In this document: one piece after another, positions 1 through 64,000 of the stretch
How the letters are laid out: every line of letters begins with the position of its first letter
How positions within the stretch are numbered: position 1 is the first letter of the stretch
Origin: Berkelbacteria bacterium GW2011_GWE1_39_12
Lineage (GTDB): Bacteria > Patescibacteriota > UBA1384 > UBA12157
Assembly: GCA_001029735.1 (NCBI GenBank)
Contig: CP011213.1
Coordinates: forward strand, 460,613-524,612
DNA: 64,000 bases
Reading direction: 5' to 3'
The notes under the pieces: generated by a model
The model's input: the letters and a program-made list of their open reading frames with translations, nothing else
The model's database searches: none
What the model was told of the DNA's origin: nothing
Program-made: the position numbers and the translations under genes

Positions 1-735
1 TTGGAGCGCTTGGGAACTATTTATGACCAAAATACCGATCTCTTTTTTGAAACTCCGTTAGTTAATATCGACCACCATCCGGGCAACGATTATTTTGGTA
101 AGGTTAACTGGGTTGATTTGACGGCCACGTCAACTGCTGAAATTTTGGTAGCTTTAGTGGAATCACTTGCCAGAGAAAAACCTTTATTAGATATTGACGT
201 TGCGACCGCCTTGCTTACTGGCATTATCGTTGATACAGGCTCATTCCAGAATGCCAACACTACACCAAAATCTTTTACCGTTGCCGCTCAACTGGTTGCA
301 GCAGGTGCCAAACAGCAAGAAATTATTCGCCATGTTTTCAAAACTAAAGCTTTGTCTACTCTTAAGCTCTGGGGCAAAATTCTTTCCAACGTGGTTGAAG
401 AACCAGAATCAAAGTTTGTCTGGTCTAAAGTAACCAAGGAAGACTTTGCCATAAGTGGTGCCGAAGGCGCTGCTTCTTCAGGCGTCATTGATGAACTCTT
501 AAAAACTGCCCCTGGCATTGATTTTGCCATATTACTTTCTGAAAAAATGGACGGTGTGCACGGTTCTCTGCGCGCCGCTATTTCCGGTGTTGATGTTTCC
601 GCTATTGCCAAAATATTTGGCGGTGGAGGACACACAGCTGCGGCTGCTTTCCATCTTGATGGCAAGACCTTAGCCGAGGTCCAGAACGAAATTATCGCTA
701 AAATCAAAGCATTTCAGAGCCAAAAAAACGCTTAG
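1..735 (+). CDS. nrnA: nanoRNase/pAp phosphatase NrnA (DHH-DHHA1), 5'-truncated at window edge
   Basis: ORF runs from the window start; C-terminal GGGH motif is typical of the DHHA1 domain; DHH-like region upstream. Confidence 0.6.
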   Translation: MERLGTIYDQNTDLFFETPLVNIDHHPGNDYFGKVNWVDLTATSTAEILVALVESLAREKPLLDIDVATALLTGIIVDTGSFQNANTTPKSFTVAAQLVAAGAKQQEIIRHVFKTKALSTLKLWGKILSNVVEEPESKFVWSKVTKEDFAISGAEGAASSGVIDELLKTAPGIDFAILLSEKMDGVHGSLRAAISGVDVSAIAKIFGGGGHTAAAAFHLDGKTLAEVQNEIIAKIKAFQSQKNA

Positions 736-820
736 ACGCAAGGAGGTGGCACTGTGAGTTATGGTATAGCTATATTAGGGGTAATTGTCGCTATTTCTGG
801 ATTGATATTCAGTTTAGGAT

Positions 821-1441
821 TTGGGAGAAAGGGGAATTCACGTGGGAGAAACAAAGGTTGTTGACGGTAGTGTTATTGAACGACGTAAAGAGGGAGGCGT
901 TGTTATCTTTGCTTCATTCAGCGGTAAACTAGAGTTAGTTCCTCAATTGGGAGATGGCGGTAAAATTGGCTTGATAATTCACGATACTTCCAGTAGAACT
1001 GCTGGATTTGTGACAAGTCCAGAAGCGCTAACCGTTGCGCTAAAGATACTTAGAGAAGAGAAAGAGGTCGAAGAGTTGGTTGTCAACTGTCCCCATTTTT
1101 CTCTTGAGCCAGGAGGGGAAAGAGGTTGCTTGGCTCACGCCCATGAAGATAGATCTTTACCATGTTCAATAAGAACAAAACAGCAGCTTGATCTATGTGA
1201 AGACTATCGTTTGAGCATGTCGGATCTAAAAAGAAGAATAGAGGCCTGCGAATTTCGATGCAGCAAGGGCTGTATGGCCGGCGCCGCAAAGCCAGGAAAA
1301 ACTGTCGGTCCGTGTTGGGTCAAGAACGAAGCTGACCTGAATAAGTGTGAAGCGGACGGAAAATATCGAACCAAAGCTGAGCTTTGTGCAGAACTCCACG
1401 AATGTGTCGAAAACTTCGATCCTAGGGATAGGATAGATTGA
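821..1441 (+). CDS. hypothetical cysteine-rich protein
   Basis: 206-aa ORF with many Cys in the C-terminal half; visibly higher GC than neighbours; terminator hairpin plus T-run at 1450-1478. Confidence 0.3.
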   Translation: MGERGIHVGETKVVDGSVIERRKEGGVVIFASFSGKLELVPQLGDGGKIGLIIHDTSSRTAGFVTSPEALTVALKILREEKEVEELVVNCPHFSLEPGGERGCLAHAHEDRSLPCSIRTKQQLDLCEDYRLSMSDLKRRIEACEFRCSKGCMAGAAKPGKTVGPCWVKNEADLNKCEADGKYRTKAELCAELHECVENFDPRDRID

Positions 1442-1544
1442 TTTTATGTAACAACCCGACGGTGTTCGCCGGGTTTTTTAATCTTTACAATTAAGAAAAG
1501 CCGGTTCTATAATGCAGCTAGATGTCACACCTTAGGAGAATCTA

Positions 1545-1862
1545 TTGAGTATTGCTTCTAATTGGTTAAGTCAACTAGTTGTTGGTCAAATCTATCAGGT
1601 GACAATTGGGGCTGTTTGCCCTCGGGTTGTCTACCTGCAGATTCTGCCGGAGGATCGTTGCCACATCCATGATCCTCATGCCGACGAAATCGAAGATGGT
1701 ATTATACGGAAAAAGCTTATTTCTCCAGAAATGCCGTGGCTGAAAGATTCTACTGGTAAGGAAACACACATTTACGGTACTGTGGAGAATGTTCAGCTCT
1801 TGGACGAAATCCCGACCGAATGTCGACTCGAACCGCTTGAAGGGGAGCAATTGCGAATTTGA
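1545..1862 (+). CDS. hypothetical protein
   Basis: 105-aa ORF followed by a hairpin terminator at about 1876-1912; start not verified. Confidence 0.3.
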   Translation: MSIASNWLSQLVVGQIYQVTIGAVCPRVVYLQILPEDRCHIHDPHADEIEDGIIRKKLISPEMPWLKDSTGKETHIYGTVENVQLLDEIPTECRLEPLEGEQLRI

Positions 1863-1911
1863 TTATTTACTCTAGAGACATCTCTCTACCCGACGGGAAA
1901 CCTTCGGGTTT

Positions 1912-2397
1912 TTAATTCTTAACATAGAGATAAACGTTGTTCTCGACTTGAACAGGTTCCCATTCGGGGAAAATAAAAGTATTCGAGATCACCTTGGCTC
2001 CTGTTTTGAGTTCTTTTTTTAATTTCTTTTCCATTTGTTTCATCATGCTAGTGATACCAAACAGGGTAATTATGTTGAATTCAGAAAGGTCCGCCTTCCA
2101 GAAGTTTTTTTCCGATATTCGAGCCACATCTTCCATGCCCTGAACAATAATATTTTTTTGTCCTAACATGGCTCGGCTTGGATCAGCTTCAAAACCTTGT
2201 GCAATGGCACCAGCTTTGGCAAAAGCGATTACCACCCGACCATCGCCTGAACCAAGATCGGCCATTCTTTCGCCACCTTGAAGATTTGCCATTTTGACCA
2301 TAATTCTAATTTTTTCCGCCGTACTTGGGACAAACGGGATATCTAATTTTGCTGGTTCCATTACTTCTCCTTTCTTCTTAAGAAGTAAGTATGGCAA
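1912..2397 (-). CDS. class I SAM-dependent methyltransferase (small)
   Basis: DLGSGDGRVVIAFA glycine-rich SAM-binding motif I. Confidence 0.55.
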   Translation of the reverse strand: MPYLLLKKKGEVMEPAKLDIPFVPSTAEKIRIMVKMANLQGGERMADLGSGDGRVVIAFAKAGAIAQGFEADPSRAMLGQKNIIVQGMEDVARISEKNFWKADLSEFNIITLFGITSMMKQMEKKLKKELKTGAKVISNTFIFPEWEPVQVENNVYLYVKN

Positions 2398-2481
2398 AAA
2401 AGCCTAAGGCTTTCTTTAGTAATACGAACAAATAAATGAGTCTGTTAGAGACCAATGTCTTTACAGCTTTCAAGGAGTAGC

Positions 2482-2510
2482 TTGTCAAAGTGTAGAAAAT
2501 TTGCTATAAT
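2482..2510 (+). promoter_or_regulatory. sigma70-like promoter TTGTCA-N17-TATAAT upstream of rpsO
   Basis: Hexamers read directly with 17-nt spacing. Confidence 0.5.
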
Positions 2511-2676
2511 CTTGATGAATCATTAAATTATTTAATCGCCCCGAGCGTAGTCGAGGGGCTGGTTGTTTCTTGGATAATCCGCCAGCTGGCGGACTAGGAA
2601 ATGACACAAAGGAAAAAATGCCAAAAGTTGATTTAATTAAAAAGCAACATGCTTATTTTTTGAAAGGTAGTAAATA

Positions 2677-2928
2677 ATGAAAGTCGATTTAATCAAAAAA
2701 TATCAAACCCACAAAAATGACACTGGTTCCACTGAAGTTCAGGTAGCTTTGCTCACTGAAAAAATCATGGAATTAGCCAAGCATTTGAAAAAGCATGCCA
2801 AAGATTCAGATTCACGCCGCGGTTTATTGATGATGGTTGGAAAACGCCGCCGCTTGCTTAACTATTTGAAAAAGGGTGAACCTAGGAAGTATGAAAAACT
2901 TATCAAGGACTTAGGTCTTAAGAAATAA
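2677..2928 (+). CDS. rpsO: 30S ribosomal protein S15
   Basis: 83 aa; conserved S15 sequence ([14 protein letters not shown]...[15 protein letters not shown]); classic rpsO-pnp order. Confidence 0.9.
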
Positions 2929-3033
2929 GAACCTCTTCGCGAGAAACTTGTTTCTTGAGTTGTAGAAATAATAAGTTTTTGCATGTCAAAGCTGATTAAA
3001 GATTTAGGTTTAAAAAAATAAGACAGTCAATCG

Positions 3034-3098
3034 GTCATTGCGAGTCGGTAGGCGAAGCAATCTGTTTCAGAGATCGCCACATTGACACTTGCGATGAC
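3034..3098. repeat. palindromic intergenic element GTCATTGCGAG...CTCGCAATGAC
   Basis: 11-nt terminal inverted repeat around an internal palindrome; same family as 12005-12066. Confidence 0.5.
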
Positions 3099-3215
3099 AG
3101 AATAAATAGATTTAAAAATTAATATAGCGTGAGATGCGTAGAGCAGGTAAAGGGATAAAAAATTGTTTTTCTCTCTTTAGGTGTTCTACGTTCTCATGCC
3201 TTTTGAAAGGCAAAA

Positions 3216-5318
3216 ATGTCCCAAGACTTTAAAACGACCATTGCAGATAAGGAATTAGTTATCTCCACTGGTAAATTGGCGCAACTTGCGTCTGGTTCTG
3301 TAACGGTTCGCTATGGCGATACCGTTGTTTTGGCAACCGCCGTTGTTGCGGCCGAAGCTCGCGACGACATCGATTATTTCCCGTTGTTAGTGGATTATGA
3401 GGAAAGATTGTATGCCGCCGGTAAGATTTCTGGTTCACGATTTATTAAAAGAGAAGGCCGTCCGTCAGAACAGGCAATACTTACTTGCCGCTTGATTGAC
3501 CGACCGATTCGTCCTTTGTTTCCAAAAGCGTTCAAGAATGATGTACAGGTTGTTATCACTGTTTTATCTTTCGATTTAGAAAACGACCCAGGTATCATTT
3601 CCATCATCGCCGCTTCAGCCGCTCTTTGCCAGTCAAACGCACCTTTCGAAGGTCCAGTGGCTGCTTCCAGAGTTGGTTTAATCGACGGTGAATTTGTTTT
3701 GAACCCAACCGTTAAGCAATTGGAAAATTCCAAACTTGACTTGGTTGTCGCCGGAAATAAAGAAAAAGTTTTGATGCTTGAGGCCGGTTCCAACGAAGTT
3801 GACGAAAAGACTATGATTGAAGCCATAAAATTCGGTCACAAAGGTCTTCAACCAGCGCTTGAAATTCAAAAAGAGCTTATTTCTGAAACCAAGCATACGG
3901 TTGAAGAAGCTGAAGAACCTGCAATTATTAAAGAAATTAAATCATATCTTGGCAAGAAATTGGCCGAAATCGTTTATGTAACAGATAAAGCCAAGCGTCA
4001 AGAACAAATTTCTGCCTTTGAAAAAGAAGTTTTGGAAAATTTTGAAGGTAACTATAAGCAAATTGAATTAAAATCAGCTTTTGGCCAAGTTTTGGAAAAA
4101 GAAGTTCGTCAAGCTGTCATTGATAAAGAAATTCGTCCAGACGGCCGTAAAATCGACGAGATTCGTCCGATTTCGGTTGAAGTGGACTTATTGCCTCGCA
4201 CCCACGGTTCAGGATTATTTACTCGTGGTCAGACGCAGGTTATGTCGATTATCACCCTTGGACCACCTTCTGAAGAACAGATCATTGAAACAATGGAAGA
4301 AGAAGGTACCAAGAGATATATGCATCATTATAACTTCCCACCATTTTCAACGGGTGAAGTTAAACCAATGCGTTCAACATCACGCCGAGAAATTGGTCAT
4401 GGCGCCTTAGCTGAAAGAGCCTTACTTCCTGTCATTCCTTCACGTGAAGAATTCCCTTATACCATTCGTGTTGTTTCTGAAGTTTTGGCTTCAAATGGTT
4501 CGTCTTCAATGGCTTCTACCTGCGGTTCAACCTTAGCCTTGATGGATGCTGGCGTTCCGATTAAAACTCCTGTTGCCGGTATTGCTATGGGCTTAATGAC
4601 TTCTGAAGATGGCAAAAAACATAAGATTTTGACTGATATTGCCGGTATTGAAGACTTTGCCGGAGATATGGACTTTAAGATTACCGCCACTAAAGATGGT
4701 ATTACTGCTATTCAGTTAGATACCAAATTAAAAGGTTTGGACTTCGACGTTTTACAAGAAGCCTTGGTTGCCGCTCGCAAAGCAAATGACACAATTTTAA
4801 GCAAAATCAACGCTGTTATATCTGAACCTCGCAAAGAACTTTCCAAATATGCCCCAAGAATTGAAACCGTGAAAATCCCGATTGATAAAATCGGTGAAAT
4901 TATCGGTCCTGGCGGCAAGAATATTCGCAAATTGATTGAAGATTGCGGTGGCAAAGAAGTCATTACGATCGATATCGAGGATGATGGTACTGTTACGGTT
5001 GCCTCAATTGAACCAGAAGCTTCTAAGAAAGCTTTGACTTATATCGAAGGCGTTACCAAAGAAGTCGAATTAGGTAAGATTTATGAAGGTCCAGTGACCA
5101 CTATCGTCAAAGACAGAATGTCTGGCAAAGAAATCGGCGCCATTGTTCAAGTTTTGCCAAACCAAGATGGTATGGTTCATATTTCTCAGATTGCCGACGA
5201 ACGGGTAGAAAAAATTGAAGACGTCTTGAAAATCGGCCAAGTCGTTAAAGTGAAAGTCATGGAAATTGATAAGGAACGGGGCAGAGTTTCGCTTTCGATC
5301 AAAGCCGCTAAAGAATAA
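3216..5318 (+). CDS. pnp: polynucleotide phosphorylase (PNPase)
   Basis: 700 aa; two RNase PH domains, KH and S1 C-terminus; directly follows rpsO. Confidence 0.95.
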   Translation: MSQDFKTTIADKELVISTGKLAQLASGSVTVRYGDTVVLATAVVAAEARDDIDYFPLLVDYEERLYAAGKISGSRFIKREGRPSEQAILTCRLIDRPIRPLFPKAFKNDVQVVITVLSFDLENDPGIISIIAASAALCQSNAPFEGPVAASRVGLIDGEFVLNPTVKQLENSKLDLVVAGNKEKVLMLEAGSNEVDEKTMIEAIKFGHKGLQPALEIQKELISETKHTVEEAEEPAIIKEIKSYLGKKLAEIVYVTDKAKRQEQISAFEKEVLENFEGNYKQIELKSAFGQVLEKEVRQAVIDKEIRPDGRKIDEIRPISVEVDLLPRTHGSGLFTRGQTQVMSIITLGPPSEEQIIETMEEEGTKRYMHHYNFPPFSTGEVKPMRSTSRREIGHGALAERALLPVIPSREEFPYTIRVVSEVLASNGSSSMASTCGSTLALMDAGVPIKTPVAGIAMGLMTSEDGKKHKILTDIAGIEDFAGDMDFKITATKDGITAIQLDTKLKGLDFDVLQEALVAARKANDTILSKINAVISEPRKELSKYAPRIETVKIPIDKIGEIIGPGGKNIRKLIEDCGGKEVITIDIEDDGTVTVASIEPEASKKALTYIEGVTKEVELGKIYEGPVTTIVKDRMSGKEIGAIVQVLPNQDGMVHISQIADERVEKIEDVLKIGQVVKVKVMEIDKERGRVSLSIKAAKE

Positions 5319-5340
5319 AAAAGAATTCTCGATATATGAA

Positions 5341-5371
5341 AAAGAGACCGGAAAAAAGGTCTCTTTTTGGT
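5341..5371 (+). terminator. rho-independent terminator after pnp
   Basis: AGAGACC...GGTCTCT stem followed by TTTTT. Confidence 0.6.
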
Positions 5372-5379
5372 GTCACAGG

Positions 5380-5408
5380 TTGACAAAATCAGTTTTTTGG
5401 TATATATT
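5380..5408 (+). promoter_or_regulatory. promoter TTGACA-N17-TATATT
   Basis: Near-consensus hexamers about 55 nt upstream of the zinc-ribbon gene. Confidence 0.5.
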
Positions 5409-5461
5409 CGATAGTTCCATAACGAATCAGAAAAACAGTCATGGTTGTTAAGGAGGATTAA

Positions 5462-5764
5462 ATGGCAACAAAATGTCCGAAATGCGGTCATGAAGAAGGT
5501 GGCAATCCTAGTTACTGCACGGATTGCGGCAACAAGAATGGCCCTTTGCCGACTTGCCTGCATTGTGGCGCTCTGATATGGAGTACTCACTCGCATTGCC
5601 AAGGCTGTGGACTTGATCGGAAGACTGCCCTGACGGATCCTGAAAAACTGGAACAGGAAAAAGCCAGGATTTTGGCCGAAGAGCAGCTTCGCGCAGAAAA
5701 GCGGGCAAAGAAGAAGTGGTGGCAGTTCTGGAGGCAAGATCCAGATCTCCTTGAAGGTCCATGA
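5462..5764 (+). CDS. double zinc-ribbon protein with C-terminal coiled-coil
   Basis: Three CxxC...CxxC pairs (CPKCGH, CTDCGN, CLHCGA, CQGCGL); AGGAGG RBS. Confidence 0.5.
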   Translation: MATKCPKCGHEEGGNPSYCTDCGNKNGPLPTCLHCGALIWSTHSHCQGCGLDRKTALTDPEKLEQEKARILAEEQLRAEKRAKKKWWQFWRQDPDLLEGP

Positions 5765-5899
5765 CCTCGTCGTCATTTCAATCAGCCGTGAGCAAATTGT
5801 CATTAATTTGGCAAAATCTCACGGTTTTTTAATTTTTATGATATATTAGAATTAATAGCCAAGCTAAAGCTTGTCGCGGAATTTTATCAAGGATAAAAT

Positions 5900-6064
5900 A
5901 TGAAAACAATATCAATTCAAGAAAAACAAAACCGAATCTTCCGCAAGATGAGCGCGGAAAAAAAACTTAAAATGATGGATAGCTTTTTCCTTATTGTCAG
6001 GATGCTAATTCCATATCTGATTTATTGCCAGTGTCTAGGAAAAAATAAAAGGTTACAGAGTTAG
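5900..6064 (+). CDS. small hypothetical ORF (54 aa)
   Basis: ATG preceded by the CCAAGC/TTGTCGCGGAATTT box and an AAGGA RBS; no similarity recognised. Confidence 0.2.
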   Translation: MKTISIQEKQNRIFRKMSAEKKLKMMDSFFLIVRMLIPYLIYCQCLGKNKRLQS

Positions 6065-6104
6065 AAAACAAGATGTCGTTCCGACAAACATGGAGGAGTC
6101 TAGT

Positions 6105-6139
6105 AAAGAAAGATCTCTCGACTACGCTCGAGATGACAT
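6105..6139 (+). repeat. 33-35 bp direct repeat AAAGATCTCTCGACTACGCTCGAGATGACAT (copy 1)
   Basis: Repeats at 6467-6499, forming the 3' end of the GIY-YIG gene; GTCATTCCGAC..GGAGGAATC-type motifs at 6075-6100 and 6170-6203. Confidence 0.6.
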
Positions 6140-6210
6140 GATGAAAATATTGTTAGATGACAATAGAATGTCATTCCGACCGAGTGAAACGAGTGGAGGA
6201 ATCTTGAATC

Positions 6211-6501
6211 GTGAAAACATATTATGTTTATATAATGGCCAGTTTTAGTAGGGTTCTATATATCGGTATTACAAATGATCTAGCTCGGAGAGTTTATGAG
6301 CATAAAAACGAGCTAAATGACGGATTTACAAAAAGATATAAATGCAAGAAGTTAGTATATTTTGAGTCGTCTTCCGATGTTAATTCGATCTTGGAAAGAG
6401 AAAAGCAATTAAAAAGGTGGAGACGGGATAAGAAAATCTTTTTAATTGAGAAAGACAATTCGGAATGGAAAGATCTCTCGACTTCGCTCGAGATGACATA
6501 G
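6211..6501 (+). CDS. GIY-YIG nuclease family protein (UPF0213-like)
   Basis: YYVYIM...LYIGITNDLARRVYEH...KQLK motif typical of small GIY-YIG proteins; flanked by direct repeats. Confidence 0.75.
   Translation: MKTYYVYIMASFSRVLYIGITNDLARRVYEHKNELNDGFTKRYKCKKLVYFESSSDVNSILEREKQLKRWRRDKKIFLIEKDNSEWKDLSTSLEMT
6467..6499 (+). repeat. direct repeat copy 2 (GGAAAGATCTCTCGACTTCGCTCGAGATGACAT)
   Basis: 1 mismatch to copy 1; supplies the last codons and the stop of the GIY-YIG gene. Confidence 0.6.
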
Positions 6502-6675
6502 AAAAATAACGATTGGTTTCGTGATTTAGAATCAACCCGTCAGCTGGAAGATATTGCTTCAGTCATGGACATCCAAAAGAAATTAGATATGGTTTATATA
6601 AAAAAATGGGTGACAAAGTTTGGTTTGCAAGAAGAATATCAATCGCTCGAAAAGCTATTAAATCGCGATTGAGAA

Positions 6676-6704
6676 TTGACAAACTCAAAAAACAATGCTA
6701 TTAT
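6676..6704 (+). promoter_or_regulatory. promoter TTGACA-N17-TATTAT upstream of the UDG gene
   Basis: Hexamers read directly. Confidence 0.45.
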
Positions 6705-6754
6705 GGGTATGATCAATAAAAAGAACTCGACGAATTTAGAAATTTTTTTGAATT

Positions 6755-7324
6755 ATGAATTACTCGAACTTAGATGAAATTGCAGCTGAAATTAAAATAT
6801 GCAAGAAATGTCCTCTCTTTAGGGGAAGGATAAATGCAGTTCCTGGTTCCGGTAATCCCAATGCCGAGATTCTTTTTATTGGCGAAGGACCTGGACAAAA
6901 TGAAGATAAAAAAGGTTTACCTTTTGTTGGCGATGCCGGCAAGTTCTTAGATGAAATGCTGGAATCTATCAACCTCAAACGTGAAGATATTTTTATTGGC
7001 AATGTGGTTAAATGCCGCCCGCCCAATAATCGCGACCCGTTAGAAGAAGAAGTTGGTGTTTGCACCAGAAATTATCTTATTTCCCAGATTAGATTGATTA
7101 AGCCAAAATTAATTGTTACCTTAGGGCGACACTCCATGCAGGTTTTTTTCCCTCAACTTAAATCGATCTCACAAGTCCACGGCAAAGCTTATAAAAAAGC
7201 TGGTCAGGTTTACTTGATTCTTTATCACCCGGCTGCCGGACTTTATCAACAATCATTAAAAGAAACGATGAAAGATGACTTTAAAAAGATTCCTGAAATA
7301 ATGGAACTCATTAAGGAGAGCTAG
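6755..7324 (+). CDS. uracil-DNA glycosylase, family 4 (Fe-S type)
   Basis: CKKCPL...GEGPG...VGDAG...GNVVKCRPP motifs. Confidence 0.85.
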   Translation: MNYSNLDEIAAEIKICKKCPLFRGRINAVPGSGNPNAEILFIGEGPGQNEDKKGLPFVGDAGKFLDEMLESINLKREDIFIGNVVKCRPPNNRDPLEEEVGVCTRNYLISQIRLIKPKLIVTLGRHSMQVFFPQLKSISQVHGKAYKKAGQVYLILYHPAAGLYQQSLKETMKDDFKKIPEIMELIKES

Positions 7325-7350
7325 AAGCTCTCGTATTAGAAAGACTATGT

Positions 7351-9144
7351 ATGAATAACATTTCTACAACAACAGACCCTAAACCTAGTCGCCGTCCTCA
7401 AAGCGGCGGTTATCGTCAGGGAAATTTTAAAAAAACGAATTTCACCAATCAGACAACCCAAAACAAACCGCTTAAAGTGTACAAGGCTGAATCGCCTCGA
7501 TTAAAAATCATTCCTCTTGGAGGAAACGGCGAAATCGGTAAAAACATGATGATTTATGAGTATGGCGACGATATTATCTTGATCGATTGCGGAATGATGT
7601 TCCCTAGATCAGAAATGCTTGGCGTCGACTTTATTATCCCAAATATTTCTTACTTGGAAGAACGCAAGAATAAGATTCGTGGTTTACTTATTACTCATGG
7701 ACATGAAGATCACATTGGTGCCATTCCTTATGTTTGGCCAAAATTACAGTGTCCAATTTATGCAACAAAATTAACTGCCGGCTTTATTGAAAGCAAATGT
7801 GAAGAATTCGGCCTTAAGCCCAATATTCGTGTTGTTCAGGCAGGCGACAAGATTCAACTTGGTGTGTTTAAAATTGAATTTATTCCGTTTTCGCACACTT
7901 TTTTGGATGACGTCGGTTTGGCGTTCGATACCCCAGACGGCTTTGTCATTCACATTGCTGACTTTAAATTAGATACAAATAAGCTTGAATCCCAAAAGGT
8001 TTTAGGCAAGCTTCATGAATTTTCTGAAAAAGGCGTGAAAGTTTTGATGTTGGAATCAACCAATGTTGAAATCAAATCAGAAAAAATCGCTGAAAGCGTC
8101 GTGCATGACACAATTGCCAATATCTTTACCAAGACAAAGGGCAGATTGATTGTTACTTCATTTGCTTCGTCTTTGGACAGAATCCAAGGCGTGCTAAATG
8201 CTGCGCAAAAAACTCATCGCAAAGTTGCGATTGCCGGACGTTCGATGGAAAAGGCAATCAATATTGCTATGAATCTGGGTTATTTGAAAGTGCCACAGAA
8301 TATCTTAGTCGATATTCGCCGCACCGATAATATTTCCGATGACAAAATTGCCATTCTCTGTACCGGTTCACAAGGTGAAGAATATTCCGCATTGGTTAGA
8401 ATGTCGACCGGTGAGCATAGACAGGTTCGAATTAAAAAAGGCGATACAGTCGTTATTTCTGCCGGAGCTATTCCAGGAAACGAACGCACTGTTGCTGATA
8501 CGGTTAACAACCTTTATCGTTTAGGCGCCGAAGTTTATTACGGTGCAGAACGTGAAAAGATTCACTCTTCTGGTCATGCTAAGAGAGATGAATTGAAATT
8601 GGTTATTGCAACTGCTAAACCTGAATATTTTATTCCAATTCATGGTGAATATCGTCATTTAGTATTACATACCAAATTAGCCGTTGAAATGGGCGTCAAA
8701 GAAGGTAATGCCTTCGCCATTGAAGATGGTCAAATCGTTGAAGTTCATGATGGCAAAGCCAATATTTCCGCTCAGAAAATCGATGCCTCTTACGTCTTAG
8801 TTGACGGATTAGGTGTCGGTGATGTTGGAAATATTGTTTTACGCGATCGTCAGGCGATGGCCAAAGATGGTATCTTTGTGGTTATCTTAACCGTCGATCA
8901 CGAAACCGGAAAAATTGTAACGTCTCCAGATATTATCTCCCGCGGATTTATTTATATGCGCGAGAGGGAAGACTTGGTGTTTAAAGCACGTCAAGAGATC
9001 AAAAAGATGTTTCAGAAGCATAATGAAAAATACCCGGCTAACTGGGATTTCATCAAGAAGGCGATGCGCAACGAATTAGGGGAGTTCTTATATGCCGAAA
9101 CAGAACGAAGACCTATGGTGATACCAGTAATCATCGAAGTTTAA
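7351..9144 (+). CDS. rnj: ribonuclease J
   Basis: 597 aa; metallo-beta-lactamase HxHxDH (HGHEDHIG), beta-CASP and C-terminal domain. Confidence 0.9.
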   Translation: MNNISTTTDPKPSRRPQSGGYRQGNFKKTNFTNQTTQNKPLKVYKAESPRLKIIPLGGNGEIGKNMMIYEYGDDIILIDCGMMFPRSEMLGVDFIIPNISYLEERKNKIRGLLITHGHEDHIGAIPYVWPKLQCPIYATKLTAGFIESKCEEFGLKPNIRVVQAGDKIQLGVFKIEFIPFSHTFLDDVGLAFDTPDGFVIHIADFKLDTNKLESQKVLGKLHEFSEKGVKVLMLESTNVEIKSEKIAESVVHDTIANIFTKTKGRLIVTSFASSLDRIQGVLNAAQKTHRKVAIAGRSMEKAINIAMNLGYLKVPQNILVDIRRTDNISDDKIAILCTGSQGEEYSALVRMSTGEHRQVRIKKGDTVVISAGAIPGNERTVADTVNNLYRLGAEVYYGAEREKIHSSGHAKRDELKLVIATAKPEYFIPIHGEYRHLVLHTKLAVEMGVKEGNAFAIEDGQIVEVHDGKANISAQKIDASYVLVDGLGVGDVGNIVLRDRQAMAKDGIFVVILTVDHETGKIVTSPDIISRGFIYMREREDLVFKARQEIKKMFQKHNEKYPANWDFIKKAMRNELGEFLYAETERRPMVIPVIIEV

Positions 9145-9159
9145 ATAAATATAACAAAA

Positions 9160-9190
9160 TGAAAAAGACCCCTTGGCGGGGTCTTTTTCT
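9160..9190. terminator. bidirectional terminator between rnj and the convergent gene
   Basis: GACCCC/GGGGTC stem with A-run 5' and T-run 3'. Confidence 0.6.
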
Positions 9191-9204
9191 GTATTTAGAG
9201 ATTA

Positions 9205-10026
9205 TTATTTGTTTACGGTATTGTTTTTCATTACGCCTTCGACGCCGGCCCCTATGATCCTAAATTCCTCACGGGTGATTTCTTCCATTGCTGCAGCTCT
9301 TTCACCTGGATCTGTTAAATTCCATAGTTCATGGATCATACCAGTTAAGTCTTCTCTGACTTTTTCGTTGACGTCCCCAATGGTAGCCCAGGCAATCGGA
9401 ATCGGTTCTTTAACCGTTGTTGAAGAACCGTCTGATGTCGGAGCCTGTACTTCACGAACAATTCTCGCATGATCGCCCTTGCCGTCTGGCCACTGATCTT
9501 TTCTTATTGCTTGCAGTCGATTTTGAATGAAGTGAGCAGTATGCTTATCATCTTCACCGCAAATTTCGTAAATTTTCTCATTGAACTTTTTTTCATCAGC
9601 CCTGATAGTCTCGTCCGTATCCTTTCCAATATATTCCCCCTCGAACCTATTTGTTTGATGATAAACATCGCCGAGCTTCATGTTTAAATCTAAGACATCT
9701 CGATCGCTATTTGCAACAATACCTTCAGGGGTTCTTTTTGCTCCGCCAATATGGAACGCGGCAGCTGCTTCTGCCGGAAGTGCCATTCTGATGCCGCCCT
9801 GAATTTTTAGAAATTCTCTCGCACCCAGCTCTTTAGATTGGGCAGGTTGGCTAACCATCATTCCCATTAGAGCTGCAGCAGGGATTAAAAACTTGCCGCC
9901 AGGAAACTTCACCGCAAAATTAGCAAATCTTTCCATTAATCTTACACTATGTGTATCCGTTTCATGACCGTTTTCAGGTGCGACAAAATCTTCACCTTCT
10001 TGGCCTTGTGTCAGTTGTTCAGACAT
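9205..10026 (-). CDS. hypothetical protein (273 aa)
   Basis: Long ORF with RBS-like GGAGAAGAA upstream on the minus strand; no family recognised. Confidence 0.4.
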   Translation of the reverse strand: MSEQLTQGQEGEDFVAPENGHETDTHSVRLMERFANFAVKFPGGKFLIPAAALMGMMVSQPAQSKELGAREFLKIQGGIRMALPAEAAAAFHIGGAKRTPEGIVANSDRDVLDLNMKLGDVYHQTNRFEGEYIGKDTDETIRADEKKFNEKIYEICGEDDKHTAHFIQNRLQAIRKDQWPDGKGDHARIVREVQAPTSDGSSTTVKEPIPIAWATIGDVNEKVREDLTGMIHELWNLTDPGERAAAMEEITREEFRIIGAGVEGVMKNNTVNK

Positions 10027-10120
10027 TCTTCTCCTTTTTTAATTTCTATTAGTTTGATCTTACTAAACTTTGCCAAGATAATGCAATTGGAATATGGTAT
10101 ATTAAAGAAAAGGAGATAAC

Positions 10121-10429
10121 TTGATTGAAACAATGCCTTACGAGAAAATACCCGGAGCAGAACCGGAAAAGGAATCGAAAAGCCCATTGGAAGAAAATAT
10201 GGCTTTCTTGATGGAAGTTATGAGTGCAATTGGGCATTTTCAACAGATAGTCAAAGAAAATCAGGCGGAAATTAATTCTCTGGATGCGATTGTTGATTTG
10301 TCCGAGGATCAGTCCAAAATACTTCAGATGCTTAGAGAACATGTGACCCTAGATAAGTCAAAGATTCAAGAACTTGAAGAAAAGTTTTCAAATCTTTCAA
10401 TTGAACGCAAAAATCTTTTGAATTCATAA
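10121..10429 (+). CDS. hypothetical coiled-coil protein
   Basis: 102-aa ORF, acidic/coiled-coil composition; start uncertain. Confidence 0.3.
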   Translation: MIETMPYEKIPGAEPEKESKSPLEENMAFLMEVMSAIGHFQQIVKENQAEINSLDAIVDLSEDQSKILQMLREHVTLDKSKIQELEEKFSNLSIERKNLLNS

Positions 10430-10541
10430 ATAACTAATAGTGAAAAATAGGCTAAATCTCTTGATTTACTGCTTAATTTTAGGTAAAATGTAACAGATCG
10501 CGAAAACGGCAGCGCAAATATGTTTTGAAGGAGTCTTATGG

Positions 10542-10922
10542 ATGACTGCAAAAGATTTGATGGGAAAAATACCAGCATGCCTGACGGGAACGGACAAGAT
10601 CGTCGATGCAGCCAGATTGATGAAAGAACGGGGAATCGGCTCGATTGCGATAGTAGCGAGCCTCGACAGACTTGAGATCATCGGCATCATAACTGATCGT
10701 GATATTGTAAATGCTGTGGCCGATGGTATTTGCGGCGATAGCCAAATCTCGGCTATTATGAGTGGCGTTGCTCCCTTCGCTATAGTAGAGTGTGACGACA
10801 TAATTACCATCATAAACATGTTCATATCAAGTCAGGTCCGATGTTTGCCGGTCGTCGATGAAAACCGGTGCGTAGTCGGGGTGATTTCGATCTACGACAT
10901 TTGCGATTATTTCATACGTTGA
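10542..10922 (+). CDS. CBS-pair domain protein
   Basis: Two CBS-like repeats (IGSIAIV...GIITDRDIV; RCLPVVDENRCVVGVISIYDI). Confidence 0.7.
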   Translation: MTAKDLMGKIPACLTGTDKIVDAARLMKERGIGSIAIVASLDRLEIIGIITDRDIVNAVADGICGDSQISAIMSGVAPFAIVECDDIITIINMFISSQVRCLPVVDENRCVVGVISIYDICDYFIR

Positions 10923-10962
10923 TCACAGAGAGATCGTGAAAGCTGTTTTTTAGGATGGGACG

Positions 10963-11196
10963 ATGGCAACAAAAATTGTTGAAGTTGACGAAGCGGAATT
11001 AGAGAGTACCGTTCTTACATTATGCGGTCTATTTCCTGCCGGGATACCCATCTCGGCAATAATATCAGCATTAGCTCGAAGAAATATTCAAGTTGAGTCT
11101 GATGAAATTGTTTGCTTAATTGAAAAGCTTATCCGTTTTGAACGGTTAAGATTAAAAGCAATAGACAATTTACTTGTAGTAAAGTTAAATGTTTGA
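10963..11196 (+). CDS. hypothetical small protein
   Basis: 77-aa ORF only. Confidence 0.25.
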   Translation: MATKIVEVDEAELESTVLTLCGLFPAGIPISAIISALARRNIQVESDEIVCLIEKLIRFERLRLKAIDNLLVVKLNV

Positions 11197-11257
11197 ATTT
11201 AGGGCTAATTCCATAACACCGGGAGCATTGTCTTCCGGTTTTTTAGTAAAAATATAA

Positions 11258-11992
11258 TTACTTTAATCCATTCCATGCCATCTCGAAAATGGCGCGTTGG
11301 GTTTGGGCGATCTCTTTAGATTCAATGAGGACACCGAAAGGTTCGGGCGCATAAGTAATGATAATCATTTTATCAGCATAAATATTAATTTCGTTTTTAA
11401 TGGGGAAGATTTTGGAATCGGCGATTTTTACGGTTCGAAGTTGAGCGGTATTATCTTCGAGATATTTTTTTAGTTCAAGTGTGTTTTGGTATATCCCTCG
11501 AAGCTTGATGTTTTTGACAACGCGTCGTTTCACATAGTCAATCGAATAGTCCTCGAGATATTTTACAGTGTCGTTGGTGACATAAGCTAGTATCTCGTCG
11601 CCAGATTTAAGTGACGACAGAGTATCTTCGTATAATTGTTTGATCCCTTCAAAACCGGTAAAGTAGGCCACTTTTGGTTTCTTAGGGTTGGTGTTAAAAA
11701 TCGATTCCAATATTGGCAAATCGTTTTTGAGTTCTCGTTTTTGGGCTTCAATAATATCCAGAAGCTTTTCAGGCTGATGGGCGATAAAGTAGCGCTTTTT
11801 ATCTTCGAATGATTCGTAAATAAAACCCTGTTTTTGCAATCGATACAAAATATCGTAAGTCGTCGGCCGCTTGATATTGGATTTTTGGGCGACCGCGTTG
11901 GCCGTCGCTTTTTCAAGCTGAAGAAGGGCAAAATAAACTTCTTGCTCTTTTTGGTTGAACCCTAATTTTTCTAATGATTGTAAATATTGCAT
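11258..11992 (-). CDS. TrmB-family transcriptional regulator
   Basis: N-terminal winged HTH (LGFNQKEQEVYFALLQL...ATANAVAQKSNIKRPTTYDILYRLQKQGFI) and TrmB-like C-terminal domain. Confidence 0.7.
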   Translation of the reverse strand: MQYLQSLEKLGFNQKEQEVYFALLQLEKATANAVAQKSNIKRPTTYDILYRLQKQGFIYESFEDKKRYFIAHQPEKLLDIIEAQKRELKNDLPILESIFNTNPKKPKVAYFTGFEGIKQLYEDTLSSLKSGDEILAYVTNDTVKYLEDYSIDYVKRRVVKNIKLRGIYQNTLELKKYLEDNTAQLRTVKIADSKIFPIKNEINIYADKMIIITYAPEPFGVLIESKEIAQTQRAIFEMAWNGLK

Positions 11993-12004
11993 TTTTCTTT
12001 TTCT

Positions 12005-12066
12005 GTCATCGCGAGCCGAAGCGTGGCGATCTATAGATTGCTTCGTCGCAAGCTTCTCGCAATGAC
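12005..12066. repeat. palindromic intergenic element GTCATCGCGAG...CTCGCAATGAC
   Basis: Same terminal inverted repeat family as 3034-3098; internal ATCTATAGAT palindrome. Confidence 0.5.
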
Positions 12067-12280
12067 TAATATATTTGTCGAAAACTACCGACTAAATACA
12101 TTATAACACAGCTAAATTAACCTGTCAATAAATAAGACGAAAACACTTGACAATATAATTGATTTATGATACAGTACTCTGTTCAGGATTAGATATCATC
12201 TAATCTGATCGTACCTTAATGTCATCCCGGTCTAGATCCGGGATCCATATTTGCCGGCGGGCTAACGCGGAGGAGAAAAG

Positions 12281-12920
12281 GATGAAATCTCAGAGTTTCC
12301 GTAATTATAAAATCGGAGCTAAGGTTACCTTTTTGGTCATGATTGCTGAATCGATCTTCTGGCTGGTCTGGATGTTCTCTAGACCAATTCCGTCTTTGTC
12401 CTACATGGGTATAAAGGTCAACATGTGGTTCACAGATCTGGTCTTACTTTTCCTCTTATTTATTCCCGCCATTGCATTAACCATGATGTTTGTTGGACAT
12501 TGGGATGATTCGGAATGGGAGAGAAGTGATGAAATGCGGGGAATGATGACGACGGTAAGCGGGGCTGCCGGAATTGTTGCGATTCTAATGACACTCGTAG
12601 TAAGTCCTTCAGCTTTTCCTATCTCTCTGGTTTTTTTGATTACAATACCAATTTTAACCGGATTGTTTTCAAGTGGTGGTTATCTATGGGTTGTCTTAAA
12701 TTCGGCCCCGATATCTGTAGGCTGTTTGGCGATTGTTATTGCACTTCAATATGGTCTTGGCGTCGGATTAGCTAGTTGGATGATTGGCTTGGTAGTCTGT
12801 GAGATTCTGCTGGCAGGAGCCTATGGATTTGGTAGAATAGTTAGATTTGTGATTCGCATGGCTTTTTTGCTATTTACGAAACTACCATGGAGAGCAATAG
12901 GTCGATGGGTTGTAAAGTGA
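12281..12920 (+). CDS. hypothetical polytopic membrane protein
   Basis: Several hydrophobic segments; internal ATG with GGAGGAGAAAAGG RBS preferred over the ORF-track start. Confidence 0.4.
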
Positions 12921-13428
12921 TCGAACTGGTCGGCTGGCGGAGAAATCCGCCGGCCCAAACCTCGGATGCATTATTAAAATATAGTGCATCGGAGAGCTTG
13001 AAATCGCACTTTGACAATTTGAAGGAGGAATTTTAATTGAAATCGATTGTTTGGGCCATCTGTTTCCTTGCTATGGTTTTCCCGATTATGGTGATGAGAG
13101 GGGAAAAATATTCATGGCGTTTCTGGATGATAATTATCATTGGTAGTGTTTTTGTCGGGAATATCACAGCAAAAATATTCCAGTAAATTCAATGCACGAG
13201 GATCGCAGGAGGGAAAAAAATGGAATTCATTTGTAATTTTGTGGTAGCTATGATAATCGTTGAAATCATTGTTCGTTTGAGAAAGAAGTGGAGGTAAAGA
13301 AGAAGGGTGAAAAAATGATCAATAACCACCGGGTGGCGAAGCGCTTCCCGGTTTTTTTTAATAATAAAAATATTTGTTCTGGATACCGGATCCTGCTTGT
13401 AGCCGGTCCGGCATGACAAGTCAAATAA

Positions 13429-13512
13429 AAAAGCGCGAAACTGCATATTAGATCCCTCGACTGCGCTCGGGATGACAACCTTTAGTGTCATTCCGACCAA
13501 CGTGGAGGAATC
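13429..13512 (+). repeat. 84-bp direct repeat, copy 1
   Basis: Identical to 13918-14001; contains the CTCGACTGCGCTCGGGATGACA and GTCATTCCGACCAACGTGGAGGAATC motif family. Confidence 0.8.
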
Positions 13513-13532
13513 TGTCGTGTGACATTATAGTA

Positions 13533-13566
13533 ACAAAAAAGCGCCAGGATTAATTAGGCGCTTGTA
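13533..13566 (-). terminator. rho-independent terminator for the minus-strand 98-aa gene
   Basis: AAGCGCC/GGCGCTT stem followed by a T-run on the minus strand. Confidence 0.5.
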
Positions 13567-13568
13567 TT

Positions 13569-13865
13569 TTATGTGAAGGACAGTTCGATCTCGAAAATCT
13601 GTCGGTTATCTTCCTGGGAAAGATAATAAAGAATATGAGCGACGGCTTCCAGGATGCTATGTTCAGAGTTATCGTAGCTTGCTGTCCCAGCAAAGAGAAT
13701 CACTTTGTCCCATTTCGGTAAGCATACTTTGAAGAACGCTTCGTCTGAATCGTCAGGCAGGATCTTGACATCGCATTCTCTTCCGATTAGGTCTTTTAGC
13801 TGTTGCACTAAGCTGGATGCGAGCTCATCATCGTATAACCAGTTTGGAATGTTCAGATTATGCAT
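13569..13865 (-). CDS. hypothetical protein (98 aa) between the 84-bp direct repeats
   Basis: ORF with GGAGGTGAACC RBS on the minus strand; no recognised family. Confidence 0.35.
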   Translation of the reverse strand: MHNLNIPNWLYDDELASSLVQQLKDLIGRECDVKILPDDSDEAFFKVCLPKWDKVILFAGTASYDNSEHSILEAVAHILYYLSQEDNRQIFEIELSFT

Positions 13866-13917
13866 GGTTCACCTCCTTTTGTGACATTAAAACATAGCAT
13901 AAGTATCAAGTAATGTC

Positions 13918-14001
13918 AATAAAGCGCGAAACTGCATATTAGATCCCTCGACTGCGCTCGGGATGACAACCTTTAGTGTCATTCCGACCAACGTGGAGGA
14001 A
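13918..14001 (+). repeat. 84-bp direct repeat, copy 2
   Basis: 100 percent identical to copy 1. Confidence 0.8.
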
Positions 14002-14506
14002 TCCTTCATGAATGTGGCAATAATGTACAAAAAAGTGCGAAACAGTGCGCGCTCCATATTTTTTAAGCATAACAAAAAAGCGCGATCGAGATGCGGTCCA
14101 TTAATTTTAATTATAAACCGATCGTCGCGCTTTGTTGAGTAAAGACTTATGAGTTCTATCCTACCTTTACCAGCTGCCTGGTGAACGTAAGATTGGAAGC
14201 CTTTAATCCCACTCCTTTTAATAATGTGCTTGGGTAAGCTCTAGTGAAGTCTTTGAGAAGCGAACTTATCCACAATTTGTTAATGGGATTATATTAGTAT
14301 AAAACATACGTCAACGTTTGTCAAGCGTTTAACCTTATAGCGCTGTCTTAAATTAATTAATTTGTTTTACGAAAATGTATTTTAAACCTGTTAATAATGT
14401 AAATAATTGTTTTTGGTCGCTGATTGATCTTTTGCTCCGAAAATGATATAATGGAATCACTGGGTATCAACCTGTTTTAACTTTTGGTATTCAGAGGGGA
14501 AAAATA

Positions 14507-14620
14507 ACGCCCCACTTCGCTAAAGCTTCGCGGGACACACTTCGCTCAAATTACAACAGTTAATGGAGCGGCTTGCCACGCGTAGCCCGATGCGGAGCAG
14601 AGGGCGAAGTGTGGAGGGAT
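14507..14620 (+). promoter_or_regulatory. conserved leader element, copy A (about 112 nt), ending in the SD GGAGGG 8 nt before the ftsK ATG
   Basis: Three-copy element (also 18870-18972 and 29189-29289); conserved CACACTTCGC ... GCGAAGTGTG long-range inverted repeat next to the SD; internal hairpin with a G-U/A-U substitution between copies. Confidence 0.6.
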
Positions 14621-14626
14621 TTTTTT

Positions 14627-16870
14627 ATGGCCAAGAGAAAGTACAGACGAAAAGGTCAACGACTTTCAGTCTGGGAAGAAATGGATTGGAGTGTACAACC
14701 GGAGACAGCAAAATCGGTTACTTCAGTCATTTTGATTATCTTGGGCTTAATCATTTTATTAGGTATTTTTGGACTCGCCGGCGTTACTGGAAAATTTTTC
14801 TTACGTCTTTCAACTGATCTCTGGGGATTATTGGGATATTTAATTCCCTTTATTTTTCTTACCTACGGAGTTGGACTCTTAATTAAAAGCGAACGTTTTC
14901 AAATAAAGCCGATGACGGTTGTCGGCACTGTTTTATTGATGATATTTTTGCCGGCGCTTATTCACCCGGTCGGCGGAGCTATCGGCGGTGGTATTAGAAG
15001 CCTATTTGTGGCAATGGTTGGTTTCTACGCCAGCTTAATTTTGCTTTTTGGTTTAACCATTGTGGGATTGCTTGTGACGATGAATACTTCCATTGTTGAT
15101 CTTTGGCAGCGAATAAAACCGGAGAGTGGCGGGGAAGCGTCTGGTGGCGGAGTTCGTGTGAATGAAAACGGCGCTCGAGCATCGGTTTTCACCTTGCCCA
15201 ATCGCCAAGCACCTCAGCCTCATAGCAGTATGATTCAGCCTTTCCAGGGCGGGGACAAAACATGGAACTTTCCCCCGCTTGATTTATTGGAAACTGGGTC
15301 AGGTAAAGCCACCTCTGGGAACATCCCAAAGAACGTCGATATTATTCAAAAGACTCTATCTGATTTTGGCGTACCGGTGGCGATGGGTGATGTTAATGTT
15401 GGTCCGACAGTTACGCAATATACATTAAAGCCTGGGACTTCGGTTAAACTAAATCAAATTACGGCTCGCGCCAATGATCTTTCCTTAGCTCTGGCTCAGC
15501 ACCCGATTCGTATCGAAGCGCCAATTCCGGGAAAATCTGCCGTTGGTATAGAAATTCCAAACAAAACTTTTGCCACTGTTTCACTCCGCGAAGTTTTGGA
15601 AAGTGAAGAATGCAAAGCTTCAAAATCCAACCTTACTTTAGCCATTGGCCGCGATGTTGCCGGTCAAGCTGTGGCCGCCGATCTAAAACAAATGCCTCAC
15701 CTTCTGATCGCTGGTGCGACTGGTTCAGGAAAATCGGTTGGTATCAACGCCATGATTTTATCTTTGCTTTATCAGAACTCGCCAAATGACCTAAGATTGA
15801 TTTTAGTTGACCCTAAACGTGTTGAATTTACTCATTATAATGACGTACCGCATCTTCTTTGCCCGGTTGTTTTCGATGTCGATAAAACCGTTTCGGCGCT
15901 CCGCTGGGCGGTGGCGGAAATGGATCGACGTTTCAGAGTTTTGCAGGAAACCGGAAGACGCAATATTGAAGCTTATAATCAAAATCCGCCAAACGGAAAA
16001 CTACCTTACATTGTTATTTTTATCGATGAGTTGGCTGATCTTATGGCTCAAGCTGGGAATGAAGTGGAATCGGCAATTGTGCGTCTGGCCCAGATGGCCA
16101 GAGCCGTTGGTATTCACTTGGTTGTGGCAACTCAGCGTCCTTCTGTCGACGTTATCACTGGTTTGATTAAGGCTAATATTACTAACCGTATTGCTTTTGC
16201 GGTCGCCTCTCAAATTGATTCCCGTACTATTCTGGACGCTTCTGGCGCTGAAAAACTTTTGGGCAAAGGTGATATGCTCTGGTTGGGTAACGATCTCGGT
16301 AAGCCAAAACGTATCCAAGGTGTTTTAATTACAGATAAAGAAGTTGATAAAATTACTAATTTCTTAAAGAATGAAAGTGCGCCGCAATATGACGAAACAA
16401 TTTTATCCTATCATACGCCGTCGCAAGGCGGAGTGGGCGGCGGAGGCGATATGAGTTCTTCTGACGATCTTTATAATGAAGCCAAGGAAGTCGTAGTGAT
16501 GGCTGGCAAAGCATCGGCCTCGCTCTTGCAAAGACGTCTGCGGGTCGGTTATGCTCGAGCTGCCAGACTTTTAGATATGTTGGAATCAGAGGGAATAATT
16601 GGTCCGGCTGATGGCGCCAAGCCACGTGACGTGATGATAGACCCCGTCGCTTTAGAGCACGAAAGAAATCAAGCCTCAATGCCGATGAACCAAGCACCTC
16701 AGGCTCATTTTGCGCCGACGCCATCTGGATTTAGCCGTCCGACTTCACCTGAACCGCAATATACTCAAGAACCGGCATTACCTCAAGCGCCTCAATATCC
16801 TGCAGATGGTCCTGATGAATTTACAATTAATGGCGGCACTGAAAACGATGTAGATAATTTTGGAAGGTAA
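14627..16870 (+). CDS. ftsK: DNA translocase FtsK/SpoIIIE
   Basis: N-terminal TM segments, Walker A GATGSGKS, C-terminal winged-helix gamma domain; the ORF-track N-terminal extension lies inside the repeat, so ATG 14627 is preferred. Confidence 0.9.
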   Translation: MAKRKYRRKGQRLSVWEEMDWSVQPETAKSVTSVILIILGLIILLGIFGLAGVTGKFFLRLSTDLWGLLGYLIPFIFLTYGVGLLIKSERFQIKPMTVVGTVLLMIFLPALIHPVGGAIGGGIRSLFVAMVGFYASLILLFGLTIVGLLVTMNTSIVDLWQRIKPESGGEASGGGVRVNENGARASVFTLPNRQAPQPHSSMIQPFQGGDKTWNFPPLDLLETGSGKATSGNIPKNVDIIQKTLSDFGVPVAMGDVNVGPTVTQYTLKPGTSVKLNQITARANDLSLALAQHPIRIEAPIPGKSAVGIEIPNKTFATVSLREVLESEECKASKSNLTLAIGRDVAGQAVAADLKQMPHLLIAGATGSGKSVGINAMILSLLYQNSPNDLRLILVDPKRVEFTHYNDVPHLLCPVVFDVDKTVSALRWAVAEMDRRFRVLQETGRRNIEAYNQNPPNGKLPYIVIFIDELADLMAQAGNEVESAIVRLAQMARAVGIHLVVATQRPSVDVITGLIKANITNRIAFAVASQIDSRTILDASGAEKLLGKGDMLWLGNDLGKPKRIQGVLITDKEVDKITNFLKNESAPQYDETILSYHTPSQGGVGGGGDMSSSDDLYNEAKEVVVMAGKASASLLQRRLRVGYARAARLLDMLESEGIIGPADGAKPRDVMIDPVALEHERNQASMPMNQAPQAHFAPTPSGFSRPTSPEPQYTQEPALPQAPQYPADGPDEFTINGGTENDVDNFGR

Positions 16871-16871
16871 A

Positions 16872-17600
16872 ATGGATCAACGAAACGAACAACTAAAAGA
16901 ACTGTTAGAATCTGAAAAGCAAGAATTTTTAGCGGTTATGAGTCATGAACTCCGTACTCCCATGACTGGAGTCAAGGGTTACTTGTCGATGGTTTTAGAT
17001 GGCGACGCAGGTCCTATTTCTGACGACGTCAAAGAATATGTTTCAGAGGCATATGTTGCCAATGATCGGTTGATTCGCTTGGTTGATCACATGATGAAAG
17101 TTGTCGCTATCCAAGAAGGAAACTTACGATTCGATATTAAAAAAGTTGATCTAGTTCAAACGGTAGAGATGTTAACTCATGATTTTGCCGAACCAGCCAA
17201 AGAGAAGAACTTAACAATTGTTTATGAGAAGCCTGATCATCAAATTTTCGTTTCAGCTGACCCTGACAGATTAAGAGAACTTTTAATGAATTTAATCTCG
17301 AATGCGATAAAGTTTACGCAAGAAGGCTCAATTACGATTAGCCATCGCAACATCAACCACCATTTAGAGGTAGTAGATATTAAAGATACCGGCATTGGAA
17401 TTGACCGCCAACAACAATCAAGGATATTTGAAATTTTTTCAAAAGCTAATTTAAGTTTATCAGGTCAAGAAAAAGGTACCGGGCTTGGGCTTTTCTTAGC
17501 CAATAAGTTTGCTGAAGCACAAGATGGAAAGATTTGGCTAGATAGTTCCGAAGTGGGTGTTGGCAGTACTTTTTCCGCCGCTTTTGAAAAAGTGGATTAA
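16872..17600 (+). CDS. soluble histidine kinase (HisKA + HATPase_c only)
   Basis: H-box MSHELRTPMTGVKGY; N, G1 and G2 boxes; no TM or sensor domain. Confidence 0.8.
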   Translation: MDQRNEQLKELLESEKQEFLAVMSHELRTPMTGVKGYLSMVLDGDAGPISDDVKEYVSEAYVANDRLIRLVDHMMKVVAIQEGNLRFDIKKVDLVQTVEMLTHDFAEPAKEKNLTIVYEKPDHQIFVSADPDRLRELLMNLISNAIKFTQEGSITISHRNINHHLEVVDIKDTGIGIDRQQQSRIFEIFSKANLSLSGQEKGTGLGLFLANKFAEAQDGKIWLDSSEVGVGSTFSAAFEKVD

Positions 17601-17618
17601 CATGAAACTAGGAGTAAT

Positions 17619-17987
17619 ATGTCTAAAATTTTAATCGTTGAAGATGATCCGGTCCTCAGTAAAATGTACGCTAAAAAGTTTGAAAAAGATGGCTTTGATG
17701 TAACTTCGGCTTATGATGGGCAAGAAGCGGTTGATAAAATTAATGGAAATAAGTTTGACGTCGTTTTGCTTGATATAATGCTTCCAAAACTCGATGGCTT
17801 TGCTGTTTTAAAAAATATCAAAGAAAACTCTAAATTTAAAGATTTACCTGTCATTTTATCGACCAATCTTGGTGGCGGAGAGCAAGATAAGACTAAAGGT
17901 GAGCAAATGGGCGCTGTTGACTACTTAGTCAAATCGGATTTTACGCCAAGTGAAATTGTTGAAAAAGTAAAAGCGCATATAAAGTGA
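17619..17987 (+). CDS. single-domain response regulator (CheY-like receiver)
   Basis: ILIVEDD...DVVLLDIMLPKLDG...K motifs; 122 aa, no output domain. Confidence 0.85.
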   Translation: MSKILIVEDDPVLSKMYAKKFEKDGFDVTSAYDGQEAVDKINGNKFDVVLLDIMLPKLDGFAVLKNIKENSKFKDLPVILSTNLGGGEQDKTKGEQMGAVDYLVKSDFTPSEIVEKVKAHIK

Positions 17988-18020
17988 GCATCGAATAATC
18001 CCTCGGCTTAAAGGAGAACA

Positions 18021-18386
18021 ATGTCCAAGATATTGATGATTGAAGACGATATAATGTTGGCTCAGATGTATCAACGTAAATTAGAGGAGAACGGCTTATC
18101 GGTAAAGCTCGCTTATTCTGGTACGGAAGGCTTAGCGGAAGCGCAAATGGAAAAGCCTGATCTAATTTTACTCGACATCATGATGCCGAAGATGAATGGC
18201 TTTGATGTTTTAAAGCGTCTGAAAGAAAATATTATCTTGAAGGAAATTCCTGTAATTGTATTAACGGCTTTAACTCAAGACAGCGACAGAGAAGAAAGTA
18301 AAAAGTTAGGAGCTGTCGATTACTTAATTAAATCTGATTTTACGCCTGGTCAAATAATCGATAAAATTCAGAAATATCTGAAATAA
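18021..18386 (+). CDS. single-domain response regulator (receiver only)
   Basis: Paralogue of the previous gene, 121 aa. Confidence 0.85.
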   Translation: MSKILMIEDDIMLAQMYQRKLEENGLSVKLAYSGTEGLAEAQMEKPDLILLDIMMPKMNGFDVLKRLKENIILKEIPVIVLTALTQDSDREESKKLGAVDYLIKSDFTPGQIIDKIQKYLK

Positions 18387-18494
18387 AATTTAGTTGAAAT
18401 TCCATAAAATTCATCAAGCGAAATCTTTATAAAGCATTTTGCTTTGCAAGCTACGCTTATAGACTTTCGACTAAAGCGACCAAAGGGAGCGGTT

Positions 18495-18869
18495 ATGGCT
18501 AAAATTTTGATTGTCGAAGACGATGTAACACTTTCCAAAATGTACCAGAAGAAGTTAATGCTGGCCGGGTATGCTGTCGAAGCATCTTTTAATGGTAAAG
18601 ATGCAGTTGTAAAAACCGCTGAAGAAATGCCAGATTTGGTCTTACTTGATATAATGTTACCAGGAATTGATGGCTTCGAAGTGGTGAAACAATTGAAAGC
18701 CAATAAGAAAACAGCGAGTATCCCGATTATTATTTTGACTAACCTTGGGACATCAGAAGTTTTTATTGATGAAGCTAAAATGCTAGGTGTACAGCAATAC
18801 CTAGTGAAGTATAAGACTTCTGGGACAGAGTTAGTTGAGAAAATAAAGGAAGAATTAGAAATTAATTAA
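18495..18869 (+). CDS. single-domain response regulator (receiver only)
   Basis: MAKILIVEDD start with AAGGGAG RBS; the upstream part of the ORF-track ORF is probably untranslated. Confidence 0.8.
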   Translation: MAKILIVEDDVTLSKMYQKKLMLAGYAVEASFNGKDAVVKTAEEMPDLVLLDIMLPGIDGFEVVKQLKANKKTASIPIIILTNLGTSEVFIDEAKMLGVQQYLVKYKTSGTELVEKIKEELEIN

Positions 18870-18972
18870 ACGCCCCACTTCGCTAAAGCTTTGCGGGACA
18901 CACTTCGCTCCAAATAGAGTGAGGCTTGTCACGCATAGCCCGATGCGGAGCTGAGGGCGAAGTGTGGAGGGG
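18870..18972 (+). promoter_or_regulatory. conserved leader element, copy B
   Basis: About 90 percent identical to copy A; immediately 5' of the GAF-PAS kinase. Confidence 0.6.
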
Positions 18973-21109
18973 CAAAATAGAAGAGAAAAAAGCAGTCCAG
19001 ACTGAAATACAAACAGAAGTTCAGTCTCTTTATCAGATCTCGCAAATCGCGGCCAAAGCTAAAAATCTTGATGCTTTGTGGCAGCCGCTTTTTGATGAAA
19101 TTTCAAAAATCATGCAGGTTGATGCCGGTACTTTAATGATACTGGAAGATGACGAGTTGGTAAGAAAAACGGCTAAAGGACTGGGCGATAATATCATGAA
19201 AGAGCCGCCAATTCCAAGATCAAAAGGTGGCGTTTCTTGGAAAGCCGTCACGACTCGTGATGAAGTGGTAATAAATGACCTTTCGGCTTCAGACATCGCT
19301 TCACAGGCGCTTAAGGAAGGTGAGTTTCATTCATTGATGACTGTACCGATGATGGTCCGAGAACAAGTTATCGGTGTAATCAGTATTTTTGCCCGTAAGG
19401 GTCGAAACTTTTCCGATTCTGACGTTTCCATGTTTAGAGCCATTGCTAACCAAGCCGCTTTAGCGATTATCAGTTTAACCTCGGCCGAATTTTTAAAAGA
19501 AAATAAGAAGAGACTAGCCGAACTTTCGGCTTTAAATCAAATTTCCAGATCAGTGGCGACCTTATTTGATTTTGAAGAAACTTTGTTTTCGATTATAGGT
19601 TTAATAACTAAACAACTAAGAGGCGATCAGGGTGTGATTGTTCTATTTGATCACAAGGAAAAGTTACTTAAAGCTGCTCTGCCTGCCTTTAATTTGACCC
19701 CTTCTCAGGTTAGGGATTTTCGTACTCGAACAGATGAAGGTGCGACCGGCCAGGCATTTTGCAAAGGTATCCCGATTAATATCGAGACGATAGATCAAGA
19801 AACCAAAGAAACTTTAGAACGAGCAAAAATTACTGGTGTTAAAAGTATGTTGGTCGCCCCGCTGAAAGTTAAGTCTCAAACCTTGGGCGTTATTCATGTC
19901 TTTTCGTCGAAAGAAAAAAACTTTACTGCTGATGACCTCAAACTATTTAATATTCTAACTTCGTCAGCGGCGGTGGTGGTCAATTCGTCATATATTTATC
20001 AAAAAATCGAAGAGGAAAAAAAGAAAGACGACGCTTTACTTTCTTCGATAGGTGAAGGAGTTTTGGCGGTAAACGATAACCGAGACATTATCTTGCTAAA
20101 CGCTGCCGGAGAAAGAATTACGGGCTTTTTACAAGAAGAATTATTAGGAAAATCTGTGGAAAGTACCCTGCAAATTCTTAACGACAAAAAAGTGATGATT
20201 TCTCGGGAGGAATCTCCTATAGCCAAAGTTTTAACCGACGGCAAGCCAATTTTCATGAACAACGTCTTTTTAAAAAGACATGACGGCGTATTATTTCCTG
20301 CCCGCTTTAACGTCGCCGCCACTCATGATGCCATGGATAAAATTATTGGCGCCATTGTGGTCTTTAATGATATAACGCATGATTTGGAAGTCGAACGGAT
20401 GAAGCAAGAACTTATTTCGATAGCTACTCATGAATTAAGGACGCCGATTACTGGTATTAAAGGTTATCTGGAAATGATTTTGGACGGGGATACGGGTGGC
20501 GTCAATAAGGAAACAAAAGAAGTGCTAGATGAAATGTCGGCCATCAATGGACGTATTGCAGACTTGGTTGATGATTTGTTAAATATTGGCCGGATTGAAC
20601 AGGGAAGAATTGAGATCAAACCAAAGCCAACTAACCTAATTGTTCTGATCTATAACTGTATCAAAGAATTATCAGTTCAGGCTAAAGAGAAAAATTTAGA
20701 GTTGATTTTTAATCCGCCAACCGATATTCCTCAAATTTTAGCTGATCCAGACAGAACAAAACAAATATTAGTGAACCTTATCGGTAATGCTATTAAATAC
20801 ACACCAGAAGGCAAGAAGAGCAAGGTTGAGGACTGGAATGAAATTGAAATTACCTTGGATAAAAAGGGTAAAGATATCGTTTGCCACGTTAAAGATCATG
20901 GTTTAGGTATTTCCAAAGAAGGGCAAAAGCAGCTTTTCCAGAAGTTCTCACGCGTTAAAACTGATCAAACGCGAATGATCACAGGTACTGGTTTGGGGCT
21001 ATGGATTACTAAACAGATTGTAGAGATGATGAGCGGAAAGATTTGGGTTGAATCTGTTGAGGGTAAAGGTTCAACATTCTCGTTTACCTTGCCGCAAAAT
21101 AGCGTCTGA
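18926..21109 (+). CDS. cytoplasmic sensor histidine kinase (GAF-GAF-PAS-HisKA-HATPase_c)
   Basis: Two GAF-like regions, one PAS region, H-box ATHELRTPITGIKGY, and ATPase boxes. The start is uncertain: TTG 18926 or GTG 18962 inside the repeat, because the first ATG (19112) would truncate GAF-1. Confidence 0.8.
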   Translation: MSRIARCGAEGEVWRGKIEEKKAVQTEIQTEVQSLYQISQIAAKAKNLDALWQPLFDEISKIMQVDAGTLMILEDDELVRKTAKGLGDNIMKEPPIPRSKGGVSWKAVTTRDEVVINDLSASDIASQALKEGEFHSLMTVPMMVREQVIGVISIFARKGRNFSDSDVSMFRAIANQAALAIISLTSAEFLKENKKRLAELSALNQISRSVATLFDFEETLFSIIGLITKQLRGDQGVIVLFDHKEKLLKAALPAFNLTPSQVRDFRTRTDEGATGQAFCKGIPINIETIDQETKETLERAKITGVKSMLVAPLKVKSQTLGVIHVFSSKEKNFTADDLKLFNILTSSAAVVVNSSYIYQKIEEEKKKDDALLSSIGEGVLAVNDNRDIILLNAAGERITGFLQEELLGKSVESTLQILNDKKVMISREESPIAKVLTDGKPIFMNNVFLKRHDGVLFPARFNVAATHDAMDKIIGAIVVFNDITHDLEVERMKQELISIATHELRTPITGIKGYLEMILDGDTGGVNKETKEVLDEMSAINGRIADLVDDLLNIGRIEQGRIEIKPKPTNLIVLIYNCIKELSVQAKEKNLELIFNPPTDIPQILADPDRTKQILVNLIGNAIKYTPEGKKSKVEDWNEIEITLDKKGKDIVCHVKDHGLGISKEGQKQLFQKFSRVKTDQTRMITGTGLGLWITKQIVEMMSGKIWVESVEGKGSTFSFTLPQNSV

Positions 21110-21165
21110 GTTGCAAGAGTTATAGTGATTACATATAATAAAGATGAATAAAAAGAGCATCAATA

Positions 21166-21240
21166 GGTAAGCTTCGCTTACCGCGGAATTTTTCCCTGGA
21201 AGGAAAAATATAGTTAAGCTGTCGATTACCGCGGAATTTT
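21166..21240 (+). promoter_or_regulatory. two tandem TTACCGCGGAATTTT boxes, each followed by a GGA(A/G)AAAATAT RBS-like segment
   Basis: Variant of the CCAAGC/TTGTCGCGGAATTT element; sits directly upstream of the 21253 ATG. Confidence 0.5.
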
Positions 21241-21252
21241 CAAGGAGAAAAT

Positions 21253-21648
21253 ATGGCAAAAGCCAAATTGCTTTTAGTTGAAGACGACGTAACTTTATCT
21301 AAAATGTATGAAAAGAAATTTAAGACCGAAGGGTATGATGTTGAAGTAGCCTATGATGGTTTAGATGGTTTAGATAAAGCAGTTAAGGGGAAACCGGATT
21401 TAGTGGTTTTGGACATCATGCTGCCAAAAATGGATGGTTTATCAGTATTTAAAAAAATGCGTAGTACTCCGGACACTTTTAAAACTCCAGTATTACTACT
21501 GACCAACTTTGATCAAGAAGATACTGTTTTTGAATGTTTCAAACTCGGGGCAGTTGATTATTTGTTAAAATCTTCAGTCACTCCAAAGCAGGTAGTAGAA
21601 AAAGTCGGTAACTTGCTTAAAGGTATCGAAGGCCCGATAACAGAGTAA
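21253..21648 (+). CDS. single-domain response regulator (receiver only)
   Basis: Fourth receiver paralogue, 131 aa. Confidence 0.85.
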   Translation: MAKAKLLLVEDDVTLSKMYEKKFKTEGYDVEVAYDGLDGLDKAVKGKPDLVVLDIMLPKMDGLSVFKKMRSTPDTFKTPVLLLTNFDQEDTVFECFKLGAVDYLLKSSVTPKQVVEKVGNLLKGIEGPITE

Positions 21649-21675
21649 ATAAAATATAGATATTAAGGAGGTAAC

Positions 21676-22176
21676 TTGAGAAAGAAGGGTTTTACACTCA
21701 TCGAGCTACTTATTGTGGTAGCAATTATTGCCATCTTGGCGATTATTGTTGTGGTGGCAATTAACCCGGCAAAAATGTTATCAAAGGCTCGAGATTCACA
21801 GAGATTTTCCGATACTACCAGTATTGCGACAGCTGTAAATCTTTATCTAGCCGACAACAATGATTTTACTGGCCTCGTGGGTCCGTATCTTTCAACTGTT
21901 GGTTCAACAGATAACGCACGTAAAAAGAATGATGCAACTGGCTGGATCCCAATTAACTTCACCGCTATTTCATCTGGAGCCCCTTTGGCTGCATTACCTC
22001 TTGATCCGACCAATACTGCTACGTATCACTATACTTTTGGTGTGAGTACGATCAATAAGACTTATGAGATCGATTGTGCTTTCGAACATTCAGACAACAC
22101 GCCAAAACATTCAGCAGACGGTGGTAATAATTCAGATGCTTATGAAGTTGGCACAGATTTGACTATTTTACCTTAA
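21676..22176 (+). CDS. type IV pilin (prepilin with N-terminal cleavage/methylation domain)
   Basis: MRKKGFTLIELLIVVAIIAILA class III signal. Confidence 0.8.
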   Translation: MRKKGFTLIELLIVVAIIAILAIIVVVAINPAKMLSKARDSQRFSDTTSIATAVNLYLADNNDFTGLVGPYLSTVGSTDNARKKNDATGWIPINFTAISSGAPLAALPLDPTNTATYHYTFGVSTINKTYEIDCAFEHSDNTPKHSADGGNNSDAYEVGTDLTILP

Positions 22177-22193
22177 GGTTTTAAGGAGAAGAA

Positions 22194-22790
22194 TTGCACA
22201 ATGTTACGCCGATAATCTTTTACTTTCTGTATTTCGGGACGAGTATACTTTTTGTGGTTTTGCTTTTCTGTTTTCTCGTCAGCAAAAAATTTAAGCAATT
22301 TTTAAAGCCGGCAGTTTATATCTCGATTGCGATTTTCCTTGTTTCGTTAGCCAATCAGATTTTGAATTTGTATTTTGCAGTAAAAGGGTCATCGTTTGGA
22401 CAGTATTTATTAGAGGGAATGAACGGCTTCTTTTGGCAGAAGACTATTGGATTATCCAAATCTTATTTTCTTTCATTTCTTTTTGCCATTTCAATCTTTT
22501 TCATTGCCCAGTTAGTTTTTGAAAAGCAAAAGAGGCAGGTGCTGGACGAATATGCTCCGACAATCGCTTTTGTTACTGCATTATTAGTCGGTTCAGTTCA
22601 GATTATTCCACTCTTCGTCGCCGCTTTTATTTTTGCCATTGTATACCAGTTAATATATTTGGTGGTAAAAAAAGTTAGCGATAGTCGAGTGTCAATTGTC
22701 CCGTTTTTGATTTTAGCGGCGCTGATTATCCAGGTATTACAGATTTTTCCGTTTTACGATAAGTTTTTGGGGTGGTTGCACATTATCTAG
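22194..22790 (+). CDS. polytopic membrane protein, possibly prepilin-peptidase-like
   Basis: 198 aa with 5-6 hydrophobic helices inside the pilus operon; no clear A24 catalytic motif. Confidence 0.3.
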   Translation: MHNVTPIIFYFLYFGTSILFVVLLFCFLVSKKFKQFLKPAVYISIAIFLVSLANQILNLYFAVKGSSFGQYLLEGMNGFFWQKTIGLSKSYFLSFLFAISIFFIAQLVFEKQKRQVLDEYAPTIAFVTALLVGSVQIIPLFVAAFIFAIVYQLIYLVVKKVSDSRVSIVPFLILAALIIQVLQIFPFYDKFLGWLHII

Positions 22791-22814
22791 TAGTTTGGCG
22801 AAGAAAGGAGGGGC

Positions 22815-24536
22815 ATGCTCCATATCCCATTGGGGGAACTAAAAAAGACACTTGTTGGCTCTGGTTTTATTGATGAAAGTCAATTTAACCAAGCTTTTGA
22901 AGAAGCTAGCAAGACCGATCGTGATATCACTAATATCATTGTCGAACATGGTGATATTTCTGAAGAATATTTGGCCGAGATTTTGGCCGATTATTTTGAT
23001 GTAAAATTTGTTTCCTTGGGAAAAATTAAAATTCCAGAAGAGGTGGTTCAGATTATTCCCGAGAACCTAGCCAAGAGTAAAAAAGTTATTCCATTTGAAG
23101 CGCCCGATGATCAAACCTTGAAAGTAGCCATGGAGGACCCGGGCGACTTAGATGCGATCAATTTTTTAGAAAAATCCACGGGAAGAAAAATTCTGCCTTT
23201 CATTACGACCGCTGGCAGTTTTCGTGAGGCGCTAGGTGTTTATAAAAAATCAATTGCTAAAGATTTTACCAAGATTATCGAAGAAAATGTCGCTAGGAGC
23301 AAAGCAGAAGGAAAAGATGCGGAACAGATGGCGAAAGATTTACCGGTGATCAATATTTTAAACACCATTATGGAATATGCTATTTCTCAGCGGGCTTCTG
23401 ATGTGCATATGGAAATGTTACCGAAAGAATTTTTGGTGAGATTTAGAATCGACGGCATCTTACGCGATATTGTAAGTCTTTCTCCTGTAGTGCATCCGGC
23501 CATAGTAGCCAGAGTCAAAATTCTAGCTGATATCAAAATAGATGAACACCGTTTACCTCAAGATGGACGATTCCGTTATGAAAGTGAAAACAGCGCCGAC
23601 GATTCGCATAGCACAGCTGTCCGTGTTTCGGTGATTCCGGCATTTTACGGCGAGAAGGTTGTTATGCGTTTGCTCGAAGAGTCTGAAAGATTTTTAACTT
23701 TAGAAGAATTGGGTCTTTCAAGCCGCAATTTCACTTTAGTTAATAAAGCCATTTTGCAGCCCCACGGCATGATCCTCTCGACCGGGCCAACTGGTTCCGG
23801 TAAAACTACCTCCTTGTATACAATTTTGCATATATTAAATCGACCTGAAGTTAATATTTCAACGATTGAAGATCCAATTGAATACGATGTAAAGCGGGTC
23901 AATCAAATTCAGGTAAATCCTAAAATTAATTTAACCTTCGCCGATGGACTCAGAAGTCTGCTTCGCCAAGATCCAGATATTTTAATGGTGGGGGAAATTC
24001 GTGATAAAGAAACGGCCGACATGGCCATCCATTCGGCTTTGACCGGTCACTTGGTACTTTCCACACTTCACACTAACGATGCGCCTGGAGCCATCCCTAG
24101 GATGATTGATATGGGAGTGGAGCCGTTCCTGCTTTCTTCGACTTTGAATTTAGTCGTCGCTCAAAGATTGGTGAGAAAAATTTGTACTAATTGTGTCACG
24201 ACAGTAAAGATGACAGATGATCAAAAAAAACAATTAGAACAAACCATTAAAGCTTTAGGCGGCAAGATCAAATTACCAGGTAAAATTTATAAAGGTAAAG
24301 GTTGCCAAGAATGCGGCGGATCTGGATTTAAGGGTAGAATCGGTATTTTTGAAGTCATGGCCATCACGCCGGAAATGCAAGAAATTATGGCCACTAAAGT
24401 TTCTGAATTGTCTGAGGAAAAAATTAGAGTGCAAGCTTTGGCTGACGGAATGGTGACAATGATGGAAGACGGTTTTATGAAAGTGGAATCGGGGATAACG
24501 ACTTTAGAAGAAGTGCTCAGAGTGACGAGCGAATAG
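22815..24536 (+). CDS. pilB: type IV pilus assembly ATPase PilB (GspE family)
   Basis: GSPII_E N-terminal domain, Walker A GPTGSGKTT, tetracysteine CxxC..CxxC. Confidence 0.9.
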   Translation: MLHIPLGELKKTLVGSGFIDESQFNQAFEEASKTDRDITNIIVEHGDISEEYLAEILADYFDVKFVSLGKIKIPEEVVQIIPENLAKSKKVIPFEAPDDQTLKVAMEDPGDLDAINFLEKSTGRKILPFITTAGSFREALGVYKKSIAKDFTKIIEENVARSKAEGKDAEQMAKDLPVINILNTIMEYAISQRASDVHMEMLPKEFLVRFRIDGILRDIVSLSPVVHPAIVARVKILADIKIDEHRLPQDGRFRYESENSADDSHSTAVRVSVIPAFYGEKVVMRLLEESERFLTLEELGLSSRNFTLVNKAILQPHGMILSTGPTGSGKTTSLYTILHILNRPEVNISTIEDPIEYDVKRVNQIQVNPKINLTFADGLRSLLRQDPDILMVGEIRDKETADMAIHSALTGHLVLSTLHTNDAPGAIPRMIDMGVEPFLLSSTLNLVVAQRLVRKICTNCVTTVKMTDDQKKQLEQTIKALGGKIKLPGKIYKGKGCQECGGSGFKGRIGIFEVMAITPEMQEIMATKVSELSEEKIRVQALADGMVTMMEDGFMKVESGITTLEEVLRVTSE

Positions 24537-24546
24537 AAAGACCAAA

Positions 24547-25767
24547 TTGGCCTTTAAAACTGGAGGTTTTTTGCTTTTCGAATACACAGCAGCCGGACAA
24601 GACGGCACAATCAGGAAAAGTCAGATGGAAGCGACCGATAAAGACGCGGTTATTTCATATTTAAAAAGAAAAGATTTTTTAGTTATCCGTGTGGCAGAAA
24701 AAGCTGAAGATATTGGTCAGGTCTTTGCCGGCAAAGTGACGGCGTTAGAAAAGATTGATTTAACTGGTAACTTGTCGATTATGTTAAAAGCCGGTGTTGG
24801 GATGCCTGAAGCCTTGGAAATTATCTCCAAAGACTCGAAAAATCCCTATTTTGAAAAAGTCTGCTCATCTTTAAAATCCAATTTGGAAAATGGCCGGCCA
24901 CTATCAGTTGGTTTAAAGCATTATCCCAAAGATTTTAGTAACGTATTTATTAGTCTGATTAAAGCCGGCGAAGCTTCAGGAAAATTGGAACAGGTTTTAG
25001 CTCAATTAAGCCAACAGTTAAAAAAAGAACATAGCTTGGTGACAAAAATTCGAAGCGCCTTTGCCTATCCTGTAGTGCTGGTTTGCGGCTTAATCGCAGT
25101 GGTGATTCTTTTAATGACTTTTGTCTTACCAAAGCTTGTCACATTGTTTTCTGATTCAAATTTAAAATTGCCATTAGGTACTCGTATTGTTTTTGATATA
25201 TCTCAAGCGCTGTCGGCTAGACCGATTTTTACGCTTATCGGAGTAATTTTATTAACAATAATAATTCTGTTTTTAGCGCGTAACCAAAAAATCAAAGCCT
25301 TTTCTTTGCGAACGGTTTATCATTTACCGGTTGCATCACAGCTAATTGCTCAAATGGAATTGGCTCGATTTTCCAGAACTTTATCGAGCCTGATGCAAAG
25401 TGGTGTGCCAATTGTCCAGGCATTGGAGATTACTGCGGAAGCACTTAGTCTGCCTCAGTATAAAAAAATGGTACTAGACGCCAAAGAAGACATCGCCAAA
25501 GGCGTATCTTTAACCAATGCTTTTAAAAAGAACGAAAAAATTTTCCCACAAATGCTGGTTTCCGTCATGCAGGTTGGAGAAAAAACGGGAAATTTAGATA
25601 AGCTTTTATTAAGTATCGGTGATTATTTTGAAGAACAAGTTGATAACACTTTAAGTGTTTTAACAAGTTTGGTCGAGCCAGTGTTACTGGTTGTTGTCGG
25701 AGTAGCGATTGGTGGGATGGCGATTTCTATAATCTTGCCAATCTATCAGCTAATCGGAAGTTTTTAA
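24547..25767 (+). CDS. pilC: type IV pilus platform protein PilC (GspF family)
   Basis: Two GspF repeats, 3 TM segments, 406 aa. Confidence 0.85.
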   Translation: MAFKTGGFLLFEYTAAGQDGTIRKSQMEATDKDAVISYLKRKDFLVIRVAEKAEDIGQVFAGKVTALEKIDLTGNLSIMLKAGVGMPEALEIISKDSKNPYFEKVCSSLKSNLENGRPLSVGLKHYPKDFSNVFISLIKAGEASGKLEQVLAQLSQQLKKEHSLVTKIRSAFAYPVVLVCGLIAVVILLMTFVLPKLVTLFSDSNLKLPLGTRIVFDISQALSARPIFTLIGVILLTIIILFLARNQKIKAFSLRTVYHLPVASQLIAQMELARFSRTLSSLMQSGVPIVQALEITAEALSLPQYKKMVLDAKEDIAKGVSLTNAFKKNEKIFPQMLVSVMQVGEKTGNLDKLLLSIGDYFEEQVDNTLSVLTSLVEPVLLVVVGVAIGGMAISIILPIYQLIGSF

Positions 25768-25769
25768 AT

Positions 25770-26294
25770 ATGGCGAAAAATATGGCCTTTCGGGCGCGGA
25801 ATTTCAATCGAAATATAGCCCTTGGGACGCAGAATTTCCGAAGAAATATTAAATCATCGAAGGGTTTTACCCTAATCGAGATTTTGGTAGTGATGGCGAT
25901 TTTAGTTGTAATGGCCGGTTTTTCTGTTGCGAGCTTAACCTCCTTCGGCCGAAGTAGTAATATTGATGGCGATTACATGACGCTAGAATCGTCTTTAAGA
26001 CTGGCCGAAAGTAATTCACAAGCCAACTTAGGTGACAGCCAATGGGGAATTCACCTAGAAAGTAATCGGTTCACGCTTTTTAGCGGATCGACTTATAATG
26101 CTTCTGATATTGCCAATAATAAAGTAAGAACATTTTCTAACGGCGTTGTATTAAGTTGGAGCCTCGCTGACGGTGGTCAAGACATTTTGTTCAACAAAGG
26201 CAAAACCTCCACTATTAATACTGGTACGCTTACTCTTTCGGGTAGTGGCAATAGCAAGCAACTTACATTGAATGGTGAGGGCACAATTGAATAA
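25770..26294 (+). CDS. pseudopilin with unusually long (about 39 aa) leader before G-FTLIEILVV
   Basis: Prepilin motif KGFTLIEILVVMAIL. Confidence 0.65.
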   Translation: MAKNMAFRARNFNRNIALGTQNFRRNIKSSKGFTLIEILVVMAILVVMAGFSVASLTSFGRSSNIDGDYMTLESSLRLAESNSQANLGDSQWGIHLESNRFTLFSGSTYNASDIANNKVRTFSNGVVLSWSLADGGQDILFNKGKTSTINTGTLTLSGSGNSKQLTLNGEGTIE

Positions 26295-28254
26295 AAAATG
26301 TAATTTATTTTTTCACTTGAAAAGCCCTGGACAACTCTTGGTCGAGGTAGTTTTATCAGTTGGCCTTATTGCACTGCTAGTGGCGGCTGTGGTGCCACTG
26401 GTTTTATCAAGCACCAAAGCGATGAGAGACCAAGAAAAAGTTTCTCAGGCTTCGCTCTTGGGTAAGGAGACACTGGACACTGTGCGAGCAATCAAAGAGG
26501 AAGATTGGAACAGTATCTATTTACCTTTAGGCACGTCTAGTAAAGGTTCTGTAAATTTATATCACACTGAGTTAATTTCCGATAAATGGCAGTTGGTTAC
26601 TGGAGAAGAATCAGTTACTCTTGATGGCAACAATTTTCAGCGCAGTTTAATCATTGAAAATGTTTCCAGAACTGGTTCAAATGGCAGCGGTGAAATTGAG
26701 CCTAATTATAATAGTTTGCGCGACGATCCTTCGACTCAAAAGATCACAGTGACTGTTGGCGGTTTTGGCGGCTCCCCAATTGTTTTGGTAGAATTTGTCA
26801 GCCGCTGGAGTAATCAACTTTTTTCTGACACTTCTTGGTCTACAGGGCAAAACCCAACCCAAACTAACGTTGATTTTGCCTCTACGCCAGGTGCCTTGCT
26901 TCTTACTTCAAGAGGTGGTGGGAATGATACCTATGGAAATAAGTTTTTAATGACGGCTACTGCCACGATTGGCGCATTAAATAACACAACCAAACAGGCC
27001 GATATGCGTTTTACGGCACAGCAAGACGGCACCGTTAATAATGTCAGTGTTTATTTAACCACGGCATCTAGTTTGGCAGGAACTAAATATAATTATGGAC
27101 TTCAAGCGGATAATAGCGGCTTGCCAAGCGGTACATATCTAAGCTCTGCATCATCATTTTTCAATAAAACTGGGTGGAAAACAATAACAATTCCTTCAGT
27201 TAGTGTTACTGCTGGAACTGTTTATCATCTTGTGGTGCAGTACGCTTCCGGCAGAGCACCAACCGCAGCTAATTATATTGATATTCGAGATTCTTCGCCG
27301 CAAAATAATATAATACCCAAAATTCAAAAAACTGATTTAAATCAAAATACACTATTTTATAGCGGCACTGTTTGGGGCATTCAAAATAGGGAGCCGATTT
27401 ACCGTCTTGGTTTTATCGATGGCTCATTCGAAGGTAATCCTTATGATACCTTCGAAGCCCGTTCTATTTTCGGCGCTAACTGGGAAGGTGAAACAATGAC
27501 GATTGCCGGTGATAAAGTGGCCAATAGTTTGAGTTTAATGGTTTCCAAAAGCACTGCAGTTAATCCAGCCGATGATCTGCACTTTACCATAGAGGATTTA
27601 ACCACCAGCACTAAATTAGTTGATAATTTAGTCTTTACTAATGGTGCGGCCTTAACAACCGGTTACTCCATGAAGACTTATACTTTTTCTTCACCTATTA
27701 CTTTGACAGACACGCATCAATATCGATTGTACTTTTCGTCGCCGTTCGCAAATAGAATCAATTTTTATCGGATTATTAATGTTTCTAACCCTGGTACTGC
27801 TGGTTTTAAAGATATAAATTGGGATGGAACTAAATCGTTAGTTTCTCGTTCAACTAAATCAGGAGCAAACTGGACTGAAACAGACTACATTGATTTATCG
27901 GGTTATTATTTTAGTCTAAGTGCGGCGTCAACCTATAGTTTAAGCGGTTATCTTGTTTCTCAGACCTTTGATGCAACTAAGAAGGCTGGCTTCAACCGTA
28001 TTTCTTGGACCAATCTTACTTTACCAGCAAATACGAGTGTCAAGCTTCAATTGGCTGCCAACAATGATCAATCCACCTGGAACTTTAGTGGTCCTGACGG
28101 CACGGCTGGGACTTATTACACTATTAATTCTGGTGAAAACATCAGTTCTGTGCTTTCAAATAATCGTTATATTAGATACAAAGCATATTTAGCGACAACT
28201 AATGATAAAGTTACGCCGGTATTGGCCGATGTGACATTAGGTTATTCTCTTTGA
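26272..28254 (+). CDS. giant pilin-like protein (660 aa), probable minor pilin or tip adhesin
   Basis: N-terminal G-QLLVEVVLSVGLIAL prepilin-like segment followed by a large Ser/Thr/Asn-rich beta-type domain. Confidence 0.5.
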   Translation: MVRAQLNKKCNLFFHLKSPGQLLVEVVLSVGLIALLVAAVVPLVLSSTKAMRDQEKVSQASLLGKETLDTVRAIKEEDWNSIYLPLGTSSKGSVNLYHTELISDKWQLVTGEESVTLDGNNFQRSLIIENVSRTGSNGSGEIEPNYNSLRDDPSTQKITVTVGGFGGSPIVLVEFVSRWSNQLFSDTSWSTGQNPTQTNVDFASTPGALLLTSRGGGNDTYGNKFLMTATATIGALNNTTKQADMRFTAQQDGTVNNVSVYLTTASSLAGTKYNYGLQADNSGLPSGTYLSSASSFFNKTGWKTITIPSVSVTAGTVYHLVVQYASGRAPTAANYIDIRDSSPQNNIIPKIQKTDLNQNTLFYSGTVWGIQNREPIYRLGFIDGSFEGNPYDTFEARSIFGANWEGETMTIAGDKVANSLSLMVSKSTAVNPADDLHFTIEDLTTSTKLVDNLVFTNGAALTTGYSMKTYTFSSPITLTDTHQYRLYFSSPFANRINFYRIINVSNPGTAGFKDINWDGTKSLVSRSTKSGANWTETDYIDLSGYYFSLSAASTYSLSGYLVSQTFDATKKAGFNRISWTNLTLPANTSVKLQLAANNDQSTWNFSGPDGTAGTYYTINSGENISSVLSNNRYIRYKAYLATTNDKVTPVLADVTLGYSL

Positions 28255-28283
28255 TTTGCCGCAAATTATTCCTGGAAAAAAAC

Positions 28284-28784
28284 ATGAAAAACAAATTTTT
28301 TACAAAAAGACGGGGCGTAACACTAATGGAGCTGATTATTTACATCGGTGTGATGTCAATTGTGATTGTGGCCATTACGGATTTGGCTGGTCGCCTGGTT
28401 TTTGCGCAAAAGAAAAATAACGCTTCTACTGAAATAAATGAGACATCAAACCTTATTTCAGGTAAACTAAACAGCGATATTGCCAATGCAACTGCAGTGA
28501 ATGGCATATTTCCTTCCAACACTTTAATTTTAACTGTCGACGGTCATCAACTTCAGTATGATTTATCCGACAATAATTTAAGTCTTAAAACAGATAGCGG
28601 TGAAGCGGTTAAATTAAATTCGAGTCGCATCAAAATTCAGCCAGTCGTTCCTAGCACAATGATTTTTAATAAAGCAGAGAATGGTTCGGCAAATTCCGTT
28701 AGCTATAAAATGAATTTTACTTTGTTAACCGGTTCTGGCATAGGAAATACTGTGCAGACGACGATTTTGATGAGGGCAAAATGA
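28284..28784 (+). CDS. pseudopilin
   Basis: MKNKFFTKRRGVTLMELIIYIGVMSIVIVAI; internal ATG preferred over the ORF-track start. Confidence 0.65.
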   Translation: MKNKFFTKRRGVTLMELIIYIGVMSIVIVAITDLAGRLVFAQKKNNASTEINETSNLISGKLNSDIANATAVNGIFPSNTLILTVDGHQLQYDLSDNNLSLKTDSGEAVKLNSSRIKIQPVVPSTMIFNKAENGSANSVSYKMNFTLLTGSGIGNTVQTTILMRAK

Positions 28785-29188
28785 AAATAAATCCAAGACA
28801 AAAAGGCCAAGCTTTATTAATCGGTATTTTAATTATTTTTACTGCTGCGATTTCTTTGGCAGTGGCCTCCGGCGTAATTGCTTCAAACCAGGTTTCAGTG
28901 AGCCAAAATCAGAAACTGTCAGCCCAGGCTTCGAACTTGGCTCATACCTGTCTAGATAACGGTTTAATGAATTTCAGCCGTGGCAATTTTACTGCGCCGG
29001 CTCAATTGAATAGTAATGGTGGAACTTGTACAATAAATATAAGCGGTAGTAGTCCAATATACCAAGTGACATCCACCGCTGAGTTTAATTTAGCGATATT
29101 CAATAAAAAAGTTACCAGAAAAATAGAGGCGACAGTTACAACCGTTGGTGGTTTAACAAGAGTCACATCTTTGCAGGAAATATATTAA
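28781..29188 (+). CDS. pilin-like hypothetical protein
   Basis: N-terminal GQALLIGILIIFTAAISLAVA hydrophobic segment in pilin position. Confidence 0.4.
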   Translation: MKINPRQKGQALLIGILIIFTAAISLAVASGVIASNQVSVSQNQKLSAQASNLAHTCLDNGLMNFSRGNFTAPAQLNSNGGTCTINISGSSPIYQVTSTAEFNLAIFNKKVTRKIEATVTTVGGLTRVTSLQEIY

Positions 29189-29289
29189 GTCCTACTCCGC
29201 TAAAGCTACGCAGGACACACTTCGCTCATAGTTAGAGTGAGGCTTGCCAGCGTAGCCCGAAGCGAAGACGAGGGCGAAGTGTGGAGGGG
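29189..29289 (+). promoter_or_regulatory. conserved leader element, copy C, ending GGAGGGG 3 nt before the pilM GTG
   Basis: The 3' 40 nt and central GGACACACTTCGCTC are identical to copies A and B; the 5' arm has diverged. Confidence 0.6.
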
Positions 29290-29291
29290 CA

Positions 29292-30677
29292 GTGCAGATT
29301 TCGGGACTTCAAATTAGCGGAACTCGAGTTTCTTTGCTTACCTTGAAAAAACAGGGCGATGCTTTGCATGTCCTTTCTTTTGCTACGCTCGAATTAAAAG
29401 ACGGTATTATTGAAAACGGTATTTTAAAAAATCCGAGAGAACTAACCACGGCTTTAATTGCTTTAAAAAAGATGGGTAAGCCTAAAAAAATTGGCAGCAA
29501 CTATGTGGTTGTGGGTTTACCGGAGGAATTAGTTTACTTAACCGTTAAGCCTTTTCCTTCAATTGAAGAAGACGATATCAGAGATGCTTTAGAACTTAAC
29601 TTAAGGGAGTTCATGCCCGGCGATTCAGAAAAAATCTTTTGGGGTTTTCAGAGTATCAAAACCAAAGAAAATGCTGAAGTTCTCTTGGCCTCGGTTAATC
29701 ATGAAGCCTTAACCGCATATCTCAGCGTGTTTGCAAATGCCAAACTCACACCAGTGGCGGTTGAGCCATCGTCCCTGGCTTCGGCCCGCGCTTTTAAAGA
29801 AATCAGCCCATCGTTATTAGTTGATATCGATAAAAAAAATGTATTGGTTGCAGCTTTTAGCGATAAGATTGTTCGTTATAGTAACGGTTTTCCATTTGAT
29901 GGTGAGAATCTGGCTTTGACAATCAAAAAGATAATAGGTTTTTATAAATCAAAGAGAGAACTTGAATCGGTAGACATTATAATTTCCGGACGTGTGTCGG
30001 CAGACGAAATTTCCAAGCTCAATAAATATACCGGTGAAAATGTTTTAGCTGCCAAAGAAAAATTAATTTTTAAAAACGGAGAGGTTAGTTCGCCAGTCGT
30101 CCTAGGCTTAGCAATGAGAGGCTTGTTAGAGCAGAAAGACGATGAAAATCTTTCCTTATTACCCCTTGGGACAGCCGAAGGATATGAGGAAAAGAAGGCT
30201 CTGTATTCTGTTGGTGCCATCGCCAACCTTACTACCGTTGTCAGTATTCTCTTTATTGCTATTTTTATTGGCTTTATTGTCCTTTTAAATTATTTGAGTT
30301 ATTCGTCTGATCAGCAACTTTCGACTTTAAGTAGTCAAAAGATTGATCCGCAAACTACTGAAGCCCAAAAAAAGTTGGCGGCTTTGGAGCCAAAAGTTTC
30401 CTATATTAAAACTATTTCCAAGGGAGTTTCGCCCATTGGCGATAAAATTCAAGGAGTCACTTCTGCTGCTCCCGATGGAATAAATTTAAAAAGTGTAACG
30501 ATGGCCAAGGACACTTCGACTATCCAAGCGGTAGGTACTGCTCAGGATCGTGATACTTTGGGTGTCTTTAAAGATGGGTTAATAGAGAACAAGCTTTTTT
30601 CTAAAGTCGATCTTATCTCGACGAGCGTGACTGATACCTCGGTTGATTTCACCATTAACATAGCCATAAAGAAATAA
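29292..30677 (+). CDS. pilM: PilM-PilN fusion (actin-like ATPase domain + TM + periplasmic PilN-like domain)
   Basis: PilM-type N-terminus, then TM helix LTTVVSILFIAIFIGFIVLL and a C-terminal periplasmic region; GTG start. Confidence 0.7.
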   Translation: MQISGLQISGTRVSLLTLKKQGDALHVLSFATLELKDGIIENGILKNPRELTTALIALKKMGKPKKIGSNYVVVGLPEELVYLTVKPFPSIEEDDIRDALELNLREFMPGDSEKIFWGFQSIKTKENAEVLLASVNHEALTAYLSVFANAKLTPVAVEPSSLASARAFKEISPSLLVDIDKKNVLVAAFSDKIVRYSNGFPFDGENLALTIKKIIGFYKSKRELESVDIIISGRVSADEISKLNKYTGENVLAAKEKLIFKNGEVSSPVVLGLAMRGLLEQKDDENLSLLPLGTAEGYEEKKALYSVGAIANLTTVVSILFIAIFIGFIVLLNYLSYSSDQQLSTLSSQKIDPQTTEAQKKLAALEPKVSYIKTISKGVSPIGDKIQGVTSAAPDGINLKSVTMAKDTSTIQAVGTAQDRDTLGVFKDGLIENKLFSKVDLISTSVTDTSVDFTINIAIKK

Positions 30678-30678
30678 A

Positions 30679-31272
30679 ATGCAAGAAAAAAAATTACAAA
30701 TTATCGAAGACCCTAAGGTAACGATTCGAAAGGCAGTTCGTAAGACTACTGTAATTTCTCTATCGGTCATCATTATAACGATTGCCGCTATTTTTTTTCT
30801 TGTCAAAGAAATTAATAAGAAAACTTTAGCCATACAGACTAAGCAAAATTTGATTTATTCGACAAATCAAAAAGCCAATGCCAGTGCCGAATTGATGCGC
30901 CAATGGTTAGAGATTGCGCCGAATATGGAAAAAATCAACAATTCCTTACCGGCAGCCAGTAACTTATTGGATTATATGGGTGAATTAGAGAAGATTGCAT
31001 CTGAAGTCGGCGTGAGTCAGAATGTCAAAATTCAATCGGTACCTACCAATGGTGTGGTAGTAGGTTCGGTTGTACCTAAAGGCGCGAGTGTGGAATATAC
31101 TATTGAATTAAAAGGTGATTTCAACCAGTTCGATGATTACTTGTCGCGGCTGGAGAATGCGCCTTTCTACACTCAAATTACGGCTGTAAATTACATCGGT
31201 CCGGATTCGACGAGTAAAACATCAATTGGTTCTGCTACTATTGGCGCTAAGGTTTACACGTTTGGTAACTAA
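30679..31272 (+). CDS. PilO-like bitopic membrane protein
   Basis: Single N-terminal TM plus periplasmic domain, located after pilM/N. Confidence 0.45.
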   Translation: MQEKKLQIIEDPKVTIRKAVRKTTVISLSVIIITIAAIFFLVKEINKKTLAIQTKQNLIYSTNQKANASAELMRQWLEIAPNMEKINNSLPAASNLLDYMGELEKIASEVGVSQNVKIQSVPTNGVVVGSVVPKGASVEYTIELKGDFNQFDDYLSRLENAPFYTQITAVNYIGPDSTSKTSIGSATIGAKVYTFGN

Positions 31273-31284
31273 AAAGAGGTTGTT

Positions 31285-31482
31285 TTGTATATCAAAGAAA
31301 GCATTATCCGTTTAATCTATATCTTTTTGTTTATCACCTTTGCCGGATGTCTATTTTTTACGACCAGGTACTTAAGTAATGCTGGGAAAGTAGCAAATAA
31401 TCCTAGTAATGAAGTAATTAGCGCTAATGCAAACAGTGTCGATCAAAAAACGCTCGAACAGATACTAATAAAAGTCCAATAA
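31285..31482 (+). CDS. small membrane protein (65 aa)
   Basis: ORF with one TM segment; TTG/ATG start uncertain. Confidence 0.25.
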   Translation: MYIKESIIRLIYIFLFITFAGCLFFTTRYLSNAGKVANNPSNEVISANANSVDQKTLEQILIKVQ

Positions 31483-31513
31483 GATTTGACTCTTAGAGGG
31501 AAAGCACCTTACA

Positions 31514-32236
31514 ATGGGCTTGTCACTATTTTTTGATAACGAACTAAACCTGGAGCGAAATTTGTCAGACTTTAAGAGAAGAAAAATTAGTTTTGAAAAA
31601 AACCTTGGCGAAATTTTAAAATCTGCTCGTAAGAAAAAAGAAATTACTTTAGACCAAGCTGAGGAAGAAACAAAAGTTCGAGTTAAATATTTGAAGGCAC
31701 TGGAAGAGGGCCGCTATGAAGCGCTGCCTGGGAATGTTTATGCCTTGGGATTTCTCTCTAAATATGTTGATTTTTTAGAGCTAAACAAAGAAGATTTAAT
31801 GCGCCGTTTCCGCTTGGAGCGAGGCGAATCTCAATACGACGACTTTCATTCTAAATTAATGCCAGAGCGGCGAATTAAAGAACCTTTACTATATTTGACG
31901 CCAAAAGTGGTGGTTGTGGTGTCAGTTATTTTGGTTTTAGCCGGACTTTTGGGGTATATTATTTATAGTGTTAGAGCGTTTACAACTCCGCCGAACCTAC
32001 TGGTTTCGTCGCCATCCTCAGAGCAGGTTTTAACCAGAAGCACAGTGGATATTATTGGTAAAACAGACGAAGGCGTGACATTATTAATTAACGATCAAAC
32101 AGTTTTGCTTGATGATCGAGGAAATTTTACGCAACAAGTAAAATTAAATCCTGGCCTTAATACTTTTGAGGTAAAGGCGATTAGTCGGTTGAAAAAAGAG
32201 AAAGTGGTTCAAGTCAAAATTTTAGCACAATTTTAA
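31514..32236 (+). CDS. RodZ-like protein (N-terminal XRE-type HTH, TM, C-terminal domain)
   Basis: LGEILKSARKKKEITLDQAEEETKVRVKYLKALEEG HTH followed by a TM helix. Confidence 0.55.
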   Translation: MGLSLFFDNELNLERNLSDFKRRKISFEKNLGEILKSARKKKEITLDQAEEETKVRVKYLKALEEGRYEALPGNVYALGFLSKYVDFLELNKEDLMRRFRLERGESQYDDFHSKLMPERRIKEPLLYLTPKVVVVVSVILVLAGLLGYIIYSVRAFTTPPNLLVSSPSSEQVLTRSTVDIIGKTDEGVTLLINDQTVLLDDRGNFTQQVKLNPGLNTFEVKAISRLKKEKVVQVKILAQF

Positions 32237-32264
32237 ATAATTAAGGGGCAACGGAGAAAATATG

Positions 32265-32294
32265 GCCAAGCCAAAAGCTTGTCGCGGAATTTTC
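32265..32294 (+). promoter_or_regulatory. CCAAGC-hairpin/TTGTCGCGGAATTTT box upstream of recA
   Basis: GCCAAGCCAAAAGCTTGTCGCGGAATTTTC; flanked by duplicated GGAGAAAATATGGC (32253-32266 and 32302-32315). Confidence 0.55.
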
Positions 32295-32310
32295 TCCAAA
32301 AGGAGAAAAT

Positions 32311-33456
32311 ATGGCAAATGGTGAAGACAAGGCAAAAAAAGAAGCATTAGAAATGGCTTTTTCGCAGATTGAGCGTCAGTTTGGCACTGGTGCCATTATG
32401 CGATTCGGTCAAAAAGAGAAGTTAAAAATCGATGCGATTTCGACTGGTTCGGTTTCTTTGGATTTAGCTTTAGGGGTTGGCGGTTTTCCTCGCGGCCGTA
32501 TCATTGAAATTTATGGTCCTGAAGCTTCGGGTAAAACTACTTTGGCTTTGCATGCGATCGCCGAAGCTCAGAAAAAAGGTGGCATCGCCGCTTTTGTCGA
32601 CGCTGAACATGCTTTTGATCCTGAATATGCCGCCAGAATTGGCATTAATACCGAAGAATTATTAATTTCTCAGCCGGACACAGGGGAGCAAGCATTAGAA
32701 ATTACCGAAACCTTAGTTCGCTCAAATGCTTTGGACATAATTGTCGTTGACTCTGTTGCCGCTTTGGTGCCACGCGCAGAAATCGAAGGCGAAATGGGCG
32801 ATTCAATGATGGGTGTCCAGGCAAGATTGATGAGCCAAGCTCTTCGCAAGCTTACTGGTGCCATTTCCAAAAGTAAAACCATTGTTATTTTTATTAACCA
32901 GATTCGTATGAAAATCGGCGTAATGTTTGGTAACCCTGAAACCACTGCTGGTGGTATGGCTTTGAAGTTTTATTCATCAATTAGATTAGATATTCGCCGC
33001 ACCGAGCAACTGAAAAATGGTGAAGAAATTGTTGGAAACCACACGAAAGTAAAAATTGTGAAGAATAAAGTGGCTCCACCATTCCGTATCGCTGAATTTG
33101 ATATTATGTATGGTGAAGGTATTTCCAAAACTGGTGAATTGCTGGATATCGGTGTTAAAGAAGGCATTGTCAGTAAAGCCGGTTCTTGGTATCAATTTGG
33201 CACAGAAAAACTTGGCCAAGGCAGAGAAGGCGCGAAGGAATATTTAGCTGATCACCATAAAATTGCCAAAGAAATTGAAGAATTAATTTTTGAAAAGATC
33301 GAAAAAGAAGAATCGGACGATAAGCAGGAAAAACAGGACAAGCAAGAAAAAAGAGAGAAACAGGACAAAGAGGAGAATAAGTCGGATAAATCCGAAAAGC
33401 AAGAAAAAGTTGAAAAAGCCGAGAAACCTGTTAAGGCAGAAAAAGTCGAAGAATAA
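32311..33456 (+). CDS. recA: recombinase RecA with low-complexity KQEK/DK C-terminal tail
   Basis: GPEASGKTT Walker A and full RecA core; about 45-aa repetitive Lys/Glu/Asp/Gln tail. Confidence 0.95.
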
Positions 33457-33483
33457 TGCTTTTTAACTAATTCGGAAATAATT

Positions 33484-33912
33484 ATGCACGATCCTGGCAG
33501 CACGCTGAAGATCGCTCTAACTTTTTTAAAGTTCCGGCCACGGACGGTTTTTGAGTTAACTGAAAAGTTAAAGAGCAAAAACATTTCACAGGAAGAAATC
33601 GATAAAACACTTGAAGTCTTAACAAGAAATAAATTGTTAGGAGACGCAGAATTTGCTAAGATGTGGGTAAGGGATAGAAATCTGTTTAAGCCATCAGGGT
33701 CCTTTGTTTTGAAGTTGGAACTCAGAAAGCTGGGTGTATCAGATGAAGATATTGAGACGGCTTTAGAAAACCAAGATGAAGAAGCACTGGCAAGAAAGGC
33801 TTTGGAATCTAAATCCCGATATCGTAATGCGGAATTTAATAAACAGGCACAGTTTCTTCAGCGCAGAGGTTTTAATCCCGGCATTATCTTTAAAATTTTG
33901 AAAAAAAATTAA
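33484..33912 (+). CDS. recX: regulatory protein RecX
   Basis: 142 aa; RecX-like helical repeats; immediately after recA. Confidence 0.75.
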   Translation: MHDPGSTLKIALTFLKFRPRTVFELTEKLKSKNISQEEIDKTLEVLTRNKLLGDAEFAKMWVRDRNLFKPSGSFVLKLELRKLGVSDEDIETALENQDEEALARKALESKSRYRNAEFNKQAQFLQRRGFNPGIIFKILKKN

Positions 33913-33928
33913 AAAAGCAGGAGGGGCT

Positions 33929-36265
33929 TTGAGTAAAAATATACTTTGGTTCAAGGAAGTTACTAAGGACGATATCGGTCTTGTCGGTGGTAAAGGTGCG
34001 AACTTGGGCGAACTCACACGTGCTGGGCTGCCAGTGCCTCCTGGATTTATCGTAACGGCGCAGGCTTATTTTGATTTTGTGAAAGCCACTGGACTCGATC
34101 AAGATATCAAAAAACTATTAACTGGAATCGATCCGGAAAATAGCAAAGTCTTGCACGAAATTGCCACAAAGTTACAAAAAGATATTATCAGCAAGCCAAT
34201 GCCGACTGATTTAAGTAAAGAAATTATTCACAGTTACCAAGAACTCTACACTAAGGGCGCTTCAAGTATTTTTGTAGCCGTCCGTTCTTCTGCTACCGCG
34301 GAAGATCTACCTGGAGCGTCATTTGCTGGTCAGCAAGCCACCTTTTTAAATACTTCAGGTTCTGACGAAGTGGTTAAAGCTGTTAGAAAATGTTGGGCTT
34401 CACTTTTTGAAGCCAGAGCAATTTATTATCGCGCAATTAACAAATTTGATCATATGAAGGTTGGAATTGCCGTGCCAGTACAAAAGATGATTCAATCTGA
34501 GAAATCAGGCATTATGTTTACATTGGATCCGATGACTAACGATGAATCTCGTATTGTGATCGAGGCTGGCTGGGGGCTAGGCGAGGCCATCGTTAGTGGC
34601 TCGGTGACGCCTGACCATTATGTTGTTTCGAAAAGCGATATGAAGATATTAGAAAAGAAAGTTGAAAAGCAGACTTGGAAGATCGCCAAAGTTGGAAATG
34701 GGGATAAGCATGTGACGATTGATAAGAAGGAACAAGAAATACAGAAACTAACAGATGAAGAAATTGTCGAAGTGGCAAAGATGGGAAAAGAAATAGAAGA
34801 ACACTATAAGTTTCCTCAAGATACAGAATGGGCCGTTGAAAATGGCAAAATTTATTTTGTCCAATCAAGACCGATTACAACGATTGATATTAAAAAACCT
34901 GACAACGATAAGCCTACAGATGGAAAAGGAGACGCCAATGATGTCTCAAAAGCCGAAGTGATTTTGAAAGGTGCCGCCGCTTCTCTTGGCTTGGCATCTG
35001 GTCCGGTGATAAAATTGCAAAATCCGTCTGAAACCGATCGAGTTAAAAAAGGCGACGTGTTAGTGACAGAGATGACTACGCCCGACTATGTGCCGGCCAT
35101 GAAAAAAGCTTCTGCAATTGTCACTGATACTGGGGGTCAAACCTCTCATGCTGCCATTGTTAGCCGCGAACTCGGTATTCCTTGTGTTGTTGGGACTGGT
35201 ACGGCAACCCATGTCTTAAAAGATGGCCAGATAATTTCTGTCGATGGTGCCAAAGGTGTGGTTTATAAAGGTAAAATAACGAGAACCGAGGCACCTGGAA
35301 CTGAAAATGCTGTCGCTGGAACACATCCAGTTTCTGGCTCAATGGTGACGGAAGTGCCGGTGACGGCAACAAAAGTCTATGTTAACTTGGGCGAACCATC
35401 AGCGGCGGAAAGAGTGGCTCAGCTACCTTGCGATGGAGTGGGACTACTTCGCGCCGAATTTATGATCGCTGAAATTGGCGAACACCCAAGAGCCTTGGTA
35501 AATGCCGGCAAAGCTGATTTTTATGTCGATAAACTGGCCGAAGGCATGCGCACAATTAGCCAGGCTTTTCATCCTCGACCGGTGATTTATCGCGCGACAG
35601 ACTTCAAAACTAATGAATATAGAAATCTTAAAGGTGGCGAAAATATTGAGCCGCAAGAAAATAATCCAATGATTGGTTATCGTGGGGCTTCTCGCTATAT
35701 TAAAGAACCAGACCTATTCAAGCTTGAATTAGAAGCGATGAAGAGGGTGCGAAATAAATATGACCTGAAAAATCTTTGGATCATGATTCCGTTTGTTCGA
35801 ACAGTCGAAGAACTTGAAAAAGTTAAGGCGATGATCGAAGAAGCGGGCTTAGAACGCAGCAATGATTTCAAAATCTGGATGATGGCCGAAATTCCATCAA
35901 ATGTCATCTTGATGGATCGATTCCTAAATGTTGGTGTTGATGGAGTTTCAATCGGATCAAATGACTTAACTCAGCTCACTTTAGGTATTGATCGAGATAA
36001 CGAGCACATGGCTGAAGAATTTGACGAAAGAGATCATGCTGTCGAACTTTCAATTGCTCATATTATTAAGACTTGCCGTAAACATCACGTAACTTGTTCG
36101 ATTTGCGGCCAAGCGGCCACGACTTATCCGGAAATCGCTGAATTGATGGTAAGAGAGGGTGCAACTTCTGTTTCAGTTTCACCAGATTCGGTCGTTGCTA
36201 CTCGCCGTTTAATTGCCTCTGTTGAAACCAAAATATTGCTAAACAAGATTGTCGACGACAACTAG
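33929..36265 (+). CDS. ppsA: phosphoenolpyruvate synthase (pyruvate, water dikinase)
   Basis: 778 aa; ATP-grasp N-terminus, phosphohistidine motif TGGQTSHAAIVSRELGIPCVVG, PEP-utilising TIM-barrel C-terminus. Confidence 0.8.
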   Translation: MSKNILWFKEVTKDDIGLVGGKGANLGELTRAGLPVPPGFIVTAQAYFDFVKATGLDQDIKKLLTGIDPENSKVLHEIATKLQKDIISKPMPTDLSKEIIHSYQELYTKGASSIFVAVRSSATAEDLPGASFAGQQATFLNTSGSDEVVKAVRKCWASLFEARAIYYRAINKFDHMKVGIAVPVQKMIQSEKSGIMFTLDPMTNDESRIVIEAGWGLGEAIVSGSVTPDHYVVSKSDMKILEKKVEKQTWKIAKVGNGDKHVTIDKKEQEIQKLTDEEIVEVAKMGKEIEEHYKFPQDTEWAVENGKIYFVQSRPITTIDIKKPDNDKPTDGKGDANDVSKAEVILKGAAASLGLASGPVIKLQNPSETDRVKKGDVLVTEMTTPDYVPAMKKASAIVTDTGGQTSHAAIVSRELGIPCVVGTGTATHVLKDGQIISVDGAKGVVYKGKITRTEAPGTENAVAGTHPVSGSMVTEVPVTATKVYVNLGEPSAAERVAQLPCDGVGLLRAEFMIAEIGEHPRALVNAGKADFYVDKLAEGMRTISQAFHPRPVIYRATDFKTNEYRNLKGGENIEPQENNPMIGYRGASRYIKEPDLFKLELEAMKRVRNKYDLKNLWIMIPFVRTVEELEKVKAMIEEAGLERSNDFKIWMMAEIPSNVILMDRFLNVGVDGVSIGSNDLTQLTLGIDRDNEHMAEEFDERDHAVELSIAHIIKTCRKHHVTCSICGQAATTYPEIAELMVREGATSVSVSPDSVVATRRLIASVETKILLNKIVDDN

Positions 36266-36285
36266 CCGGTTAAGAGTATTTACTC

Positions 36286-36314
36286 TTGACAAACGCTGCA
36301 ATTTGTCGTATGCT
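36286..36314 (+). promoter_or_regulatory. promoter TTGACA-N17-TATGCT
   Basis: Consensus -35 with 17-nt spacing; drives a short transcript ending at the 36648 terminator. Confidence 0.5.
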
Positions 36315-36437
36315 GACAATACCTTTTAATGGAAGGTGGTGATAGCCTGGTGCTGTTTAACAGTTCGTGAAGGTTTTTTCGTTTTCAAAGATGGTAACCA
36401 TGGCTTAACAGAACATCAAGAAGACGAAGGAGAGAAA

Positions 36438-36629
36438 ATGGGAGCACTTAGTGCGCATGATCGTAAGGTGATTCGTAAGGCCGATGATCCTTCTGCTCGC
36501 CCTGGATTACGAGAAAAAGCCAGTGAGATAGTCACCTCCAAAGCAATCGGTAGCGGGTCTACTGGCCGCCGCCGTAATAACAATTCACGTTCTGAAACTC
36601 ATCGCGTTTCGCGCGCAAGATGCTGATCT
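36438..36629 (+). CDS. small basic hypothetical protein (63 aa)
   Basis: GAAGGAGAGAAA RBS, Arg/Lys-rich; could instead be part of an unannotated small RNA. Confidence 0.25.
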
Positions 36630-36647
36630 TGCATTCGTTGTTTTTGT

Positions 36648-36672
36648 AACCGCCCACCCGGGCGGTTTTTTC
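36648..36672 (+). terminator. rho-independent terminator
   Basis: CCGCCC...GGGCGG stem plus TTTTTT. Confidence 0.7.
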
Positions 36673-36712
36673 TTTTCTTTCAGGAGGAAATTTGGTAGAA
36701 TAAAAAAGTATT

Positions 36713-36802
36713 GGAGAGGTCGCATAGTGGCCTAGTGCGCGCGCTTGGAAAGCGCGTAAGTCCGCAAGGGCTTCGAGAGTTCGAATCTCTCCCTCTCCGC
36801 CA
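36713..36802 (+). tRNA. tRNA-Ser (anticodon GGA)
   Basis: Cloverleaf read by eye: acceptor GGAGAGG/CCTCTCC, anticodon loop TTGGAAA, long variable arm, T-loop GTTCGAATC, encoded CCA. Confidence 0.85.
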
Positions 36803-36826
36803 AGAATAGCATGGAGACATAATATT

Positions 36827-37342
36827 ATGGTTAGAGGACCAAAATTAATCGTGCTCCGCGGGCCATCGGGATCAGGTAAAAGTACCGTAGCAAAAATCAT
36901 TTTCAAGGAAGCCCAGCATAAGACTGTATTGATTGAGCAAGACTATTATCGTTTTATCTTTAATCCACCAGGCGGTGACATGAAACCAAATACAGGCACA
37001 ATCCATCGGTTAATACTACACAATACATTGGAAGCGCTCAAGGATGGTTACGACGTTATCCTGGAAGGAATTTTGAGCGTAAAATCATATAATGGGATTC
37101 TGGAAGAAATCTTTCGCCAACATCCGCAGGATAATTACATCTTTTATTTTGATATAAGTTTGGAGGAAACGATAAGGCGTCATACCACACGGCCAGACAA
37201 GACTTTAATGTTTGGCGAAGAGGAGATGCGCAAATGGTATCCTAGAGCACATAAATCCAATCATGAGTTAGAGCAGATTATCCCGGAACAGTATTCAGTA
37301 AAAGAAACCGTAAAATATATTAAACAAACAGCCGGGTTGTAG
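36827..37342 (+). CDS. P-loop kinase (AAA_33/zeta-toxin-like)
   Basis: Walker A GPSGSGKST at N-terminus; 171 aa. Confidence 0.5.
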   Translation: MVRGPKLIVLRGPSGSGKSTVAKIIFKEAQHKTVLIEQDYYRFIFNPPGGDMKPNTGTIHRLILHNTLEALKDGYDVILEGILSVKSYNGILEEIFRQHPQDNYIFYFDISLEETIRRHTTRPDKTLMFGEEEMRKWYPRAHKSNHELEQIIPEQYSVKETVKYIKQTAGL

Positions 37343-37384
37343 ATCAGATTGCCTTGCCAAAGTTAATATTTTCAAGGAGTAATC

Positions 37385-38437
37385 TTGAGTGAATTTTCAC
37401 CCTTTAGCCAAGATCCTGAAGTTTTAGCTAGTATGCCTTTAACCGCAGACCTTGTGGAACATTCTGCTGAAGAAGAGAAAAAAGCTCCTTTGGAAAAGTA
37501 TCTAAATAGCGAAATTGTAAGTAAACTTACAAACCTATTTGATGAATTAGCAAAAAAATATGAAGATATGAGCTACGATTCAACTGACGGCTTAGATTTT
37601 GCCGATGAATTAAGTACTAGAGCAGAAGAAATATTTGCCTCTCAGAAAAATGAAGTAAGCGAAAGCGTTAAATTCTCATTTGGAAAAATGGGCGAAGTTC
37701 TTGAAGAGGATTTGGCCTTTTCACTTGACGAAGAAAGAGCTTCCGGCGGTTTTGTCTCAGAAAAAGAAGAAAAAATTTTAGAATGGTTCGATAATAATAG
37801 CCAAAAAGAAATGCTTCACGACATGGTTAAATGGCAGCAAGAAGCTATGAAAATGACACAATGGCTTTCAATGCTTGAAGGTGGAGATGTCTTAATCAAT
37901 CAATTTTATGAGCGTTGGCGCCAATTTGCCGGAAAAAGGCTTGGTGCTGAAGGGGCTGAATCAATTGTGCGAGGAATAACCGGCCCGCTTTTATTTTCAA
38001 AATTATGCGATGAGGCCGGCTACGACGTCTTTTTGCCAGATGTGGTTTGGGATCGTGATGAAAAAATTGATTTTTTAATTAAGGATAAAAGTTCTCAGGA
38101 TATGGTTTATGCCACACAGATGAAGTCAAAAAAAGCCGGTAATTTGGGCGTAAGAATCGAGGGTAGTAACGATCAGAGTGATCTTCAAGGAAAAGCGCTG
38201 AAGGAGAAAGAGAGTCTAGAAAAAAGTGTTGGAAAATTTGACCGTATATGGAGCGGTAAATATGGTATCAGAATGAAACCTTTGTTTGTCACGGTAGATG
38301 GTTTAATCGAAAGTCAATATGATTTAGGAACTGGTGAAATGGTTGATAAGAAATTAAAGTCTCAACTAATCGAAAATATTAAGCAATCACTTGCTAACCA
38401 AATAGGCTCAGAAGAGCAATTAGCGCAAGCTGCGTAA
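37385..38437 (+). CDS. hypothetical acidic protein (350 aa)
   Basis: ORF with AAGGAG RBS; no recognised domain. Confidence 0.35.
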   Translation: MSEFSPFSQDPEVLASMPLTADLVEHSAEEEKKAPLEKYLNSEIVSKLTNLFDELAKKYEDMSYDSTDGLDFADELSTRAEEIFASQKNEVSESVKFSFGKMGEVLEEDLAFSLDEERASGGFVSEKEEKILEWFDNNSQKEMLHDMVKWQQEAMKMTQWLSMLEGGDVLINQFYERWRQFAGKRLGAEGAESIVRGITGPLLFSKLCDEAGYDVFLPDVVWDRDEKIDFLIKDKSSQDMVYATQMKSKKAGNLGVRIEGSNDQSDLQGKALKEKESLEKSVGKFDRIWSGKYGIRMKPLFVTVDGLIESQYDLGTGEMVDKKLKSQLIENIKQSLANQIGSEEQLAQAA

Positions 38438-38445
38438 GGAGAAAA

Positions 38446-38604
38446 ATGTCAGAAAACGAAAATTTACCAACCCCCGATGAATTAATGAATCCGCAAAGCA
38501 AAGTTATTAAAAAGGAACTGCCTTCTGTTGAAGAAAAGAAACCTGGAATTGAAGAAGAGTTGCCGGAAGATTTAGCAGAAAATAAAAAAGAAGAAGGACA
38601 ATAA
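38446..38604 (+). CDS. small acidic ORF (52 aa) immediately upstream of the ABC permease
   Basis: AAGGAGAAAA RBS; Glu/Lys/Pro-rich. Confidence 0.2.
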   Translation: MSENENLPTPDELMNPQSKVIKKELPSVEEKKPGIEEELPEDLAENKKEEGQ

Positions 38605-38605
38605 A

Positions 38606-39898
38606 ATGAGAGAAATTCTACGCAATATGTGGCGAAGAAAGTTTCGCACGTTTTTAACTATTTTTGGCATTGTAATCGGAATGTTCGCATTCACGGTCAT
38701 GGGCTCGATGGCTTTAAAATTTAATAAAATGATTGAGGGTGGCAAAAAATACATTACGGGCCAAATTACAATTATGCCAAAAGGGACTAGCTTTACTGGC
38801 GGAGGCAGTAATTCGATGTTACCGATAGACACTTTAACTGAAATTTCCAAGGTTGAAGGCGTTCAAGCTGTCGGCGTGGGAGTTGAGTTATCTCTCGAGG
38901 AGCCGAATCCCGATGATCCGATGGGGGCAAGTATGTCTTTTGGGACACCGCCAACGATTGAGGGTATGGATTTAAACTCAAATTACGAAAATAGGAATTG
39001 GAAAACAATGGATATGAAAGAGGGGAAAATGATCGCTAAAGGAGATAGTGATGATAAAATCACCGTGGGCTACACGATTGCACTGGACAAAAATTTAAAA
39101 ACTGGCGACAAATTCAAAATTCGTGGGCGCGAATTTGAAGTGGCAGGGGTATTGGATAAGACTATGACAGGACCAGACTCATATGTTTTTATGCCGATTA
39201 CGCCGGCGCGAGAACTGCTGATTGCGTCTAATCCGTTTTTGAAATCGCTAAAAGAGCAGTCGGATAATGCTGCAAAAATCTCAGATGCTGCGTTGGCGGC
39301 AATGCCAACGGCCACACGCGAACAAATAATCAGTGCCAAATCATTTAAAGTCGACGATGTGACGACGATGGCCGGTGTTTCTTGGAAAGATGGCGCAGAT
39401 TCGGAAGTTGTCTCGAATCGGATTAAAGAACAATTTAAGGATCAGGTCTTAGTTTTATCTCCTGTTAAAATGGGTGAACAAATTGACAAGGCATCAGTTA
39501 TGTTTAATGCAATAATCTTAGGCATGGCATTACTAGCATTGATCGTAGGTAGCTTTTCAATTATTAACACGATGGTGATGAGTATTTCTGAGCGCACTAA
39601 AGAGATTGGGATTAAAAAAGCTTTAGGTGCTTCTGGTTGGTCAATCGCTCGAGAATATACATTAGAAGCTGGAATCATCGGCTTACTTGGTGGCGCTATT
39701 GGCATGGGTCTAGGCGTTTTAACTGCGGTTCTACTCAATCACAAATTAGCGGAAAAGGGAGCGGAAATCTTTTTAATACAAAACAACTTTCTTGCCGGCG
39801 TGATTATTTTCTCCTTTGCTATTGGTATTTTCGCGGGAATTATTCCAGCAATGCGGGCGGCAAAGATGAAAGTTGTAGAAGCGATAAGGGAGCTATAG
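38606..39898 (+). CDS. ABC transporter permease, FtsX/MacB type
   Basis: N-terminal TM, large periplasmic domain, C-terminal 3-TM FtsX-like domain. Confidence 0.8.
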   Translation: MREILRNMWRRKFRTFLTIFGIVIGMFAFTVMGSMALKFNKMIEGGKKYITGQITIMPKGTSFTGGGSNSMLPIDTLTEISKVEGVQAVGVGVELSLEEPNPDDPMGASMSFGTPPTIEGMDLNSNYENRNWKTMDMKEGKMIAKGDSDDKITVGYTIALDKNLKTGDKFKIRGREFEVAGVLDKTMTGPDSYVFMPITPARELLIASNPFLKSLKEQSDNAAKISDAALAAMPTATREQIISAKSFKVDDVTTMAGVSWKDGADSEVVSNRIKEQFKDQVLVLSPVKMGEQIDKASVMFNAIILGMALLALIVGSFSIINTMVMSISERTKEIGIKKALGASGWSIAREYTLEAGIIGLLGGAIGMGLGVLTAVLLNHKLAEKGAEIFLIQNNFLAGVIIFSFAIGIFAGIIPAMRAAKMKVVEAIREL

Positions 39899-39930
39899 CC
39901 GGAATTTTCTAGAAAGAAAATATAAAAAAT

Positions 39931-40608
39931 ATGAAAAATATAATAATTGGTAAAAATTTAAAAAAATGTTATAAGATGAGTAAAACCAATACGGTTAATG
40001 CTCTTAATGGTGTCGATGTTGAAATCCAAGAGGGGGATTTTACTGCTATTGTCGGTCCGTCTGGTTGTGGTAAATCGACTTTGCTGCATATTTTAGGCTT
40101 ACTGGATCGTCCTGATTCTGGTGAACTTTCTATCGACGAGATTGATGTTTCAAAGATGAAGGAGCGACAAGCCTATAAACTTCGGGCTAAAAAAATTGGT
40201 TTTGTCTTTCAGGGTTTCAATCTCATTCCCACTTTGACCGCATTGGAAAATATTATGCTCGCCGGCCAATATGGCGGTTTAAAGCCAAAAGCCCGTAAAG
40301 AAAAAGCGTTGGCGTTACTGGAAAAAATGGGATTGAAAGACCGAGCTAATCATAAACCAAATGAACTTTCTGGTGGTCAACAACAACGCATTGCGTTAGC
40401 GAGAGCGCTAGTCAATGATCCGTCTTTAATTTTAGCCGATGAGCCGACAGGAGAGTTAGACAGCAAAACATCCTTGGAAATTATCGAAATGCTAAAAAAA
40501 TTGAATAAAGAGGAAAACAGAACATTTATAATTGTGACACATAACAATGAAGTAGCTGAAGCTTGCAAAAAGACAATTAGACTCAGAGACGGCAAAAACG
40601 ATAATTAA
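39931..40608 (+). CDS. ABC transporter ATP-binding protein (MacB/LolD-like)
   Basis: Walker A GPSGCGKST, signature LSGGQQQR, Walker B LILADE. Confidence 0.85.
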   Translation: MKNIIIGKNLKKCYKMSKTNTVNALNGVDVEIQEGDFTAIVGPSGCGKSTLLHILGLLDRPDSGELSIDEIDVSKMKERQAYKLRAKKIGFVFQGFNLIPTLTALENIMLAGQYGGLKPKARKEKALALLEKMGLKDRANHKPNELSGGQQQRIALARALVNDPSLILADEPTGELDSKTSLEIIEMLKKLNKEENRTFIIVTHNNEVAEACKKTIRLRDGKNDN

Positions 40609-40623
40609 AATTTGGAGAGCAAA

Positions 40624-40694
40624 TAGCCAAGCTACCACTTGTCGCGGAAATTTAAGGATTAAATTATAATTGGCAAAAGCCAATTTCGGAAATT
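40624..40694 (+). promoter_or_regulatory. CCAAGC/TTGTCGCGGAAATTT box followed by tandem duplication CGGAAATTTAAGGATTAAATTAT
   Basis: Fourth member of the box family; duplicated RBS-proximal segment. Confidence 0.5.
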
Positions 40695-40707
40695 TAAGGA
40701 TTAAATT

Positions 40708-41127
40708 ATGAAAAAAAGAGTTGAGACAAAATTTGGCTACGTTGTAGTAATTATTGTTAATATTATTCTTTTTTATATTTTTAACCATTTGCTCTTGTGG
40801 CATATACCTTTTTTACTCCAAAGCTGGAACGCCCCGCTTGGAATCATAAATATTCAAATTTTAGGGACTATTACTGCGACCTTAATTTATTTGATCTTTG
40901 ACCCCTCTTGGTTTAAAGCGCTTACAAAAACAATCTTAAACATTGTCAGTTTTCTTTTCATGCTGACTATTTATTATGTATTTCCGTTTAACTTTTCAGT
41001 TTATTCACACCTTCCTTGGTTGGAAAACACGGTTAAAATATTAATTATAATAAGTTTAGCGCTTACAACGGTTGGGATTTTGGTCGAGTTTATCAAAATT
41101 TTTGTTAAAGAAAAGAAGGATAAATGA
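40708..41127 (+). CDS. hypothetical membrane protein
   Basis: 139 aa with 4 hydrophobic helices. Confidence 0.35.
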   Translation: MKKRVETKFGYVVVIIVNIILFYIFNHLLLWHIPFLLQSWNAPLGIINIQILGTITATLIYLIFDPSWFKALTKTILNIVSFLFMLTIYYVFPFNFSVYSHLPWLENTVKILIIISLALTTVGILVEFIKIFVKEKKDK

Positions 41128-41594
41128 AAACATTGGTTGTTTACTATTCACGTTCTGGTCACAATGAAAGTTTGGCGAGAAATATCGCCAAGAAGCTGAA
41201 TAATTCAGAGATTGAAGAAATCGTTGATCTCAAAAATCGTGAAGGCGGTTGGGGAATCTTCATTTCTATTTTGGGCCAATTCAGTAAAAAGTTAACTCAG
41301 ATACAGACTCAGATAAATAATCCGAAAGATTTTGATTTAGTGGTAATAGTTTCGCCGCTCTGGGCGGGGATTCTGCCTTCTCCGACGAGAACATATATCG
41401 CCAAAAATAATGAAAACTTGAAAAAGTATGCCTTTATTTCTGTTTCTGGCTCAGGTAAAGATAATTCGAAAGCGATCGAGGATATAGAGAAAACTGTCCA
41501 TCAATCTCCATCTGCCTCTTTGTTATTAAGCGAATCCGATTATAAAGGCGATGCTTCCTTGCAGATTGAAGAATTTTTGAATAACTTAGCTTAA
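41124..41594 (+). CDS. flavodoxin-like fold protein
   Basis: MKTLVVYYSRSGHNE N-terminus typical of flavodoxin-like/NADPH quinone reductase folds. Confidence 0.45.
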   Translation: MKTLVVYYSRSGHNESLARNIAKKLNNSEIEEIVDLKNREGGWGIFISILGQFSKKLTQIQTQINNPKDFDLVVIVSPLWAGILPSPTRTYIAKNNENLKKYAFISVSGSGKDNSKAIEDIEKTVHQSPSASLLLSESDYKGDASLQIEEFLNNLA

Positions 41595-41650
41595 GAAATA
41601 GATTTTTAAAAATGAGGCTTAACCGCCTCTTTTTTAATACTTAGTTACTC

Positions 41651-41708
41651 TGTGGATAACTTTGGCAAAACTGTGGATATGTCTAATTGTGGATAAGATG
41701 AGGATAAG
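41651..41708 (+). promoter_or_regulatory. cluster of DnaA-box-like 9-mers (TGTGGATAA, TGTGGATAT, TGTGGATAA, GAGGATAAG) followed by an AT-rich tract
   Basis: Three reverse complements of TTATCCACA within 46 bp, same orientation. Confidence 0.5.
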
Positions 41709-41813
41709 TTTACAATCTATTTTTGTCTATCTAATACCGTATCTATCACTTGTCTATTTAACATTTGCCTTGCTATTTATCTATCGATAAAATAGACTTG
41801 GTGTAAGAGATAA

Positions 41814-42326
41814 ATGGTTGGGGAAATTGTGGCTAAAGTAAAAATTGATCTACAAAATAAATGCTTAGAGATTGAAGGTGAAGAGGCTTTTATCGCTGAT
41901 ATTTTTAGCGAAACCCAGAAGTTGTTCATGAATGATCTTGAGGCTCTAGCTGTGGATAAGTCTAGCATTGTTACTAAGAGACAGCACAAAAACGGAGTAC
42001 TAAAAGAGTCATACACAATTATCAAGAATATAGATTTCAACGAGCCGAAATCATTGAAATCTTTTTATAGCTCGAAAAAACCACAATCTGCCCTTGAGAA
42101 AAATGCAATTTTTATTTATTACTTGGATAAAATCGCATCAATCAAAAATATTAACTTAAATCATATCTATACTTGCTATAAAGAAGTTGGCGAAAAACTA
42201 CCCCAGGCGCTCAAGCAGAGCCTGGCAGACACTTCAAGTAAGAAAGGTTGGATTGACACTAAATCTATGTCAGATATCAAAATAACGATTAAAGGCGAAA
42301 GTTTAGTGGAGCATGAACTAGTCTAA
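41814..42326 (+). CDS. hypothetical protein
   Basis: 170-aa ORF only. Confidence 0.3.
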   Translation: MVGEIVAKVKIDLQNKCLEIEGEEAFIADIFSETQKLFMNDLEALAVDKSSIVTKRQHKNGVLKESYTIIKNIDFNEPKSLKSFYSSKKPQSALEKNAIFIYYLDKIASIKNINLNHIYTCYKEVGEKLPQALKQSLADTSSKKGWIDTKSMSDIKITIKGESLVEHELV

Positions 42327-42354
42327 AAATGATATAGTTAAGTCAGGAGAACAT

Positions 42355-44073
42355 TTGGACGAAATTGAGCAAATTAAACAGCGAATTGATATTGTCGAAC
42401 TTATTTCAAGTTATTTGACAGTCAAAAAAGCAGGTACGAGCTATCGTAGCTTATGTCCTTTTCATAATGAAAAAACCCCATCAATGATGATCTCGCCAGA
42501 ACGACAAACTTTCAAGTGTTTTGGCTGTAACGAAGGCGGCGATATTTTTGAGTTTGTGATGAAAATGGAAAATTTAAGTTTTCGTGAAGCACTGGAAATG
42601 TTAGCTCAACGAGCCGGTGTGAAGCTCGAGCGCTATAAGCCAAAGAATTCCGAACAGGAAGCGAACAACTCAAATAAAAAAACGCGGCTTTTTCAAATTA
42701 ACGCTTTGTCGGCACAGGTCTTTCACAAAATTTTAATGACCCACTCATCAGCCGAACAAGCCAGAGCTTATTTAAAAAAGCGAAAATTAACCGAACAAAC
42801 ACAAAAAGATTTTTTGATTGGTTATGCACCTTCGTCTCGAGCTTTAAAATCTTTTTTGTTAAAAAGAGGCTTCACGGAAGCTGAAATTCAAGAAGCGGGA
42901 AGTCCGGATCGATTTTATAAAAGAATTATGTTTCCAATTACCGATGTGATGGGTAATGTTCTAGGCTTTACTGGTCGGGTCTTGGAAGCCGATATCCAGC
43001 CAAAATACCTGAATACTCCGGAAACAGTCATTTTTCATAAGGGTCGAATTCTATACAACTTGGTTCGTGCTCGCGGCGAAATCAAAATGAAGAAAGAAAC
43101 TGTTGTGGTTGAAGGCCAGATGGATGTGATTTCGTCTTATCAAGCCGGAGTTCAGAATGTGGTGGCAACTTCCGGTACTGCCCTAACTGAAGATCACCTA
43201 CAAATTCTTTACCGTTATACGCCAAATATTTCTTTTGCTTTTGACGCTGATAGCGCAGGTTTATCGACGGCCAAAAAGGCCTATGAAATGGCCATCGTTC
43301 AAGGTTTTAATGTTAAAATGGTGGAAATAAAGGATTTTAAGGATCCTGGAGAAATGATCGAAAAGGATCCTGACCTTTGGATACAAACTGTTGAAAAGGC
43401 TAAGCCAGTCATAAATTGGTTTTTTGACTTAGCTTTTTCTAAAAAAGACGAACTCACTTCGGTCGACAAAAAAGAAATAGCTAAAGAACTGCTACCAATT
43501 ATTAAAAAGATTCCTGATTCGATAGAGCAGGCTCATTTTGTAGAAATTTTAGCAAAAAAATTAATGCTGCCAGACAAAATCATATTCGAAGCTTTGAACC
43601 GAGTTGCCGGTAAAACTGAAAAAACCTCCAAAAAACCCCAAGAAAGCGAATATTATAAGACAACAATGGAAGAAGTTTTGATTGGCATTTTGGCTTCGAA
43701 AAAAGAAATTTTGGAAGAAATATTGCCAATTGTGTCGATTGATGATTTTGATAATATTTGGTGTAAAACAGTTTACAGTACCCTTTTAAACTGGTATAAT
43801 AATAGTAGAAAAACTGACGATTTAGGAAAATTTCTAACTTCGCATCTCAAACCTCAAGAATATAAAAAGCTTGAGTTGATTTTGATGGAAGTAGAAAAAG
43901 ACTATGCTGAAGAGTCTCTGCCGGCAGCGAAAGATATCGCTTCAAGAATTAAAGAAAACCGGCGTGAAAAATTAAAAGATAAATTTGCTAAAGAAATTGG
44001 TCAAGCCGAAGAAAAAGGCGATAAAGAGAAATTAAAAGAACTAATCAAGGAGTTTCAAGATGCCATCAAATAA
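42355..44073 (+). CDS. dnaG: DNA primase DnaG
   Basis: Zinc ribbon [10 protein letters not shown]...C.GC, TOPRIM domain (EGQMD, DAD). Confidence 0.9.
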
Positions 44074-45259
44074 AAAAAATGATATTGACGTTGCTAGAGC
44101 TAGTCGTGATCGTAATAAAATCGCTCATGATGAAAAAGTTGAACTAAAAGCAGCTAAGAAAAAAGGTAGAATTAAGAAAAAAGAGGAAGTCAAAGTTAAC
44201 TTTCCTGAAGGCATTCAAAACTTGATTGCCAAGGGTCATGAACATGGCTTCGTCACCTTTCAAGAAATAATGCAGGCTTTTAACGAACCAGAAAAAAATC
44301 TGGCTTTGCTTGACGCTCTCTATGAAGAATTTTTAGAACAGGGTATAGATGTCACCCAAGGTAAAAAATTACTTGATGTTCCGGGTGAAGAGGGCGCTGC
44401 AGCAAAAGCCGTTTCCGAACTTAAAGATATTTCTGACGATTCGGTTCGTATGTATTTGCGTGAAATCGGCCGGATTCCATTACTTACTACGGAAGAAGAA
44501 ATTAAGCTCGCCAAAAGAATTGAGGCCGGTGATGAAAACGCTAAACGAAAATTAGCTGAAGCCAACCTTCGTCTAGTCGTTTCAATTGCTAAAAAATATA
44601 TTGGTCGGGGATTAACCTTGTTGGATTTAATCCAAGAAGGAAATACTGGCTTGCTTCGTGCTGTGGAAAAATTCGATTACCATAAAGGATATAAATTTTC
44701 GACGTATGCGACTTGGTGGATTCGTCAGGCTATTACTCGCGCTATTGCTGACCAGGCCAGAACCATTCGTATCCCAGTTCACATGGTTGAAACAATTAAT
44801 AAATTGATTCGTGTTCAACGTCAATTGGTCCAAGACCTTGGTCGTGAACCATTACCTGAAGAAATTGCTTCTGAAATGGGTATTCCGGTTGATAAAGTTG
44901 AGCATATCATTAAAATCTCTCAAGAAACTGTTTCACTGGAAGCACCTGTTGGCGAAGAAGAAGATTCGAAGTTGGGTGATTTCATTGAAGATAAAATTTC
45001 TTTATCTCCTGAAGAGAATGCCATTTATCAATTGATGAAAGGCCATGTTGGCGAATCATTGAACTTTCTTGCCCCAAGAGAACAAAAAATTCTTAAAATG
45101 CGTTTCGGTTTAGATGAAACCGGTCGCACTCATACACTCGAAGAAGTTGGCAAGGAATTTGGTGTGACGCGTGAACGTATCAGACAGATCGAAGCCAAGG
45201 CTTTGCAGAAAATGAAAAAGCACGAGCAGTCTCAAAAGCTTAAAGATTATTTAAAATAA
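44060..45259 (+). CDS. rpoD: RNA polymerase sigma-70 factor RpoD
   Basis: Regions 1.2, 2 ([10 protein letters not shown]...[10 protein letters not shown]), 3 and 4; follows dnaG as in the classic operon. Confidence 0.9.
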
Positions 45260-45577
45260 GTACCTAACTTTTATGTCCGAATATAATTTTTCGATTTTTT
45301 TGGCGACAGTAAAATCTCTTTCTGTCACTTTACTGCCAATACTGAAGCGAGAAAGTTCAAATGTGATTTTTTTGTACTTGATAATTATATCGGGGTGATG
45401 ATCAATTTCATTACAGAAAGGCGCCAAGCTGTTAACTAATTCAAGCCCATCACTGAAAGACTTAAACTCAAATGTTTTAGTGATTTTATTGCCAGAGTAT
45501 TTCCAGCCAGGAAGATTTATTAAGCGTTCATAAATTTCCGCTTGTGATAATGGTTGTAGATCGAGATCGTTTTCCAT
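45251..45577 (-). CDS. pterin-4a-carbinolamine dehydratase (PCD/DCoH)
   Basis: EIDHHPD motif in a 108-aa protein. Confidence 0.7.
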
Positions 45578-45757
45578 TTTTTCCTTTCAACTGATTAATT
45601 ACTACCTTATAATATGCTTGTCTAGAGATTAAGGGTTTGTGAAAACGAATAAAAAATAATATTTACAAGAGTAAGGAAAAATGTTAAAATAGCTGTGTAG
45701 GTAATATGCGACTTACAACATATTCCCCGGTAGCTCAGCGGTAGAGCAAATCCCTGT

Positions 45758-46325
45758 ACCCTAAAAATCCTCCGTCATTGTGCCATACTAGCGTATAATA
45801 ATTATATGGATAAGAGAACATATAAAGATCGTGCACAATATAACATTCAAGCAGTCGCGAAGCGAAGAAGAAAGATCAAAGCGATGGCAATTGAATACAA
45901 AGGCGGAAAGTGTAGTATCTGTGGTTATAATAAATATGCCGGCGCTTTAGATTTTCACCATATAGACGAATCAACCAAAAAGTTTGATTTATCTACCAAG
46001 GGTCTTACTAGATCATGGGAAAGGACTAAAACCGAGATAGATAAGTGCATATTGGTTTGTGCCAATTGCCACAGAGAAATACACGCTGGATTAGTGCAGC
46101 TTCCCGTGGAAACACGGGTTGAAAAATAAGGTTAATTGCCCCACAAGGGGTCCCGCGTAGCTTTACGCGAAGTGGGATCGGGAAGCCCTGAGTTTTGTTC
46201 AGGGTAATCCGCAGCCAAGCTTCGATGAAAGTCGTTGAAGGTTCAGAGACTATACGCCTTAGGCCGAAACGTAAAGCCGTCGGTTATGAGATAGTCCACC
46301 CTCTTAAGTAATTAGGAGACACGTG
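45758..46325 (+). mobile_element. group I intron in the tRNA anticodon loop, carrying an HNH homing endonuclease ORF
   Basis: Core sequences GTTCAGAGACTATA (P7 5' / R) at 46234-46247 and GAGATAGTCC (P7 3' / S) at 46285-46294. Terminal G immediately before exon 2. ORF sits in the 5' peripheral region. Confidence 0.7.
45806..46129 (+). CDS. HNH homing endonuclease (intron-encoded)
   Basis: CSICG...HH.D......N....CANCHREIH HNH motif; 107 aa. Confidence 0.75.
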   Translation: MDKRTYKDRAQYNIQAVAKRRRKIKAMAIEYKGGKCSICGYNKYAGALDFHHIDESTKKFDLSTKGLTRSWERTKTEIDKCILVCANCHREIHAGLVQLPVETRVEK

Positions 46326-46360
46326 TAAGGATAAGGTCGTCCGTTCGAATCGGACCCGGG

Positions 46361-46469
46361 GAGCCACTAAAAATGATCATCGTCAGATGGTCTTTTTTAG
46401 TGGCCGATGCATCGGAGCCAAGTTATAATTTGCTTTGCAAATTTCCGAATTTACGAAGTAAATATAAAA
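46361..46469 (+). repeat. 109-bp direct repeat (left copy) beginning with the last nucleotides of the tRNA (GAGCCA) and containing the hairpin CCACTAAAAA...TTTTTAGTGG
   Basis: Second copy at 48707-48813, about 85 percent identical and collinear. Confidence 0.65.
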
Positions 46470-46500
46470 TAGACGCAAACGGTTGCCGTCTTTTTTGTTT
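46468..46500 (+). terminator. terminator-like hairpin GACGCAAACGGTTGCCGTC plus T-run (repeated at 54214-54246)
   Basis: Read directly; part of a dispersed repeat module. Confidence 0.5.
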
Positions 46501-46574
46501 TTAAACTTTCATTGTTTTTTCTTGGTGTAACTGATAAATTAGAGTAAAGAGCGCAAAAACTTTTAAGGAGACTG

Positions 46575-47573
46575 ATGTCCAAATTTATTCCAGGATTAGA
46601 GCTAAGCGAACGTTTCTTTTTTGAAGCAGTAAAACCAATTCTTGACAAAGAACTACCTAACCTAAAATATTCAGCTGGTCTCATCGGCTATGGCTCAGAA
46701 GTATTAGGTTTTGATACTGAAGAATCAACAGATCACCATTGGGGACCGCGATTCTTGATGTTTTTGGAAGAAGAAAATTTTGATGCCCAGAAAGTTGAAA
46801 TCGACAAAATCCTAAGCGAAAAATTGCCACATAATTTTCTGGGATTCAGTACTAATTATACCGAAGGCGATAAAATAGGAGTTCGTCATCCTGAGCCAAT
46901 AACGAGTGGTCCAATTAGGCACTTTGTGGAATTTTACACGATAAAATCCTATTTAGAAAAACGCTTAAATATAAGTTCAGTAGAATCTCTTACGAACGTC
47001 GATTGGATAAAATTTCCCGAACAAAGATTACTAGAGACTATTTCCGGTAAAGTATTTATTGACGGTCTTGGCAAATTAGAAGAAATGAGAGAGGCACTTC
47101 ATTACTACCCGAAGGATGTATGGCTATATCGATTAGCAAGCGAGTGGCAAAAGATCAGTGACATTGAAGCTTTTGTCGGACGGTGCGGAGATGTGGATGA
47201 CGATCTTGGTTCTCGTCTTGTTGCGAGTGATATTATTAAATCTATTATGAATCTCTGTTTTCTAATGGAGAGAAGCTATATCCCTTATTCGAAATGGTTT
47301 GGTAGTGGTTTCAAAAGATTAAAAAGTTCAGAAGTTTTGCTGCCAGTTCTTATGAATATAATGACTTCTCCAGACTGGAAAGAGCGGGAATCGAATTTAT
47401 CGCAAGCTTACAAAATAATCGCTCATATGCATAACAATCTTAATATTACGGAAAAAATGTCCGAAGAAGTCGAATCTTACTACGGTCGACCATATTTGGT
47501 AATTCGAGCTGATAAATTTGCGGAAAAGATAATGGATCAAATACCGGAAGGCAGCAGAGAGGAAATGAAATGA
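46575..47573 (+). CDS. nucleotidyltransferase-fold protein
   Basis: GYGSEVLGFDTEESTD matches the Pol-beta-type NTase motif hG[GS]x9-13 D x [DE]. Confidence 0.45.
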   Translation: MSKFIPGLELSERFFFEAVKPILDKELPNLKYSAGLIGYGSEVLGFDTEESTDHHWGPRFLMFLEEENFDAQKVEIDKILSEKLPHNFLGFSTNYTEGDKIGVRHPEPITSGPIRHFVEFYTIKSYLEKRLNISSVESLTNVDWIKFPEQRLLETISGKVFIDGLGKLEEMREALHYYPKDVWLYRLASEWQKISDIEAFVGRCGDVDDDLGSRLVASDIIKSIMNLCFLMERSYIPYSKWFGSGFKRLKSSEVLLPVLMNIMTSPDWKERESNLSQAYKIIAHMHNNLNITEKMSEEVESYYGRPYLVIRADKFAEKIMDQIPEGSREEMK

Positions 47574-48019
47574 AAAAACCAATAAATAATAATTTAGTCA
47601 TACAACTACATATCCCTGATTTTGATGTTGCGAAAGATTTTTATTCAAAACTTGGCTTTGAGGTGGCAATGGATGATAAACCGAATGATAAATTGCCTGG
47701 TTATTTTACTATGATTCGCAAAGATGATTTAGGTCAAACTTTACTTAATTTTTATGGCGGTGACGAGAGAGTATACGATCAAGCCTTTTTTAAACAATTT
47801 CCAAAAGAAACAAAAAGAGGATACGAAGTATCAATAACGATTGCAACGAACAGTATCGACAAGCTATATCAATCAGTTCAAGCTAATCTAAAAGAATCGA
47901 TTGTAAGAGAATTAAAAGAAATTGAAGATCACGGAAATGTTTGGAAAGATTTCCGAATGGTTGATCCCTTTGGGTTTTATTTGAGATTTACAGAACTTAT
48001 CGATTGGGGGCAAGTGTGA
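47570..48019 (+). CDS. hypothetical protein
   Basis: 149-aa ORF overlapping the previous stop; no family recognised. Confidence 0.3.
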   Translation: MKKPINNNLVIQLHIPDFDVAKDFYSKLGFEVAMDDKPNDKLPGYFTMIRKDDLGQTLLNFYGGDERVYDQAFFKQFPKETKRGYEVSITIATNSIDKLYQSVQANLKESIVRELKEIEDHGNVWKDFRMVDPFGFYLRFTELIDWGQV

Positions 48020-48034
48020 AAGGAGAGGACAAAT

Positions 48035-48514
48035 ATGTCTATTATAATTAGACAAGGAAAACCAGAAGATATTAGTCAAACTAAAAACCATTTGATTGAG
48101 CTTTGGGTTGAACATTCTAAACATGAACCAGATTTATTGGATGAAGAAAAAATGAGAAATACAGATGCAGAAAGCCATTACAATAAATGCCTTGAAAATC
48201 CTGATAAAAATTTTGTTTTTGTCGCAGAAGACAGCGGCAAAATTGTTGGGTTTTTGGCATCTTATATTGACGAGATTCCTGCTTTTTTTGAACACCCAAC
48301 AATTCTATATCTTGATGAGATTTTCGTCTTGCCTGATTATCGGCGACAAGGTGTTGCTCAATCGCTAATACTGCAAGCAGAAAATATAGCAAAAGAAAAA
48401 GGAATTAAAAGAATACAAGCGAGAGTCTACACGTTTAACACAGGAATGCATAAGTTTTTAGAATCAATGGGATATAGAGCACCTTATGCAACTTGGGATA
48501 AGACATTGGAGTAA
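48035..48514 (+). CDS. GNAT family N-acetyltransferase
   Basis: Acetyl-CoA-binding motif RRQGVAQSLILQAENIAKEKG. Confidence 0.8.
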   Translation: MSIIIRQGKPEDISQTKNHLIELWVEHSKHEPDLLDEEKMRNTDAESHYNKCLENPDKNFVFVAEDSGKIVGFLASYIDEIPAFFEHPTILYLDEIFVLPDYRRQGVAQSLILQAENIAKEKGIKRIQARVYTFNTGMHKFLESMGYRAPYATWDKTLE

Positions 48515-48567
48515 TCAGAGAGATAATATCATTTAGTTACAAACATTTAGTATGGCCAATTTTATTT

Positions 48568-48687
48568 TAACCTGACCCCAGTATTCTAATCATTCAATAA
48601 TGTTATAATTTTCTTTGTTAAGAAAATTTCGGGATTTTTCTGAGAGAAAAATATAAGCGGAGCTTGCAACTCGCCGTCGCTCGTTAT
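48568..48687 (+). repeat. intergenic repeat module (TTAACCTGACCCCAGTATTC...TTGTTAAGAAAATTTCGG...AAGCGGAGCTTGCAACTCGCCGTCGCTCGTTAT)
   Basis: Collinear copy at 51053-51175, about 85 percent identical; partial copy at 54104-54160. Confidence 0.6.
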
Positions 48688-48706
48688 AATATTTTGACTA
48701 ACATGG

Positions 48707-48813
48707 AGCCACTAAAAAGTAGCCAATACGTTGGTCTTTTTTAGTGGTGGATGCACGCGGAGCCAAGTTATAATTTGCTTACAAATTTCCGAATTTACGA
48801 AGTAAATATAAAA
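48707..48813 (+). repeat. 107-bp direct repeat (right copy), followed by a terminator hairpin at 48819-48847
   Basis: Matches 46361-46469 including GAGCCACTAAAAA and GGAGCCAAGTTATAATTTGCTT...TTTCCGAATTTACGAAGTAAATATAAAA. Confidence 0.65.
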
Positions 48814-48883
48814 AAGCGGTTGATGGCAGCCGTTTTTTTTGTTTTTATATTTTCTAACTGATAAAATAGATTCAGGAGTTTAT

Positions 48884-49438
48884 ATGAAAAACGCAATTAT
48901 TTTACATGGCACAGGAGATTCAGCTGATAATTTTTGGTTTCCATATGTGAAAAAAGAATTGGAATCGCGCGGATACGATGTTTGGCTGCCGAACTTACCT
49001 TGCGCGGAAAAACCTAATATCAAAGATTGGCTCTCATTTGTTCTAGAAAGTGGCAAAATTACCGAAGAGACAGTTTTAATTGGTCATTCTGCCGGTGCTC
49101 AAATAATCTTGTCTGTATTAGAAAATCTAAATATTAAAATCAAGCAAGCGATTCTGGTTTCCGGTTATAGTAAAGAACTTCCCAAAGATGTTAATAGTGA
49201 AATGAATAAATACGAATTTAATTGGGAGTCAATCCGACCGCATGCTGGTAAGTTTGCTTTTGTAAATTCTGATAATGATCCATGGGGATGTGATGATAAA
49301 CAAGGTAGAATAATGTTCGACCATTTGGGTGGTATGCAAATTATCCTTCATGAGGGTCATATGGGATCTAATAAATTTAATCAACCATATAAAGAATTTC
49401 CACTAATTGTAAAATTAGTGGAGTTAGGAGAAATTTAA
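48884..49438 (+). CDS. alpha/beta hydrolase (YdeN/RBBP9-like serine hydrolase)
   Basis: GHSAG nucleophile elbow; IILHGTGDS N-terminus; 184 aa from the internal ATG with AGGAG RBS. Confidence 0.55.
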   Translation: MKNAIILHGTGDSADNFWFPYVKKELESRGYDVWLPNLPCAEKPNIKDWLSFVLESGKITEETVLIGHSAGAQIILSVLENLNIKIKQAILVSGYSKELPKDVNSEMNKYEFNWESIRPHAGKFAFVNSDNDPWGCDDKQGRIMFDHLGGMQIILHEGHMGSNKFNQPYKEFPLIVKLVELGEI

Positions 49439-49453
49439 TAAAGGAGTAATACG

Positions 49454-49864
49454 ATGAGTAATAAAGACTTTATCGAAGACATCGTCCCCGAAGACTATAA
49501 AACAAGGGGTAGTTATTCACCGGCAAAAAAGATAGATTTAGGTGGTTTTTACCTTATATTTGTGTCAGGGGTGCAAGCACCGAAAGACGATAACCACAGA
49601 GTAGTAACTGAAGATGTAGAAGAACAAACAAAATTAGTATTCGAAGACATTATTAAAATTTTACAGCAAGCAGACGCAACAATAGACGATGTTGTGAAGG
49701 CTGTCATCTATATCACTGATATGGATGACTTTGACAAAATCTCAAAAGTTAGAGGTGAATATTTTCGAAACGCTGTACCGGTAAGCACGCTGATAGAGGT
49801 AAACAGAATGACCAGAGATGGTGCAAAGATTGAAATTGAAGTAACGGCGATTGTTAAAAAATAA
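49454..49864 (+). CDS. RidA/YjgF family protein
   Basis: 136 aa; conserved C-terminal R..GAKIEIEV region. Confidence 0.75.
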   Translation: MSNKDFIEDIVPEDYKTRGSYSPAKKIDLGGFYLIFVSGVQAPKDDNHRVVTEDVEEQTKLVFEDIIKILQQADATIDDVVKAVIYITDMDDFDKISKVRGEYFRNAVPVSTLIEVNRMTRDGAKIEIEVTAIVKK

Positions 49865-51036
49865 TGGATAAATTAAATAAAAATATAACCAAACTGTATC
49901 TGCTTGATATTTTTTCAAGTACTCAATTTCAATCCGTTGTGGCGGTATTATTTTTGTTAGCAAAAGGATTTAATCTCGGACAAGTTTTACTCTTTGGCTC
50001 TATTTATGCGGCTGGGGCCTTGGTAAGTGAAATTCCAACCGGCTCAATTAGCGACAAGTATGGACGAAAAACCAGCTTGATTCTTTCTACTCTAATAGAA
50101 CTTCCGGCATTTATAATCGTGATTTTATCTCATTCGTTTGTTCTAATTGGAATAATGTATTTTATTTTTGGAATTGCCGCTTCATTTACTTCCGGCACAG
50201 ACACAGCAATGTTGTACGATACTTTGAAAGGTATCGGCAAAGAAGATGATTTCAAAAAGATTAACGGTAAACTAAAATGGTATGGTGCTTGGGGTGGTGC
50301 AATCGGCGGAATTATCGGTGCATTTTTAGCTAAATATAATTTGGCTTATGCTTGGTGGGCGTGGGCTGGCGTATTGGTAATTATGCTTTTTATCCAACTT
50401 TCGTTAACGGAACCAGCCAAGGCTTATGCTAAGAAAACAAATACATATCTAAAAAATATTGGGCAAAGTTTGAAAGTTGCTTTCAGGGGTGAGGCTAGTT
50501 TTTTCATTCTTTACGCTGCAATAATTTGGTTTTTCTTTTGGCTGGGTTGGTCACTTTGGCAGCCATACTTAAAACTTACTAATTTACCGGTGGTTTATTT
50601 CGGATTCTTTTACGCGGGAGTTAGTTTGATTAGTGGATTTGTTTCCAAACAAGCACATCTTATCGAAAAGAAAATTGGTGTTCGGTTGTCATTATTTCTA
50701 ATCCCAATTTTTCTAGCGATAGCCCTCATTTTAGAATCAAGAATTGTTCTTGTTTTCAGTTTTCTATTTATCGCAATCCAAGCCGTGGCAAGTGGCTATT
50801 TTGGTCCGATCACTGATGACTATGTGAATCATCGTGTTTCGTCAGAAAGTAGAGCAACAGTTTTATCAGTTAAGAATATGATTTCTAGACTAATTTTTAT
50901 GGTATTTTCTCCGTTGGTTGGATATTTCTCTAATCTTTATAGTTTACAAACTGCGCTGATGATGGTTGGAGTAATTCTTATTATCGTCTCAATTATATTT
51001 TTGATTTATTCAAAATCATCATTAAGAAACGCTTAG
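49864..51036 (+). CDS. MFS transporter
   Basis: 12 predicted TM helices; GxxSDKYGRK motif in loop 2-3. Confidence 0.7.
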   Translation: MDKLNKNITKLYLLDIFSSTQFQSVVAVLFLLAKGFNLGQVLLFGSIYAAGALVSEIPTGSISDKYGRKTSLILSTLIELPAFIIVILSHSFVLIGIMYFIFGIAASFTSGTDTAMLYDTLKGIGKEDDFKKINGKLKWYGAWGGAIGGIIGAFLAKYNLAYAWWAWAGVLVIMLFIQLSLTEPAKAYAKKTNTYLKNIGQSLKVAFRGEASFFILYAAIIWFFFWLGWSLWQPYLKLTNLPVVYFGFFYAGVSLISGFVSKQAHLIEKKIGVRLSLFLIPIFLAIALILESRIVLVFSFLFIAIQAVASGYFGPITDDYVNHRVSSESRATVLSVKNMISRLIFMVFSPLVGYFSNLYSLQTALMMVGVILIIVSIIFLIYSKSSLRNA

Positions 51037-51052
51037 CACTGCCAATTTTCTC

Positions 51053-51253
51053 TTAACCTTACCCCAGTACTCATAATCGTCCAGTATTGTTATAATTTTC
51101 TTTGTTAAGAAAATTTCGGAATTTTTCTGAAGGAAAAATATAAGCGAAGCTTGCAACTCGCCGTCGCTCGTTATAAGCGAAGCTTGCAACTCGCCGTCGC
51201 TCGTTATAAGCGAAGCTTGCAACTCGCCGTTGCTCGTTATAAGCGAAGCTTGA
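51053..51253 (+). repeat. intergenic repeat module, then a tandem array of 3.4 copies of the 33-bp unit AAGCGAAGCTTGCAACTCGCCGTCGCTCGTTAT (51143-51253)
   Basis: Unit copies at 51143, 51176 and 51209, plus a partial fourth; a single copy of the unit at 48655-48687. Confidence 0.75.
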
Positions 51254-51425
51254 CGCCCAGCGGCCTTAAATTTTTGACTAACACATAGCTTAACCTGTTT
51301 CAAGTAATTTAGTAAAAATTAATAGGAAAAATTTTCAATAAGGGTAAAAATATTTTCAAGTTTGATCTATGTTAAATACAGTGGTAAATTATCGCCGTTT
51401 TTTAGTAAAGTAATCAATATACTAC

Positions 51426-51647
51426 TTGACAAGTAATACAACTATTTGTAATACTTGTATTATTATAAATAACAAACAAAGAGTAACAATTTTTATTGAT
51501 CCCGCACTCGCGAAACACGCTAGAGCTCAAGCGGTCATCGAGGAAATCACCTTGACGGCTCTTTTTGAAAAAGCATTAATTAAATATTTGCCAGAAGAAA
51601 CTATTATCAAGAAACCCGCAATCGAAACGGATCTTAATAAAGGATGA
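51426..51647 (+). CDS. ribbon-helix-helix (CopG/Arc-like) small protein
   Basis: RVTIFIDPALAKHARAQAVIEEITLTALFEKALIKYL resembles an RHH DNA-binding fold; true start probably internal. Confidence 0.35.
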   Translation: MTSNTTICNTCIIINNKQRVTIFIDPALAKHARAQAVIEEITLTALFEKALIKYLPEETIIKKPAIETDLNKG

Positions 51648-51694
51648 TAAGTGTGTTTCGCGTGAATGCGCTCATTTATCACAGGTAACCAAAA

Positions 51695-51991
51695 ATGAAT
51701 TTAACTATTTTTTACCAGCTCACAGTTAGCGTTTTTTGTGTTGTGGCTACAATTTTCATGATCGTTCTTTTTGTATGGGCGGTGATTATTCGTAAACAGA
51801 TCAATGGTTTAATTATAAAGTTTGAAGAAATTGCTGTTACAACTAAGACTGCAACAGGGGAAATTAAAGATTTTGTTGGAAGAACAATTGAACATTTGGA
51901 AAAATTTAAAGACAGTATTTTAACGTTCGAATTTATTCGCAAGATAACTTCTGAAGTAATAACATTAATAAAAAGTAATAAAAAGGAGTAG
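51695..51991 (+). CDS. small membrane protein
   Basis: N-terminal TM helix; 98 aa. Confidence 0.3.
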   Translation: MNLTIFYQLTVSVFCVVATIFMIVLFVWAVIIRKQINGLIIKFEEIAVTTKTATGEIKDFVGRTIEHLEKFKDSILTFEFIRKITSEVITLIKSNKKE

Positions 51992-51993
51992 TA

Positions 51994-52326
51994 ATGGACA
52001 AGACAACAAAAGGGGTCATCGTTGGAGCATCTGTCGGTGTACTAGCAGGGGCAATCGCGGGTATTTTGTTTGCACCGCAATCTGGTAAAGAAACACGAGA
52101 GGATATTAAAAAATATCTTCATGAGATGAAAGAAAAAATTGCCGAGGAATTGTCAAAAGTCGGAGAAATTACTAAAGAGAAGTACGATGAAATTGTTAAC
52201 AAAGTAGTAAAAATTTATGAAACGGAAAAAAAGATTTCCAGTGAAGATGCAGCCGACATTAAGGATAAGTTAGAAAAGAACTATGACGAAATCGTGAAAA
52301 TTGCCACCGAACCATCAAAAGAATAA
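51994..52326 (+). CDS. YtxH-like (DUF948) protein
   Basis: GVIVGASVGVLAGAIAGILFAPQSGKETRE N-terminus typical of YtxH. Confidence 0.5.
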   Translation: MDKTTKGVIVGASVGVLAGAIAGILFAPQSGKETREDIKKYLHEMKEKIAEELSKVGEITKEKYDEIVNKVVKIYETEKKISSEDAADIKDKLEKNYDEIVKIATEPSKE

Positions 52327-52361
52327 TTTTGGGGACTTGAATTTAAAAAAGGAGGGAATCT

Positions 52362-53303
52362 GTGAGAAAATTTGTTAAAGTTTCGGTGATAGCCATATTG
52401 GCTATATCATCTTTTCTTGTTTTGGCAGGACCAACTACCGCGTTTGCAGCAACGGCAACAACACCAGTTTTGGGAAAGACTCTTACGTTTGGTATTCTTT
52501 CTAGCACCTACACCAATACTGCTGTCGGAACTACTATTAACGGAGATCTTGGATATACTACCGGACCCGCAGTACTACCTACGATAAATGGCACGAAATA
52601 TGTAGCCGAATCAACTTACAATCAAGCAGGGTTAGATCAGGCCACTGCTTTGGCTGAACTTAATAGTCAATCGGCTACATTTACCTTTGCACCAGGGGCA
52701 ATTGATCTTGCCAGTGATACTACACATGGTGCAATTGGCGTCTATACACCTGGAGTGTATTCGATAACTGGCGCGGCAAACATTGGCGGAGGGGGAACAA
52801 TTACTTTAAATGGCGCGGGGACATATATCTTTAGAATGGATGGCGCACTTAACACATCAGCTGACTCTAAGGTTATATATATTAATGGCGCATCACCTTG
52901 CGATATTTTCTGGACGCCGACCCAAGCCACCACGCTTGGTGCTAACTCTACATTTGTAGGAACTGATATTGACGCCTCGGGAATTACTATTGGTAGCACT
53001 GTAACATGGACGGGAAGAGCATTGGCTTTTGGTGGAACAGTTTCGACTGCTGCAGACACTATCACCGTACCTGATTGTGCGGCTACAGAAACATCTGCAG
53101 TAGCTACACTAGCCGCCGCAGATGCCGCTGCCGCAGCTACACTAGCCGCCGAAAATGCCGCAAATGCCGCCGCTGCCGCTAAATTGCCGAATACCGGAGT
53201 TGGTCAAACTCAAAATAGTATGCCTTGGATTATCGTTATACCAGTTGGTATTTTTGCAGTCGCGATCTTGCTCTGTATTATCCGCAGAAAAGAAACAGCT
53301 TAA
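52362..53303 (+). CDS. LPXTG-anchored surface protein (LPNTG), Thr/Gly/Ala-rich, possibly beta-helical
   Basis: Signal peptide, C-terminal KLPNTG + hydrophobic segment + RRKE. Confidence 0.65.
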   Translation: MRKFVKVSVIAILAISSFLVLAGPTTAFAATATTPVLGKTLTFGILSSTYTNTAVGTTINGDLGYTTGPAVLPTINGTKYVAESTYNQAGLDQATALAELNSQSATFTFAPGAIDLASDTTHGAIGVYTPGVYSITGAANIGGGGTITLNGAGTYIFRMDGALNTSADSKVIYINGASPCDIFWTPTQATTLGANSTFVGTDIDASGITIGSTVTWTGRALAFGGTVSTAADTITVPDCAATETSAVATLAAADAAAAATLAAENAANAAAAAKLPNTGVGQTQNSMPWIIVIPVGIFAVAILLCIIRRKETA

Positions 53304-53385
53304 TATAATCACAAAGAATAATTGCTAAACAAAAGCCAGACAAGAGTTGGTTTGGCTTTTGTGGTTATAAACTTTTGAGGTGTTT

Positions 53386-54015
53386 ATGCAACCGAAAATT
53401 TCATTAGGACAAACACCATTAATAGCCGTTATTATAGGGTTTGTACTTTCTTTGACAATTCTTTTCTGTTTTGTTCCTAAAAATACAATTCAAAGTAGTT
53501 CGACACCATTTATTAATGAAAATAAACCTGTAAAAACCATTATCAATCCCGATCAAGAAAAAGTGAATTACGGATTGCCAATGCGCCTTAAAATTCCAGA
53601 AATTAATGTTGATGCTACTATTGATAATGCGGGTCTTACTCCCGATGGAACCATGGAGTCGCCGAAAAGTCCAAGTGGCGTGGTATGGTATAAACTTGGG
53701 GCACGGCCCGGGGAAATTGGCAGTGCTGTTATCGCTGGACATTACGGGACATGGAAAAATGGTGAGAAGTCGGTGTTTGATGATTTATCAAAATTAAACC
53801 CAGGCGATAAAATATATATAGAAGATGATATGGGAAAAACAACTACTTTCGTTTTAAAAAATAGCCAAAGTTATGATCCGAGTGCAGACGCTTCAGGTGT
53901 ATTTAACTCAAATGACGGGAAATCTCATCTTAATCTTGTTACCTGTGAAGGAATTTGGAATCCAATTTCTCAAAGCTATAGCAAGCGTCTAGTGATGTTT
54001 GCTGATAAGGAATAA
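53386..54015 (+). CDS. sortase family transpeptidase
   Basis: IAGHYGT (His), LVTCEG (TLxTC Cys), N-terminal TM anchor. Confidence 0.7.
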   Translation: MQPKISLGQTPLIAVIIGFVLSLTILFCFVPKNTIQSSSTPFINENKPVKTIINPDQEKVNYGLPMRLKIPEINVDATIDNAGLTPDGTMESPKSPSGVVWYKLGARPGEIGSAVIAGHYGTWKNGEKSVFDDLSKLNPGDKIYIEDDMGKTTTFVLKNSQSYDPSADASGVFNSNDGKSHLNLVTCEGIWNPISQSYSKRLVMFADKE

Positions 54016-54313
54016 ATAGGTTATTTCTTGGACCATATTTAGTTGTGATCAAATTATTGATTACCGTTTATTATATTACTGGTAGTACCGCCACTTTTAT
54101 TTCAACCTATCCCCAGTTATTATAATCGCTCAAATAACTTATAAATTTCTAAGAGTTATTTTTAAAAAAATTCGAGCATCTTCAATCAGGCGGAGCCAAG
54201 TTATAAAAAAGACGCAAACGGTTGCCGTCCTTTTTGTTTTTATACTTTATGATTAATGAAAATGAAAAAGGACACTCGAAATACAAGTGTCCTGCTTAAA
54301 AAAGGTTACGGGT

Positions 54314-54904
54314 TTATCTTGCTGGCTCAAACCAGAATCCGCTCCACCAGCAAGGTTCAACATTAACATCGTAGTCGGAAAGTAGGACCCAGCCAAGATC
54401 TGAATAAACCGCGGGGTGGTGACTGTATCTTTCAACAACGATTCTTTGGTGGTGTAATATTGGTACCGGGCCAAATAAATCGGGGTCAACAGTTTCAACC
54501 TTGAATACTTGCAGATATTTTCCTGGCAATATTCTACTATGCAAATCCTGTGTCGAACCATATTCCGACGATACAGTCGCTAGCTGTACATGCTCTCTCT
54601 CGAAAAAAGTGTGATTGTAAAGCTGGGATCGATAGTGCTCTGCACGACGTAGTACTGTTTCGATTGGCATATCAGTCTTACCTGCACGGATCATACGAAA
54701 CAATTCATGACCAGCTTGCATGATTGAATCTCTTGATGGCCGATCTGATGCCTCGGGCGAAAAGAACAATTCATCCGAAACCCATTTCGACATCACTTCA
54801 TTGGCTCTCTTTCGGTCAATAATGTTCCCATTTTGGCCAAACCAAAGGCAGATGTCGGTAACGAGCGAGGCAAATCGTCCAAGACTATCCATATCAGTAT
54901 TCAT
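54314..54904 (-). CDS. hypothetical protein (196 aa)
   Basis: ORF only; Trp-rich C-terminus. Confidence 0.3.
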   Translation of the reverse strand: MNTDMDSLGRFASLVTDICLWFGQNGNIIDRKRANEVMSKWVSDELFFSPEASDRPSRDSIMQAGHELFRMIRAGKTDMPIETVLRRAEHYRSQLYNHTFFEREHVQLATVSSEYGSTQDLHSRILPGKYLQVFKVETVDPDLFGPVPILHHQRIVVERYSHHPAVYSDLGWVLLSDYDVNVEPCWWSGFWFEPAR

Positions 54905-55020
54905 TCAAGAACCCCCTCAAAGATAATTTGTCAAGTTTGTTGCTGCTGCCAATATAGCATAAAAATACTGGTATATCAAGATTATTTTGTGTTTGTTTTT
55001 TATTACTGCCTGATAAATTT

Positions 55021-55542
55021 TTATTTGAGCGGATATTCCACTTTCTCGTTCTTGATTTGTGCAAAGGGTGTCATCAAATGAGGCTTAGCCGATTTTTCAG
55101 TAAAAATATCAATCACCTCGAAATTATGAACTAACAAAGCATCCCCAATCAGTGATCTGTGGCAGCGCCATGGAACAGCTTCGGCACACATGATCGCAGT
55201 ATCGTTTTTTTCTGCAATCTTAAGCAATCCTTTTAAGTTTTCCTCAAGCTCGGTTGTTTGCATATAATCGGCAAAACCGCGAAACGAGGCATTTCTCCAG
55301 GCTGTGTTAACTGAGTTTCTGGCGACATGACGAAAACCGCCGAGACCAGCCATATGAATATAGTGAATTCCATAATCAGTTAAATTTTTTTCTAAAATAT
55401 TCTCATTGAATTGTGGATTGTGCAGGGATCTCGTAATTGTCCGCACATCGACAACGATTTCAATATCATAAAATTTCAAAAGTTGGATAAATTCTGTTAT
55501 GGGATGAGTAGAATGCCCAACTGTGTAAATTTTTTTAACCAT
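55021..55542 (-). CDS. DUF488 family protein
   Basis: MVKKIYTVGHSTH N-terminus typical of DUF488; ATG at 55542 with GGGGTA RBS preferred over the longer ORF. Confidence 0.55.
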   Translation of the reverse strand: MVKKIYTVGHSTHPITEFIQLLKFYDIEIVVDVRTITRSLHNPQFNENILEKNLTDYGIHYIHMAGLGGFRHVARNSVNTAWRNASFRGFADYMQTTELEENLKGLLKIAEKNDTAIMCAEAVPWRCHRSLIGDALLVHNFEVIDIFTEKSAKPHLMTPFAQIKNEKVEYPLK

Positions 55543-55848
55543 CAGGTATACCCCAATCAAAATATTTTTACTTAAAAGTATAAAACATCTCAAGAAACAT
55601 TTATATGGTTTTTTATCTATAGCACTGACAAAGCAAAAATTATTAATAGCAAATATTCGAGCATCTTCAATCAGACGGAGCCAATCCACAGCGCGGATGG
55701 CGGATGCAATCGGCGCCAACCGACAAAGTCGGTCTTTAAATTGTCTTTTATTTTTGCTGAGCGTATATTTAAATCAACCGTCGAGTTATAGCTTGTCTAC
55801 GTTGCGAAGCTTAAAGCACATATTGCAGTTTCAAAGGAGGCGAGAGAT

Positions 55849-56166
55849 GTGTCTAGGTGGAGAAAAGCCAAAGACAAGCGCGCGATCCAGATTGGTGGAT
55901 ATCTTTGTGAGGTTTGCGGTCTTCAGTTAACAAGACGAGATATTGTCGGCCACCATAAGAGATTTCGCTGTTATGGTGGAGAAGACACTGTCGAAAATTG
56001 TATGCTGAAATGCCAAAGGTGTGAACAACTATTTGACCATGTTCCTCAAAACTCTGAAGGGTTTGAAGGTGATCATAATGCTCGGCGAAGGGACAGAAGA
56101 AATACGGTTGATATTCCATGTCAGCAGCCTTATGTGTCCAGCATGCAAATCGGTTGCCCTTGCTAG
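55849..56166 (+). CDS. HNH endonuclease (stand-alone)
   Basis: CEVCG...HH........N....C..C HNH-type pattern; 105 aa. Confidence 0.55.
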   Translation: MSRWRKAKDKRAIQIGGYLCEVCGLQLTRRDIVGHHKRFRCYGGEDTVENCMLKCQRCEQLFDHVPQNSEGFEGDHNARRRDRRNTVDIPCQQPYVSSMQIGCPC

Positions 56167-56380
56167 CTTGAAAAACGCTTCCGCAATACTAGACCGGGAA
56201 AAGATACTGGAAGTAATATCGTGCTAGCTGTTTCTGAAAAACCGGGCTACTTTAAGATCGGAGGCTAAATCGGATTCTAGTCCAACAATCCATTTCACCT
56301 AAGCCGGGTACCCGGCTTTTTTAAGCAGATGGATAAATAGGTGATTGGCAATATCTTACTATTAATGTCTAAGAAAATAA

Positions 56381-56962
56381 TTAATTAGGCTTTGCGATAA
56401 CGATTAGCCTTTTGTCAATTGTTCCAATTGGCCAGCAAGTCATTAGGGTTAATTGTTCAGATTCTGTTGGTTTTAAAACACTTACATCATTAGGACTTAC
56501 TATTTTTTTATCGGTCACTTTGTAGATGTACTCTTTTTGTTGCCACCAAACTGAAATTAGGTCGTCATCGTCTAAATCATTCAATTTGGCAAATATTGTC
56601 TTATATTCGCCAGGGTCCCACAAATAATAGGAAGAATGTCCAAAAATAAAAATATTACTCTTTTCGCCCGGATTTGCCGTGCCGGCAAACTGAGCGACGC
56701 CATTTTCTAGCGCTGAATCATATATCTCTTTATTTTTTCCGTCAACATTAGCAATAACGGGAGCTGAAATATTTAGTTTTGTAATCTCTAAATGGAAATC
56801 CTTGAATTTTGCTTGTGGTGTTGGGTTATTTGTCTCTAATTGACTTGAGTTATCCGTTGTGTTTACATTTTTTCTACTATTTATGCCAACGATGCCAACC
56901 AAAACAAGAAAAATGATGATTAAAAGCGTTTTAATTAAAATTTTTTTATTAATTTTTTTCAT
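56381..56962 (-). CDS. sortase family transpeptidase
   Basis: IFGHSS (His) and LTLMTCWP (Cys) motifs, N-terminal TM. Confidence 0.65.
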   Translation of the reverse strand: MKKINKKILIKTLLIIIFLVLVGIVGINSRKNVNTTDNSSQLETNNPTPQAKFKDFHLEITKLNISAPVIANVDGKNKEIYDSALENGVAQFAGTANPGEKSNIFIFGHSSYYLWDPGEYKTIFAKLNDLDDDDLISVWWQQKEYIYKVTDKKIVSPNDVSVLKPTESEQLTLMTCWPIGTIDKRLIVIAKPN

Positions 56963-57169
56963 AGGGTAATAATACATCCGTTGTGTCCTCGTGTTCTTGT
57001 TTAATTAGCCAATATTTTACATTTTTTATTGCTGAAATGGTTAAATCGAACAATTTAATCACTTCTTTATTATGATAATTTGTTATTAGTAAGAGAAAAG
57101 AAGTTTGTGACCGAATTTTCTCAATGGTTGGTCGATATAAACTTTCTAAAAATTAACGGGAGAAAATCA

Positions 57170-57901
57170 ATGAAAAAAGTATTTAATTATTCACTTAGCT
57201 TAATCGGTTTGGCTCTTTTAATTTCAGCAGTTTTTATCGGTGGTGTGGACAACACTTTTGCTCATACCGACACTAGTCCGTCAGTCACAATAGTTAATTC
57301 ACCGACGGGAGAAGTAACGCCTGGTGATGTTATAACTTATACTATTGATGCAAATAGTTTAGGCTTAAGTAACTCCGGTGTCTTGACTGCAACTTGGAAT
57401 GATCCTGACAATGTATCAACTTACGTTGATGGCTCTGCATCCGAAGGTTCAGAAGTTGATTTGGCTAACCATAAAATTACTTGGAATTTGATCAATATGG
57501 TGGATGAACCACAAGTTCTTTCTTTCCAATTAATGATGAATAGCGACAATCCAATAGATGGAACTTTTACCGTGGAAGTTTCTTCCTCAGCAGACTTTAT
57601 GGATGATGGCAATTCATTTGATTTTGGTAGTGGTAGCTGTGATATCTGCGGCAGTTGTGATATTTGCGGTAGCTGTGATATTTGCGCCAGTTGCGAATCA
57701 TGTAATTGCGATACCTGTGTCGGTCCAACAGAAAAAGTAATAACCAGTAATACTGTTGCTAATACTGTGACTTATGTTACTGAACAGCCCGAAGAAGAAG
57801 ATGAAGAAGAAGAGGTGTTAGGGATTGAAGAAAGTGCTCTACCTCTTACCGGTGCAGACACGTCTTATTTGAACGGAATTTTCAGCTTAATAAAATTTTG
57901 A
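57170..57901 (+). CDS. LPXTG-anchored surface protein (LPLTG) with (G)SCDICG Cys repeats
   Basis: Signal peptide; SGSCDICGSCDICGSCDICASCESCNCDTC block; acidic EEEDEEEE; C-terminal LPLTG + hydrophobic tail. Confidence 0.6.
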   Translation: MKKVFNYSLSLIGLALLISAVFIGGVDNTFAHTDTSPSVTIVNSPTGEVTPGDVITYTIDANSLGLSNSGVLTATWNDPDNVSTYVDGSASEGSEVDLANHKITWNLINMVDEPQVLSFQLMMNSDNPIDGTFTVEVSSSADFMDDGNSFDFGSGSCDICGSCDICGSCDICASCESCNCDTCVGPTEKVITSNTVANTVTYVTEQPEEEDEEEEVLGIEESALPLTGADTSYLNGIFSLIKF

Positions 57902-58026
57902 TTTTAATACTAATTATTTAGTTAAAAAAATTCTCAGATTTCCTGAGAATTTTTTTTAAACTCATCGATTACAGGGTTGACATTGTGTCTTTTTAACGGT
58001 AAGCTATTTATCGTAAGAAAGGACAA

Positions 58027-58770
58027 ATGTATAAAATTAACCCCAAAAGAGGCTTGGAAAGCCTCAAAAAGATCTTCTCAAGAAGATCTAAATTTTTTTT
58101 ATTAGTGCCGGTGACGATTGCGATTCTAGTAGCAGGTATGTTTTTAGTTAAGCCAAACGTTTTACCCAAATTAAATGCAGCCCCAAGCCGAGAAGACACG
58201 GTAAAGTCAGAAATAATAAAACCTGTTTTACCAAGTGATCAGAATGTGGTCGGATTAGATGAAAAGGTAGCAAAAGAAGAGCCTAAACAGACGACGGCTA
58301 AAAAAATAAAAGTTGTTCCAGCTCCGACAGTAAAAAGCATAAAGAAAACTACAACACCGATTAATTCAGTTGTATCTCCACCTGTTGCAAGTGTAAGTTC
58401 AAGTGCTAGTACTATACTAAGCCTGGTAAATGAAGCCAGGCGAGCGAATAGCCTTAGTAGTGTCAGTTACAATTCAAAACTTAGTCAGGCAGCGCAAGCA
58501 AAAGCCGATGATATGTCGAGTCAAAACTATTTCTCTCATACCAACCCTCAAGGGCAAAATGATTTTTACTTTGCAACCTCTGCAGGTTATAAATATTCTT
58601 GGATCGGCTCAAACATTGCCAAGGGAAGTTATTCTAGTGCGCAAGGAGTTTTTGACGCTTGGATGAATAGTCCGGGGCATAAGGCTAATATTCTAGGTGC
58701 CAAGGGATTAGAAATTGGATATGCCCAAAACGGTCAGTATTTCAGCTTTTTTATTGGTGCCGCTCAGTAG
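58027..58770 (+). CDS. CAP/SCP/PR1-like domain protein with N-terminal TM anchor
   Basis: YFSHTNPQG...GENI..G...AQ.VFDAWMNSPGHKANIL CAP signature motifs. Confidence 0.7.
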   Translation: MYKINPKRGLESLKKIFSRRSKFFLLVPVTIAILVAGMFLVKPNVLPKLNAAPSREDTVKSEIIKPVLPSDQNVVGLDEKVAKEEPKQTTAKKIKVVPAPTVKSIKKTTTPINSVVSPPVASVSSSASTILSLVNEARRANSLSSVSYNSKLSQAAQAKADDMSSQNYFSHTNPQGQNDFYFATSAGYKYSWIGSNIAKGSYSSAQGVFDAWMNSPGHKANILGAKGLEIGYAQNGQYFSFFIGAAQ

Positions 58771-59054
58771 ATTGACGGTCGTTATCTAAACTATATAAAA
58801 ACGGTCGGAGATTGCATCAAAGGCCGTTTTTGTGATTTAAAACGATGAATTAATATTTACAGCTACTATGATTGAACTATGATCACTTTGCTGGTTATTT
58901 ACCTCGTTTCTTTATTTGCTTATATTACTTTCTTTTACTATGTCATCAAAAGAGTTTATGAATTAAAATTAACAAATGATAAAATTGAAAAAATTATAAA
59001 TTTTTTTATAGCAACAAGTGCAATCTTAATCTGTCTTAGTTTCTTTTTACTAAT

Positions 59055-59801
59055 ATGAAAAGTCTATTTAATATTCCCGGTGTCGATGAAAAAGAAATTA
59101 TACTGATGGTACGTAAGCATTGGATTACTGCCGTTTTAAGTATTGTCTATGGTTTATTTAGTTTAGTTGTATTTATTTTCTTGTTAAGATATCTGGCTCT
59201 GATCCAAGTGGGAATCTTTGCTTGGAGATTAACAATCGTGATTTTAACGATATATTTGCTTGTTACTTTATTATACATCTTCAATGATATTGTTAAATAT
59301 TATTATGATGTCTTAGTTCTAACAAAAGAAAAAATTATTAAAGTGGATCAAAAGAATCTGATATCAAGATTAATTTTTGAAATAGAATCGAAAAAAGTTT
59401 TAAACGTTAGCTCTGTCTATCCAACGTTCATTCACGCTTTATTTAAATTCGGAAATACAGTAATCGAGCTAGAGCATGAAACAATCACATTCTTTTTTGT
59501 TCCAAATCCTGTCAGGATATCGAAGGCAATTGCGGAGATCAATAAAATGAAGAAAGAATTGGGTTTAAAGCCCGGTAATAATGTTACAGAGTTTTCTACA
59601 AAGGAGGATGAAATGGTTGCCATTAGTGGATTAGAAAAAATAGATAAAAAAGATCAAGGTGAAGGAAAAACTACAGAGGATCTTTTGAAAGCCCAAACAG
59701 AGTTAGCTGCCAAAGAATTGCTAAAACAACGGTCGTCAACTAATAAAAAACCAAAATCTTGGATCGAGATCATTTTCGAAGAAATTTTTGGTCGATTTTG
59801 A
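59055..59801 (+). CDS. hypothetical membrane protein
   Basis: Two N-terminal TM helices; 248 aa. Confidence 0.35.
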   Translation: MKSLFNIPGVDEKEIILMVRKHWITAVLSIVYGLFSLVVFIFLLRYLALIQVGIFAWRLTIVILTIYLLVTLLYIFNDIVKYYYDVLVLTKEKIIKVDQKNLISRLIFEIESKKVLNVSSVYPTFIHALFKFGNTVIELEHETITFFFVPNPVRISKAIAEINKMKKELGLKPGNNVTEFSTKEDEMVAISGLEKIDKKDQGEGKTTEDLLKAQTELAAKELLKQRSSTNKKPKSWIEIIFEEIFGRF

Positions 59802-59853
59802 TTTGTTTTGTTTTCCAATGAAATGATGAGTTCAGTTTATTATTATTAAGTTA

Positions 59854-62013
59854 ATGGAAAAAATAGATCTTAAATTAGCTTTTCTTTCTACTTATCCGCC
59901 AAGCCGTTGTGGGATTGCAACGTTTGCTTCTTCACTAATAGAAAATTTAGAGCATTATTTAAATAGTCAGATAAAAATTATAGCGGTGAGTGATCTTAAA
60001 CAAGCATATCCACCTCAGGTTATCTTTGAAATTAATCAAAATCAAAAACAGTCATATTTTGAGGCTGCTAAGATGATAAATACTAGCAGTATTGAAGTCG
60101 TAATTCTCCAGCACGAATATGGTATTTTTGGTGGAGAAGATGGCGAATATATTTTAAATTTTTTAGAAAATATTAATAAGCCAATTGTGACAAGCTTACA
60201 CTCGGTACTACATGTACATAGTACTCATCGAAAATTACTAACTCAAAAGATCTTAAATCTTTCCAATTCGGTAGTCGTCATGACGAAGGCAGCAAAAAAA
60301 ATTCTATTGGAAACTATGGATATTCAGGCAGAAAAAATTTTTGTCGTGCCTCACGGAGTACCAAATGTTCGCTTTGATGAGAAAGATAAAATCAAGGATT
60401 TTTTAGGCTTAGATAATAAGAAAGTTGTGAGCACTTTTGGATTATTGAATAGAGGCAAGGGGATTGAATTGGCAATTTCTTCTGTGTCGGAATTAGTTTC
60501 AACATATCCAGATATTTTGTATTTAATTATCGGAGTAACACACCCTAAAATATTAGAAAAAGAAGGTGAGCAATATCGCAGATCATTAATGCGACAAGTT
60601 AAGGAAATGAAGTTAACAAATAATGTTCGTTTTATCGATAGCTATTTAGATTATTATGATTTAGTTTGTTATTTAAAAGCGACTGATGTTTACCTTGCTC
60701 CGCAGTTAGATTTAAATCAAGCTTTTTCAGGAACAATTTCTTATGCGCTAGGTTGTGGATGCGTTGTTGTTTCGTCACCCACATCGTATGCAAAGGAAGT
60801 GCTTTCTGATGGACGGGGAGTTATAGTTGAACCAAAAAGCGAAAAAATCAGTAACGAGCTCAAAAAAATATTCACGTCAGAGGATTCGATTAAAAAAACT
60901 GCTCTTAAAAGTTATCGATATGCTCGTTCTATGACTTGGCACCAGGTTGGTTTGAAATATTTAGATGTAATAGAGAAAAATCTTTTTATAAACAATGATG
61001 GTTGGGCACAGCGACTGCCAAATTTTAAATCGCCCCCTCCTTTAAATCACTTATTAAACAATACTACTGACTTTGGATTATATCAGCATATGATAGGAAG
61101 CACTCCAAACATCGAGTTTGGTTACAGCTTAGACGATCAAGCAAGAGCCTTAATTGCATGCCATGAATTGTCCTATAATTTTACCGATTTAAAAGTAGAA
61201 AAATATAAAAAAGTTTACTTGAGTTTTTTAGATAACGCTATTGATAACAAAGGTCGAATTCACAATTTTTTTAGTGATGCGCAAAAATATATTGATAAAA
61301 ATGCCTCTGCAGATTCAATAGCGCGAAGTTTTTGGGCATTAAGTTGTTGCAAGGAAGATAGCAGATATAAAATTAAAACAAATAAAATACTTAGTATTTA
61401 TCAGAATAAATTAAATTTTGATCATGTAAAACCTATTTCGTACTCTTTGCTCGGTTATACTAACCTAAAGAATAAAGAGATGACTATATTGCTAGCAGAC
61501 AAATTAATCGAAAGATTTAGTCAAACCAGCAATAAATCCTGGCAATGGTTCGAAGATGAGCTTACTTGGGCAAATGCAATAGTTATTTTATCTCTTTGCA
61601 AGGCTTATAAATTGACAAAAAACAGCATCTATCTGAGCACGGCATTAAAATCTTTAAAGTTTTTAGAAAAGCATTCTATTGTATCGGGATATCCTGCACC
61701 GATTGGTCAAAAAAAATGGTACAAGAGAAACAAGTGTCGAAGTTTGTTTGACCAACAGCCGATCGAAGTAGCAGATATGGTGATGCTTTATAATGAGCTC
61801 TTTTATATTACGGGTGAAAAAAAATACAAAGATAAAGCCTTCTTTTGGTTTGGTTGGTATTTTGGCAATAATATGAATAATGTATTGATCTTTGATCCGA
61901 TCACAAAAGGTGTTTGTGACGGACTTTCCAAAAACGGTGTGAATAAAAACCAAGGAGCTGAATCGATTGTAACTTATTTAATGGCTTACTCGTCATTTAA
62001 TAAGCCCATTTAA
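59854..62013 (+). CDS. glycosyltransferase family 4 domain fused to a C-terminal domain of about 330 aa of unknown function
   Basis: GT4-like Rossmann halves in the first 380 aa or so; no recognisable family for the C-terminus. Confidence 0.6.
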   Translation: MEKIDLKLAFLSTYPPSRCGIATFASSLIENLEHYLNSQIKIIAVSDLKQAYPPQVIFEINQNQKQSYFEAAKMINTSSIEVVILQHEYGIFGGEDGEYILNFLENINKPIVTSLHSVLHVHSTHRKLLTQKILNLSNSVVVMTKAAKKILLETMDIQAEKIFVVPHGVPNVRFDEKDKIKDFLGLDNKKVVSTFGLLNRGKGIELAISSVSELVSTYPDILYLIIGVTHPKILEKEGEQYRRSLMRQVKEMKLTNNVRFIDSYLDYYDLVCYLKATDVYLAPQLDLNQAFSGTISYALGCGCVVVSSPTSYAKEVLSDGRGVIVEPKSEKISNELKKIFTSEDSIKKTALKSYRYARSMTWHQVGLKYLDVIEKNLFINNDGWAQRLPNFKSPPPLNHLLNNTTDFGLYQHMIGSTPNIEFGYSLDDQARALIACHELSYNFTDLKVEKYKKVYLSFLDNAIDNKGRIHNFFSDAQKYIDKNASADSIARSFWALSCCKEDSRYKIKTNKILSIYQNKLNFDHVKPISYSLLGYTNLKNKEMTILLADKLIERFSQTSNKSWQWFEDELTWANAIVILSLCKAYKLTKNSIYLSTALKSLKFLEKHSIVSGYPAPIGQKKWYKRNKCRSLFDQQPIEVADMVMLYNELFYITGEKKYKDKAFFWFGWYFGNNMNNVLIFDPITKGVCDGLSKNGVNKNQGAESIVTYLMAYSSFNKPI

Positions 62014-62045
62014 ATATGTTAGTATATAAAAAAAAAGGAGGTTTT

Positions 62046-62795
62046 ATGGGAAAAAAATTACAAGGCCTGAAGAAGTTTAACCTTTTGATGGCTTTTCTGC
62101 ATTTCGGTCAGGGTGTGGCCATGTTGTTCTTGTCGAGTAATTTTTCACTGCCGGTGAATGCATCGTTTTTAAGTTTCGATTTTTTAACACAAAAGTTGGT
62201 TCCAGAAAACTCTGTTTTGTATGATCTCAGGATTGGCCCAGCAATCGCCGTTTTTTTATTTATTTCCGCATTAGCACATCTTTTGGTTTCGACTGTTCTT
62301 AATAAATGGTATAACGAAAATCTGGCCAAAGGAATTAATTATGCCAGGTGGATTGAATATTCTTTCTCTTCCTCTATTATGATTGTGATTATTGCGATGC
62401 TGGTGGGAGTTTATGACATTGCCGCTTTGATATTGATTTTCACACTTAACGCTATGATGATTTTGTTTGGCTGGATGATGGAACTGCACAATCAGACTAC
62501 TTCAAAAACAAACTGGACATCATTTTATTTTGGATGCATTGCCGGAATCGTTCCGTGGATTGTTATCGCCATATATCTTTTTGGCGCTCACGATAAAGCC
62601 CCTAATTTTGTTTATTGGCTCTACTTTTCCATCTTTTTATTTTTCAATTGTTTTGCAATTAACCAAATCTTGCAATACAAAAAGGTGGGTAAGTGGGCTA
62701 ATTATCTTTACGGCGAACGAGATTACATTATTTTAAGTTTGGTGGCCAAATCACTCCTTGCTTGGCAAGTTTTTGGCGGGACACTCAGGCCTTAA
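62046..62795 (+). CDS. heliorhodopsin
   Basis: Blocks match characterised heliorhodopsins: RWIEYSFSSSIMIVIIA (counterion Glu), MILFGW, FGCIAGIVPWI, QYKKVGKWANYLYGERDYIILSLVAKSLLAWQ (Schiff-base Lys in SLVAKS). Seven hydrophobic helices. Confidence 0.8.
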   Translation: MGKKLQGLKKFNLLMAFLHFGQGVAMLFLSSNFSLPVNASFLSFDFLTQKLVPENSVLYDLRIGPAIAVFLFISALAHLLVSTVLNKWYNENLAKGINYARWIEYSFSSSIMIVIIAMLVGVYDIAALILIFTLNAMMILFGWMMELHNQTTSKTNWTSFYFGCIAGIVPWIVIAIYLFGAHDKAPNFVYWLYFSIFLFFNCFAINQILQYKKVGKWANYLYGERDYIILSLVAKSLLAWQVFGGTLRP

Positions 62796-62816
62796 ATTAT
62801 CTTAAATGTGTAATAT

Positions 62817-62872
62817 GAAAAGCCGTTTTTGCACAAATGACAACGTGCTCTTGCGGCTTTTTTGCGCATAAT
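62817..62872 (+). terminator. rho-independent terminator after the heliorhodopsin gene
   Basis: AAAAGCCG ... CGGCTTTT stem followed by a T-run. Confidence 0.55.
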
Positions 62873-63053
62873 ATATACTTAAATTAAGGTTTAGATGGGT
62901 TAGTAAATCGCCAATTTTGGCGGTAGATGTATTCATTTCTATAAGGTTATATATCAAAAGGAGAGGGTTTATTTTATAGCGGCAGCTTAAAACAAACTTG
63001 TGTTCTTTTTCAGTTGCAGAAAAGTATTACAGAAATTTATGAGGTTATAAATA

Positions 63054-64000
63054 ATGTCTAAAGGAGAGGGTTTATATCCAGCGCCTACACGAAAGCGGAT
63101 CGAAGATCTCGATGCGCAAATTGCTGGTATCCAAAAAGGGACACGAGCCCTTGTTCCCGCTATAATTCCTTTACACGATATCCTAAGACAGAAATTTCGT
63201 TGGTACTACAAATGGACGGCATGGCCAGCCAGTAAGACAATTAACCTATTAGTATTATTTATATATTTAATTGGCGCCTCTTGGTTTGGTGCTCATTTTT
63301 TTATGAATTCAAAAATGGCTAAAGCGGCGACTATCACCACTTTATCTTATGCTACAGGGAATGGCTCAGGCAGTACAGTTACTAATCCGGCTGGTGCAAC
63401 AAGTGATAAAGCAACTTATCTTTCGGCGGCTACAGATTTTGAGGGTCCTAAAACGTCTGGTACAGAAATTGCCACCGCTGATTATTCTAATATTGCTTCT
63501 TCCAATGATGTTAGATATACGACAACTATTGCCCCGATCCTCGGGAAAGCTCCATATCAAATCTTTCGCTTTTACATAGATCCCGCTGTGATCAATAAAA
63601 CTGCTATTACCAGGTTCGTATTCACTCATGAGGGTTATAGTACCAGAGCCACATATCATAGCCGCACTATTACTGTCTTTGGCGGCGTAGCGACCGTGAA
63701 TGAAACAACTAATGTTACCGATACTAATTTAGCCTTATCTTTCGATACAACCTCTCTCAATATAAGTAACTACGTTGATAGTTCGAATTATGTTTATTTT
63801 ATGGTAAAGGGTATTGTTGCTACGCCTGCTGTTGCCTCTACTCTTAATACTGACTATGTGAAGCTTGACGTTACTACAATTGTTCCACCTTCCGCGCCAA
63901 CTATTACTGCTCCAAATGGTGGCGAATCATGGGAACCTGGTAGTATCAATAATGTTATTTGGGATACTGCCGGATCAGGCTTAAAGTACCAAGTTGAAGC
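63054..64000 (+). CDS. large secreted/surface protein, 3'-truncated at the window edge (not in the ORF track)
   Basis: Open frame from ATG 63054 to the window end; N-terminal signal-anchor LLVLFIYLIGASWFGAHFF, then Thr/Ser/Asn-rich extracellular region. Confidence 0.45.
   Translation, partial: MSKGEGLYPAPTRKRIEDLDAQIAGIQKGTRALVPAIIPLHDILRQKFRWYYKWTAWPASKTINLLVLFIYLIGASWFGAHFFMNSKMAKAATITTLSYATGNGSGSTVTNPAGATSDKATYLSAATDFEGPKTSGTEIATADYSNIASSNDVRYTTTIAPILGKAPYQIFRFYIDPAVINKTAITRFVFTHEGYSTRATYHSRTITVFGGVATVNETTNVTDTNLALSFDTTSLNISNYVDSSNYVYFMVKGIVATPAVASTLNTDYVKLDVTTIVPPSAPTITAPNGGESWEPGSINNVIWDTAGSGLKYQVE

Follow-up and report, generated by a model that had tools for sequence, protein, structure and literature searches.

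Three copies of a hairpin-forming repeat of about 100 bases are located on the plus strand of the window (the whole 64-kb stretch of DNA that was analysed), 5' of ftsK, of a GAF-PAS kinase gene and of pilM, and the question raised by this locus is whether the repeat is a regulatory RNA that ties a DNA translocase, a sensor kinase and pilus assembly together, as an earlier note on this DNA had claimed, or a repeat that was copied in front of genes which already had their own translation signals. All three copies lie within a conserved, co-oriented ftsK / two-component / type IV pilus cluster, in the order ftsK, a histidine kinase gene, three response-regulator genes, the GAF-PAS kinase gene, a response-regulator gene, a pilin gene, pilB, pilC, further genes and pilM. 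Exact protein matches assign the window to contig DODL01000011.1 of NCBI assembly GCA_003509005.1, and the names carried by homologs of its PilB and PNPase are those of Candidatus Berkelbacteria (CPR). We compared the cluster with its syntenic counterparts in six relatives, whose PilB is 69-76% identical, and also the PNPase-to-ftsK region of L034, which is the closest available relative (PNPase 90% identical). The near-identical strains, represented by groundwater contigs, have identical copies of the repeat.

The three copies were found at the places given by the earlier note, directly 5' of ftsK, the kinase gene and pilM, with pairwise identities of 88% (A/B), 83% (A/C) and 84% (B/C), and the alignment confirmed that the 5' arm of copy C has diverged (Table 1). 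The copies are 94-106 nt long, with a 10-nt apical insertion in copy A relative to copies B and C, and no ORF is conserved across the three of them. Moreover, the invariant 19-mer GAGGGCGAAGTGTGGAGGG occurred exactly three times in the window, where none was expected (100 shuffles). The similarity among the copies breaks off exactly at the stop codon and at the Shine-Dalgarno sequence (SD): copies B and C start 0-1 nt past the stop codon of the upstream gene, the repeat proper ends in ...GGCGAAGTGT, GGAGGG(G) adjoins the 3' end of each copy, and the whole space from the native stop to the native SD is filled by the repeat.

Table 1. Repeat copies, their conserved segments and the surrounding signals in the window, with the orthologous sites of relatives that carry no element (CM R1: covariance model R1 of the shared core).
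Feature	Position	Strand	Remarks
Copy A	14507-14612	+	Within ftsK 5' UTR; 106 nt; CM R1 73 bits; orthologous sites in L020 and L034 without a copy
Copy B	18870-18965	+	Fills the spacer from the TAA stop of the response-regulator gene (18867-18869) to the SD of the GAF-PAS histidine kinase gene; CM R1 70.6 bits
Copy C	29189-29282	+	Fills the spacer from the TAA stop of a 135-aa gene (29186-29188) to the pilM SD; diverged 5' arm; CM R1 68.6 bits
Segment 2, CACACTTCGC	14536-14545, 18899-18908, 29216-29225	+	Invariant in copies A, B and C; part of the core common to the L022/L028 subfamily
Segment 3, GCGAAGTGTG	14604-14613, 18957-18966, 29274-29283	+	Complementary to segment 2; less perfectly to the 5' arm CCCCACTTCGC
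ftsK SD and start	14613-14629	+	GGAGGG 14613-14618, spacer ATTTTTTT, ATG 14627-14629; same context GGAGGGATTTTTAAAATGGCC in L020 (no element) and L028 (related element)
Kinase SD and start	18966-18979	+	GGAGGGG, CAAA, apparent non-canonical ATA start (18977); GGAGGGGCAAAT(A/C)GAA kept in L020, L022 and L028; variant GGGAGGGGTGAATCGAA in L027
pilM SD and start	29283-29294	+	GGAGGGG, CA, GTG start (29292); GGAGGGGCA(T/G)(T)G kept before pilM in L020, L022, L024, L027 and L029
ftsK promoter-like site	14424-14452	+	TTGATC-17-TATAAT with upstream TG; GAAATGATATAAT kept in L020 and L028
ftsK site, L020			Without element; AATCGGAGGGATTTTTAAAATGGCC; SD/start context AATCGGAGGGATTTTTAAAATG
ftsK site, L034			Without element; own, differing SD AAAGGAGTGGAATG / AAAGGAGTGG
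Kinase site, L020			Without element; only a 15-nt spacer; GAGGAGGGGCAAATAGAA
pilM site, L020			Without element; TTTTGGAGGGGCATG
pilM site, L024			Without element; stop codon, then at once GGAGGGGCAGTTG (GGAGGGG)
pilM site, L029			Without element; AGGAGGGGCAGTG

The orthologous sites in the relatives decide to whom the SD belongs. The repeat was not found before the kinase gene in L020, L022, L027 and L028, before pilM in L020, L024, L027 and L029, or in L034, either before ftsK or elsewhere in 22 kb, and it is therefore not conserved upstream of the orthologous genes, being absent in most relatives including the closest one. Indeed, the orthologous sites show a presence/absence polymorphism, the ftsK site being empty in L020 and L034, the kinase site in L020, and the pilM site in L020, L024 and L029. 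Five relatives without the repeat at a site had the same GGAGGG(G) and start context at the orthologous position; before pilM, GGAGGGGCA and a start were found in L020, L024 and L029, all without the repeat, and the pilM SD of L027 was also the same, behind a small unrelated GC hairpin. Since the same SD and start are present at the element-free sites, with the exception of L034, GGAGGG(G) belongs to the genes. Contrary to the earlier claim, the SD is not supplied by the element; the genes have their SD and start context natively, and the window copies are paralogous insertions.

The copies are non-coding: similarity to the ortholog proteins sets in only at the start codons 3' of the element, for FtsK (N-terminus MAKRKYRRKG) and PilM (VQISGLQISG) as well as for the kinase. 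The distance from SD to start is 8 nt for the ftsK ATG, 4-5 nt for the apparent kinase ATA and 3 nt for the pilM GTG. A coding sequence or N-terminal extension was rejected, because the ortholog N-termini begin after the element. Copy A lies about 55 nt downstream of the TTGATC-17-TG-TATAAT promoter-like site and is thus within the ftsK 5' UTR. No promoter-like or terminator-like site was found inside the element at any of the three copies, so that an internal promoter was rejected, and an intrinsic terminator was rejected likewise, as no U-tract is part of the element and the T-run after copy A is the native spacer between SD and ATG, also present in L020. An integron attC or dif-like site was rejected because the neighbouring genes are core and syntenic.

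Outside the window genome we found a diverged subfamily in two other Berkelbacteria, with one copy before ftsK in L028 and two in L022, before pilM and before a 203-aa pilus-cluster gene (x203). The L028 sequence is from GCA_040961015.1 and that of L022 from JGI Ga0315274_10000071. The search of related genomes that the earlier note had asked for did give further copies, but most relatives lack the element at the orthologous sites. The subfamily copies end in ...CAACACTTCGCCGGCGGCTTGCCAACCG..AGCCTTGGCGAAGGTTGGAGGG, and the L028 ftsK copy has the same site and a homologous 5' flank as copy A. The core across both subfamilies consists of ACACTTCGC(C), then the GGCTTGCCA hairpin, then GGCGAAG(TG/GT)T, up to the SD, and the non-palindromic GGCTTGCCA motif recurs in every one of the six, copy B differing by a single base. 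Each copy is sense-oriented and lies immediately 5' of the start region with zero spacing to the SD, and all six are located within one gene cluster in three genomes, a specificity that is partly ascertainment bias because the relatives were sampled around this cluster. Random orientation or copies inside genes had been named as the pattern that would speak against a leader, and the three additional copies, like those of the window, are sense and abut the SD.

The family appears small in the sequences searched. Using a profile HMM and the covariance model R1, only the six copies were detected in about 258 kb from nine genomes, with no further copy in the remaining 54 kb of the window genome that were sampled or in an additional 22 kb of the L022 genome. 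In exact 19-mer scans of genome and metagenome contigs the only matches were isolated 19-21-mers that occur by chance in unrelated contigs of higher GC content, and the absence from metagenomes is weak evidence, since that collection is incomplete and did not return contig L016, which carries copy C. No copies were present in viral contigs, also when a gapped core pattern was used, distant BLAST searches against plasmids and phages gave no match, a six-frame translation of the element, used as protein query for copies annotated as N-terminal extensions or spurious ORFs, returned only the 727-aa kinase of the window genome itself, and Rfam 15 gave no relevant match with gathering thresholds over the whole window or in an E-value search around copy A. 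By PilB identity the window genome falls outside the group {(L020, L028), (L022, L027)}, and among these four the genomes most similar to each other alternate in having and lacking the element. Because the window genome is outside that group, the family is either older than the split and was lost repeatedly, or it entered a few permissive sites repeatedly. That the ftsK site is occupied both in the window and in L028, and the pilM site both in the window and in L022, needs repeated targeting or ancestral presence with losses.

The sense strands of the window copies fold with -43, -48.2 and -41 kcal/mol (z from -2.3 to -3.5). Both strands fold strongly (z -2.2 to -3.5), the plus strand better by 1.5-6 kcal/mol, and this nearly equal folding of the antisense strand marks the element as an imperfect palindrome. 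The best fold of the window copies is one long imperfect hairpin of the whole element. It has 32 pairs, and its paired cells amount to 90.5%, against 28-44% for slid controls. Between copies A and B, the change of GCTTCGC to GCTTTGC in the 5' arm co-varies with a G-to-A change, giving a compensatory replacement of a C-G by a U-A pair. The earlier note had read the difference between CGCGT and CGCAT, opposite ATGCG, as a G-U versus A-U change in an internal hairpin; the difference is real, but in the whole-element hairpin the same substitution is the C-G to U-A replacement.

The perfect complementarity of CACACTTCGC and GCGAAGTGTG noted for every copy was borne out, and with one U-G pair included the helix reaches 12 bp. 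This internal segment 2 with the terminal segment 3 is the best-conserved inverted repeat, and the two segments are the two longest invariant runs among copies A, B and C (post-hoc P about 0.02). The 12-bp helix can form, but in each of the window copies its energy lies 6-8 kcal/mol above that of the minimum-free-energy fold; in the L022/L028 subfamily it is the minimum-free-energy fold and leaves the SD unpaired. Across the six copies 90% of the cells of this helix pair, with seven pairs invariant and one changed on both sides, while in the second subfamily the two pairs at its centre are lost and a shift of register takes their place. In copies A and B the 5' arm CCCCACTTCGC has its partner in GCGAAGTG..GGGG; in copy C this arm has diverged. 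The SD is predicted to be less accessible in A and B, highly accessible in L022 and L028, and intermediate in C. A switch that sequesters the SD was therefore rejected as a general mechanism, and the cis-regulatory RNA proposed earlier, in which the region next to the SD is alternately hidden and exposed, finds no support in the disfavoured helix or in the predicted SD effect, which differs between copies. Covariation was weak and did not convincingly exceed shuffle controls, either with three sequences or with six from effectively two lineages; the joint-folding check thus yielded a strong fold and one compensatory pair, but covariation too weak for one defined RNA fold, and the favoured fold differs by subfamily. 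The invariant complementary segments and the shared GGCTTGCCA motif give a hint of sequence-specific constraint.

Further, we found that the same operon junctions carry unrelated palindromes in the sister genomes. At the junction of response-regulator and kinase genes, L022 has an AT-rich hairpin of about 170 nt, L027 a GC-rich GCCCGCCCGC...GCGGGCGGG hairpin and L028 an AT-rich hairpin of about 100 nt, all unrelated to the repeat, and L020 has no hairpin. In addition, a TAGAAC...CACTACCTGG family is represented four times in the L022 cluster, two of its members likewise stopping exactly at GGGAGGGG, and another repeat family is present in L024 with two copies around pilC. Unrelated palindromic families were thus seen in operon junctions of L022, L024, L027 and L028, and L020 and L029 are almost without long spacers, the native spacers in these operons being 0-26 nt. 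That the hairpin repeats colonising these junctions differ from lineage to lineage speaks against ftsK, the kinase and pilM being specifically linked in their regulation, and the claim of the earlier note that the element links translocase, sensor kinase and pilus assembly finds no support in these sister genomes.

We regard it as probable that the element is a lineage-restricted, non-coding, MITE/REP-like intergenic palindromic repeat of about 95-105 nt, which was copied 5' of native SDs, is co-transcribed and has at most generic hairpin effects. It would be read through as part of the operon mRNA, and its placement between stop codon and SD would mostly reflect which insertions survive in a compact genome. 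With native spacers of only 0-26 nt there is almost no other place where an insertion would survive, and this accounts for much of the SD-adjacent placement. No target-site duplication was found, the 5' flanks being AT-rich or a stop codon and the 3' flank GGAGGG, with no direct repeat, and an SD-like target-site duplication was rejected because there is no GGAGG at the 5' flanks. No transposase or RAYT was detected in about 71 kb of the window genome by Pfam annotation and our own scans. Six copies that are all sense, SD-abutting and in one cluster are more orderly than random, which is counter to selfish spread. The terminal inverted repeats are not clean, the 5' arm of copy C having diverged, and this weighs against the reading in the same way as the missing target-site duplication and transposase.

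Two of the other explanations keep a regulatory role for the element. We consider it unlikely that the element is a dedicated cis-regulatory leader module resembling REP2 of Neisseria, that is, a mobile or duplicated RNA cassette before selected genes of the cluster, through which one factor (a protein or sRNA), or switching between the 5'-arm:segment-3 and segment-2:segment-3 pairings, would co-regulate translation or stability. The orderly position of the six copies, sense and ending at the SD in the same cluster of three genomes, is what such a leader would give, and REP2, which is found upstream of 14 contact-induced genes including pilC1, is a precedent (PMC3184786). The plus strand has the better fold, segments 2 and 3 are invariant in the window and retained in the second subfamily (90% of cells paired), GGCTTGCCA is invariant but for one base in copy B, and the segment-2:segment-3 hairpin is the minimum-free-energy fold in L022 and L028 with the SD free. 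However, all three orthologous sites in L020 and the ftsK site in L034 are without the element, and the carrier genes differ by genome, x203 being one in L022 and not in the window. The switch helix is disfavoured in the window by the 6-8 kcal/mol given above with an inconsistent predicted SD effect, only one or two compensatory changes were observed and shuffle controls were not convincingly exceeded, and the cluster specificity is weakened by the sampling and by the unrelated palindromes at the same junctions. A broader form of this explanation, which seems quite unlikely to us, takes the repeat together with the unrelated palindromes that replace it as sense hairpin cassettes which target, or are selected at, the stop/SD junctions of the ftsK / two-component / pilus supra-operon, and which a factor would recognise via ACACTTCGC...GGCTTGCCA...GGCGAAG, as an independently arisen regulon of the REP2/CREN kind. 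If so, translation or processing of pilus and division genes would be co-controlled in episymbiotic CPR bacteria.

The remaining explanations place the cause in the DNA or in descent. The element could act as DNA, with a cruciform or single-strand hairpin as binding or recombination site for a Y1/HUH enzyme of the IS200/IS605 type or a RAYT-like enzyme, for gyrase/IHF-type proteins or for another site-specific enzyme, its transcription being incidental, and we judge the chance of this to be small. The strong folding of both strands, the compensatory maintenance of the palindrome (the A/B pair and a pair in L022) and the absence of a target-site duplication, as in IS200/IS605-type elements, are consistent with it, the location of all window copies on the strand of positive GC skew would fit a replication-strand bias, and REP/BIME provide a precedent (PMC3184786). 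On the other side, the 71 kb of the window genome contain no HUH or other transposase, no flanking target motif is conserved beyond AT-rich sequence, and orientation is inseparable from gene orientation in these data, while the G-U pairs slightly favour a sense RNA. Similarity by inheritance, from an ancestral leader that was duplicated with its gene or kept from a common ancestral 5' region, would account for the shared occupancy of the ftsK and pilM sites between genomes, but it is hardly credible: ftsK, the GAF-PAS kinase gene and pilM are mutually unrelated, the boundaries at stop codon and SD are sharp, and copies within a genome are much more alike than same-site copies from different genomes.

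Returning to the inserted, co-transcribed repeat, its effects on the mRNA would be those of a long hairpin. The long duplex may be a processing site for a double-strand RNase (RNase III-type), as for Correia elements, and after cleavage the 3' arm could shield the 5' end of the downstream cistron. A ribosome terminating at the stop codon before copy B or C would melt the 5' arm and transiently free the 3' arm and the SD region, and because this 5' arm begins 0-1 nt past the stop, exposure of the SD region would be coupled to upstream translation. We infer that the element is neither ligand-sensing nor a dedicated switch and that it defines no conserved ftsK-kinase-pilM regulon.

Hairpins next to the SD or involved in translational coupling, such as that at the MS2 coat/replicase junction and the RNA thermometers, are gene-specific conserved structures. 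The element is like them in that the 3' arm of its stem is located at or over the SD and in that the 5' arm of copies B and C is within ribosome reach of the upstream stop, and unlike them in that it is dispersed, with SD occlusion predicted in A and B and not in L022 and L028. The closest described analogue in layout is REP2 of Neisseria, intergenic repeats of 100-150 nt with internal stem-loops and no clean terminal inverted repeats, immediately upstream of ORFs and with the RBS at the 3' end, which carry their own promoter, RBS and ATG and are found upstream of pilus-related genes including pilC1 (PMC3184786). Like REP2, and similar IR sequences of Borrelia plasmids, the repeat is of this size class, forms stem-loops and is in sense orientation immediately 5' of ORFs that include pilus genes; unlike REP2 it has no internal promoter-like site, the SD and start are native to the genes and there is no sequence similarity; the likeness drawn here is one of layout.

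Previous studies showed that co-transcribed Correia and ERIC MITEs form mRNA hairpins whose processing by RNase III (Correia) or RNase E (ERIC) alters transcript levels and, for ERIC, mRNA decay (PMC10969869; PMC3184786), and that REP/BIME are transcribed within operons, bind proteins and can stabilise or destabilise the flanking mRNA (PMC3184786; PMC3116915). The repeat resembles Correia/NEMIS and ERIC/IRU as a short multi-copy palindrome with long hairpins in operon spacers and UTRs and with variable presence at orthologous sites. It differs from Correia, which duplicates TA, by the absence of a target-site duplication, and from the co-transcribed MITEs in general by having no well-defined terminal inverted repeats, no known parent IS, few copies and a strictly sense, SD-abutting position. 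With REP/BIME and REPIN it shares the character of a GC-rich extragenic palindrome in an AT-richer genome; however, REPs are 20-40 nt, are usually located 3' of genes or between convergent genes and reach hundreds of copies with a RAYT gene, whereas here units of about 100 nt are found 5' of genes, three copies in 71 kb, without inverted doublets and without a RAYT in the sampled 71 kb. In our reading the element belongs to a known kind, the small intergenic palindromic repeats co-transcribed in operons, and is lineage-specific and new. A full-text literature search gave no description of such repeats in Berkelbacteria or other CPR bacteria, and within the searchable literature it is the first one found for them.

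The operon junctions of the type IV pilus genes in Berkelbacteria are repeatedly colonised by different hairpin elements which respect the stop codon and the SD. If these hairpins modulate processing or coupling, very small genomes would have in them a cheap and evolvable way of retuning the ratios among pilus and division proteins; if the hairpins have no function, the element would be an ordinary selfish repeat and the main value of the analysis would be that a false lead to a three-gene regulon was removed. The repeat also affects annotation, as it misleads gene callers and inflates apparent leaders: the kinase start was put inside the repeat, either at TTG 18926 or at GTG 18962, an alternative in-frame codon that falls inside copy B.

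A second repeated leader-like motif is found on the plus strand of the window, and of the two it may be the one of greater interest as a candidate regulatory RNA. Each motif has a small hairpin with a variable stem (e.g. CCAAGC-TAAA-GCTTG) followed by GTCGCGGAATTT and then by an AATTTTC(TCC) stretch, which is complementary to the Shine-Dalgarno (SD) region GGAGAAAAT; at 32287-32308, the stretch and the SD region form a perfect 9-bp SD-sequestering hairpin. The CGCGGAA motif is constant across the copies and the hairpin stems vary, and GCTAAAGCTT..CGCGG is common to this motif and the 5' module of the imperfect-palindrome repeat that precedes ftsK, the GAF-PAS histidine kinase gene and pilM. 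Rfam gave no match for the second motif. The start codons directly 3' of it are those of a response-regulator gene, the recA region and other places.

Locations of the features (window positions unless a relative's contig, L number, is named)
Feature	Location	Detail
Second leader-like motif	5854-5903, 21176-21255 (tandem), 32262-32314, 40622-40700	plus strand
Second leader-like motif, outside the window	L020 ~15340-15400; L032 ~3290-3330, ~6330-6370	
SD-like sequence and GTG	29279-29317; also 14609, 18962	GAGGG-CGAA-GTG, in the imperfect-palindrome repeat
GAF-PAS histidine kinase gene start region	18966-18979; L020 ~6318-6335; L022 ~2985-3000; L027 ~1112-1127; L028 ~6280-6296	
Junction palindromic repeats, L022	2850-3000, 8470-8530, 9925-9995, 18363-18420	
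Junction palindromic repeats, L024	11734-11916, 13121-13282	
Junction palindromic repeats, L027	1060-1125, 16605-16632	
Junction palindromic repeats, L028	5207-5333, 5710-5783, 6164-6290	
Diversity-generating-retroelement-like insertion	L022 5315-7697	bAvd-family gene, reverse transcriptase fragment
GC-rich small repeat, 93 nt	13427-13519, 13918-14010	pair 96% identical
Related GC-rich cores	6108-6139, 6468-6499	
Inverted GC-rich pair	3071-3120 / 11983-12032	
Tandem repeat, 33-nt unit (TATAAGCGAAGCTTGCAACTCGCCGTCGCTCGT)	51139-51252; partial copy 48652-48699	x3.4
Dispersed 103-nt repeat	48587-48689 / 51074-51176	
Dispersed 76-nt repeat	46435-46510 / 48779-48854 / 54174-54249	
Group I intron	46096-46318 (within 45806-46370)	Rfam RF00028, 55.5 bits
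107-aa ORF	45806-46129	HNH endonuclease match, adjoins the intron
259-aa gene	62016-62795	heliorhodopsin family, Pfam PF18761

The GAF-PAS histidine kinase gene appears to have a non-canonical start codon, AUA in the window and L020, and AUC in L022, L027, and L028. A conserved GGAGGGG SD is located 4-5 nt 5' of this apparent start, and the conserved N-terminus offers no ATG, GTG or TTG to use; the gene callers' starts are downstream ATGs and, in the window, GTG or TTG within the imperfect-palindrome repeat. In this repeat, the GTG of GAGGG-CGAA-GTG is in the same frame as the downstream gene in the copies before ftsK and the kinase gene, and in the copy before pilM it starts a 12-codon uORF (VWRGSADFGTSN*) overlapping the pilM start. 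GAGGG-CGAA-GTG is not conserved in the diverged subfamily of L022 and L028.

Several unrelated palindromic repeat families occupy the intercistronic junctions of the ftsK-to-pilus cluster in sister Berkelbacteria, often extending from stop codon to SD, and L020 and L029 have almost none. The retroelement-like insertion of L022, which separates the GAF-PAS kinase gene from the response-regulator gene that comes next, is not present in the window.

GC-rich small repeat families (e.g. AGATCCCTCGACTGCGCTCGGGATGACA...GTCATTCCGACC...GTGGAGGAATC) were observed on the flanks of small minus-strand ORFs in the window; these families are similar to palindromic repeats of the widespread '...CGCTCGCGATGACA' type and are unrelated to the imperfect-palindrome repeat. 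The 33-nt tandem and the 103-nt and 76-nt dispersed repeats are all 3' of genes, and the 76-nt repeat has at its end a GC hairpin plus T-run that resembles a terminator.

ARAGORN made no tRNA call at 45806-46370, and an apparent 3' half of a tRNA (...GGTCGTCCGTTCGAATCGGACCCGGGGAGCCA) lies 3' of the group I intron; this interval is probably an intron-split tRNA gene. The genome of the window, a CPR genome, also has a heliorhodopsin-family match.

Follow-up and report, generated by a model that had tools for sequence, protein, structure and literature searches.

Receivers beside the pilin gene: a two-component gene cluster next to the type IV pilus locus of a Berkelbacteria genome

Introduction

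What do histidine kinases and receivers that carry no output domain regulate when their genes lie directly in front of a type IV pilus locus? The question is raised by a stretch of 64,000 nucleotides (hereafter the window) from contig CP011213.1 of Berkelbacteria bacterium GW2011_GWE1_39_12, a tiny groundwater bacterium of the Candidatus Berkelbacteria (CPR). The reading preferred here, in which we place moderate confidence, is that these genes form a two-component cluster that serves the type IV pilus specifically, with a GAF-GAF-PAS kinase (HK2) and the fourth receiver (RR4) as its core and with an output exerted by protein contact on the pilus.

Composition of the cluster

Six consecutive genes occupy positions 16872-21648 on the + strand:

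16872..17600, + strand: HK1, minimal soluble kinase of 242 aa (Pfam HisKA 5e-15, HATPase_c 2e-22)
17619..17987, + strand: RR1, stand-alone receiver of 122 aa (Pfam Response_reg 1.5e-25)
18021..18386, + strand: RR2, stand-alone receiver of 121 aa (Pfam Response_reg 8.6e-26)
18495..18869, + strand: RR3, stand-alone receiver of 124 aa (Pfam Response_reg 1.9e-20)
18962..21109, + strand: HK2, soluble GAF-GAF-PAS-HisKA-HATPase_c kinase (Pfam; 715 aa in gene calls)
21253..21648, + strand: RR4, stand-alone receiver of 131 aa with the pilin gene directly 3' (Pfam Response_reg 3e-24)

Open reading frames and Pfam searches, which recover all of the Response_reg, HisKA, GAF and PAS domains, agree with a preliminary description of this DNA as encoding a minimal kinase, three receivers, a GAF-GAF-PAS kinase and a fourth receiver. 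HisKA and HATPase_c are the only Pfam domains of HK1 and its phospho-acceptor is His25 within SHELRTP, so that a sensor domain cannot fit. The HK1 and HK2 cores are 37% identical, and the HELRT of both corresponds to the ExxT phosphatase motif. The start codon of HK2 is uncertain, being either GTG 18962 (public records) or ATA 18977 (ATG in relatives). Response_reg is the sole Pfam match of RR1-4 (E 1e-20 to 1e-26), and all four retain the acidic pair, the acceptor Asp (D52 in RR1, D54 in RR4), the Thr and the Lys. The absence of membrane segments and DNA-binding output domains, also part of that description, is borne out: Kyte-Doolittle hydropathy stays below the threshold of 1.6 in every 19-residue window of the six proteins, and Pfam and NCBIfam searches found no DNA-binding domain in them.

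The pilus locus and its gene order in relatives

The cluster is flanked by ftsK on its 5' side and by the pilus genes on its 3' side:

14627..16870, + strand: ftsK (Pfam FtsK_alpha, FtsK_SpoIIIE, FtsK_gamma), stop codon 1 nt before the HK1 start
21676..22176, + strand: major pilin candidate (Pfam N_methyl 1e-8, TIGR02532) with the prepilin leader MRKKG/FTLIEL (slash, cleavage position)
22194..22790, + strand: multi-pass membrane protein of unknown family, kept between pilin and PilB in Berkelbacteria, with homologues in L007, L089, L090 and L091 (see below)
22815-24536, + strand: PilB assembly ATPase (Pfam MshEN+T2SSE)
24547-25767, + strand: PilC platform protein (Pfam T2SSF)
25770..29188, + strand: four pilin-like or pilus-associated proteins (open reading frames with hydrophobic N termini)
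29292-30677, + strand: PilM-type protein with a membrane segment (Pfam PilM_2; hydropathy)
30679-31272, + strand: membrane protein after the PilM-type gene (hydropathy)

The pilin gene starts at TTG 21676, preceded by AAGGAGG and 27-28 nt past RR4, in keeping with the 28 nt given previously. The membrane protein at 22194..22790 has no Pfam or NCBIfam match, the gene block at 25770..29188 is retained 3' of PilC in many loci, and the L089 orthologue of the PilM-type protein is PilM_2+PilN.

Gene order in relatives had been named beforehand as an observation that could refute a tie to the pilus, and it was found to be kept, both in Berkelbacteria and beyond. Four Berkelbacteria relatives (L007, L089, L090 and L091) retain the order of HK2 followed by RR4-pilin. 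HK2 adjoins RR4 in L007 and L091, and in L089 and L090 the two are separated by 2-8 unrelated genes (SLH proteins, a toxin-antitoxin pair); RR4 adjoins the pilin gene in L007, L089 and L091 and lies one gene away in L090. L091 has kept HK2-RR4-pilin although PilB to PilM are missing there. The HK2 orthologues in L089, L090 and L091 match at E 1e-257 or better, and HK1 orthologues are present in L007 and L089. The survey covered 80 genomes at species level, whose PilB shares 44-68% identity with that of the window; a stand-alone receiver lies directly 5' of pilin or PilB in 49 of the 55 evaluable loci from other Patescibacteria, the pilin-adjacent receivers having a mean pairwise identity of 49% and a minimum of 27%.

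On this conservation of gene order the pilus link of the cluster is taken to be real, and since such a receiver precedes the pilin gene in most of the related ultra-small bacteria examined, it probably acts as a so far uncharacterised switch reserved for the pilus. An adjacency merely inherited, with the cluster regulating something other than pili, is very improbable: genomic position is the sole link of the cluster to pili and unrelated genes have come between HK2 and RR4 in two relatives, but the receiver-pilin arrangement has outlasted divergence of the receivers to 27% and of PilB to 44% identity, and RR4 stayed with the pilin gene even after the insertions.

The kinases are less constant than the receiver. 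About ten other lineages carry, 5' of the receiver-pilin pair, HisKA kinases with other sensors (7TM, HAMP, Cache, PAS, GAF), which indicates that the link between transmitter, receiver and pilus has been kept and the input domains swapped. Of 24 loci whose upstream sequence extends for 5 kb or more, 18 showed no kinase near the receiver-pilin pair; the kinase partner is therefore not a fixed part of the module, a point against the preferred model.

Origin and surfaces of the receivers

A recent duplication had been suggested for the four receivers, together with a shared GAVDYL-KS-TP motif. The motif is found in RR1, RR2 and RR4 but not in RR3, which has GVQQYLVKYKTSG and a divergent beta5-alpha5 loop (YLVKYKTSG), of which KYKTS is kept in the RR3 orthologues of L007, L089 and L090. 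The recent date has to be abandoned: the receivers are 41-48% identical to each other, their genes share almost no DNA-level repeats, and RR1, RR3 and RR4 have orthologues of their own in relatives that share no more than 68% identity in PilB. By these comparisons they are old paralogues. RR1 orthologues occur in L007, L089 and L090; no RR2 orthologue was found in the four Berkelbacteria relatives, which carry RR1-, RR3- and RR4-type genes only. Orthologues of RR4 number more than 100 (61-88% identical), and those with a named source belong to Berkelbacteria or the Patescibacteria group.

Profile comparisons place RR1-4 in a family of stand-alone receivers, a member of which lies directly 5' of pilin or PilB in the majority of the Patescibacteria loci surveyed. 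Against a profile of 51 pilin-adjacent receivers they score 114-137 bits, and the best solved receiver reaches 98.7 bits against the profile of all 52. RR1, at 137 bits, is the receiver of the window nearest to the pilus-operon profile, and both RR1 and RR2 are nearer than RR4 to the Patescibacteria-wide profile, which counts against the preferred model, as the ancestral pilus role may have stayed with a paralogue other than RR4. Of 120 RR4 homologues, all 120 have S, A or T after the conserved Lys and none has Pro; in an alignment of the 52 pilin-adjacent receivers with RR1-4, A or S follows this Lys in 54 of the 56 sequences shown.

The AlphaFold2 model of RR4 (pLDDT 90.6) has the canonical receiver fold with five strands and five helices. 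Helix alpha1 is near-identical in RR1-4 (L-S/A-Y-K-F/L), and the alpha4-beta5-alpha5 face differs among RR1, RR3 and RR4 and is strongly conserved inside each orthologue group. Helix alpha4 is invariant across the RR4 group (VFECFKLGA), unlike in RR1 and RR3; it deviates from the family consensus D91/G95, another point against the preferred model.

A proposed route from kinase to pilus

In the preferred model, HK1 and HK2 would autophosphorylate at the His of HELRTP, the GAF-GAF-PAS part of HK2 serving as a sensor for an intracellular ligand or state, and the phosphoryl group would pass to the conserved receiver Asp, for RR4 presumably from HK2. Helix alpha1 is the kinase-docking helix, and its near-identity means that both kinases may reach all receivers; a comparison of specificity residues between kinases and receivers yielded no assignment of pairs. 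The term phosphorelay, used in the preliminary description, does not apply in its strict sense, as no Hpt or Spo0B-like protein was found in the cluster or the window. The phosphorylated receiver would contact partner proteins through its alpha4-beta5-alpha5 face, and for RR4 we infer that the target is most likely to lie among the cytoplasmic parts of the pilus machine, either the PilB ATPase or the PilM/PilC platform, where contact with RR4 would tune pilus assembly. HK1 with RR1, RR3 and RR2, the last confined to this genome, may represent an upstream second module derived from old duplications within Berkelbacteria.

The same features could be accommodated if the receivers acted mainly within the signalling network and not on the pilus, RR1-3 being phosphate sinks or allosteric kinase modulators like DivK or PilH and the real output perhaps being cell division or DNA handling, as the coupling to ftsK might suggest; we regard this as unlikely. 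The single nucleotide between ftsK and HK1 fits such a role, as does the fact that ftsK precedes the cluster in L007, L089 and L091, but the spacing is not kept, with a 378-nt gap in L007 and an intervening gene in L089, and outside Berkelbacteria the receiver stays beside the pilin gene without ftsK and usually without a nearby kinase. Near-identical docking helices imply that the receivers probably compete for the same kinases, both of which keep the phosphatase motif, HK1 without a sensor would need a protein partner for its regulation, and the closer solved relatives include PleD and DivK; an alpha4 face strongly conserved in each orthologue group, however, fits distinct targets and not passive sinks.

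Comparison with known systems

The PilG and PilH proteins of the Pil-Chp systems (Pseudomonas, Xanthomonas, Acinetobacter) are likewise stand-alone CheY-like receivers without output; they control type IV pili through protein contacts, with several receivers per kinase and PilH possibly a sink (PMC11656802, PMC10519157). They depend on the CheA-type kinase ChpA together with the MCP PilJ and the CheW-type PilI, and their genes lie beside chemosensory genes, whereas here both kinases are of the HisKA type, one with GAF/PAS and the other sensor-less, and the receivers lie beside the pilin gene. Membership of the PilG/PilH (Chp) family was rejected on the kinase type; no CheA, CheW or MCP was found within the window, and neither a PilG nor a PilH model is among the NCBIfam matches listed.

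Control of the pilus at the protein level in the manner of PilG/PilH nevertheless is plausible by analogy, having precedents. Cyanobacterial Tax1 receivers (PixG/PixH), PATAN-receiver proteins and DrdR of Xanthomonas lack an enzymatic or DNA-binding output; they bind motor ATPases, either PilB1 or PilB and PilT, and alter pilus activity (10.1101/2021.06.11.447907, PMC11181946, PMC13507683). The PATAN receivers, which bind PilB1 (10.1101/2021.06.11.447907), and DrdR, which binds PilB and PilT (PMC13507683), are precedents for output-less receivers that bind pilus motors, although the Tax1, PATAN and DrdR proteins are larger in composition, with either a PATAN domain or another (pseudo)receiver besides, unlike the single receivers of 121-131 aa here, and the Tax1 kinase is CheA-type, not HisKA. 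The retraction ATPase PilT was not found in the window, which counts against the preferred model.

The closest solved pair, HK853-RR468 of Thermotoga maritima, likewise combines a HisKA kinase and a receiver that stands alone. RR468 and RR4 share 38-39% identity (rmsd 1.3 A), and RR468 is among the top matches of the family profile; it has the usual Lys-Pro and no known pilus link, and the pair consists of one kinase and one receiver, unlike the cluster. HK853 is membrane-anchored. The Caulobacter DivJ/PleC-DivK/PleD network resembles the cluster in having several HisKA kinases and common single-domain or output-poor receivers, and among PDB entries receiver 1 of PleD matches RR4 best in sequence. 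DivK works as an allosteric regulator of other kinases and PleD carries a GGDEF output domain, neither of which is evident in the cluster. Polar pili are under the control of this network, and pilin elicits a response from PleC (PMC7196804).

Leaders and a possible route through expression

Four further features accompany these genes:

14506..14625, + strand: repeat copy 1, ftsK leader (nhmmer 1.9e-32; fold -43 kcal/mol, z -2.15)
18869..18978, + strand: repeat copy 2, HK2 leader, reaching into the start region of HK2 (fold -48.2 kcal/mol, z -4.6)
29186..29295, + strand: repeat copy 3, pilM leader (fold -41 kcal/mol, z -2.15)
21111..21252, + strand: HK2-RR4 spacer with a promoter-like TTGCAA-17-TATAAT (21111-21139) and a leader

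The kinase and pilM leaders had been said to share a conserved RNA element. The sharing is real and extends to a third copy at ftsK, but the approximately 110-nt palindromic element (78-94% identical among copies by repeat families D3 and D6, alignment and nhmmer) is specific to this genome: its three copies show no compensatory changes, and it is absent from the relatives, in which the HK2 leader is only GGAGGGG followed by ATG. Copy 1 ends in GGAGGG, the ftsK ribosome-binding site, and a promoter-like site with 10 of 12 matches lies at 14424-14452, 5' of ftsK.

Regulators encoded beside pilin genes in model bacteria, such as PilS-PilR, act on transcription and not on the motor, which weighs against the preferred reading. 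Like the genes here, PilS-PilR pairs a kinase with a regulator, is encoded near a pilin gene and serves the pilus specifically; its kinase PilS sits in the membrane and its regulator PilR, of the NtrC type, is a receiver-AAA+-HTH activator of sigma-54, whereas both kinases here are soluble and the receivers have no output domain. Phosphorylated RR4, or RR1-3, might change by an indirect route how the pilin operon is transcribed or translated, through a separate DNA-binding protein, RNA polymerase, a sigma factor or structured leaders, in the manner of a split OmpR- or PilR-type regulator, a possibility that we consider rather doubtful. The position of the receiver gene is the usual one for a pilin regulator, and OmpR/PhoB-family domains (RpaA, VicR, PhoP, BfmR) are nearest to the receivers in sequence and fold; the six proteins, however, contain no recognised DNA-binding domain and no stand-alone winged-helix output protein was found within the window. 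A single-domain receiver that acts through a transcription factor is known in VemR, which works with HrpG (PMC9923393). In many lineages the receiver-pilus operon lies 100-450 nt 3' of a 16S rRNA gene, leaving a divergent regulator gene no room to fit.

The leader of RR4-pilin bears on the same possibility. By consensus matches and predicted folds, the HK2-RR4 spacer holds two predicted hairpin+CGCGGAATTTT motifs, with the ribosome-binding site inside the last small hairpin. These repeated motifs would suit a structured-leader route, but they also precede recA and other, unrelated genes. From the promoter-like site in this spacer, RR4 and the major pilin gene appear to share a common promoter.

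The signalling cluster and its pilus locus

Six consecutive genes, lying between ftsK and the type IV pilus genes, encode two soluble histidine kinases (HK1 and HK2) and four stand-alone receivers (RR1 to RR4). These features and the membrane protein gene farther downstream are arranged as follows.

14627-16870, + strand: ftsK, ending 1 nt before the first of the six signalling genes
16872-17600, + strand: HK1, 242 aa, HisKA and HATPase_c only
17619-17987, + strand: RR1, stand-alone receiver
18021-18386, + strand: RR2, stand-alone receiver
18495-18869, + strand: RR3, stand-alone receiver
about 18962-21109, + strand: HK2, GAF-GAF-PAS-HisKA-HATPase_c
21253-21648, + strand: RR4, stand-alone receiver
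22194-22790, + strand: membrane protein, 198 aa, multi-pass, family unassigned in Pfam and NCBIfam

The acceptor of HK1 is His25, and the protein therefore has no sensor domain. In both kinases the H, N, G1, F and G2 boxes are intact and the HELRT phosphatase motif is present; Pfam and the sequence together give SHELRTP, NLISNAIKFT, DTGIGI and GTGLGL for HK1 and THELRTP, NLIGNAIKYT, DHGLGI and GTGLGL for HK2, the two catalytic cores being 37% identical. None of the six proteins has a membrane-spanning hydrophobic stretch, and neither Pfam nor NCBIfam revealed a DNA-binding or other output domain in them, Pfam giving no match to Sigma54_activat or HTH domains. Among the best 25 NCBIfam matches listed for each kinase and receiver, none reaches its family cut-off, and "PhoP" and "OmpR family", as public records call such proteins, are unspecific pipeline names. 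The ORFs and the Pfam domain search confirm every part of the factual account given in the preliminary description (genes, domains, solubility, lack of output domains and the pilin gene next door). The same locus occurs on contig DODL01000011.1 of GenBank assembly GCA_003509005.1 and also in metagenome assemblies from groundwater, and the NCBI labels on RR4 and its close homologues read Candidatus Berkelbacteria. The organism belongs to the CPR/Patescibacteria.

At 21676, 27 nt past RR4 and behind AAGGAGG, begins the gene for a pilin that carries a prepilin leader; it is followed by genes for the 198-aa membrane protein, PilB, PilC, four pilin-like proteins, PilM and another membrane protein. 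For the 198-aa protein a Pfam search to E 10 gave nothing consistent over its five homologues, and the GxGD motif of prepilin peptidases is absent. Downstream of the pilus genes, at 31514-33912, are found genes for a RodZ-like HTH_25 protein, RecA and RecX, the last two of which have been described at a pilus locus of Saccharibacteria TM7x as well (PMC11623550). The presence of RecA and RecX beside the pilus locus fits a tie of pili to DNA uptake or recombination.

Comparison with known systems

The cluster has both the HisKA plus HATPase_c kinase and the receiver features of a classical two-component system. In a multi-step phosphorelay (His-Asp-His-Asp) two receivers are linked by an Hpt domain or by a phosphotransferase of the Spo0B type, and no such domain was found in the six cluster proteins or the rest of the 64-kb window, so that the term phosphorelay, used earlier for this cluster, has to be given up in its strict sense. 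A resemblance to PilG/PilH had also been proposed. In the Pil-Chp system these proteins are phosphorylated by the CheA-type ChpA inside an MCP/CheW chemosensory cluster. RR1 to RR4 are likewise single-domain CheY-like receivers, but their kinases are of the HisKA and not the CheA type, and no CheA, CheW or MCP domain occurs within the 64-kb window; on these grounds membership of the PilG/PilH group is ruled out. The same holds for PilS-PilR, which pairs a membrane-bound kinase with a receiver-AAA+-HTH sigma-54 activator, since both kinases of the cluster are soluble and neither an AAA+ nor an HTH domain is present in the receivers.

The cluster does not represent a new principle, the control of pili by two-component systems with stand-alone receivers being well known. 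Output-less receivers that bind the pilus motor proteins PilB/PilT provide precedents both in Xanthomonas, with DrdR (PMC13507683), and in Synechocystis (10.1101/2021.06.11.447907; PMC11181946), and PilG/PilH serve as a general analogy for the control of pili by output-less receivers (PMC11656802, PMC10519157).

An old, lineage-specific set of receivers

The four receivers are 121-131 aa long, with Response_reg as the sole Pfam domain, and E8, D9, D10, D52, T82 and K105 are invariant across them, so that the acidic pair, the acceptor Asp, the Thr and the Lys are all kept. The AlphaFold2 model of RR4 (pLDDT 90.6) has the canonical receiver fold of five strands and five helices and superposes on solved receivers with an rmsd of 1.3-1.9 A (Foldseek). 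Its nearest relatives are OmpR-family receiver domains and RR468, a stand-alone receiver from Thermotoga (38-39% identical, rmsd 1.3 A). This resemblance to OmpR-type receivers, like the fact that regulators adjoining pilin genes are usually transcriptional, favours an indirect control of pilin expression by the receivers, an explanation that we consider possible though rather doubtful.

The receivers had been thought to stem from recent duplication, which their divergence does not support: pairwise identity among the four is 41-48%, and the only DNA repeat between paralogues is a single weak 27-nt match of RR1 with RR2. In a neighbour-joining tree RR1 to RR4 form one clade with the receivers of L007, the pilus locus of a Berkelbacteria relative, separate from the remaining Patescibacteria receivers. 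In that locus RR1, RR3 and RR4 have separate orthologues, with which they group (64, 52 and 76% identity, respectively), and the expansion is thus lineage-specific but old.

A receiver precedes the pilin gene at most Patescibacteria loci examined

A genome collection was scanned with the PilB of the window as the query, because a receiver query would have biased the sample toward receiver-bearing loci. The scan yielded 80 loci from 80 species-level genomes (PilB 44-68% identical), including Azam-, Kerfeld-, Wolfe-, Jorgensen-, Colwell-, Harrison- and Liptonbacteria, Paceibacteria and Microgenomates, which were annotated by phmmer searches with the proteins of the window. In 55 loci the sequence reaches 600 nt or farther upstream of the first pilin, or upstream of PilB if a pilin was not recognised, and these loci were taken as evaluable. 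A stand-alone receiver lies directly upstream of the pilin or PilB gene and on the same strand in 49 of these, which is the very position held by RR4. Of the six exceptions, L010 and L061 carry the receiver 1.6-2.2 kb farther upstream. Because of this frequency, it is unlikely that the adjacency of receivers to pilus genes is meaningless.

The pilin-adjacent receivers share a mean pairwise identity of 49% (minimum 27%), keep the phosphorylation residues in all cases and bear a signature consisting of S-N-L-G-Q after strand 4, an Asp and a Gly in helix 4, and Lys-Ala/Ser. In an alignment of the receivers from 52 loci with RR1 to RR4, the five S-N-L-G-Q positions are conserved in 49-55 of the 56 sequences, D91 in 51 and G95 in 45, and the conserved Lys is followed by A in 45 sequences and by S in 9. 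Pro is the usual residue at this place in receivers, and the top PDB homologues have Lys-Pro there. RR1, RR2 and RR4 have KS and RR3 has KY, and all 120 of the 120 RR4 homologues carry S, A or T. At the S-N-L-G-Q and helix 4 positions the sequence reads STNLGGGEQD..KG in RR1, TALTQDSD in RR2, TNLGTSE in RR3 and TNFDQED in RR4. Against a profile of 51 pilin-adjacent receivers, RR1, RR2, RR3 and RR4 score 137, 135, 117 and 114 bits, while no solved receiver structure exceeds 98.7 bits with the profile built from all 52; judged by these scores, RR1 to RR4 appear to belong to the pilin-adjacent group, with a modest margin.

Kinases are much less regular companions. One occurs within 10 kb upstream at only about 10 of the 80 loci, and none is present in 18 of the 24 receiver-bearing loci whose upstream sequence is 5 kb or longer. 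The upstream kinases seen elsewhere have the HisKA-HATPase core in common and vary in their sensors (7TM, HAMP, Cache, PAS, GAF). What remains constant is the receiver, with an input that can be exchanged or is encoded at another site.

In CPR/Patescibacteria a central part in host attachment, movement and DNA uptake is ascribed to type IV pili (PMC6744442, PMC9894109, PMC11623550), and a receiver placed before the pilin gene across many classes represents a concrete candidate regulator of these pili. The association extends over the Patescibacteria examined and appears to be undescribed: our literature search found no account of CPR pilus regulation or of a receiver in CPR pilus loci, and the TM7x pilus loci as described in the literature have no receiver.

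Many of these loci also adjoin rRNA genes. A 16S rRNA gene is found upstream of the pilin-adjacent receiver on the same strand, mostly at 100-450 nt, in 28 of 52 loci (among them L019, L024, L030, L034, L039, L041, L048, L057, L060, L066, L074, L076, L078 and L080), e.g., in L066 with the 16S gene at 6641-8119 and the receiver at 8303-8707. A 23S rRNA gene lies about 10-13 kb downstream on the same strand in L048, L054, L064 and L078, and also in L036, where no receiver is visible. In L078, with the 16S gene at 5251-6671, the receiver at 8058-8453 and the 23S gene from 18390, as in others with both genes, the whole pilus operon thus stands between unlinked 16S and 23S genes. The window does not have this arrangement, of which the literature search found no mention. 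A 455-aa receiver ORF in L046 (3248-4615) was considered as a domain fusion and rejected, since it arises from an RVT_1 reverse-transcriptase ORF that continues in frame into the pilin-adjacent receiver; this ORF, which has the 16S rRNA gene on one side and the pilus operon on the other, probably reflects the insertion of a retroelement and not a true fusion.

Gene order in Berkelbacteria

The pilus loci of four Berkelbacteria relatives were compared with that of the window. L007 reads FtsK-HK1-RR1-RR3-HK2-RR4-pilin-membrane protein-PilB, and L089 differs from it by an additional gene after FtsK and two SLH proteins before RR4 (FtsK-x-HK1-RR1-RR3-HK2-two SLH proteins-RR4-pilin-membrane protein-PilB). 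L090 has RR1-RR3-HK2-eight unrelated genes-RR4-x-pilin-membrane protein-PilB, and L091 (9001-11328) has FtsK-HK2-RR4-pilin-membrane protein-RodZ-like-RecA. The membrane protein is thereby kept between pilin and PilB in L007, L089 and L090. In L091 the entire PilB-PilM assembly block is missing at the site, having moved or been lost, and kinase, receiver, pilin and membrane protein stay.

Conservation of synteny in relatives, put forward earlier as a check on the cluster, is borne out in all four, and the stable core is therefore HK2, RR4, pilin and membrane protein. HK1, RR1 and RR3 form an accessory module, and RR2 was seen only in the window genome. Together with the adjacency of receiver and pilin in 49 of 55 loci, this conserved order strengthens the central idea of a pilus-linked signalling cluster.

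Candidate wiring and mechanism

Helix 1 of the receiver is the main kinase-docking surface in solved complexes, e.g., HK853-RR468, and helix 4 with the strand 5-helix 5 loop forms the usual output face. At the partner-choice positions of helix 1, RR1 to RR4 and their orthologues read L-S/A-Y-K-F/L. When helices 1 and 2 of the kinase DHp domains were compared with receiver helix 1 over five Berkelbacteria genomes, HK1 and HK2 differed consistently at H+6, H+9 and H+14 in DHp helix 1 and along helix 2, and no kinase-receiver partner could be assigned from the specificity residues; the simplest reading is that the receivers would be poorly insulated from each other. Their output faces differ among RR1 (GGGxxDxxKGxxMGA), RR3 (E(V/I)FIxEAKxLGV..YL-KYKTS) and RR4 (VFECFKLGAVDYL-K(S/A/T)-VTP) and are near-invariant inside each orthologue group. 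The pattern fits a shared phosphoryl pool that would feed several distinct protein targets, and makes the Berkelbacteria cluster a natural case in which one receiver has been multiplied, with the same kinase-docking helix and different output faces. As to which receiver serves the pilus, position points to RR4 and sequence to RR1, RR1 and RR2 fitting the Patescibacteria-wide profile better than RR4.

The best-supported model, to which we would give an even chance, is a pilus-dedicated two-component pathway. HK2 would sense a cytoplasmic signal through its GAF-GAF-PAS region and phosphorylate RR4, HK1 and RR1 to RR3 would constitute an added branch, and the phosphorylated receiver would act on a pilus component by direct contact, PilB or the PilM/PilC platform being the obvious candidates. 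Less probable still than an indirect control of pilin expression is a role of the receivers as a sink or as allosteric elements within the kinase network, possibly tied to ftsK.

The dedicated pathway can be set in a broader reading, which as a whole we hold to be tentative and rather unlikely. Here the output-less receiver family, marked by Lys-Ala/Ser in place of Lys-Pro and by the S-N-L-G-Q switch loop, would be an ancestral dedicated switch of type IV pili in much of Patescibacteria, located directly before the pilin at the head of the pilus cluster and, in many lineages, in a cluster directly after 16S, between unlinked 16S and 23S genes. The receiver is usually without a nearby kinase, so charging by a distant kinase or by acetyl phosphate would be possible. 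Through direct binding to the PilB motor it would couple both host attachment and DNA uptake to the metabolic state of the cell. In Berkelbacteria this one receiver would have given rise to a network with two kinases and three or four receivers.

Leader elements and transcription units

An element of about 110 nt occurs in three copies, 78-94% identical and in the same orientation, directly before ftsK (14506-14625), HK2 (18869-18978) and pilM (29186-29295), each copy ending in GGAGGG(G), the ribosome-binding site of the following gene. It is an imperfect palindrome, in which the 5' CCCCACTTCGC pairs with the 3' GCGAAGTG..GGGG, and its predicted folds have energies of -41 to -48 kcal/mol (z -2.2 to -4.6). 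The element matches no Rfam family, only a tRNA and a group I intron passing the gathering scores in the whole window, and RNAalifold on the three copies gave 35 pairs with zero compensatory change. Its invariant 19-mer returned seven matches in a metagenome scan, all of them unrelated chance ones, and in nhmmer searches the element turned up exclusively in contigs from this genome and in none of L007, L089-L091 and the 80 PilB loci. Of the conserved RNA element proposed earlier, the shared leader element therefore stands, now with a third copy before ftsK, but the conservation does not, given its absence from relatives and the lack of compensatory change. The element may have spread recently as a repeat and lie in leaders by chance, or it may be a young regulatory leader coupling the three operons.

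At the HK2 site the relatives have only GGAGGGG-N-ATG. The corresponding stretch of the window (18953-18985, GGAGGGGCAAAATAGAAGAG) contains no ATG, the ATG of the relatives being ATA here, and HK2 must therefore start at GTG 18962, within the element and as in the public gene call, or at the non-canonical ATA 18977. Judged by consensus matches only, the best promoter-like sites of the + strand precede the ftsK element (14424-14452) and closely follow the HK2 stop (21111-21139), and they suggest two putative transcription units, ftsK-HK1-RR1-RR2-RR3-HK2 and RR4-pilin-onward.

A different leader motif, composed of a short hairpin (CCAAGC..GCTTG), then CGCGGAATTTT, and then a small hairpin holding the ribosome-binding site, recurs at 5875, 21182, 21230, 32283 and 40643, and in a looser form also at 39900, 40687 and 51117; two copies precede RR4, one precedes recA and others precede further genes. 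CGCGGAAWTTT has 5 exact copies in the window against 0.28 expected. The arms of the small hairpin vary by copy yet stay complementary (ATTTTC/GAAAAT, ATTTTATC/GATAAAAT, AATTTAA/TTAAATT, ATTTTCTCC/GGAGAAAAT), and the motif may be a shared translational control site.

Other features of the window

Besides the 110-nt element, the genome holds several kinds of short palindromic repeats. Intergenic repeats with the hairpin core CTCGACTnCGCTCGAGATGACA lie at 6108-6139, 6468-6499, 13427-13519 and 13918-14010 and include two 93-nt copies with 96% identity to each other. Another repeat, of 103 nt (92% identical), occurs at 48587-48699 and 51074-51252, and its second copy is continued by a tandem array of three and a half units of 33 nt (TATAAGCGAAGCTTGCAACTCGCCGTCGCTCGT). 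A tRNA gene at 45724-46368, left uncalled by ARAGORN, is split by a group I intron, with the 5' half at 45724 (TCCCCGGTAGCTCAGCGGTAGAGCA...) and the 3' half ending ...GGTCGTCCGTTCGAATCGGACCCGGGGAGCCA at about 46368; the Rfam Intron_gpI match covers 46096-46318 (55.5 bits), and the intron contains a 107-aa ORF (45806-46129). Finally, a heliorhodopsin gene is located at 62016-62795 (Pfam PF18761, E 2e-103).

Follow-up and report, generated by a model that had tools for sequence, protein, structure and literature searches.

A predicted two-hairpin mRNA leader module that buries the ribosome-binding site in Candidatus Berkelbacteria

As read from its sequence and covariation, a unit of 40–50 bases that recurs in Candidatus Berkelbacteria is a two-hairpin mRNA leader module, predicted to bury the ribosome-binding site. 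Its parts follow one another (5′ to 3′) in the order AUAG, hairpin 1, CGCGGA, hairpin 2 and AUG, and units internal to an array have AUAG at the 3′ end in place of AUG. We describe the unit in a 64,000-nt stretch of DNA, here called the window, and in loci of related genomes.

Results

AUAG is nearly invariant, and either AUAG or AUGG stands 5′ of hairpin 1 in all units. Hairpin 1 is a stem of 5–10 bp whose sequence is free, and the linker between the hairpins, (Y)CGCGGA, is single-stranded in the predicted layout. The 5′ arm of hairpin 2, A(A/U)UUU-pyrimidine, has as its partner the unit's own Shine-Dalgarno (SD) sequence and A-rich spacer, with pairing that reaches position −1 of the start codon. 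Because ordinary genes of the window show AGGAGG with varied spacers and not the RRAAAAU-AUG (AAAAT-ATG) context, the unit brings its own ribosome-binding site. A coding repeat was rejected, since the length steps of hairpin 1 are not multiples of three and unit periods range from 33 to 49 nt. The sequence-only reading that first described the element had correctly seen a CAAGC/GCTTG hairpin; it had missed both the conserved AUAG and the burial of the SD by hairpin 2.

Exact CGCGGAATTT occurs five times in the window, always on the + strand, as compared to 0.36 times in dinucleotide-preserving shuffles (five or more in 0 of 100 shuffles). A covariance model (R1) matched five window sites at E = 7e-9 to 3e-6, with all matches at E < 2 on the + strand, and gave 103 matches in 555 kb of Berkelbacteria-like loci versus 0 in 624 kb of control loci. 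These controls are unrelated loci that each contain a partial exact pattern match; our first pattern for the genome collection was too loose, and most of its 112 loci were chance matches in unrelated phyla, which were reused as negative controls. A scan of viral contigs for the unit gave chance matches only, and our literature search found no published description of it.

On direct reading, the unit is present at the start codons at 5900, 21253, 32311 and 40708, where a box had been reported from the sequence, and tandem duplications are present as described at 21163–21255 and 40623–40710. The reported total of four copies was too low: there is a fifth locus at 25782–25850, and copies without hairpin 1 lie at 39895–39933 and 51114–51142. 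The window total is thus 9 units at 5 loci, with 2 further units that lack hairpin 1, and all are on the gene strand:

5855..5902, + strand: U1, single unit (direct reading; R1 52.6 bits, E 6.8e-9; fold). AUAG 5855–5858; hairpin 1 stem 5860–5864/5869–5873; CGCGGAA 5875–5881; hairpin 2 5881–5888/5892–5899, AUUUUAUC/GAUAAAAU, with the SD AAGGA in its loop and 3′ arm; the AUG at 5900 opens a 54-aa ORF. A TGnTATATT −10-like box lies upstream and ends 7 nt before AUAG (direct reading).
21163..21212, + strand: U2a, internal unit of a two-unit array (direct reading; R1 40.4 bits; fold). AUAG 21163–21166; hairpin 1 GUAAGC/GCUUAC; CGCGGAA 21182–21188; hairpin 2 AUUUUUCC/GGAAAAAU; it ends in AUAU, directly before the AG of the following unit, and therefore lacks a start codon.
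21210..21255, + strand: U2b, final unit (direct reading; R1 43.9 bits). AUAG 21210–21213; hairpin 1 decayed; CGCGGAA 21230–21236; hairpin 2 AUUUUC/GAAAAU with AAGGA in the loop; the AUG at 21253 is that of a response-regulator gene (Pfam Response_reg), the first of a type IV pilus cluster.
25782..25850, + strand: U3a and U3b, two degenerate 33-nt units (R1 21.0 and 15.4 bits). Hairpin 1 short or lost; cores CGCGGAA at 25795 and CGCAGAA at 25828; period 33, 2.3 copies (Tandem Repeats Finder). They lie in frame within the predicted long leader of a prepilin ORF, 25770–26294 (Pfam N_methyl at residues 28–51), with AUU (25848) where a start codon is expected.
32253..32313, + strand: U4, the recA unit (direct reading; R1 50.2 bits; MFE −19.8 kcal/mol, z −3.1). 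Upstream partial period GGAGAAAAUAUGGC at 32253–32266 with its AUG at 32262 intact; hairpin 1 stem 32267–32271/32277–32281; CGCGGAA 32283–32289; hairpin 2 AUUUUCUCC 32289–32297/GGAGAAAAU 32302–32310; recA AUG at 32311.
39895..39933, + strand: unit without hairpin 1 at an ABC ATPase gene (direct reading, pattern match, Pfam ABC_tran). AUAG-C-CGGAAUUUU, then hairpin 2 (AUUUUCU/AGAAAAU), then AUAUAAAAAAUAUG; the UAG of AUAG (39896–39898) is the stop codon of an FtsX-like gene, and the ATPase gene starts at AUG 39931, the 3′ end of the unit.
40623..40667, + strand: U5a, internal unit (direct reading; R1 40.6 bits). AUAG 40623–40626; hairpin 1 CAAG/CUUG; CGCGGAA 40643–40649; hairpin 2 AAUUUAA/UUAAAUU with GGA in the loop; 3′ end AUUAUAA.
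40668..40710, + strand: U5b, final unit (direct reading, pattern match, fold). Hairpin 1 UUGGC/GCCAA, a stem wholly different from that of U5a; linker variant UUUCGGA; hairpin 2 as in U5a; the AUG at 40708 opens a 139-aa membrane-protein ORF.
51114..51142, + strand: unit-like remnant without hairpin 1 (pattern match, tandem-repeat search). UUUCGGAAUUUUUC-UGAA-GGAAAAAUAUAAG, with no adjoining start codon, followed by a 33-nt × 3.5 tandem repeat.

Both hairpins covary strongly. Hairpin 1 is 87% paired, as compared to 76% when shuffled, with double changes in 6 of 6 pairs and observed values reached by 0 of 500 shuffles; unrelated stems such as GGUUAAU/AUUAACC and a 10-bp AACAUUAGAA/UUCUAAUGUU occur. 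Of 84 units, 81 form a hairpin 2 of 4 bp or more. At depth 2 of this hairpin, A-U (39) alternates with U-A (36) and 92.6% are paired (50% when shuffled), and depths 6–7 are 86–88% paired versus 52–53% (0 of 500 shuffles). G·U pairs (17) outnumber A·C (9), which is weak evidence for an RNA strand, and single-sequence folds of most units are only modestly better than those of shuffles (z −1.3 to −1.5). Across seven orthologous pairs, AUAG and CGCGGAA are identical at 77 of 77 positions, while third positions of conserved codons in the same pairs are 43–70% (mostly 43–55%) identical. Differences in hairpin 1 fall mostly in the loop, and those in hairpin 2 are compensatory (UUUUAUC/GAUAAAA versus UUUUUCU/AGAAAAA), as is also seen between U1 and its orthologue in L154. 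Resident copies are thus under purifying selection.

The basal pair of hairpin 2 is always A-U or U-A, and the hairpin is only weakly stable (about −2 to −6 kcal/mol at 37°C). Both properties would suit an intrinsic RNA switch that operates without a protein factor, hairpin 2 either opening like the zipper of a fourU-like thermometer or insulating the initiation region by its structure, and hairpin 1 only stabilising the 5′ end against RNase J. In fourU/ROSE RNA thermometers and riboswitch expression platforms, a U or pyrimidine run pairs with the SD and start region, and the unit's AUUUU(Y)n would likewise pair with (R)nAAAAU, SD included. Where a −10 box adjoins, hairpin 1 lies 4 nt from the predicted 5′ end; a relative (L199) has an RNase J gene; and 5′-proximal hairpins and SD-like stabilisers are known in Bacillus. 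However, such a switch leaves the invariant CGCGGA and AUAG unexplained, and units appear to work at internal and intercistronic positions far from the 5′ end, so we consider it improbable.

Every unit lies on the strand of its gene, and 47 of 70 non-redundant arrays adjoin a start codon. Arrays reach 5 units, are head-to-tail only, and are largest at ribosomal-protein genes. Downstream genes encode L3, L16, S17, L31, S6, L32, S15, L34, RsmH, ValRS, PheT, PyrG, MurF, enolase, GalT and TagD (by NCBIfam), recA, the response regulator and prepilin (by Pfam), and a second pilin and L11 (by N-terminal sequence). The other 23 arrays have no adjoining start codon, some of them following a stop codon or preceding a terminator, which counts against a role as leader cassettes; no non-coding RNA genes were found after these orphan units. 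The UAG of AUAG is the stop codon of the upstream gene in 7 of 64 first units, and with so few cases a general role as stop codon was rejected. Units also occupy internal and intercistronic positions, far from the 5′ end.

In L148, a cobalamin riboswitch and its terminator are followed by two units and only then by the AUG; units are therefore part of the transcribed leader and not promoters. A −10-like TANNNT box stands at −12 to −7 from the A of AUAG in 23% of first units (background ∼4%). That the unit itself is a DNA-level signal, whether promoter or transcription-factor binding site, is scarcely credible and already largely refuted, even though a consensus scan found TTGTCG-17-TAAAAT inside U1 and arrays before highly expressed genes would suit tandem promoters. 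The stems covary and have no fixed sequence, and separate promoters exist upstream, such as the sigma-70-like TTGCAA-17-TATAAT at 21111–21139 before the U2 array. The −10-like hexamer ends at the start codon, and transcripts would therefore begin inside the gene; the units do not show sigma-70 hexamers (−35 and −10, 16–18 bp apart) placed upstream of a transcript. The promoter reading was rejected because units differ widely in the spacing between the TTGTCG-like hexamer and the AAWTAT end, because the −10-like box touches AUG, and because units follow a riboswitch terminator.

It is very improbable that the unit is a riboswitch aptamer that binds a small ligand or an ion and in which an upstream decoy copy of the SD competes with the real one for the anti-SD arm. 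Pairing of the 5′ flank with the anti-SD arm (9–11 bp) is possible at recA and in the L153 family; hairpin 1 would then be enclosed and the real ribosome-binding site freed. Mean helix length overall is 4.14 versus 3.64 in controls (z ∼4). This significance comes from a minority of units, and a universal alternative helix (a riboswitch-like P1 of 5′ flank and anti-SD arm) was rejected. Against an aptamer, moreover, the downstream genes share no common pathway (translation, cell wall, glycolysis, pili, recombination), and the conserved unpaired part is only ∼10 nt. Rfam 15 at gathering thresholds matched only tRNA and a group I intron in the window, with no family for the unit, and a search of the recA leader opened to E < 10 likewise found no family (best match E 1.6).

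The unit at recA has no counterpart at the orthologous site of four relatives (L196–L199; RecA identity 79–89%), and in the reverse case L198 has a unit where the orthologous sites of the window and of L197 have none; the comparison of orthologous loci that had been proposed from the sequence thus revealed sites lacking the unit. The exact 14-nt direct repeat GGAGAAAATATGGC reported at recA is confirmed at 32253–32266 and 32302–32315. Native recA ribosome-binding sites of the relatives, GAAAGG plus TTTT, ATTAC or AATTT, are unlike both copies of the 14-mer, and for this reason the repeat looks like 1.3 periods of a tandem array. Flanking direct repeats accompany 10 of 67 arrays, as compared to 0.9% of controls. 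Most units have no such duplication, and where one is present its length varies (14, 17, 23 or ∼27 nt); the exit point is always an AAWTAT string resembling the unit's own 3′ end. The idea of a tiny insertion element is therefore upheld as regards empty orthologous sites and enriched flanking repeats and lacks support as regards a transposon that duplicates a fixed RBS-ATG target, as duplication lengths vary, are mostly nil, and the unit carries its own SD and spacer. The alternative offered with it, a hairpin module that spreads by duplication, is the best fit, given the covarying hairpins, the purifying selection and the position inside transcribed leaders.

Presence or absence at orthologous sites and flanking duplications are also compatible with a selfish miniature DNA repeat of the REP/MITE type, for which the position before start codons would be a target preference and not a function; an enzyme of the host or of the element would recognise hairpin 1 and the flanking AUAG/CGCGGAA on single-stranded DNA and insert the repeat at AAWTAT. 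Arrays of identical units in tandem, orphan copies distant from start codons, and a tetranucleotide followed by a hairpin, reminiscent of the REP layout, would fit as well. We nevertheless think this unlikely. Within one genome, copies at different loci share the core but differ in stems and loops, instead of being near-identical. Orthologous resident copies retain the core even as synonymous sites come close to saturation, and changes in their hairpin 2 are compensatory. The ends, AG... and ...TAT, are not terminal inverted repeats, the hairpins are separate internal structures, and no fixed duplication length or inverted REP-like doublet was seen. Searches by tblastn of ∼640 kb of sampled loci found no CsrA, Hfq, CspA, KhpA or IS200/IS605-type TnpA, the Y1 (HUH) transposase expected of a REP/RAYT system (IS608 query); this is a weak negative.

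Discussion

In our preferred model, to which we give an even chance, the unit acts in cis as an RNA leader cassette. It would control either translation or the stability of the mRNA, and copying would be its means of spread. The cassette would form the 5′ leader or intercistronic spacer of about 1 in 10 Candidatus Berkelbacteria genes. The ribosome would start only once the weak, AU-rich hairpin 2 opens, and the cassette would therefore set or gate the rate of translation initiation. A putative trans-acting factor (an RNA-binding protein, an RNase or the 30S subunit are candidates) may recognise a surface made up of hairpin 1 and the invariant AUAG and CGCGGA. It would shift the equilibrium of hairpin 2 or protect the mRNA 5′ end; with an adjacent promoter, hairpin 1 would begin 4 nt from the predicted 5′ end. 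Cassettes probably reach new genes via copying at AAWUAU homology, a spread that is partly shown, and an incoming cassette would replace the native ribosome-binding site, sometimes duplicating the first codons of the gene. They would then form tandem arrays on the spot, in which the upstream copies usually have their start codon silenced to AUAG. Burial of the SD seems odd for ribosomal-protein genes, the bearers of the largest arrays, and this speaks against the leader-cassette model. A more tentative possibility is that a large share of Berkelbacteria housekeeping genes (those for ribosomal proteins, tRNA ligases, the cell wall, pili and RecA) use one portable initiation cassette in common, read by a dedicated global factor at hairpin 1 and CGCGGA, and that genes join or leave this post-transcriptional regulon by cassette copying or loss.

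Several known repeats resemble the unit in part. REP/BIME elements with RAYT transposases, in enterobacteria and pseudomonads, are likewise short dispersed sequences (20–65 nt) with a conserved tetranucleotide before an imperfect hairpin, extragenic, present in many copies per genome and affecting mRNA stability. They differ in lying mostly after genes, often as inverted pairs (BIME), whereas our units are direct repeats, head-to-tail, co-oriented with and mostly adjoining a start codon (the 47 of 70 arrays above); the REP tetranucleotide is GTAG-like and the stem conserved within a family, with no SD or start codon, whereas the unit has AUAG/AUGG, freely varying stems and a second hairpin that would bury the SD. 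Correia/NEMIS repeats of Neisseria and the MITE-like regulatory repeats BOX, RUP and ERIC are also small dispersed repeats upstream of genes that are co-transcribed, alter expression or processing, and vary in presence among relatives; these are 100–150 bp or longer, with terminal inverted repeats, a fixed TA duplication and both orientations. In contrast, the unit is 40–50 nt long, lacks terminal inverted repeats, is fused to the start codon, and shows a duplication of variable length or none.

In T4-type phages, PeSL ("promoter-early stem-loop") cassettes place an expression signal and stem-loop before many ORFs and are thought to spread and to shuffle genes via recombination. PeSLs, however, are promoters in phage genomes, whereas the unit occurs in a cellular lineage, as part of a transcribed leader that carries its own ribosome-binding site. 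The STAB-SD 5′ stabilisers of Bacillus have SD-like sequences without a start codon in the leader; these and the SD-sequestering leaders above are single-locus, have no conserved module of hairpin plus CGCGGA, and, unlike the unit, are not known to be dispersed, tandemly amplified or placed before ribosomal-protein genes genome-wide. CsrA/RsmA targets have at least two GGA, one over the SD and ideally in loops; the unit has two GGA, one in the linker and one in the SD, 10–18 nt apart, but the linker GGA sits outside any loop, and the tblastn search found no CsrA in 640 kb, again a weak negative. A type III toxin–antitoxin system (ToxI-like tandem 34–45 nt repeats, terminator and endoribonuclease toxin) was rejected, the arrays preceding rpmH, valS, rpmE and murF. 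The unit sequences do not seem to fit a K-turn, hammerhead, DNA-uptake sequence, CodY box or 16S complementarity. The TAACTGA intergenic direct-repeat sets of Beggiatoaceae and cyanobacteria are lineage-specific, precede many unrelated genes, and have been proposed to form a post-transcriptional network (PMC4679880); they are 7 nt long and unstructured, whereas the unit is 40–50 nt, structured and fused to the initiation region.

The unit is a lineage marker and accounts for mis-called starts and upstream mini-ORFs in Berkelbacteria annotations. Members of the Candidate Phyla Radiation have, to our knowledge, tiny genomes and few regulators, and their gene regulation is nearly unstudied. A leader module before ∼1/10 of genes, ribosomal-protein operons included, would be a simple form of global translation control, and the unit would clearly exemplify how a regulatory RNA can spread from gene to gene by copying. 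The shared-cassette regulon, if true, would represent a type of regulatory RNA module, mobile by recombination, that is undescribed in any cellular lineage. The cassette would also give the emerging genetics of these bacteria a native expression element that is ready for use.

Results

Direct reading of the sequence bore out the box, its hairpin and the duplications at all four sites described in the sequence-only reading, including the direct repeat at recA (GGAGAAAATATGGC, 14 nt, exact at 32253–32266 and 32302–32315). The four sites are real, but the count was too low, a pattern search adding three more:

25782–25850, a fifth unit locus
39895–39933, a unit without hairpin 1
51114–51142, a second unit without hairpin 1

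The string CGCGGAATTT occurs exactly five times in the window (G+C 39%), on the + strand only, against a shuffle expectation of 0.36. Alignment of the window copies with copies from outside (L-numbers denote loci fetched from other genomes or metagenomes) gave a common plan of AUAG, hairpin 1, (Y)CGCGGA, hairpin 2 and AUG. Hairpin 1 has a stem of 5–10 bp and a loop of 3–6 nt; the commonest stem is CAAGC/GCUUG, and the alternatives include GUAAGC/GCUUAC, UUGGC/GCCAA, GGUUAAU/AUUAACC, UCUAGC/GCUAGC and the 10-bp AACAUUAGAA/UUCUAAUGUU. Hairpin 2 runs from the second A of GGAA to the base just before the start codon (−1). Its 5′ arm, A(A/U)UUU plus pyrimidines, pairs with a purine-rich Shine-Dalgarno sequence (SD) and an A-rich spacer. 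All units of a tandem array except the last close with AUAU-AG, the last closing with AUAU-G, so that the opening AUAG of a unit corresponds to a closing start codon; among 81 recognisable 3′ ends, 46 were AUG and 35 AUA. The context RRAAAAU-AUG/UUAAAUU-AUG is limited, in the window, to unit-bearing genes, the ordinary genes having AGGAGG-type SDs with varied spacers. The ribosome-binding site is thus supplied by the unit itself. An SD-less hairpin-2 variant, AAAUUUC-UGAC-GAAAUU, is often common to units lacking a start codon (internal or orphan; L092, L148, L163, L193), which suggests a second, non-initiating class.

Four side observations concern the window. After pilC, a prepilin ORF carries two degenerate 33-nt units in frame within a 26-codon leader-peptide extension (25770–25850), with AUU where the start codon usually sits; translation begins either at the upstream AUG, reading through domesticated units, or at the AUU. 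A 33-nt × 3.5 tandem repeat (TATAAGCGAAGCTTGCAACTCGCCGTCGCTCGT, 98% matches, 51139–51252) lies directly 3′ of a unit without hairpin 1. The 54-aa ORF that carries the single unit at 5855–5902 is followed, ∼300 nt further 3′, by a free-standing GIY-YIG nuclease ORF (6211–6501, Pfam E 2.5e-14). A group I intron match (46096–46318, Rfam RF00028, 55.5 bits), near which no tRNA or rRNA host was detected, is flanked by a 107-aa ORF without a Pfam match and a DUF4037 ORF (46575–47573).

For hairpin 1, 87.3% of cells across 63 sequences were paired as compared to 76.2% after shuffling, the observed values being reached in 0 of 500 shuffles; two-sided changes were found at 6 of 6 pairs, and pairing fell to 21–44% once the 3′ partner was slid. 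The pattern used to find most seeds fixes CAAG…CTTG; variation that is informative was contributed by the window and by additional copies within the fetched loci. Hairpin 2 was absent from the search patterns save for the outer AAAAU. It forms at least 4 bp in 81 of 84 units (mean stem 7.3 bp, loops mostly 3–5 nt). At depth 2, A-U (39) alternates with U-A (36), and 92.6% are paired versus 50% when arms are shuffled among units; depths 6 and 7 are paired in 86–88% versus 52–53%, with 0 of 500 shuffles as high. G·U pairs (17, all 5′U-3′G) exceed A·C (9), which weakly favours sense RNA. Single-sequence folding recovered both hairpins, the recA leader being the most stable (−19.8 kcal/mol, z −3.1); the z-score was only −1.3 to −1.5 for the single unit at 5855–5902 and the two arrays, and the degenerate pilin-locus units folded no better than shuffles.

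Coincidence with a promoter −35/−10 is contradicted by the position of the units. At L148 (1088–1400), two units precede the AUG of a 225-aa membrane-protein gene and lie 3′ of a cobalamin riboswitch (Rfam, 43 bits) and the terminator hairpin of its terminator-type expression platform; if these units were a promoter, transcription from it would escape the riboswitch. Upstream of the response-regulator array (21163–21255) lies a separate sigma-70-like promoter (21111–21139), and the genome encodes a standard RpoD. Of first units, 23% have a TANNNT box at −12 to −7 from the A of AUAG, as compared to about 4% at other offsets; where such a box adjoins, the unit is probably the whole 5′ UTR, hairpin 1 beginning 4 nt from the 5′ end. 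A promoter reading was tried for the unit at 5855–5902 and rejected, since its internal promoter-like match ends at the start codon and cannot serve that gene. We conclude that the unit is a transcribed leader.

In species-representative genomes the matches were mostly due to chance; full units came from MAGs with a Patescibacteria or ‘Ca. Saccharibacteria’ label. One MAG with the latter label and Berkelbacteria bacterium GW2011_GWB1_38_5 encode identical PheT proteins, and the label is therefore loose; every host that could be named belongs to Berkelbacteria. The window's own RecA is 100% identical to a protein listed under Candidatus Berkelbacteria by NCBI and UniRef. A metagenome scan with a more specific pattern gave 74 loci, about 60 with true units. 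R1, a covariance model of the unit (38 positions), matched these loci (555 kb) 103 times and the chance-match loci (624 kb) not once; the latter included a rumen Saccharibacteria MAG and a Moraniibacteriota MAG. As far as these scans show, the motif is restricted to Candidatus Berkelbacteria. Direct reading (L190, L037) put the arrays at 1–5 units, some arrays being divided by a stringent automatic count. Five units precede rpmH in L190 and four precede valS in L037; L176 carries 2.6 perfect 40-nt copies. Orphan units in L193 (+ strand, after 562) and L195 (+ strand, after 1036) are followed by a common conserved stretch, AAGCCGCACGTGCATCTAAATGGAGCCTGTTAA, possibly a further small element or an RNA.

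Of 70 non-redundant arrays, 47 adjoin a start codon. The products encoded 3′ of arrays (NCBIfam/Pfam) include ribosomal proteins L3, L16, S17, L31, S6, L32, S15 and L34, RsmH, ValRS, PheT, CTP synthase, MurF, enolase, a GalT-like enzyme, glycerol-3-phosphate cytidylyltransferase, RecA, the response regulator and the prepilin; L11 and a second pilin were identified by their N-terminal sequences. No common pathway was found among the identified products; as a set, their genes resemble operon-first or highly expressed housekeeping genes. The S10 operon of L137 has three internal units, before rplC, rplP and rpsQ. In 7 of 64 first units, a long upstream ORF terminates exactly on the UAG of AUAG, as does the upstream gene at window 39896–39898.

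Across seven orthologous pairs (protein identity 48–91%, third-position identity at conserved residues 43–70%), AUAG and CGCGGAA were identical at 77 of 77 positions, and differences in hairpin 1 were mostly in the loop. Hairpin 2 was compensated between the window's unit at 5855–5902 (UUUUAUC/GAUAAAA) and its L154 orthologue (UUUUUCU/AGAAAAA), and after nusG it is identical at 17 of 17 nt between L134 and L171, where synonymous sites are 52% identical. In four orthologous glycosyltransferase-like loci (L153, L164, L174, L143), CTTGTCGCGGAAATTTC and ATAG are unchanged despite third-position codon divergence. A selfish insertion decaying neutrally would not yield a kept core with a compensated hairpin 2; on these alignments, the pattern argues for function at each locus. 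The same four species also keep an upstream relic ORF, MK(K)IS(I/V)LEII, which ends in the unit's AUAG; base pairing is possible between the 3′ part of this ORF and the anti-SD arm (11 bp in three loci), L143 covaries (CC with GG), and the hairpin-2 loop of this family retains ACUAU, the complement of AUAG.

Comparison of orthologous loci, as the sequence-only reading had proposed, revealed empty sites. The recA unit is absent in four relatives (RecA identity 89, 86, 84 and 79%); upstream of recA, L198 reads …ttaggggcagaaaggttttATGTCAAATGATGAC and the window …taaggggcaacGGAGAAAATATGGC[35 nt]GGAGAAAATATGGCAAATGGTGAAGAC. Because the relatives' SD and spacer are unlike either 14-mer copy, we read the insertion as ∼1.3 donor-array periods replacing the native ribosome-binding site; the 14-mer would then be a donor-array period and not a duplicated native target, with later homogenisation as a possible alternative. 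The recA upstream copy keeps its SD and AUG intact (32262), opening a 20-codon ORF that overlaps the recA start by direct reading; in most units AUAG occupies this position, removing the start and creating a stop. The reverse case is L198, where a DUF4082 gene and a pilin gene are separated by a unit that the window (28254) and L197 lack. L197 (7393–8046, 11108–12522) also has an AbiEii gene between recA and recX and, nearby, a diversity-generating retroelement (bAvd and reverse transcriptase) whose bAvd is preceded by a leader unit.

Flanking direct repeats are enriched (score at least 11 in 10 of 67 arrays versus 0.9% of mismatched controls), some of those counted being unrecognised upstream units. 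Gene-specific duplications occur in L180 (ATGCCGAAGAAAAATAT, 17 nt), in the L153 family (the relic ORF described above) and at a galT-like gene, whose first 23 nt lie on both sides of the unit in L146 (8940–9060) and L152 (− strand, around 3642, oriented coordinates). The galT-like copies differ solely by synonymous changes (CTT AGA versus TTA AGG; TTA CGT versus CTT AGA) and the upstream one retains SD and ATG, reflecting either selection on an upstream mini-ORF or recombination with a diverged homologue. In each gene-specific duplication the upstream copy ends with the unit-ending AAWTAT, which points to homology-guided copying, through template switching or illegitimate recombination, rather than a transposase with a fixed staggered cut. 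Of the insertion element first proposed to duplicate RBS-ATG sites, the insertion behaviour is supported by the polymorphism and flanking repeats; a transposon that duplicates a fixed RBS-ATG target is not supported.

Discussion

The unit is a transcribed, strand-specific and structurally constrained module, classed here as a structured, dispersed regulatory repeat or a cis-regulatory leader. It matches no Rfam family, and a full-text literature search found no description of the motif. Its layout of a tetranucleotide and a hairpin recalls REP elements, which often form doublets and mostly lie after genes, neither of which applies to the unit; MITEs have terminal repeats and fixed duplications, and the unit lacks both. 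In T4-type phages, ‘promoter-early stem-loop’ cassettes probably spread by recombination. These cassettes and SD-sequestering leaders are the nearest functional analogies.

Hairpin 2 occludes the SD and adjoins the start codon, and the invariant single-stranded AUAG and CGCGGA flank a hairpin 1 of free sequence. Translation initiation would need hairpin 2 to be opened, and its always-AU base suggests that easy melting is required. A hypothetical trans-acting factor or RNase might read the invariant nucleotides and hairpin 1, setting translation or mRNA life. Sequestration of the SD hints at repression; the big arrays before ribosomal-protein genes hint, by analogy with 5′ stabilisers, that the role may be positive or protective.
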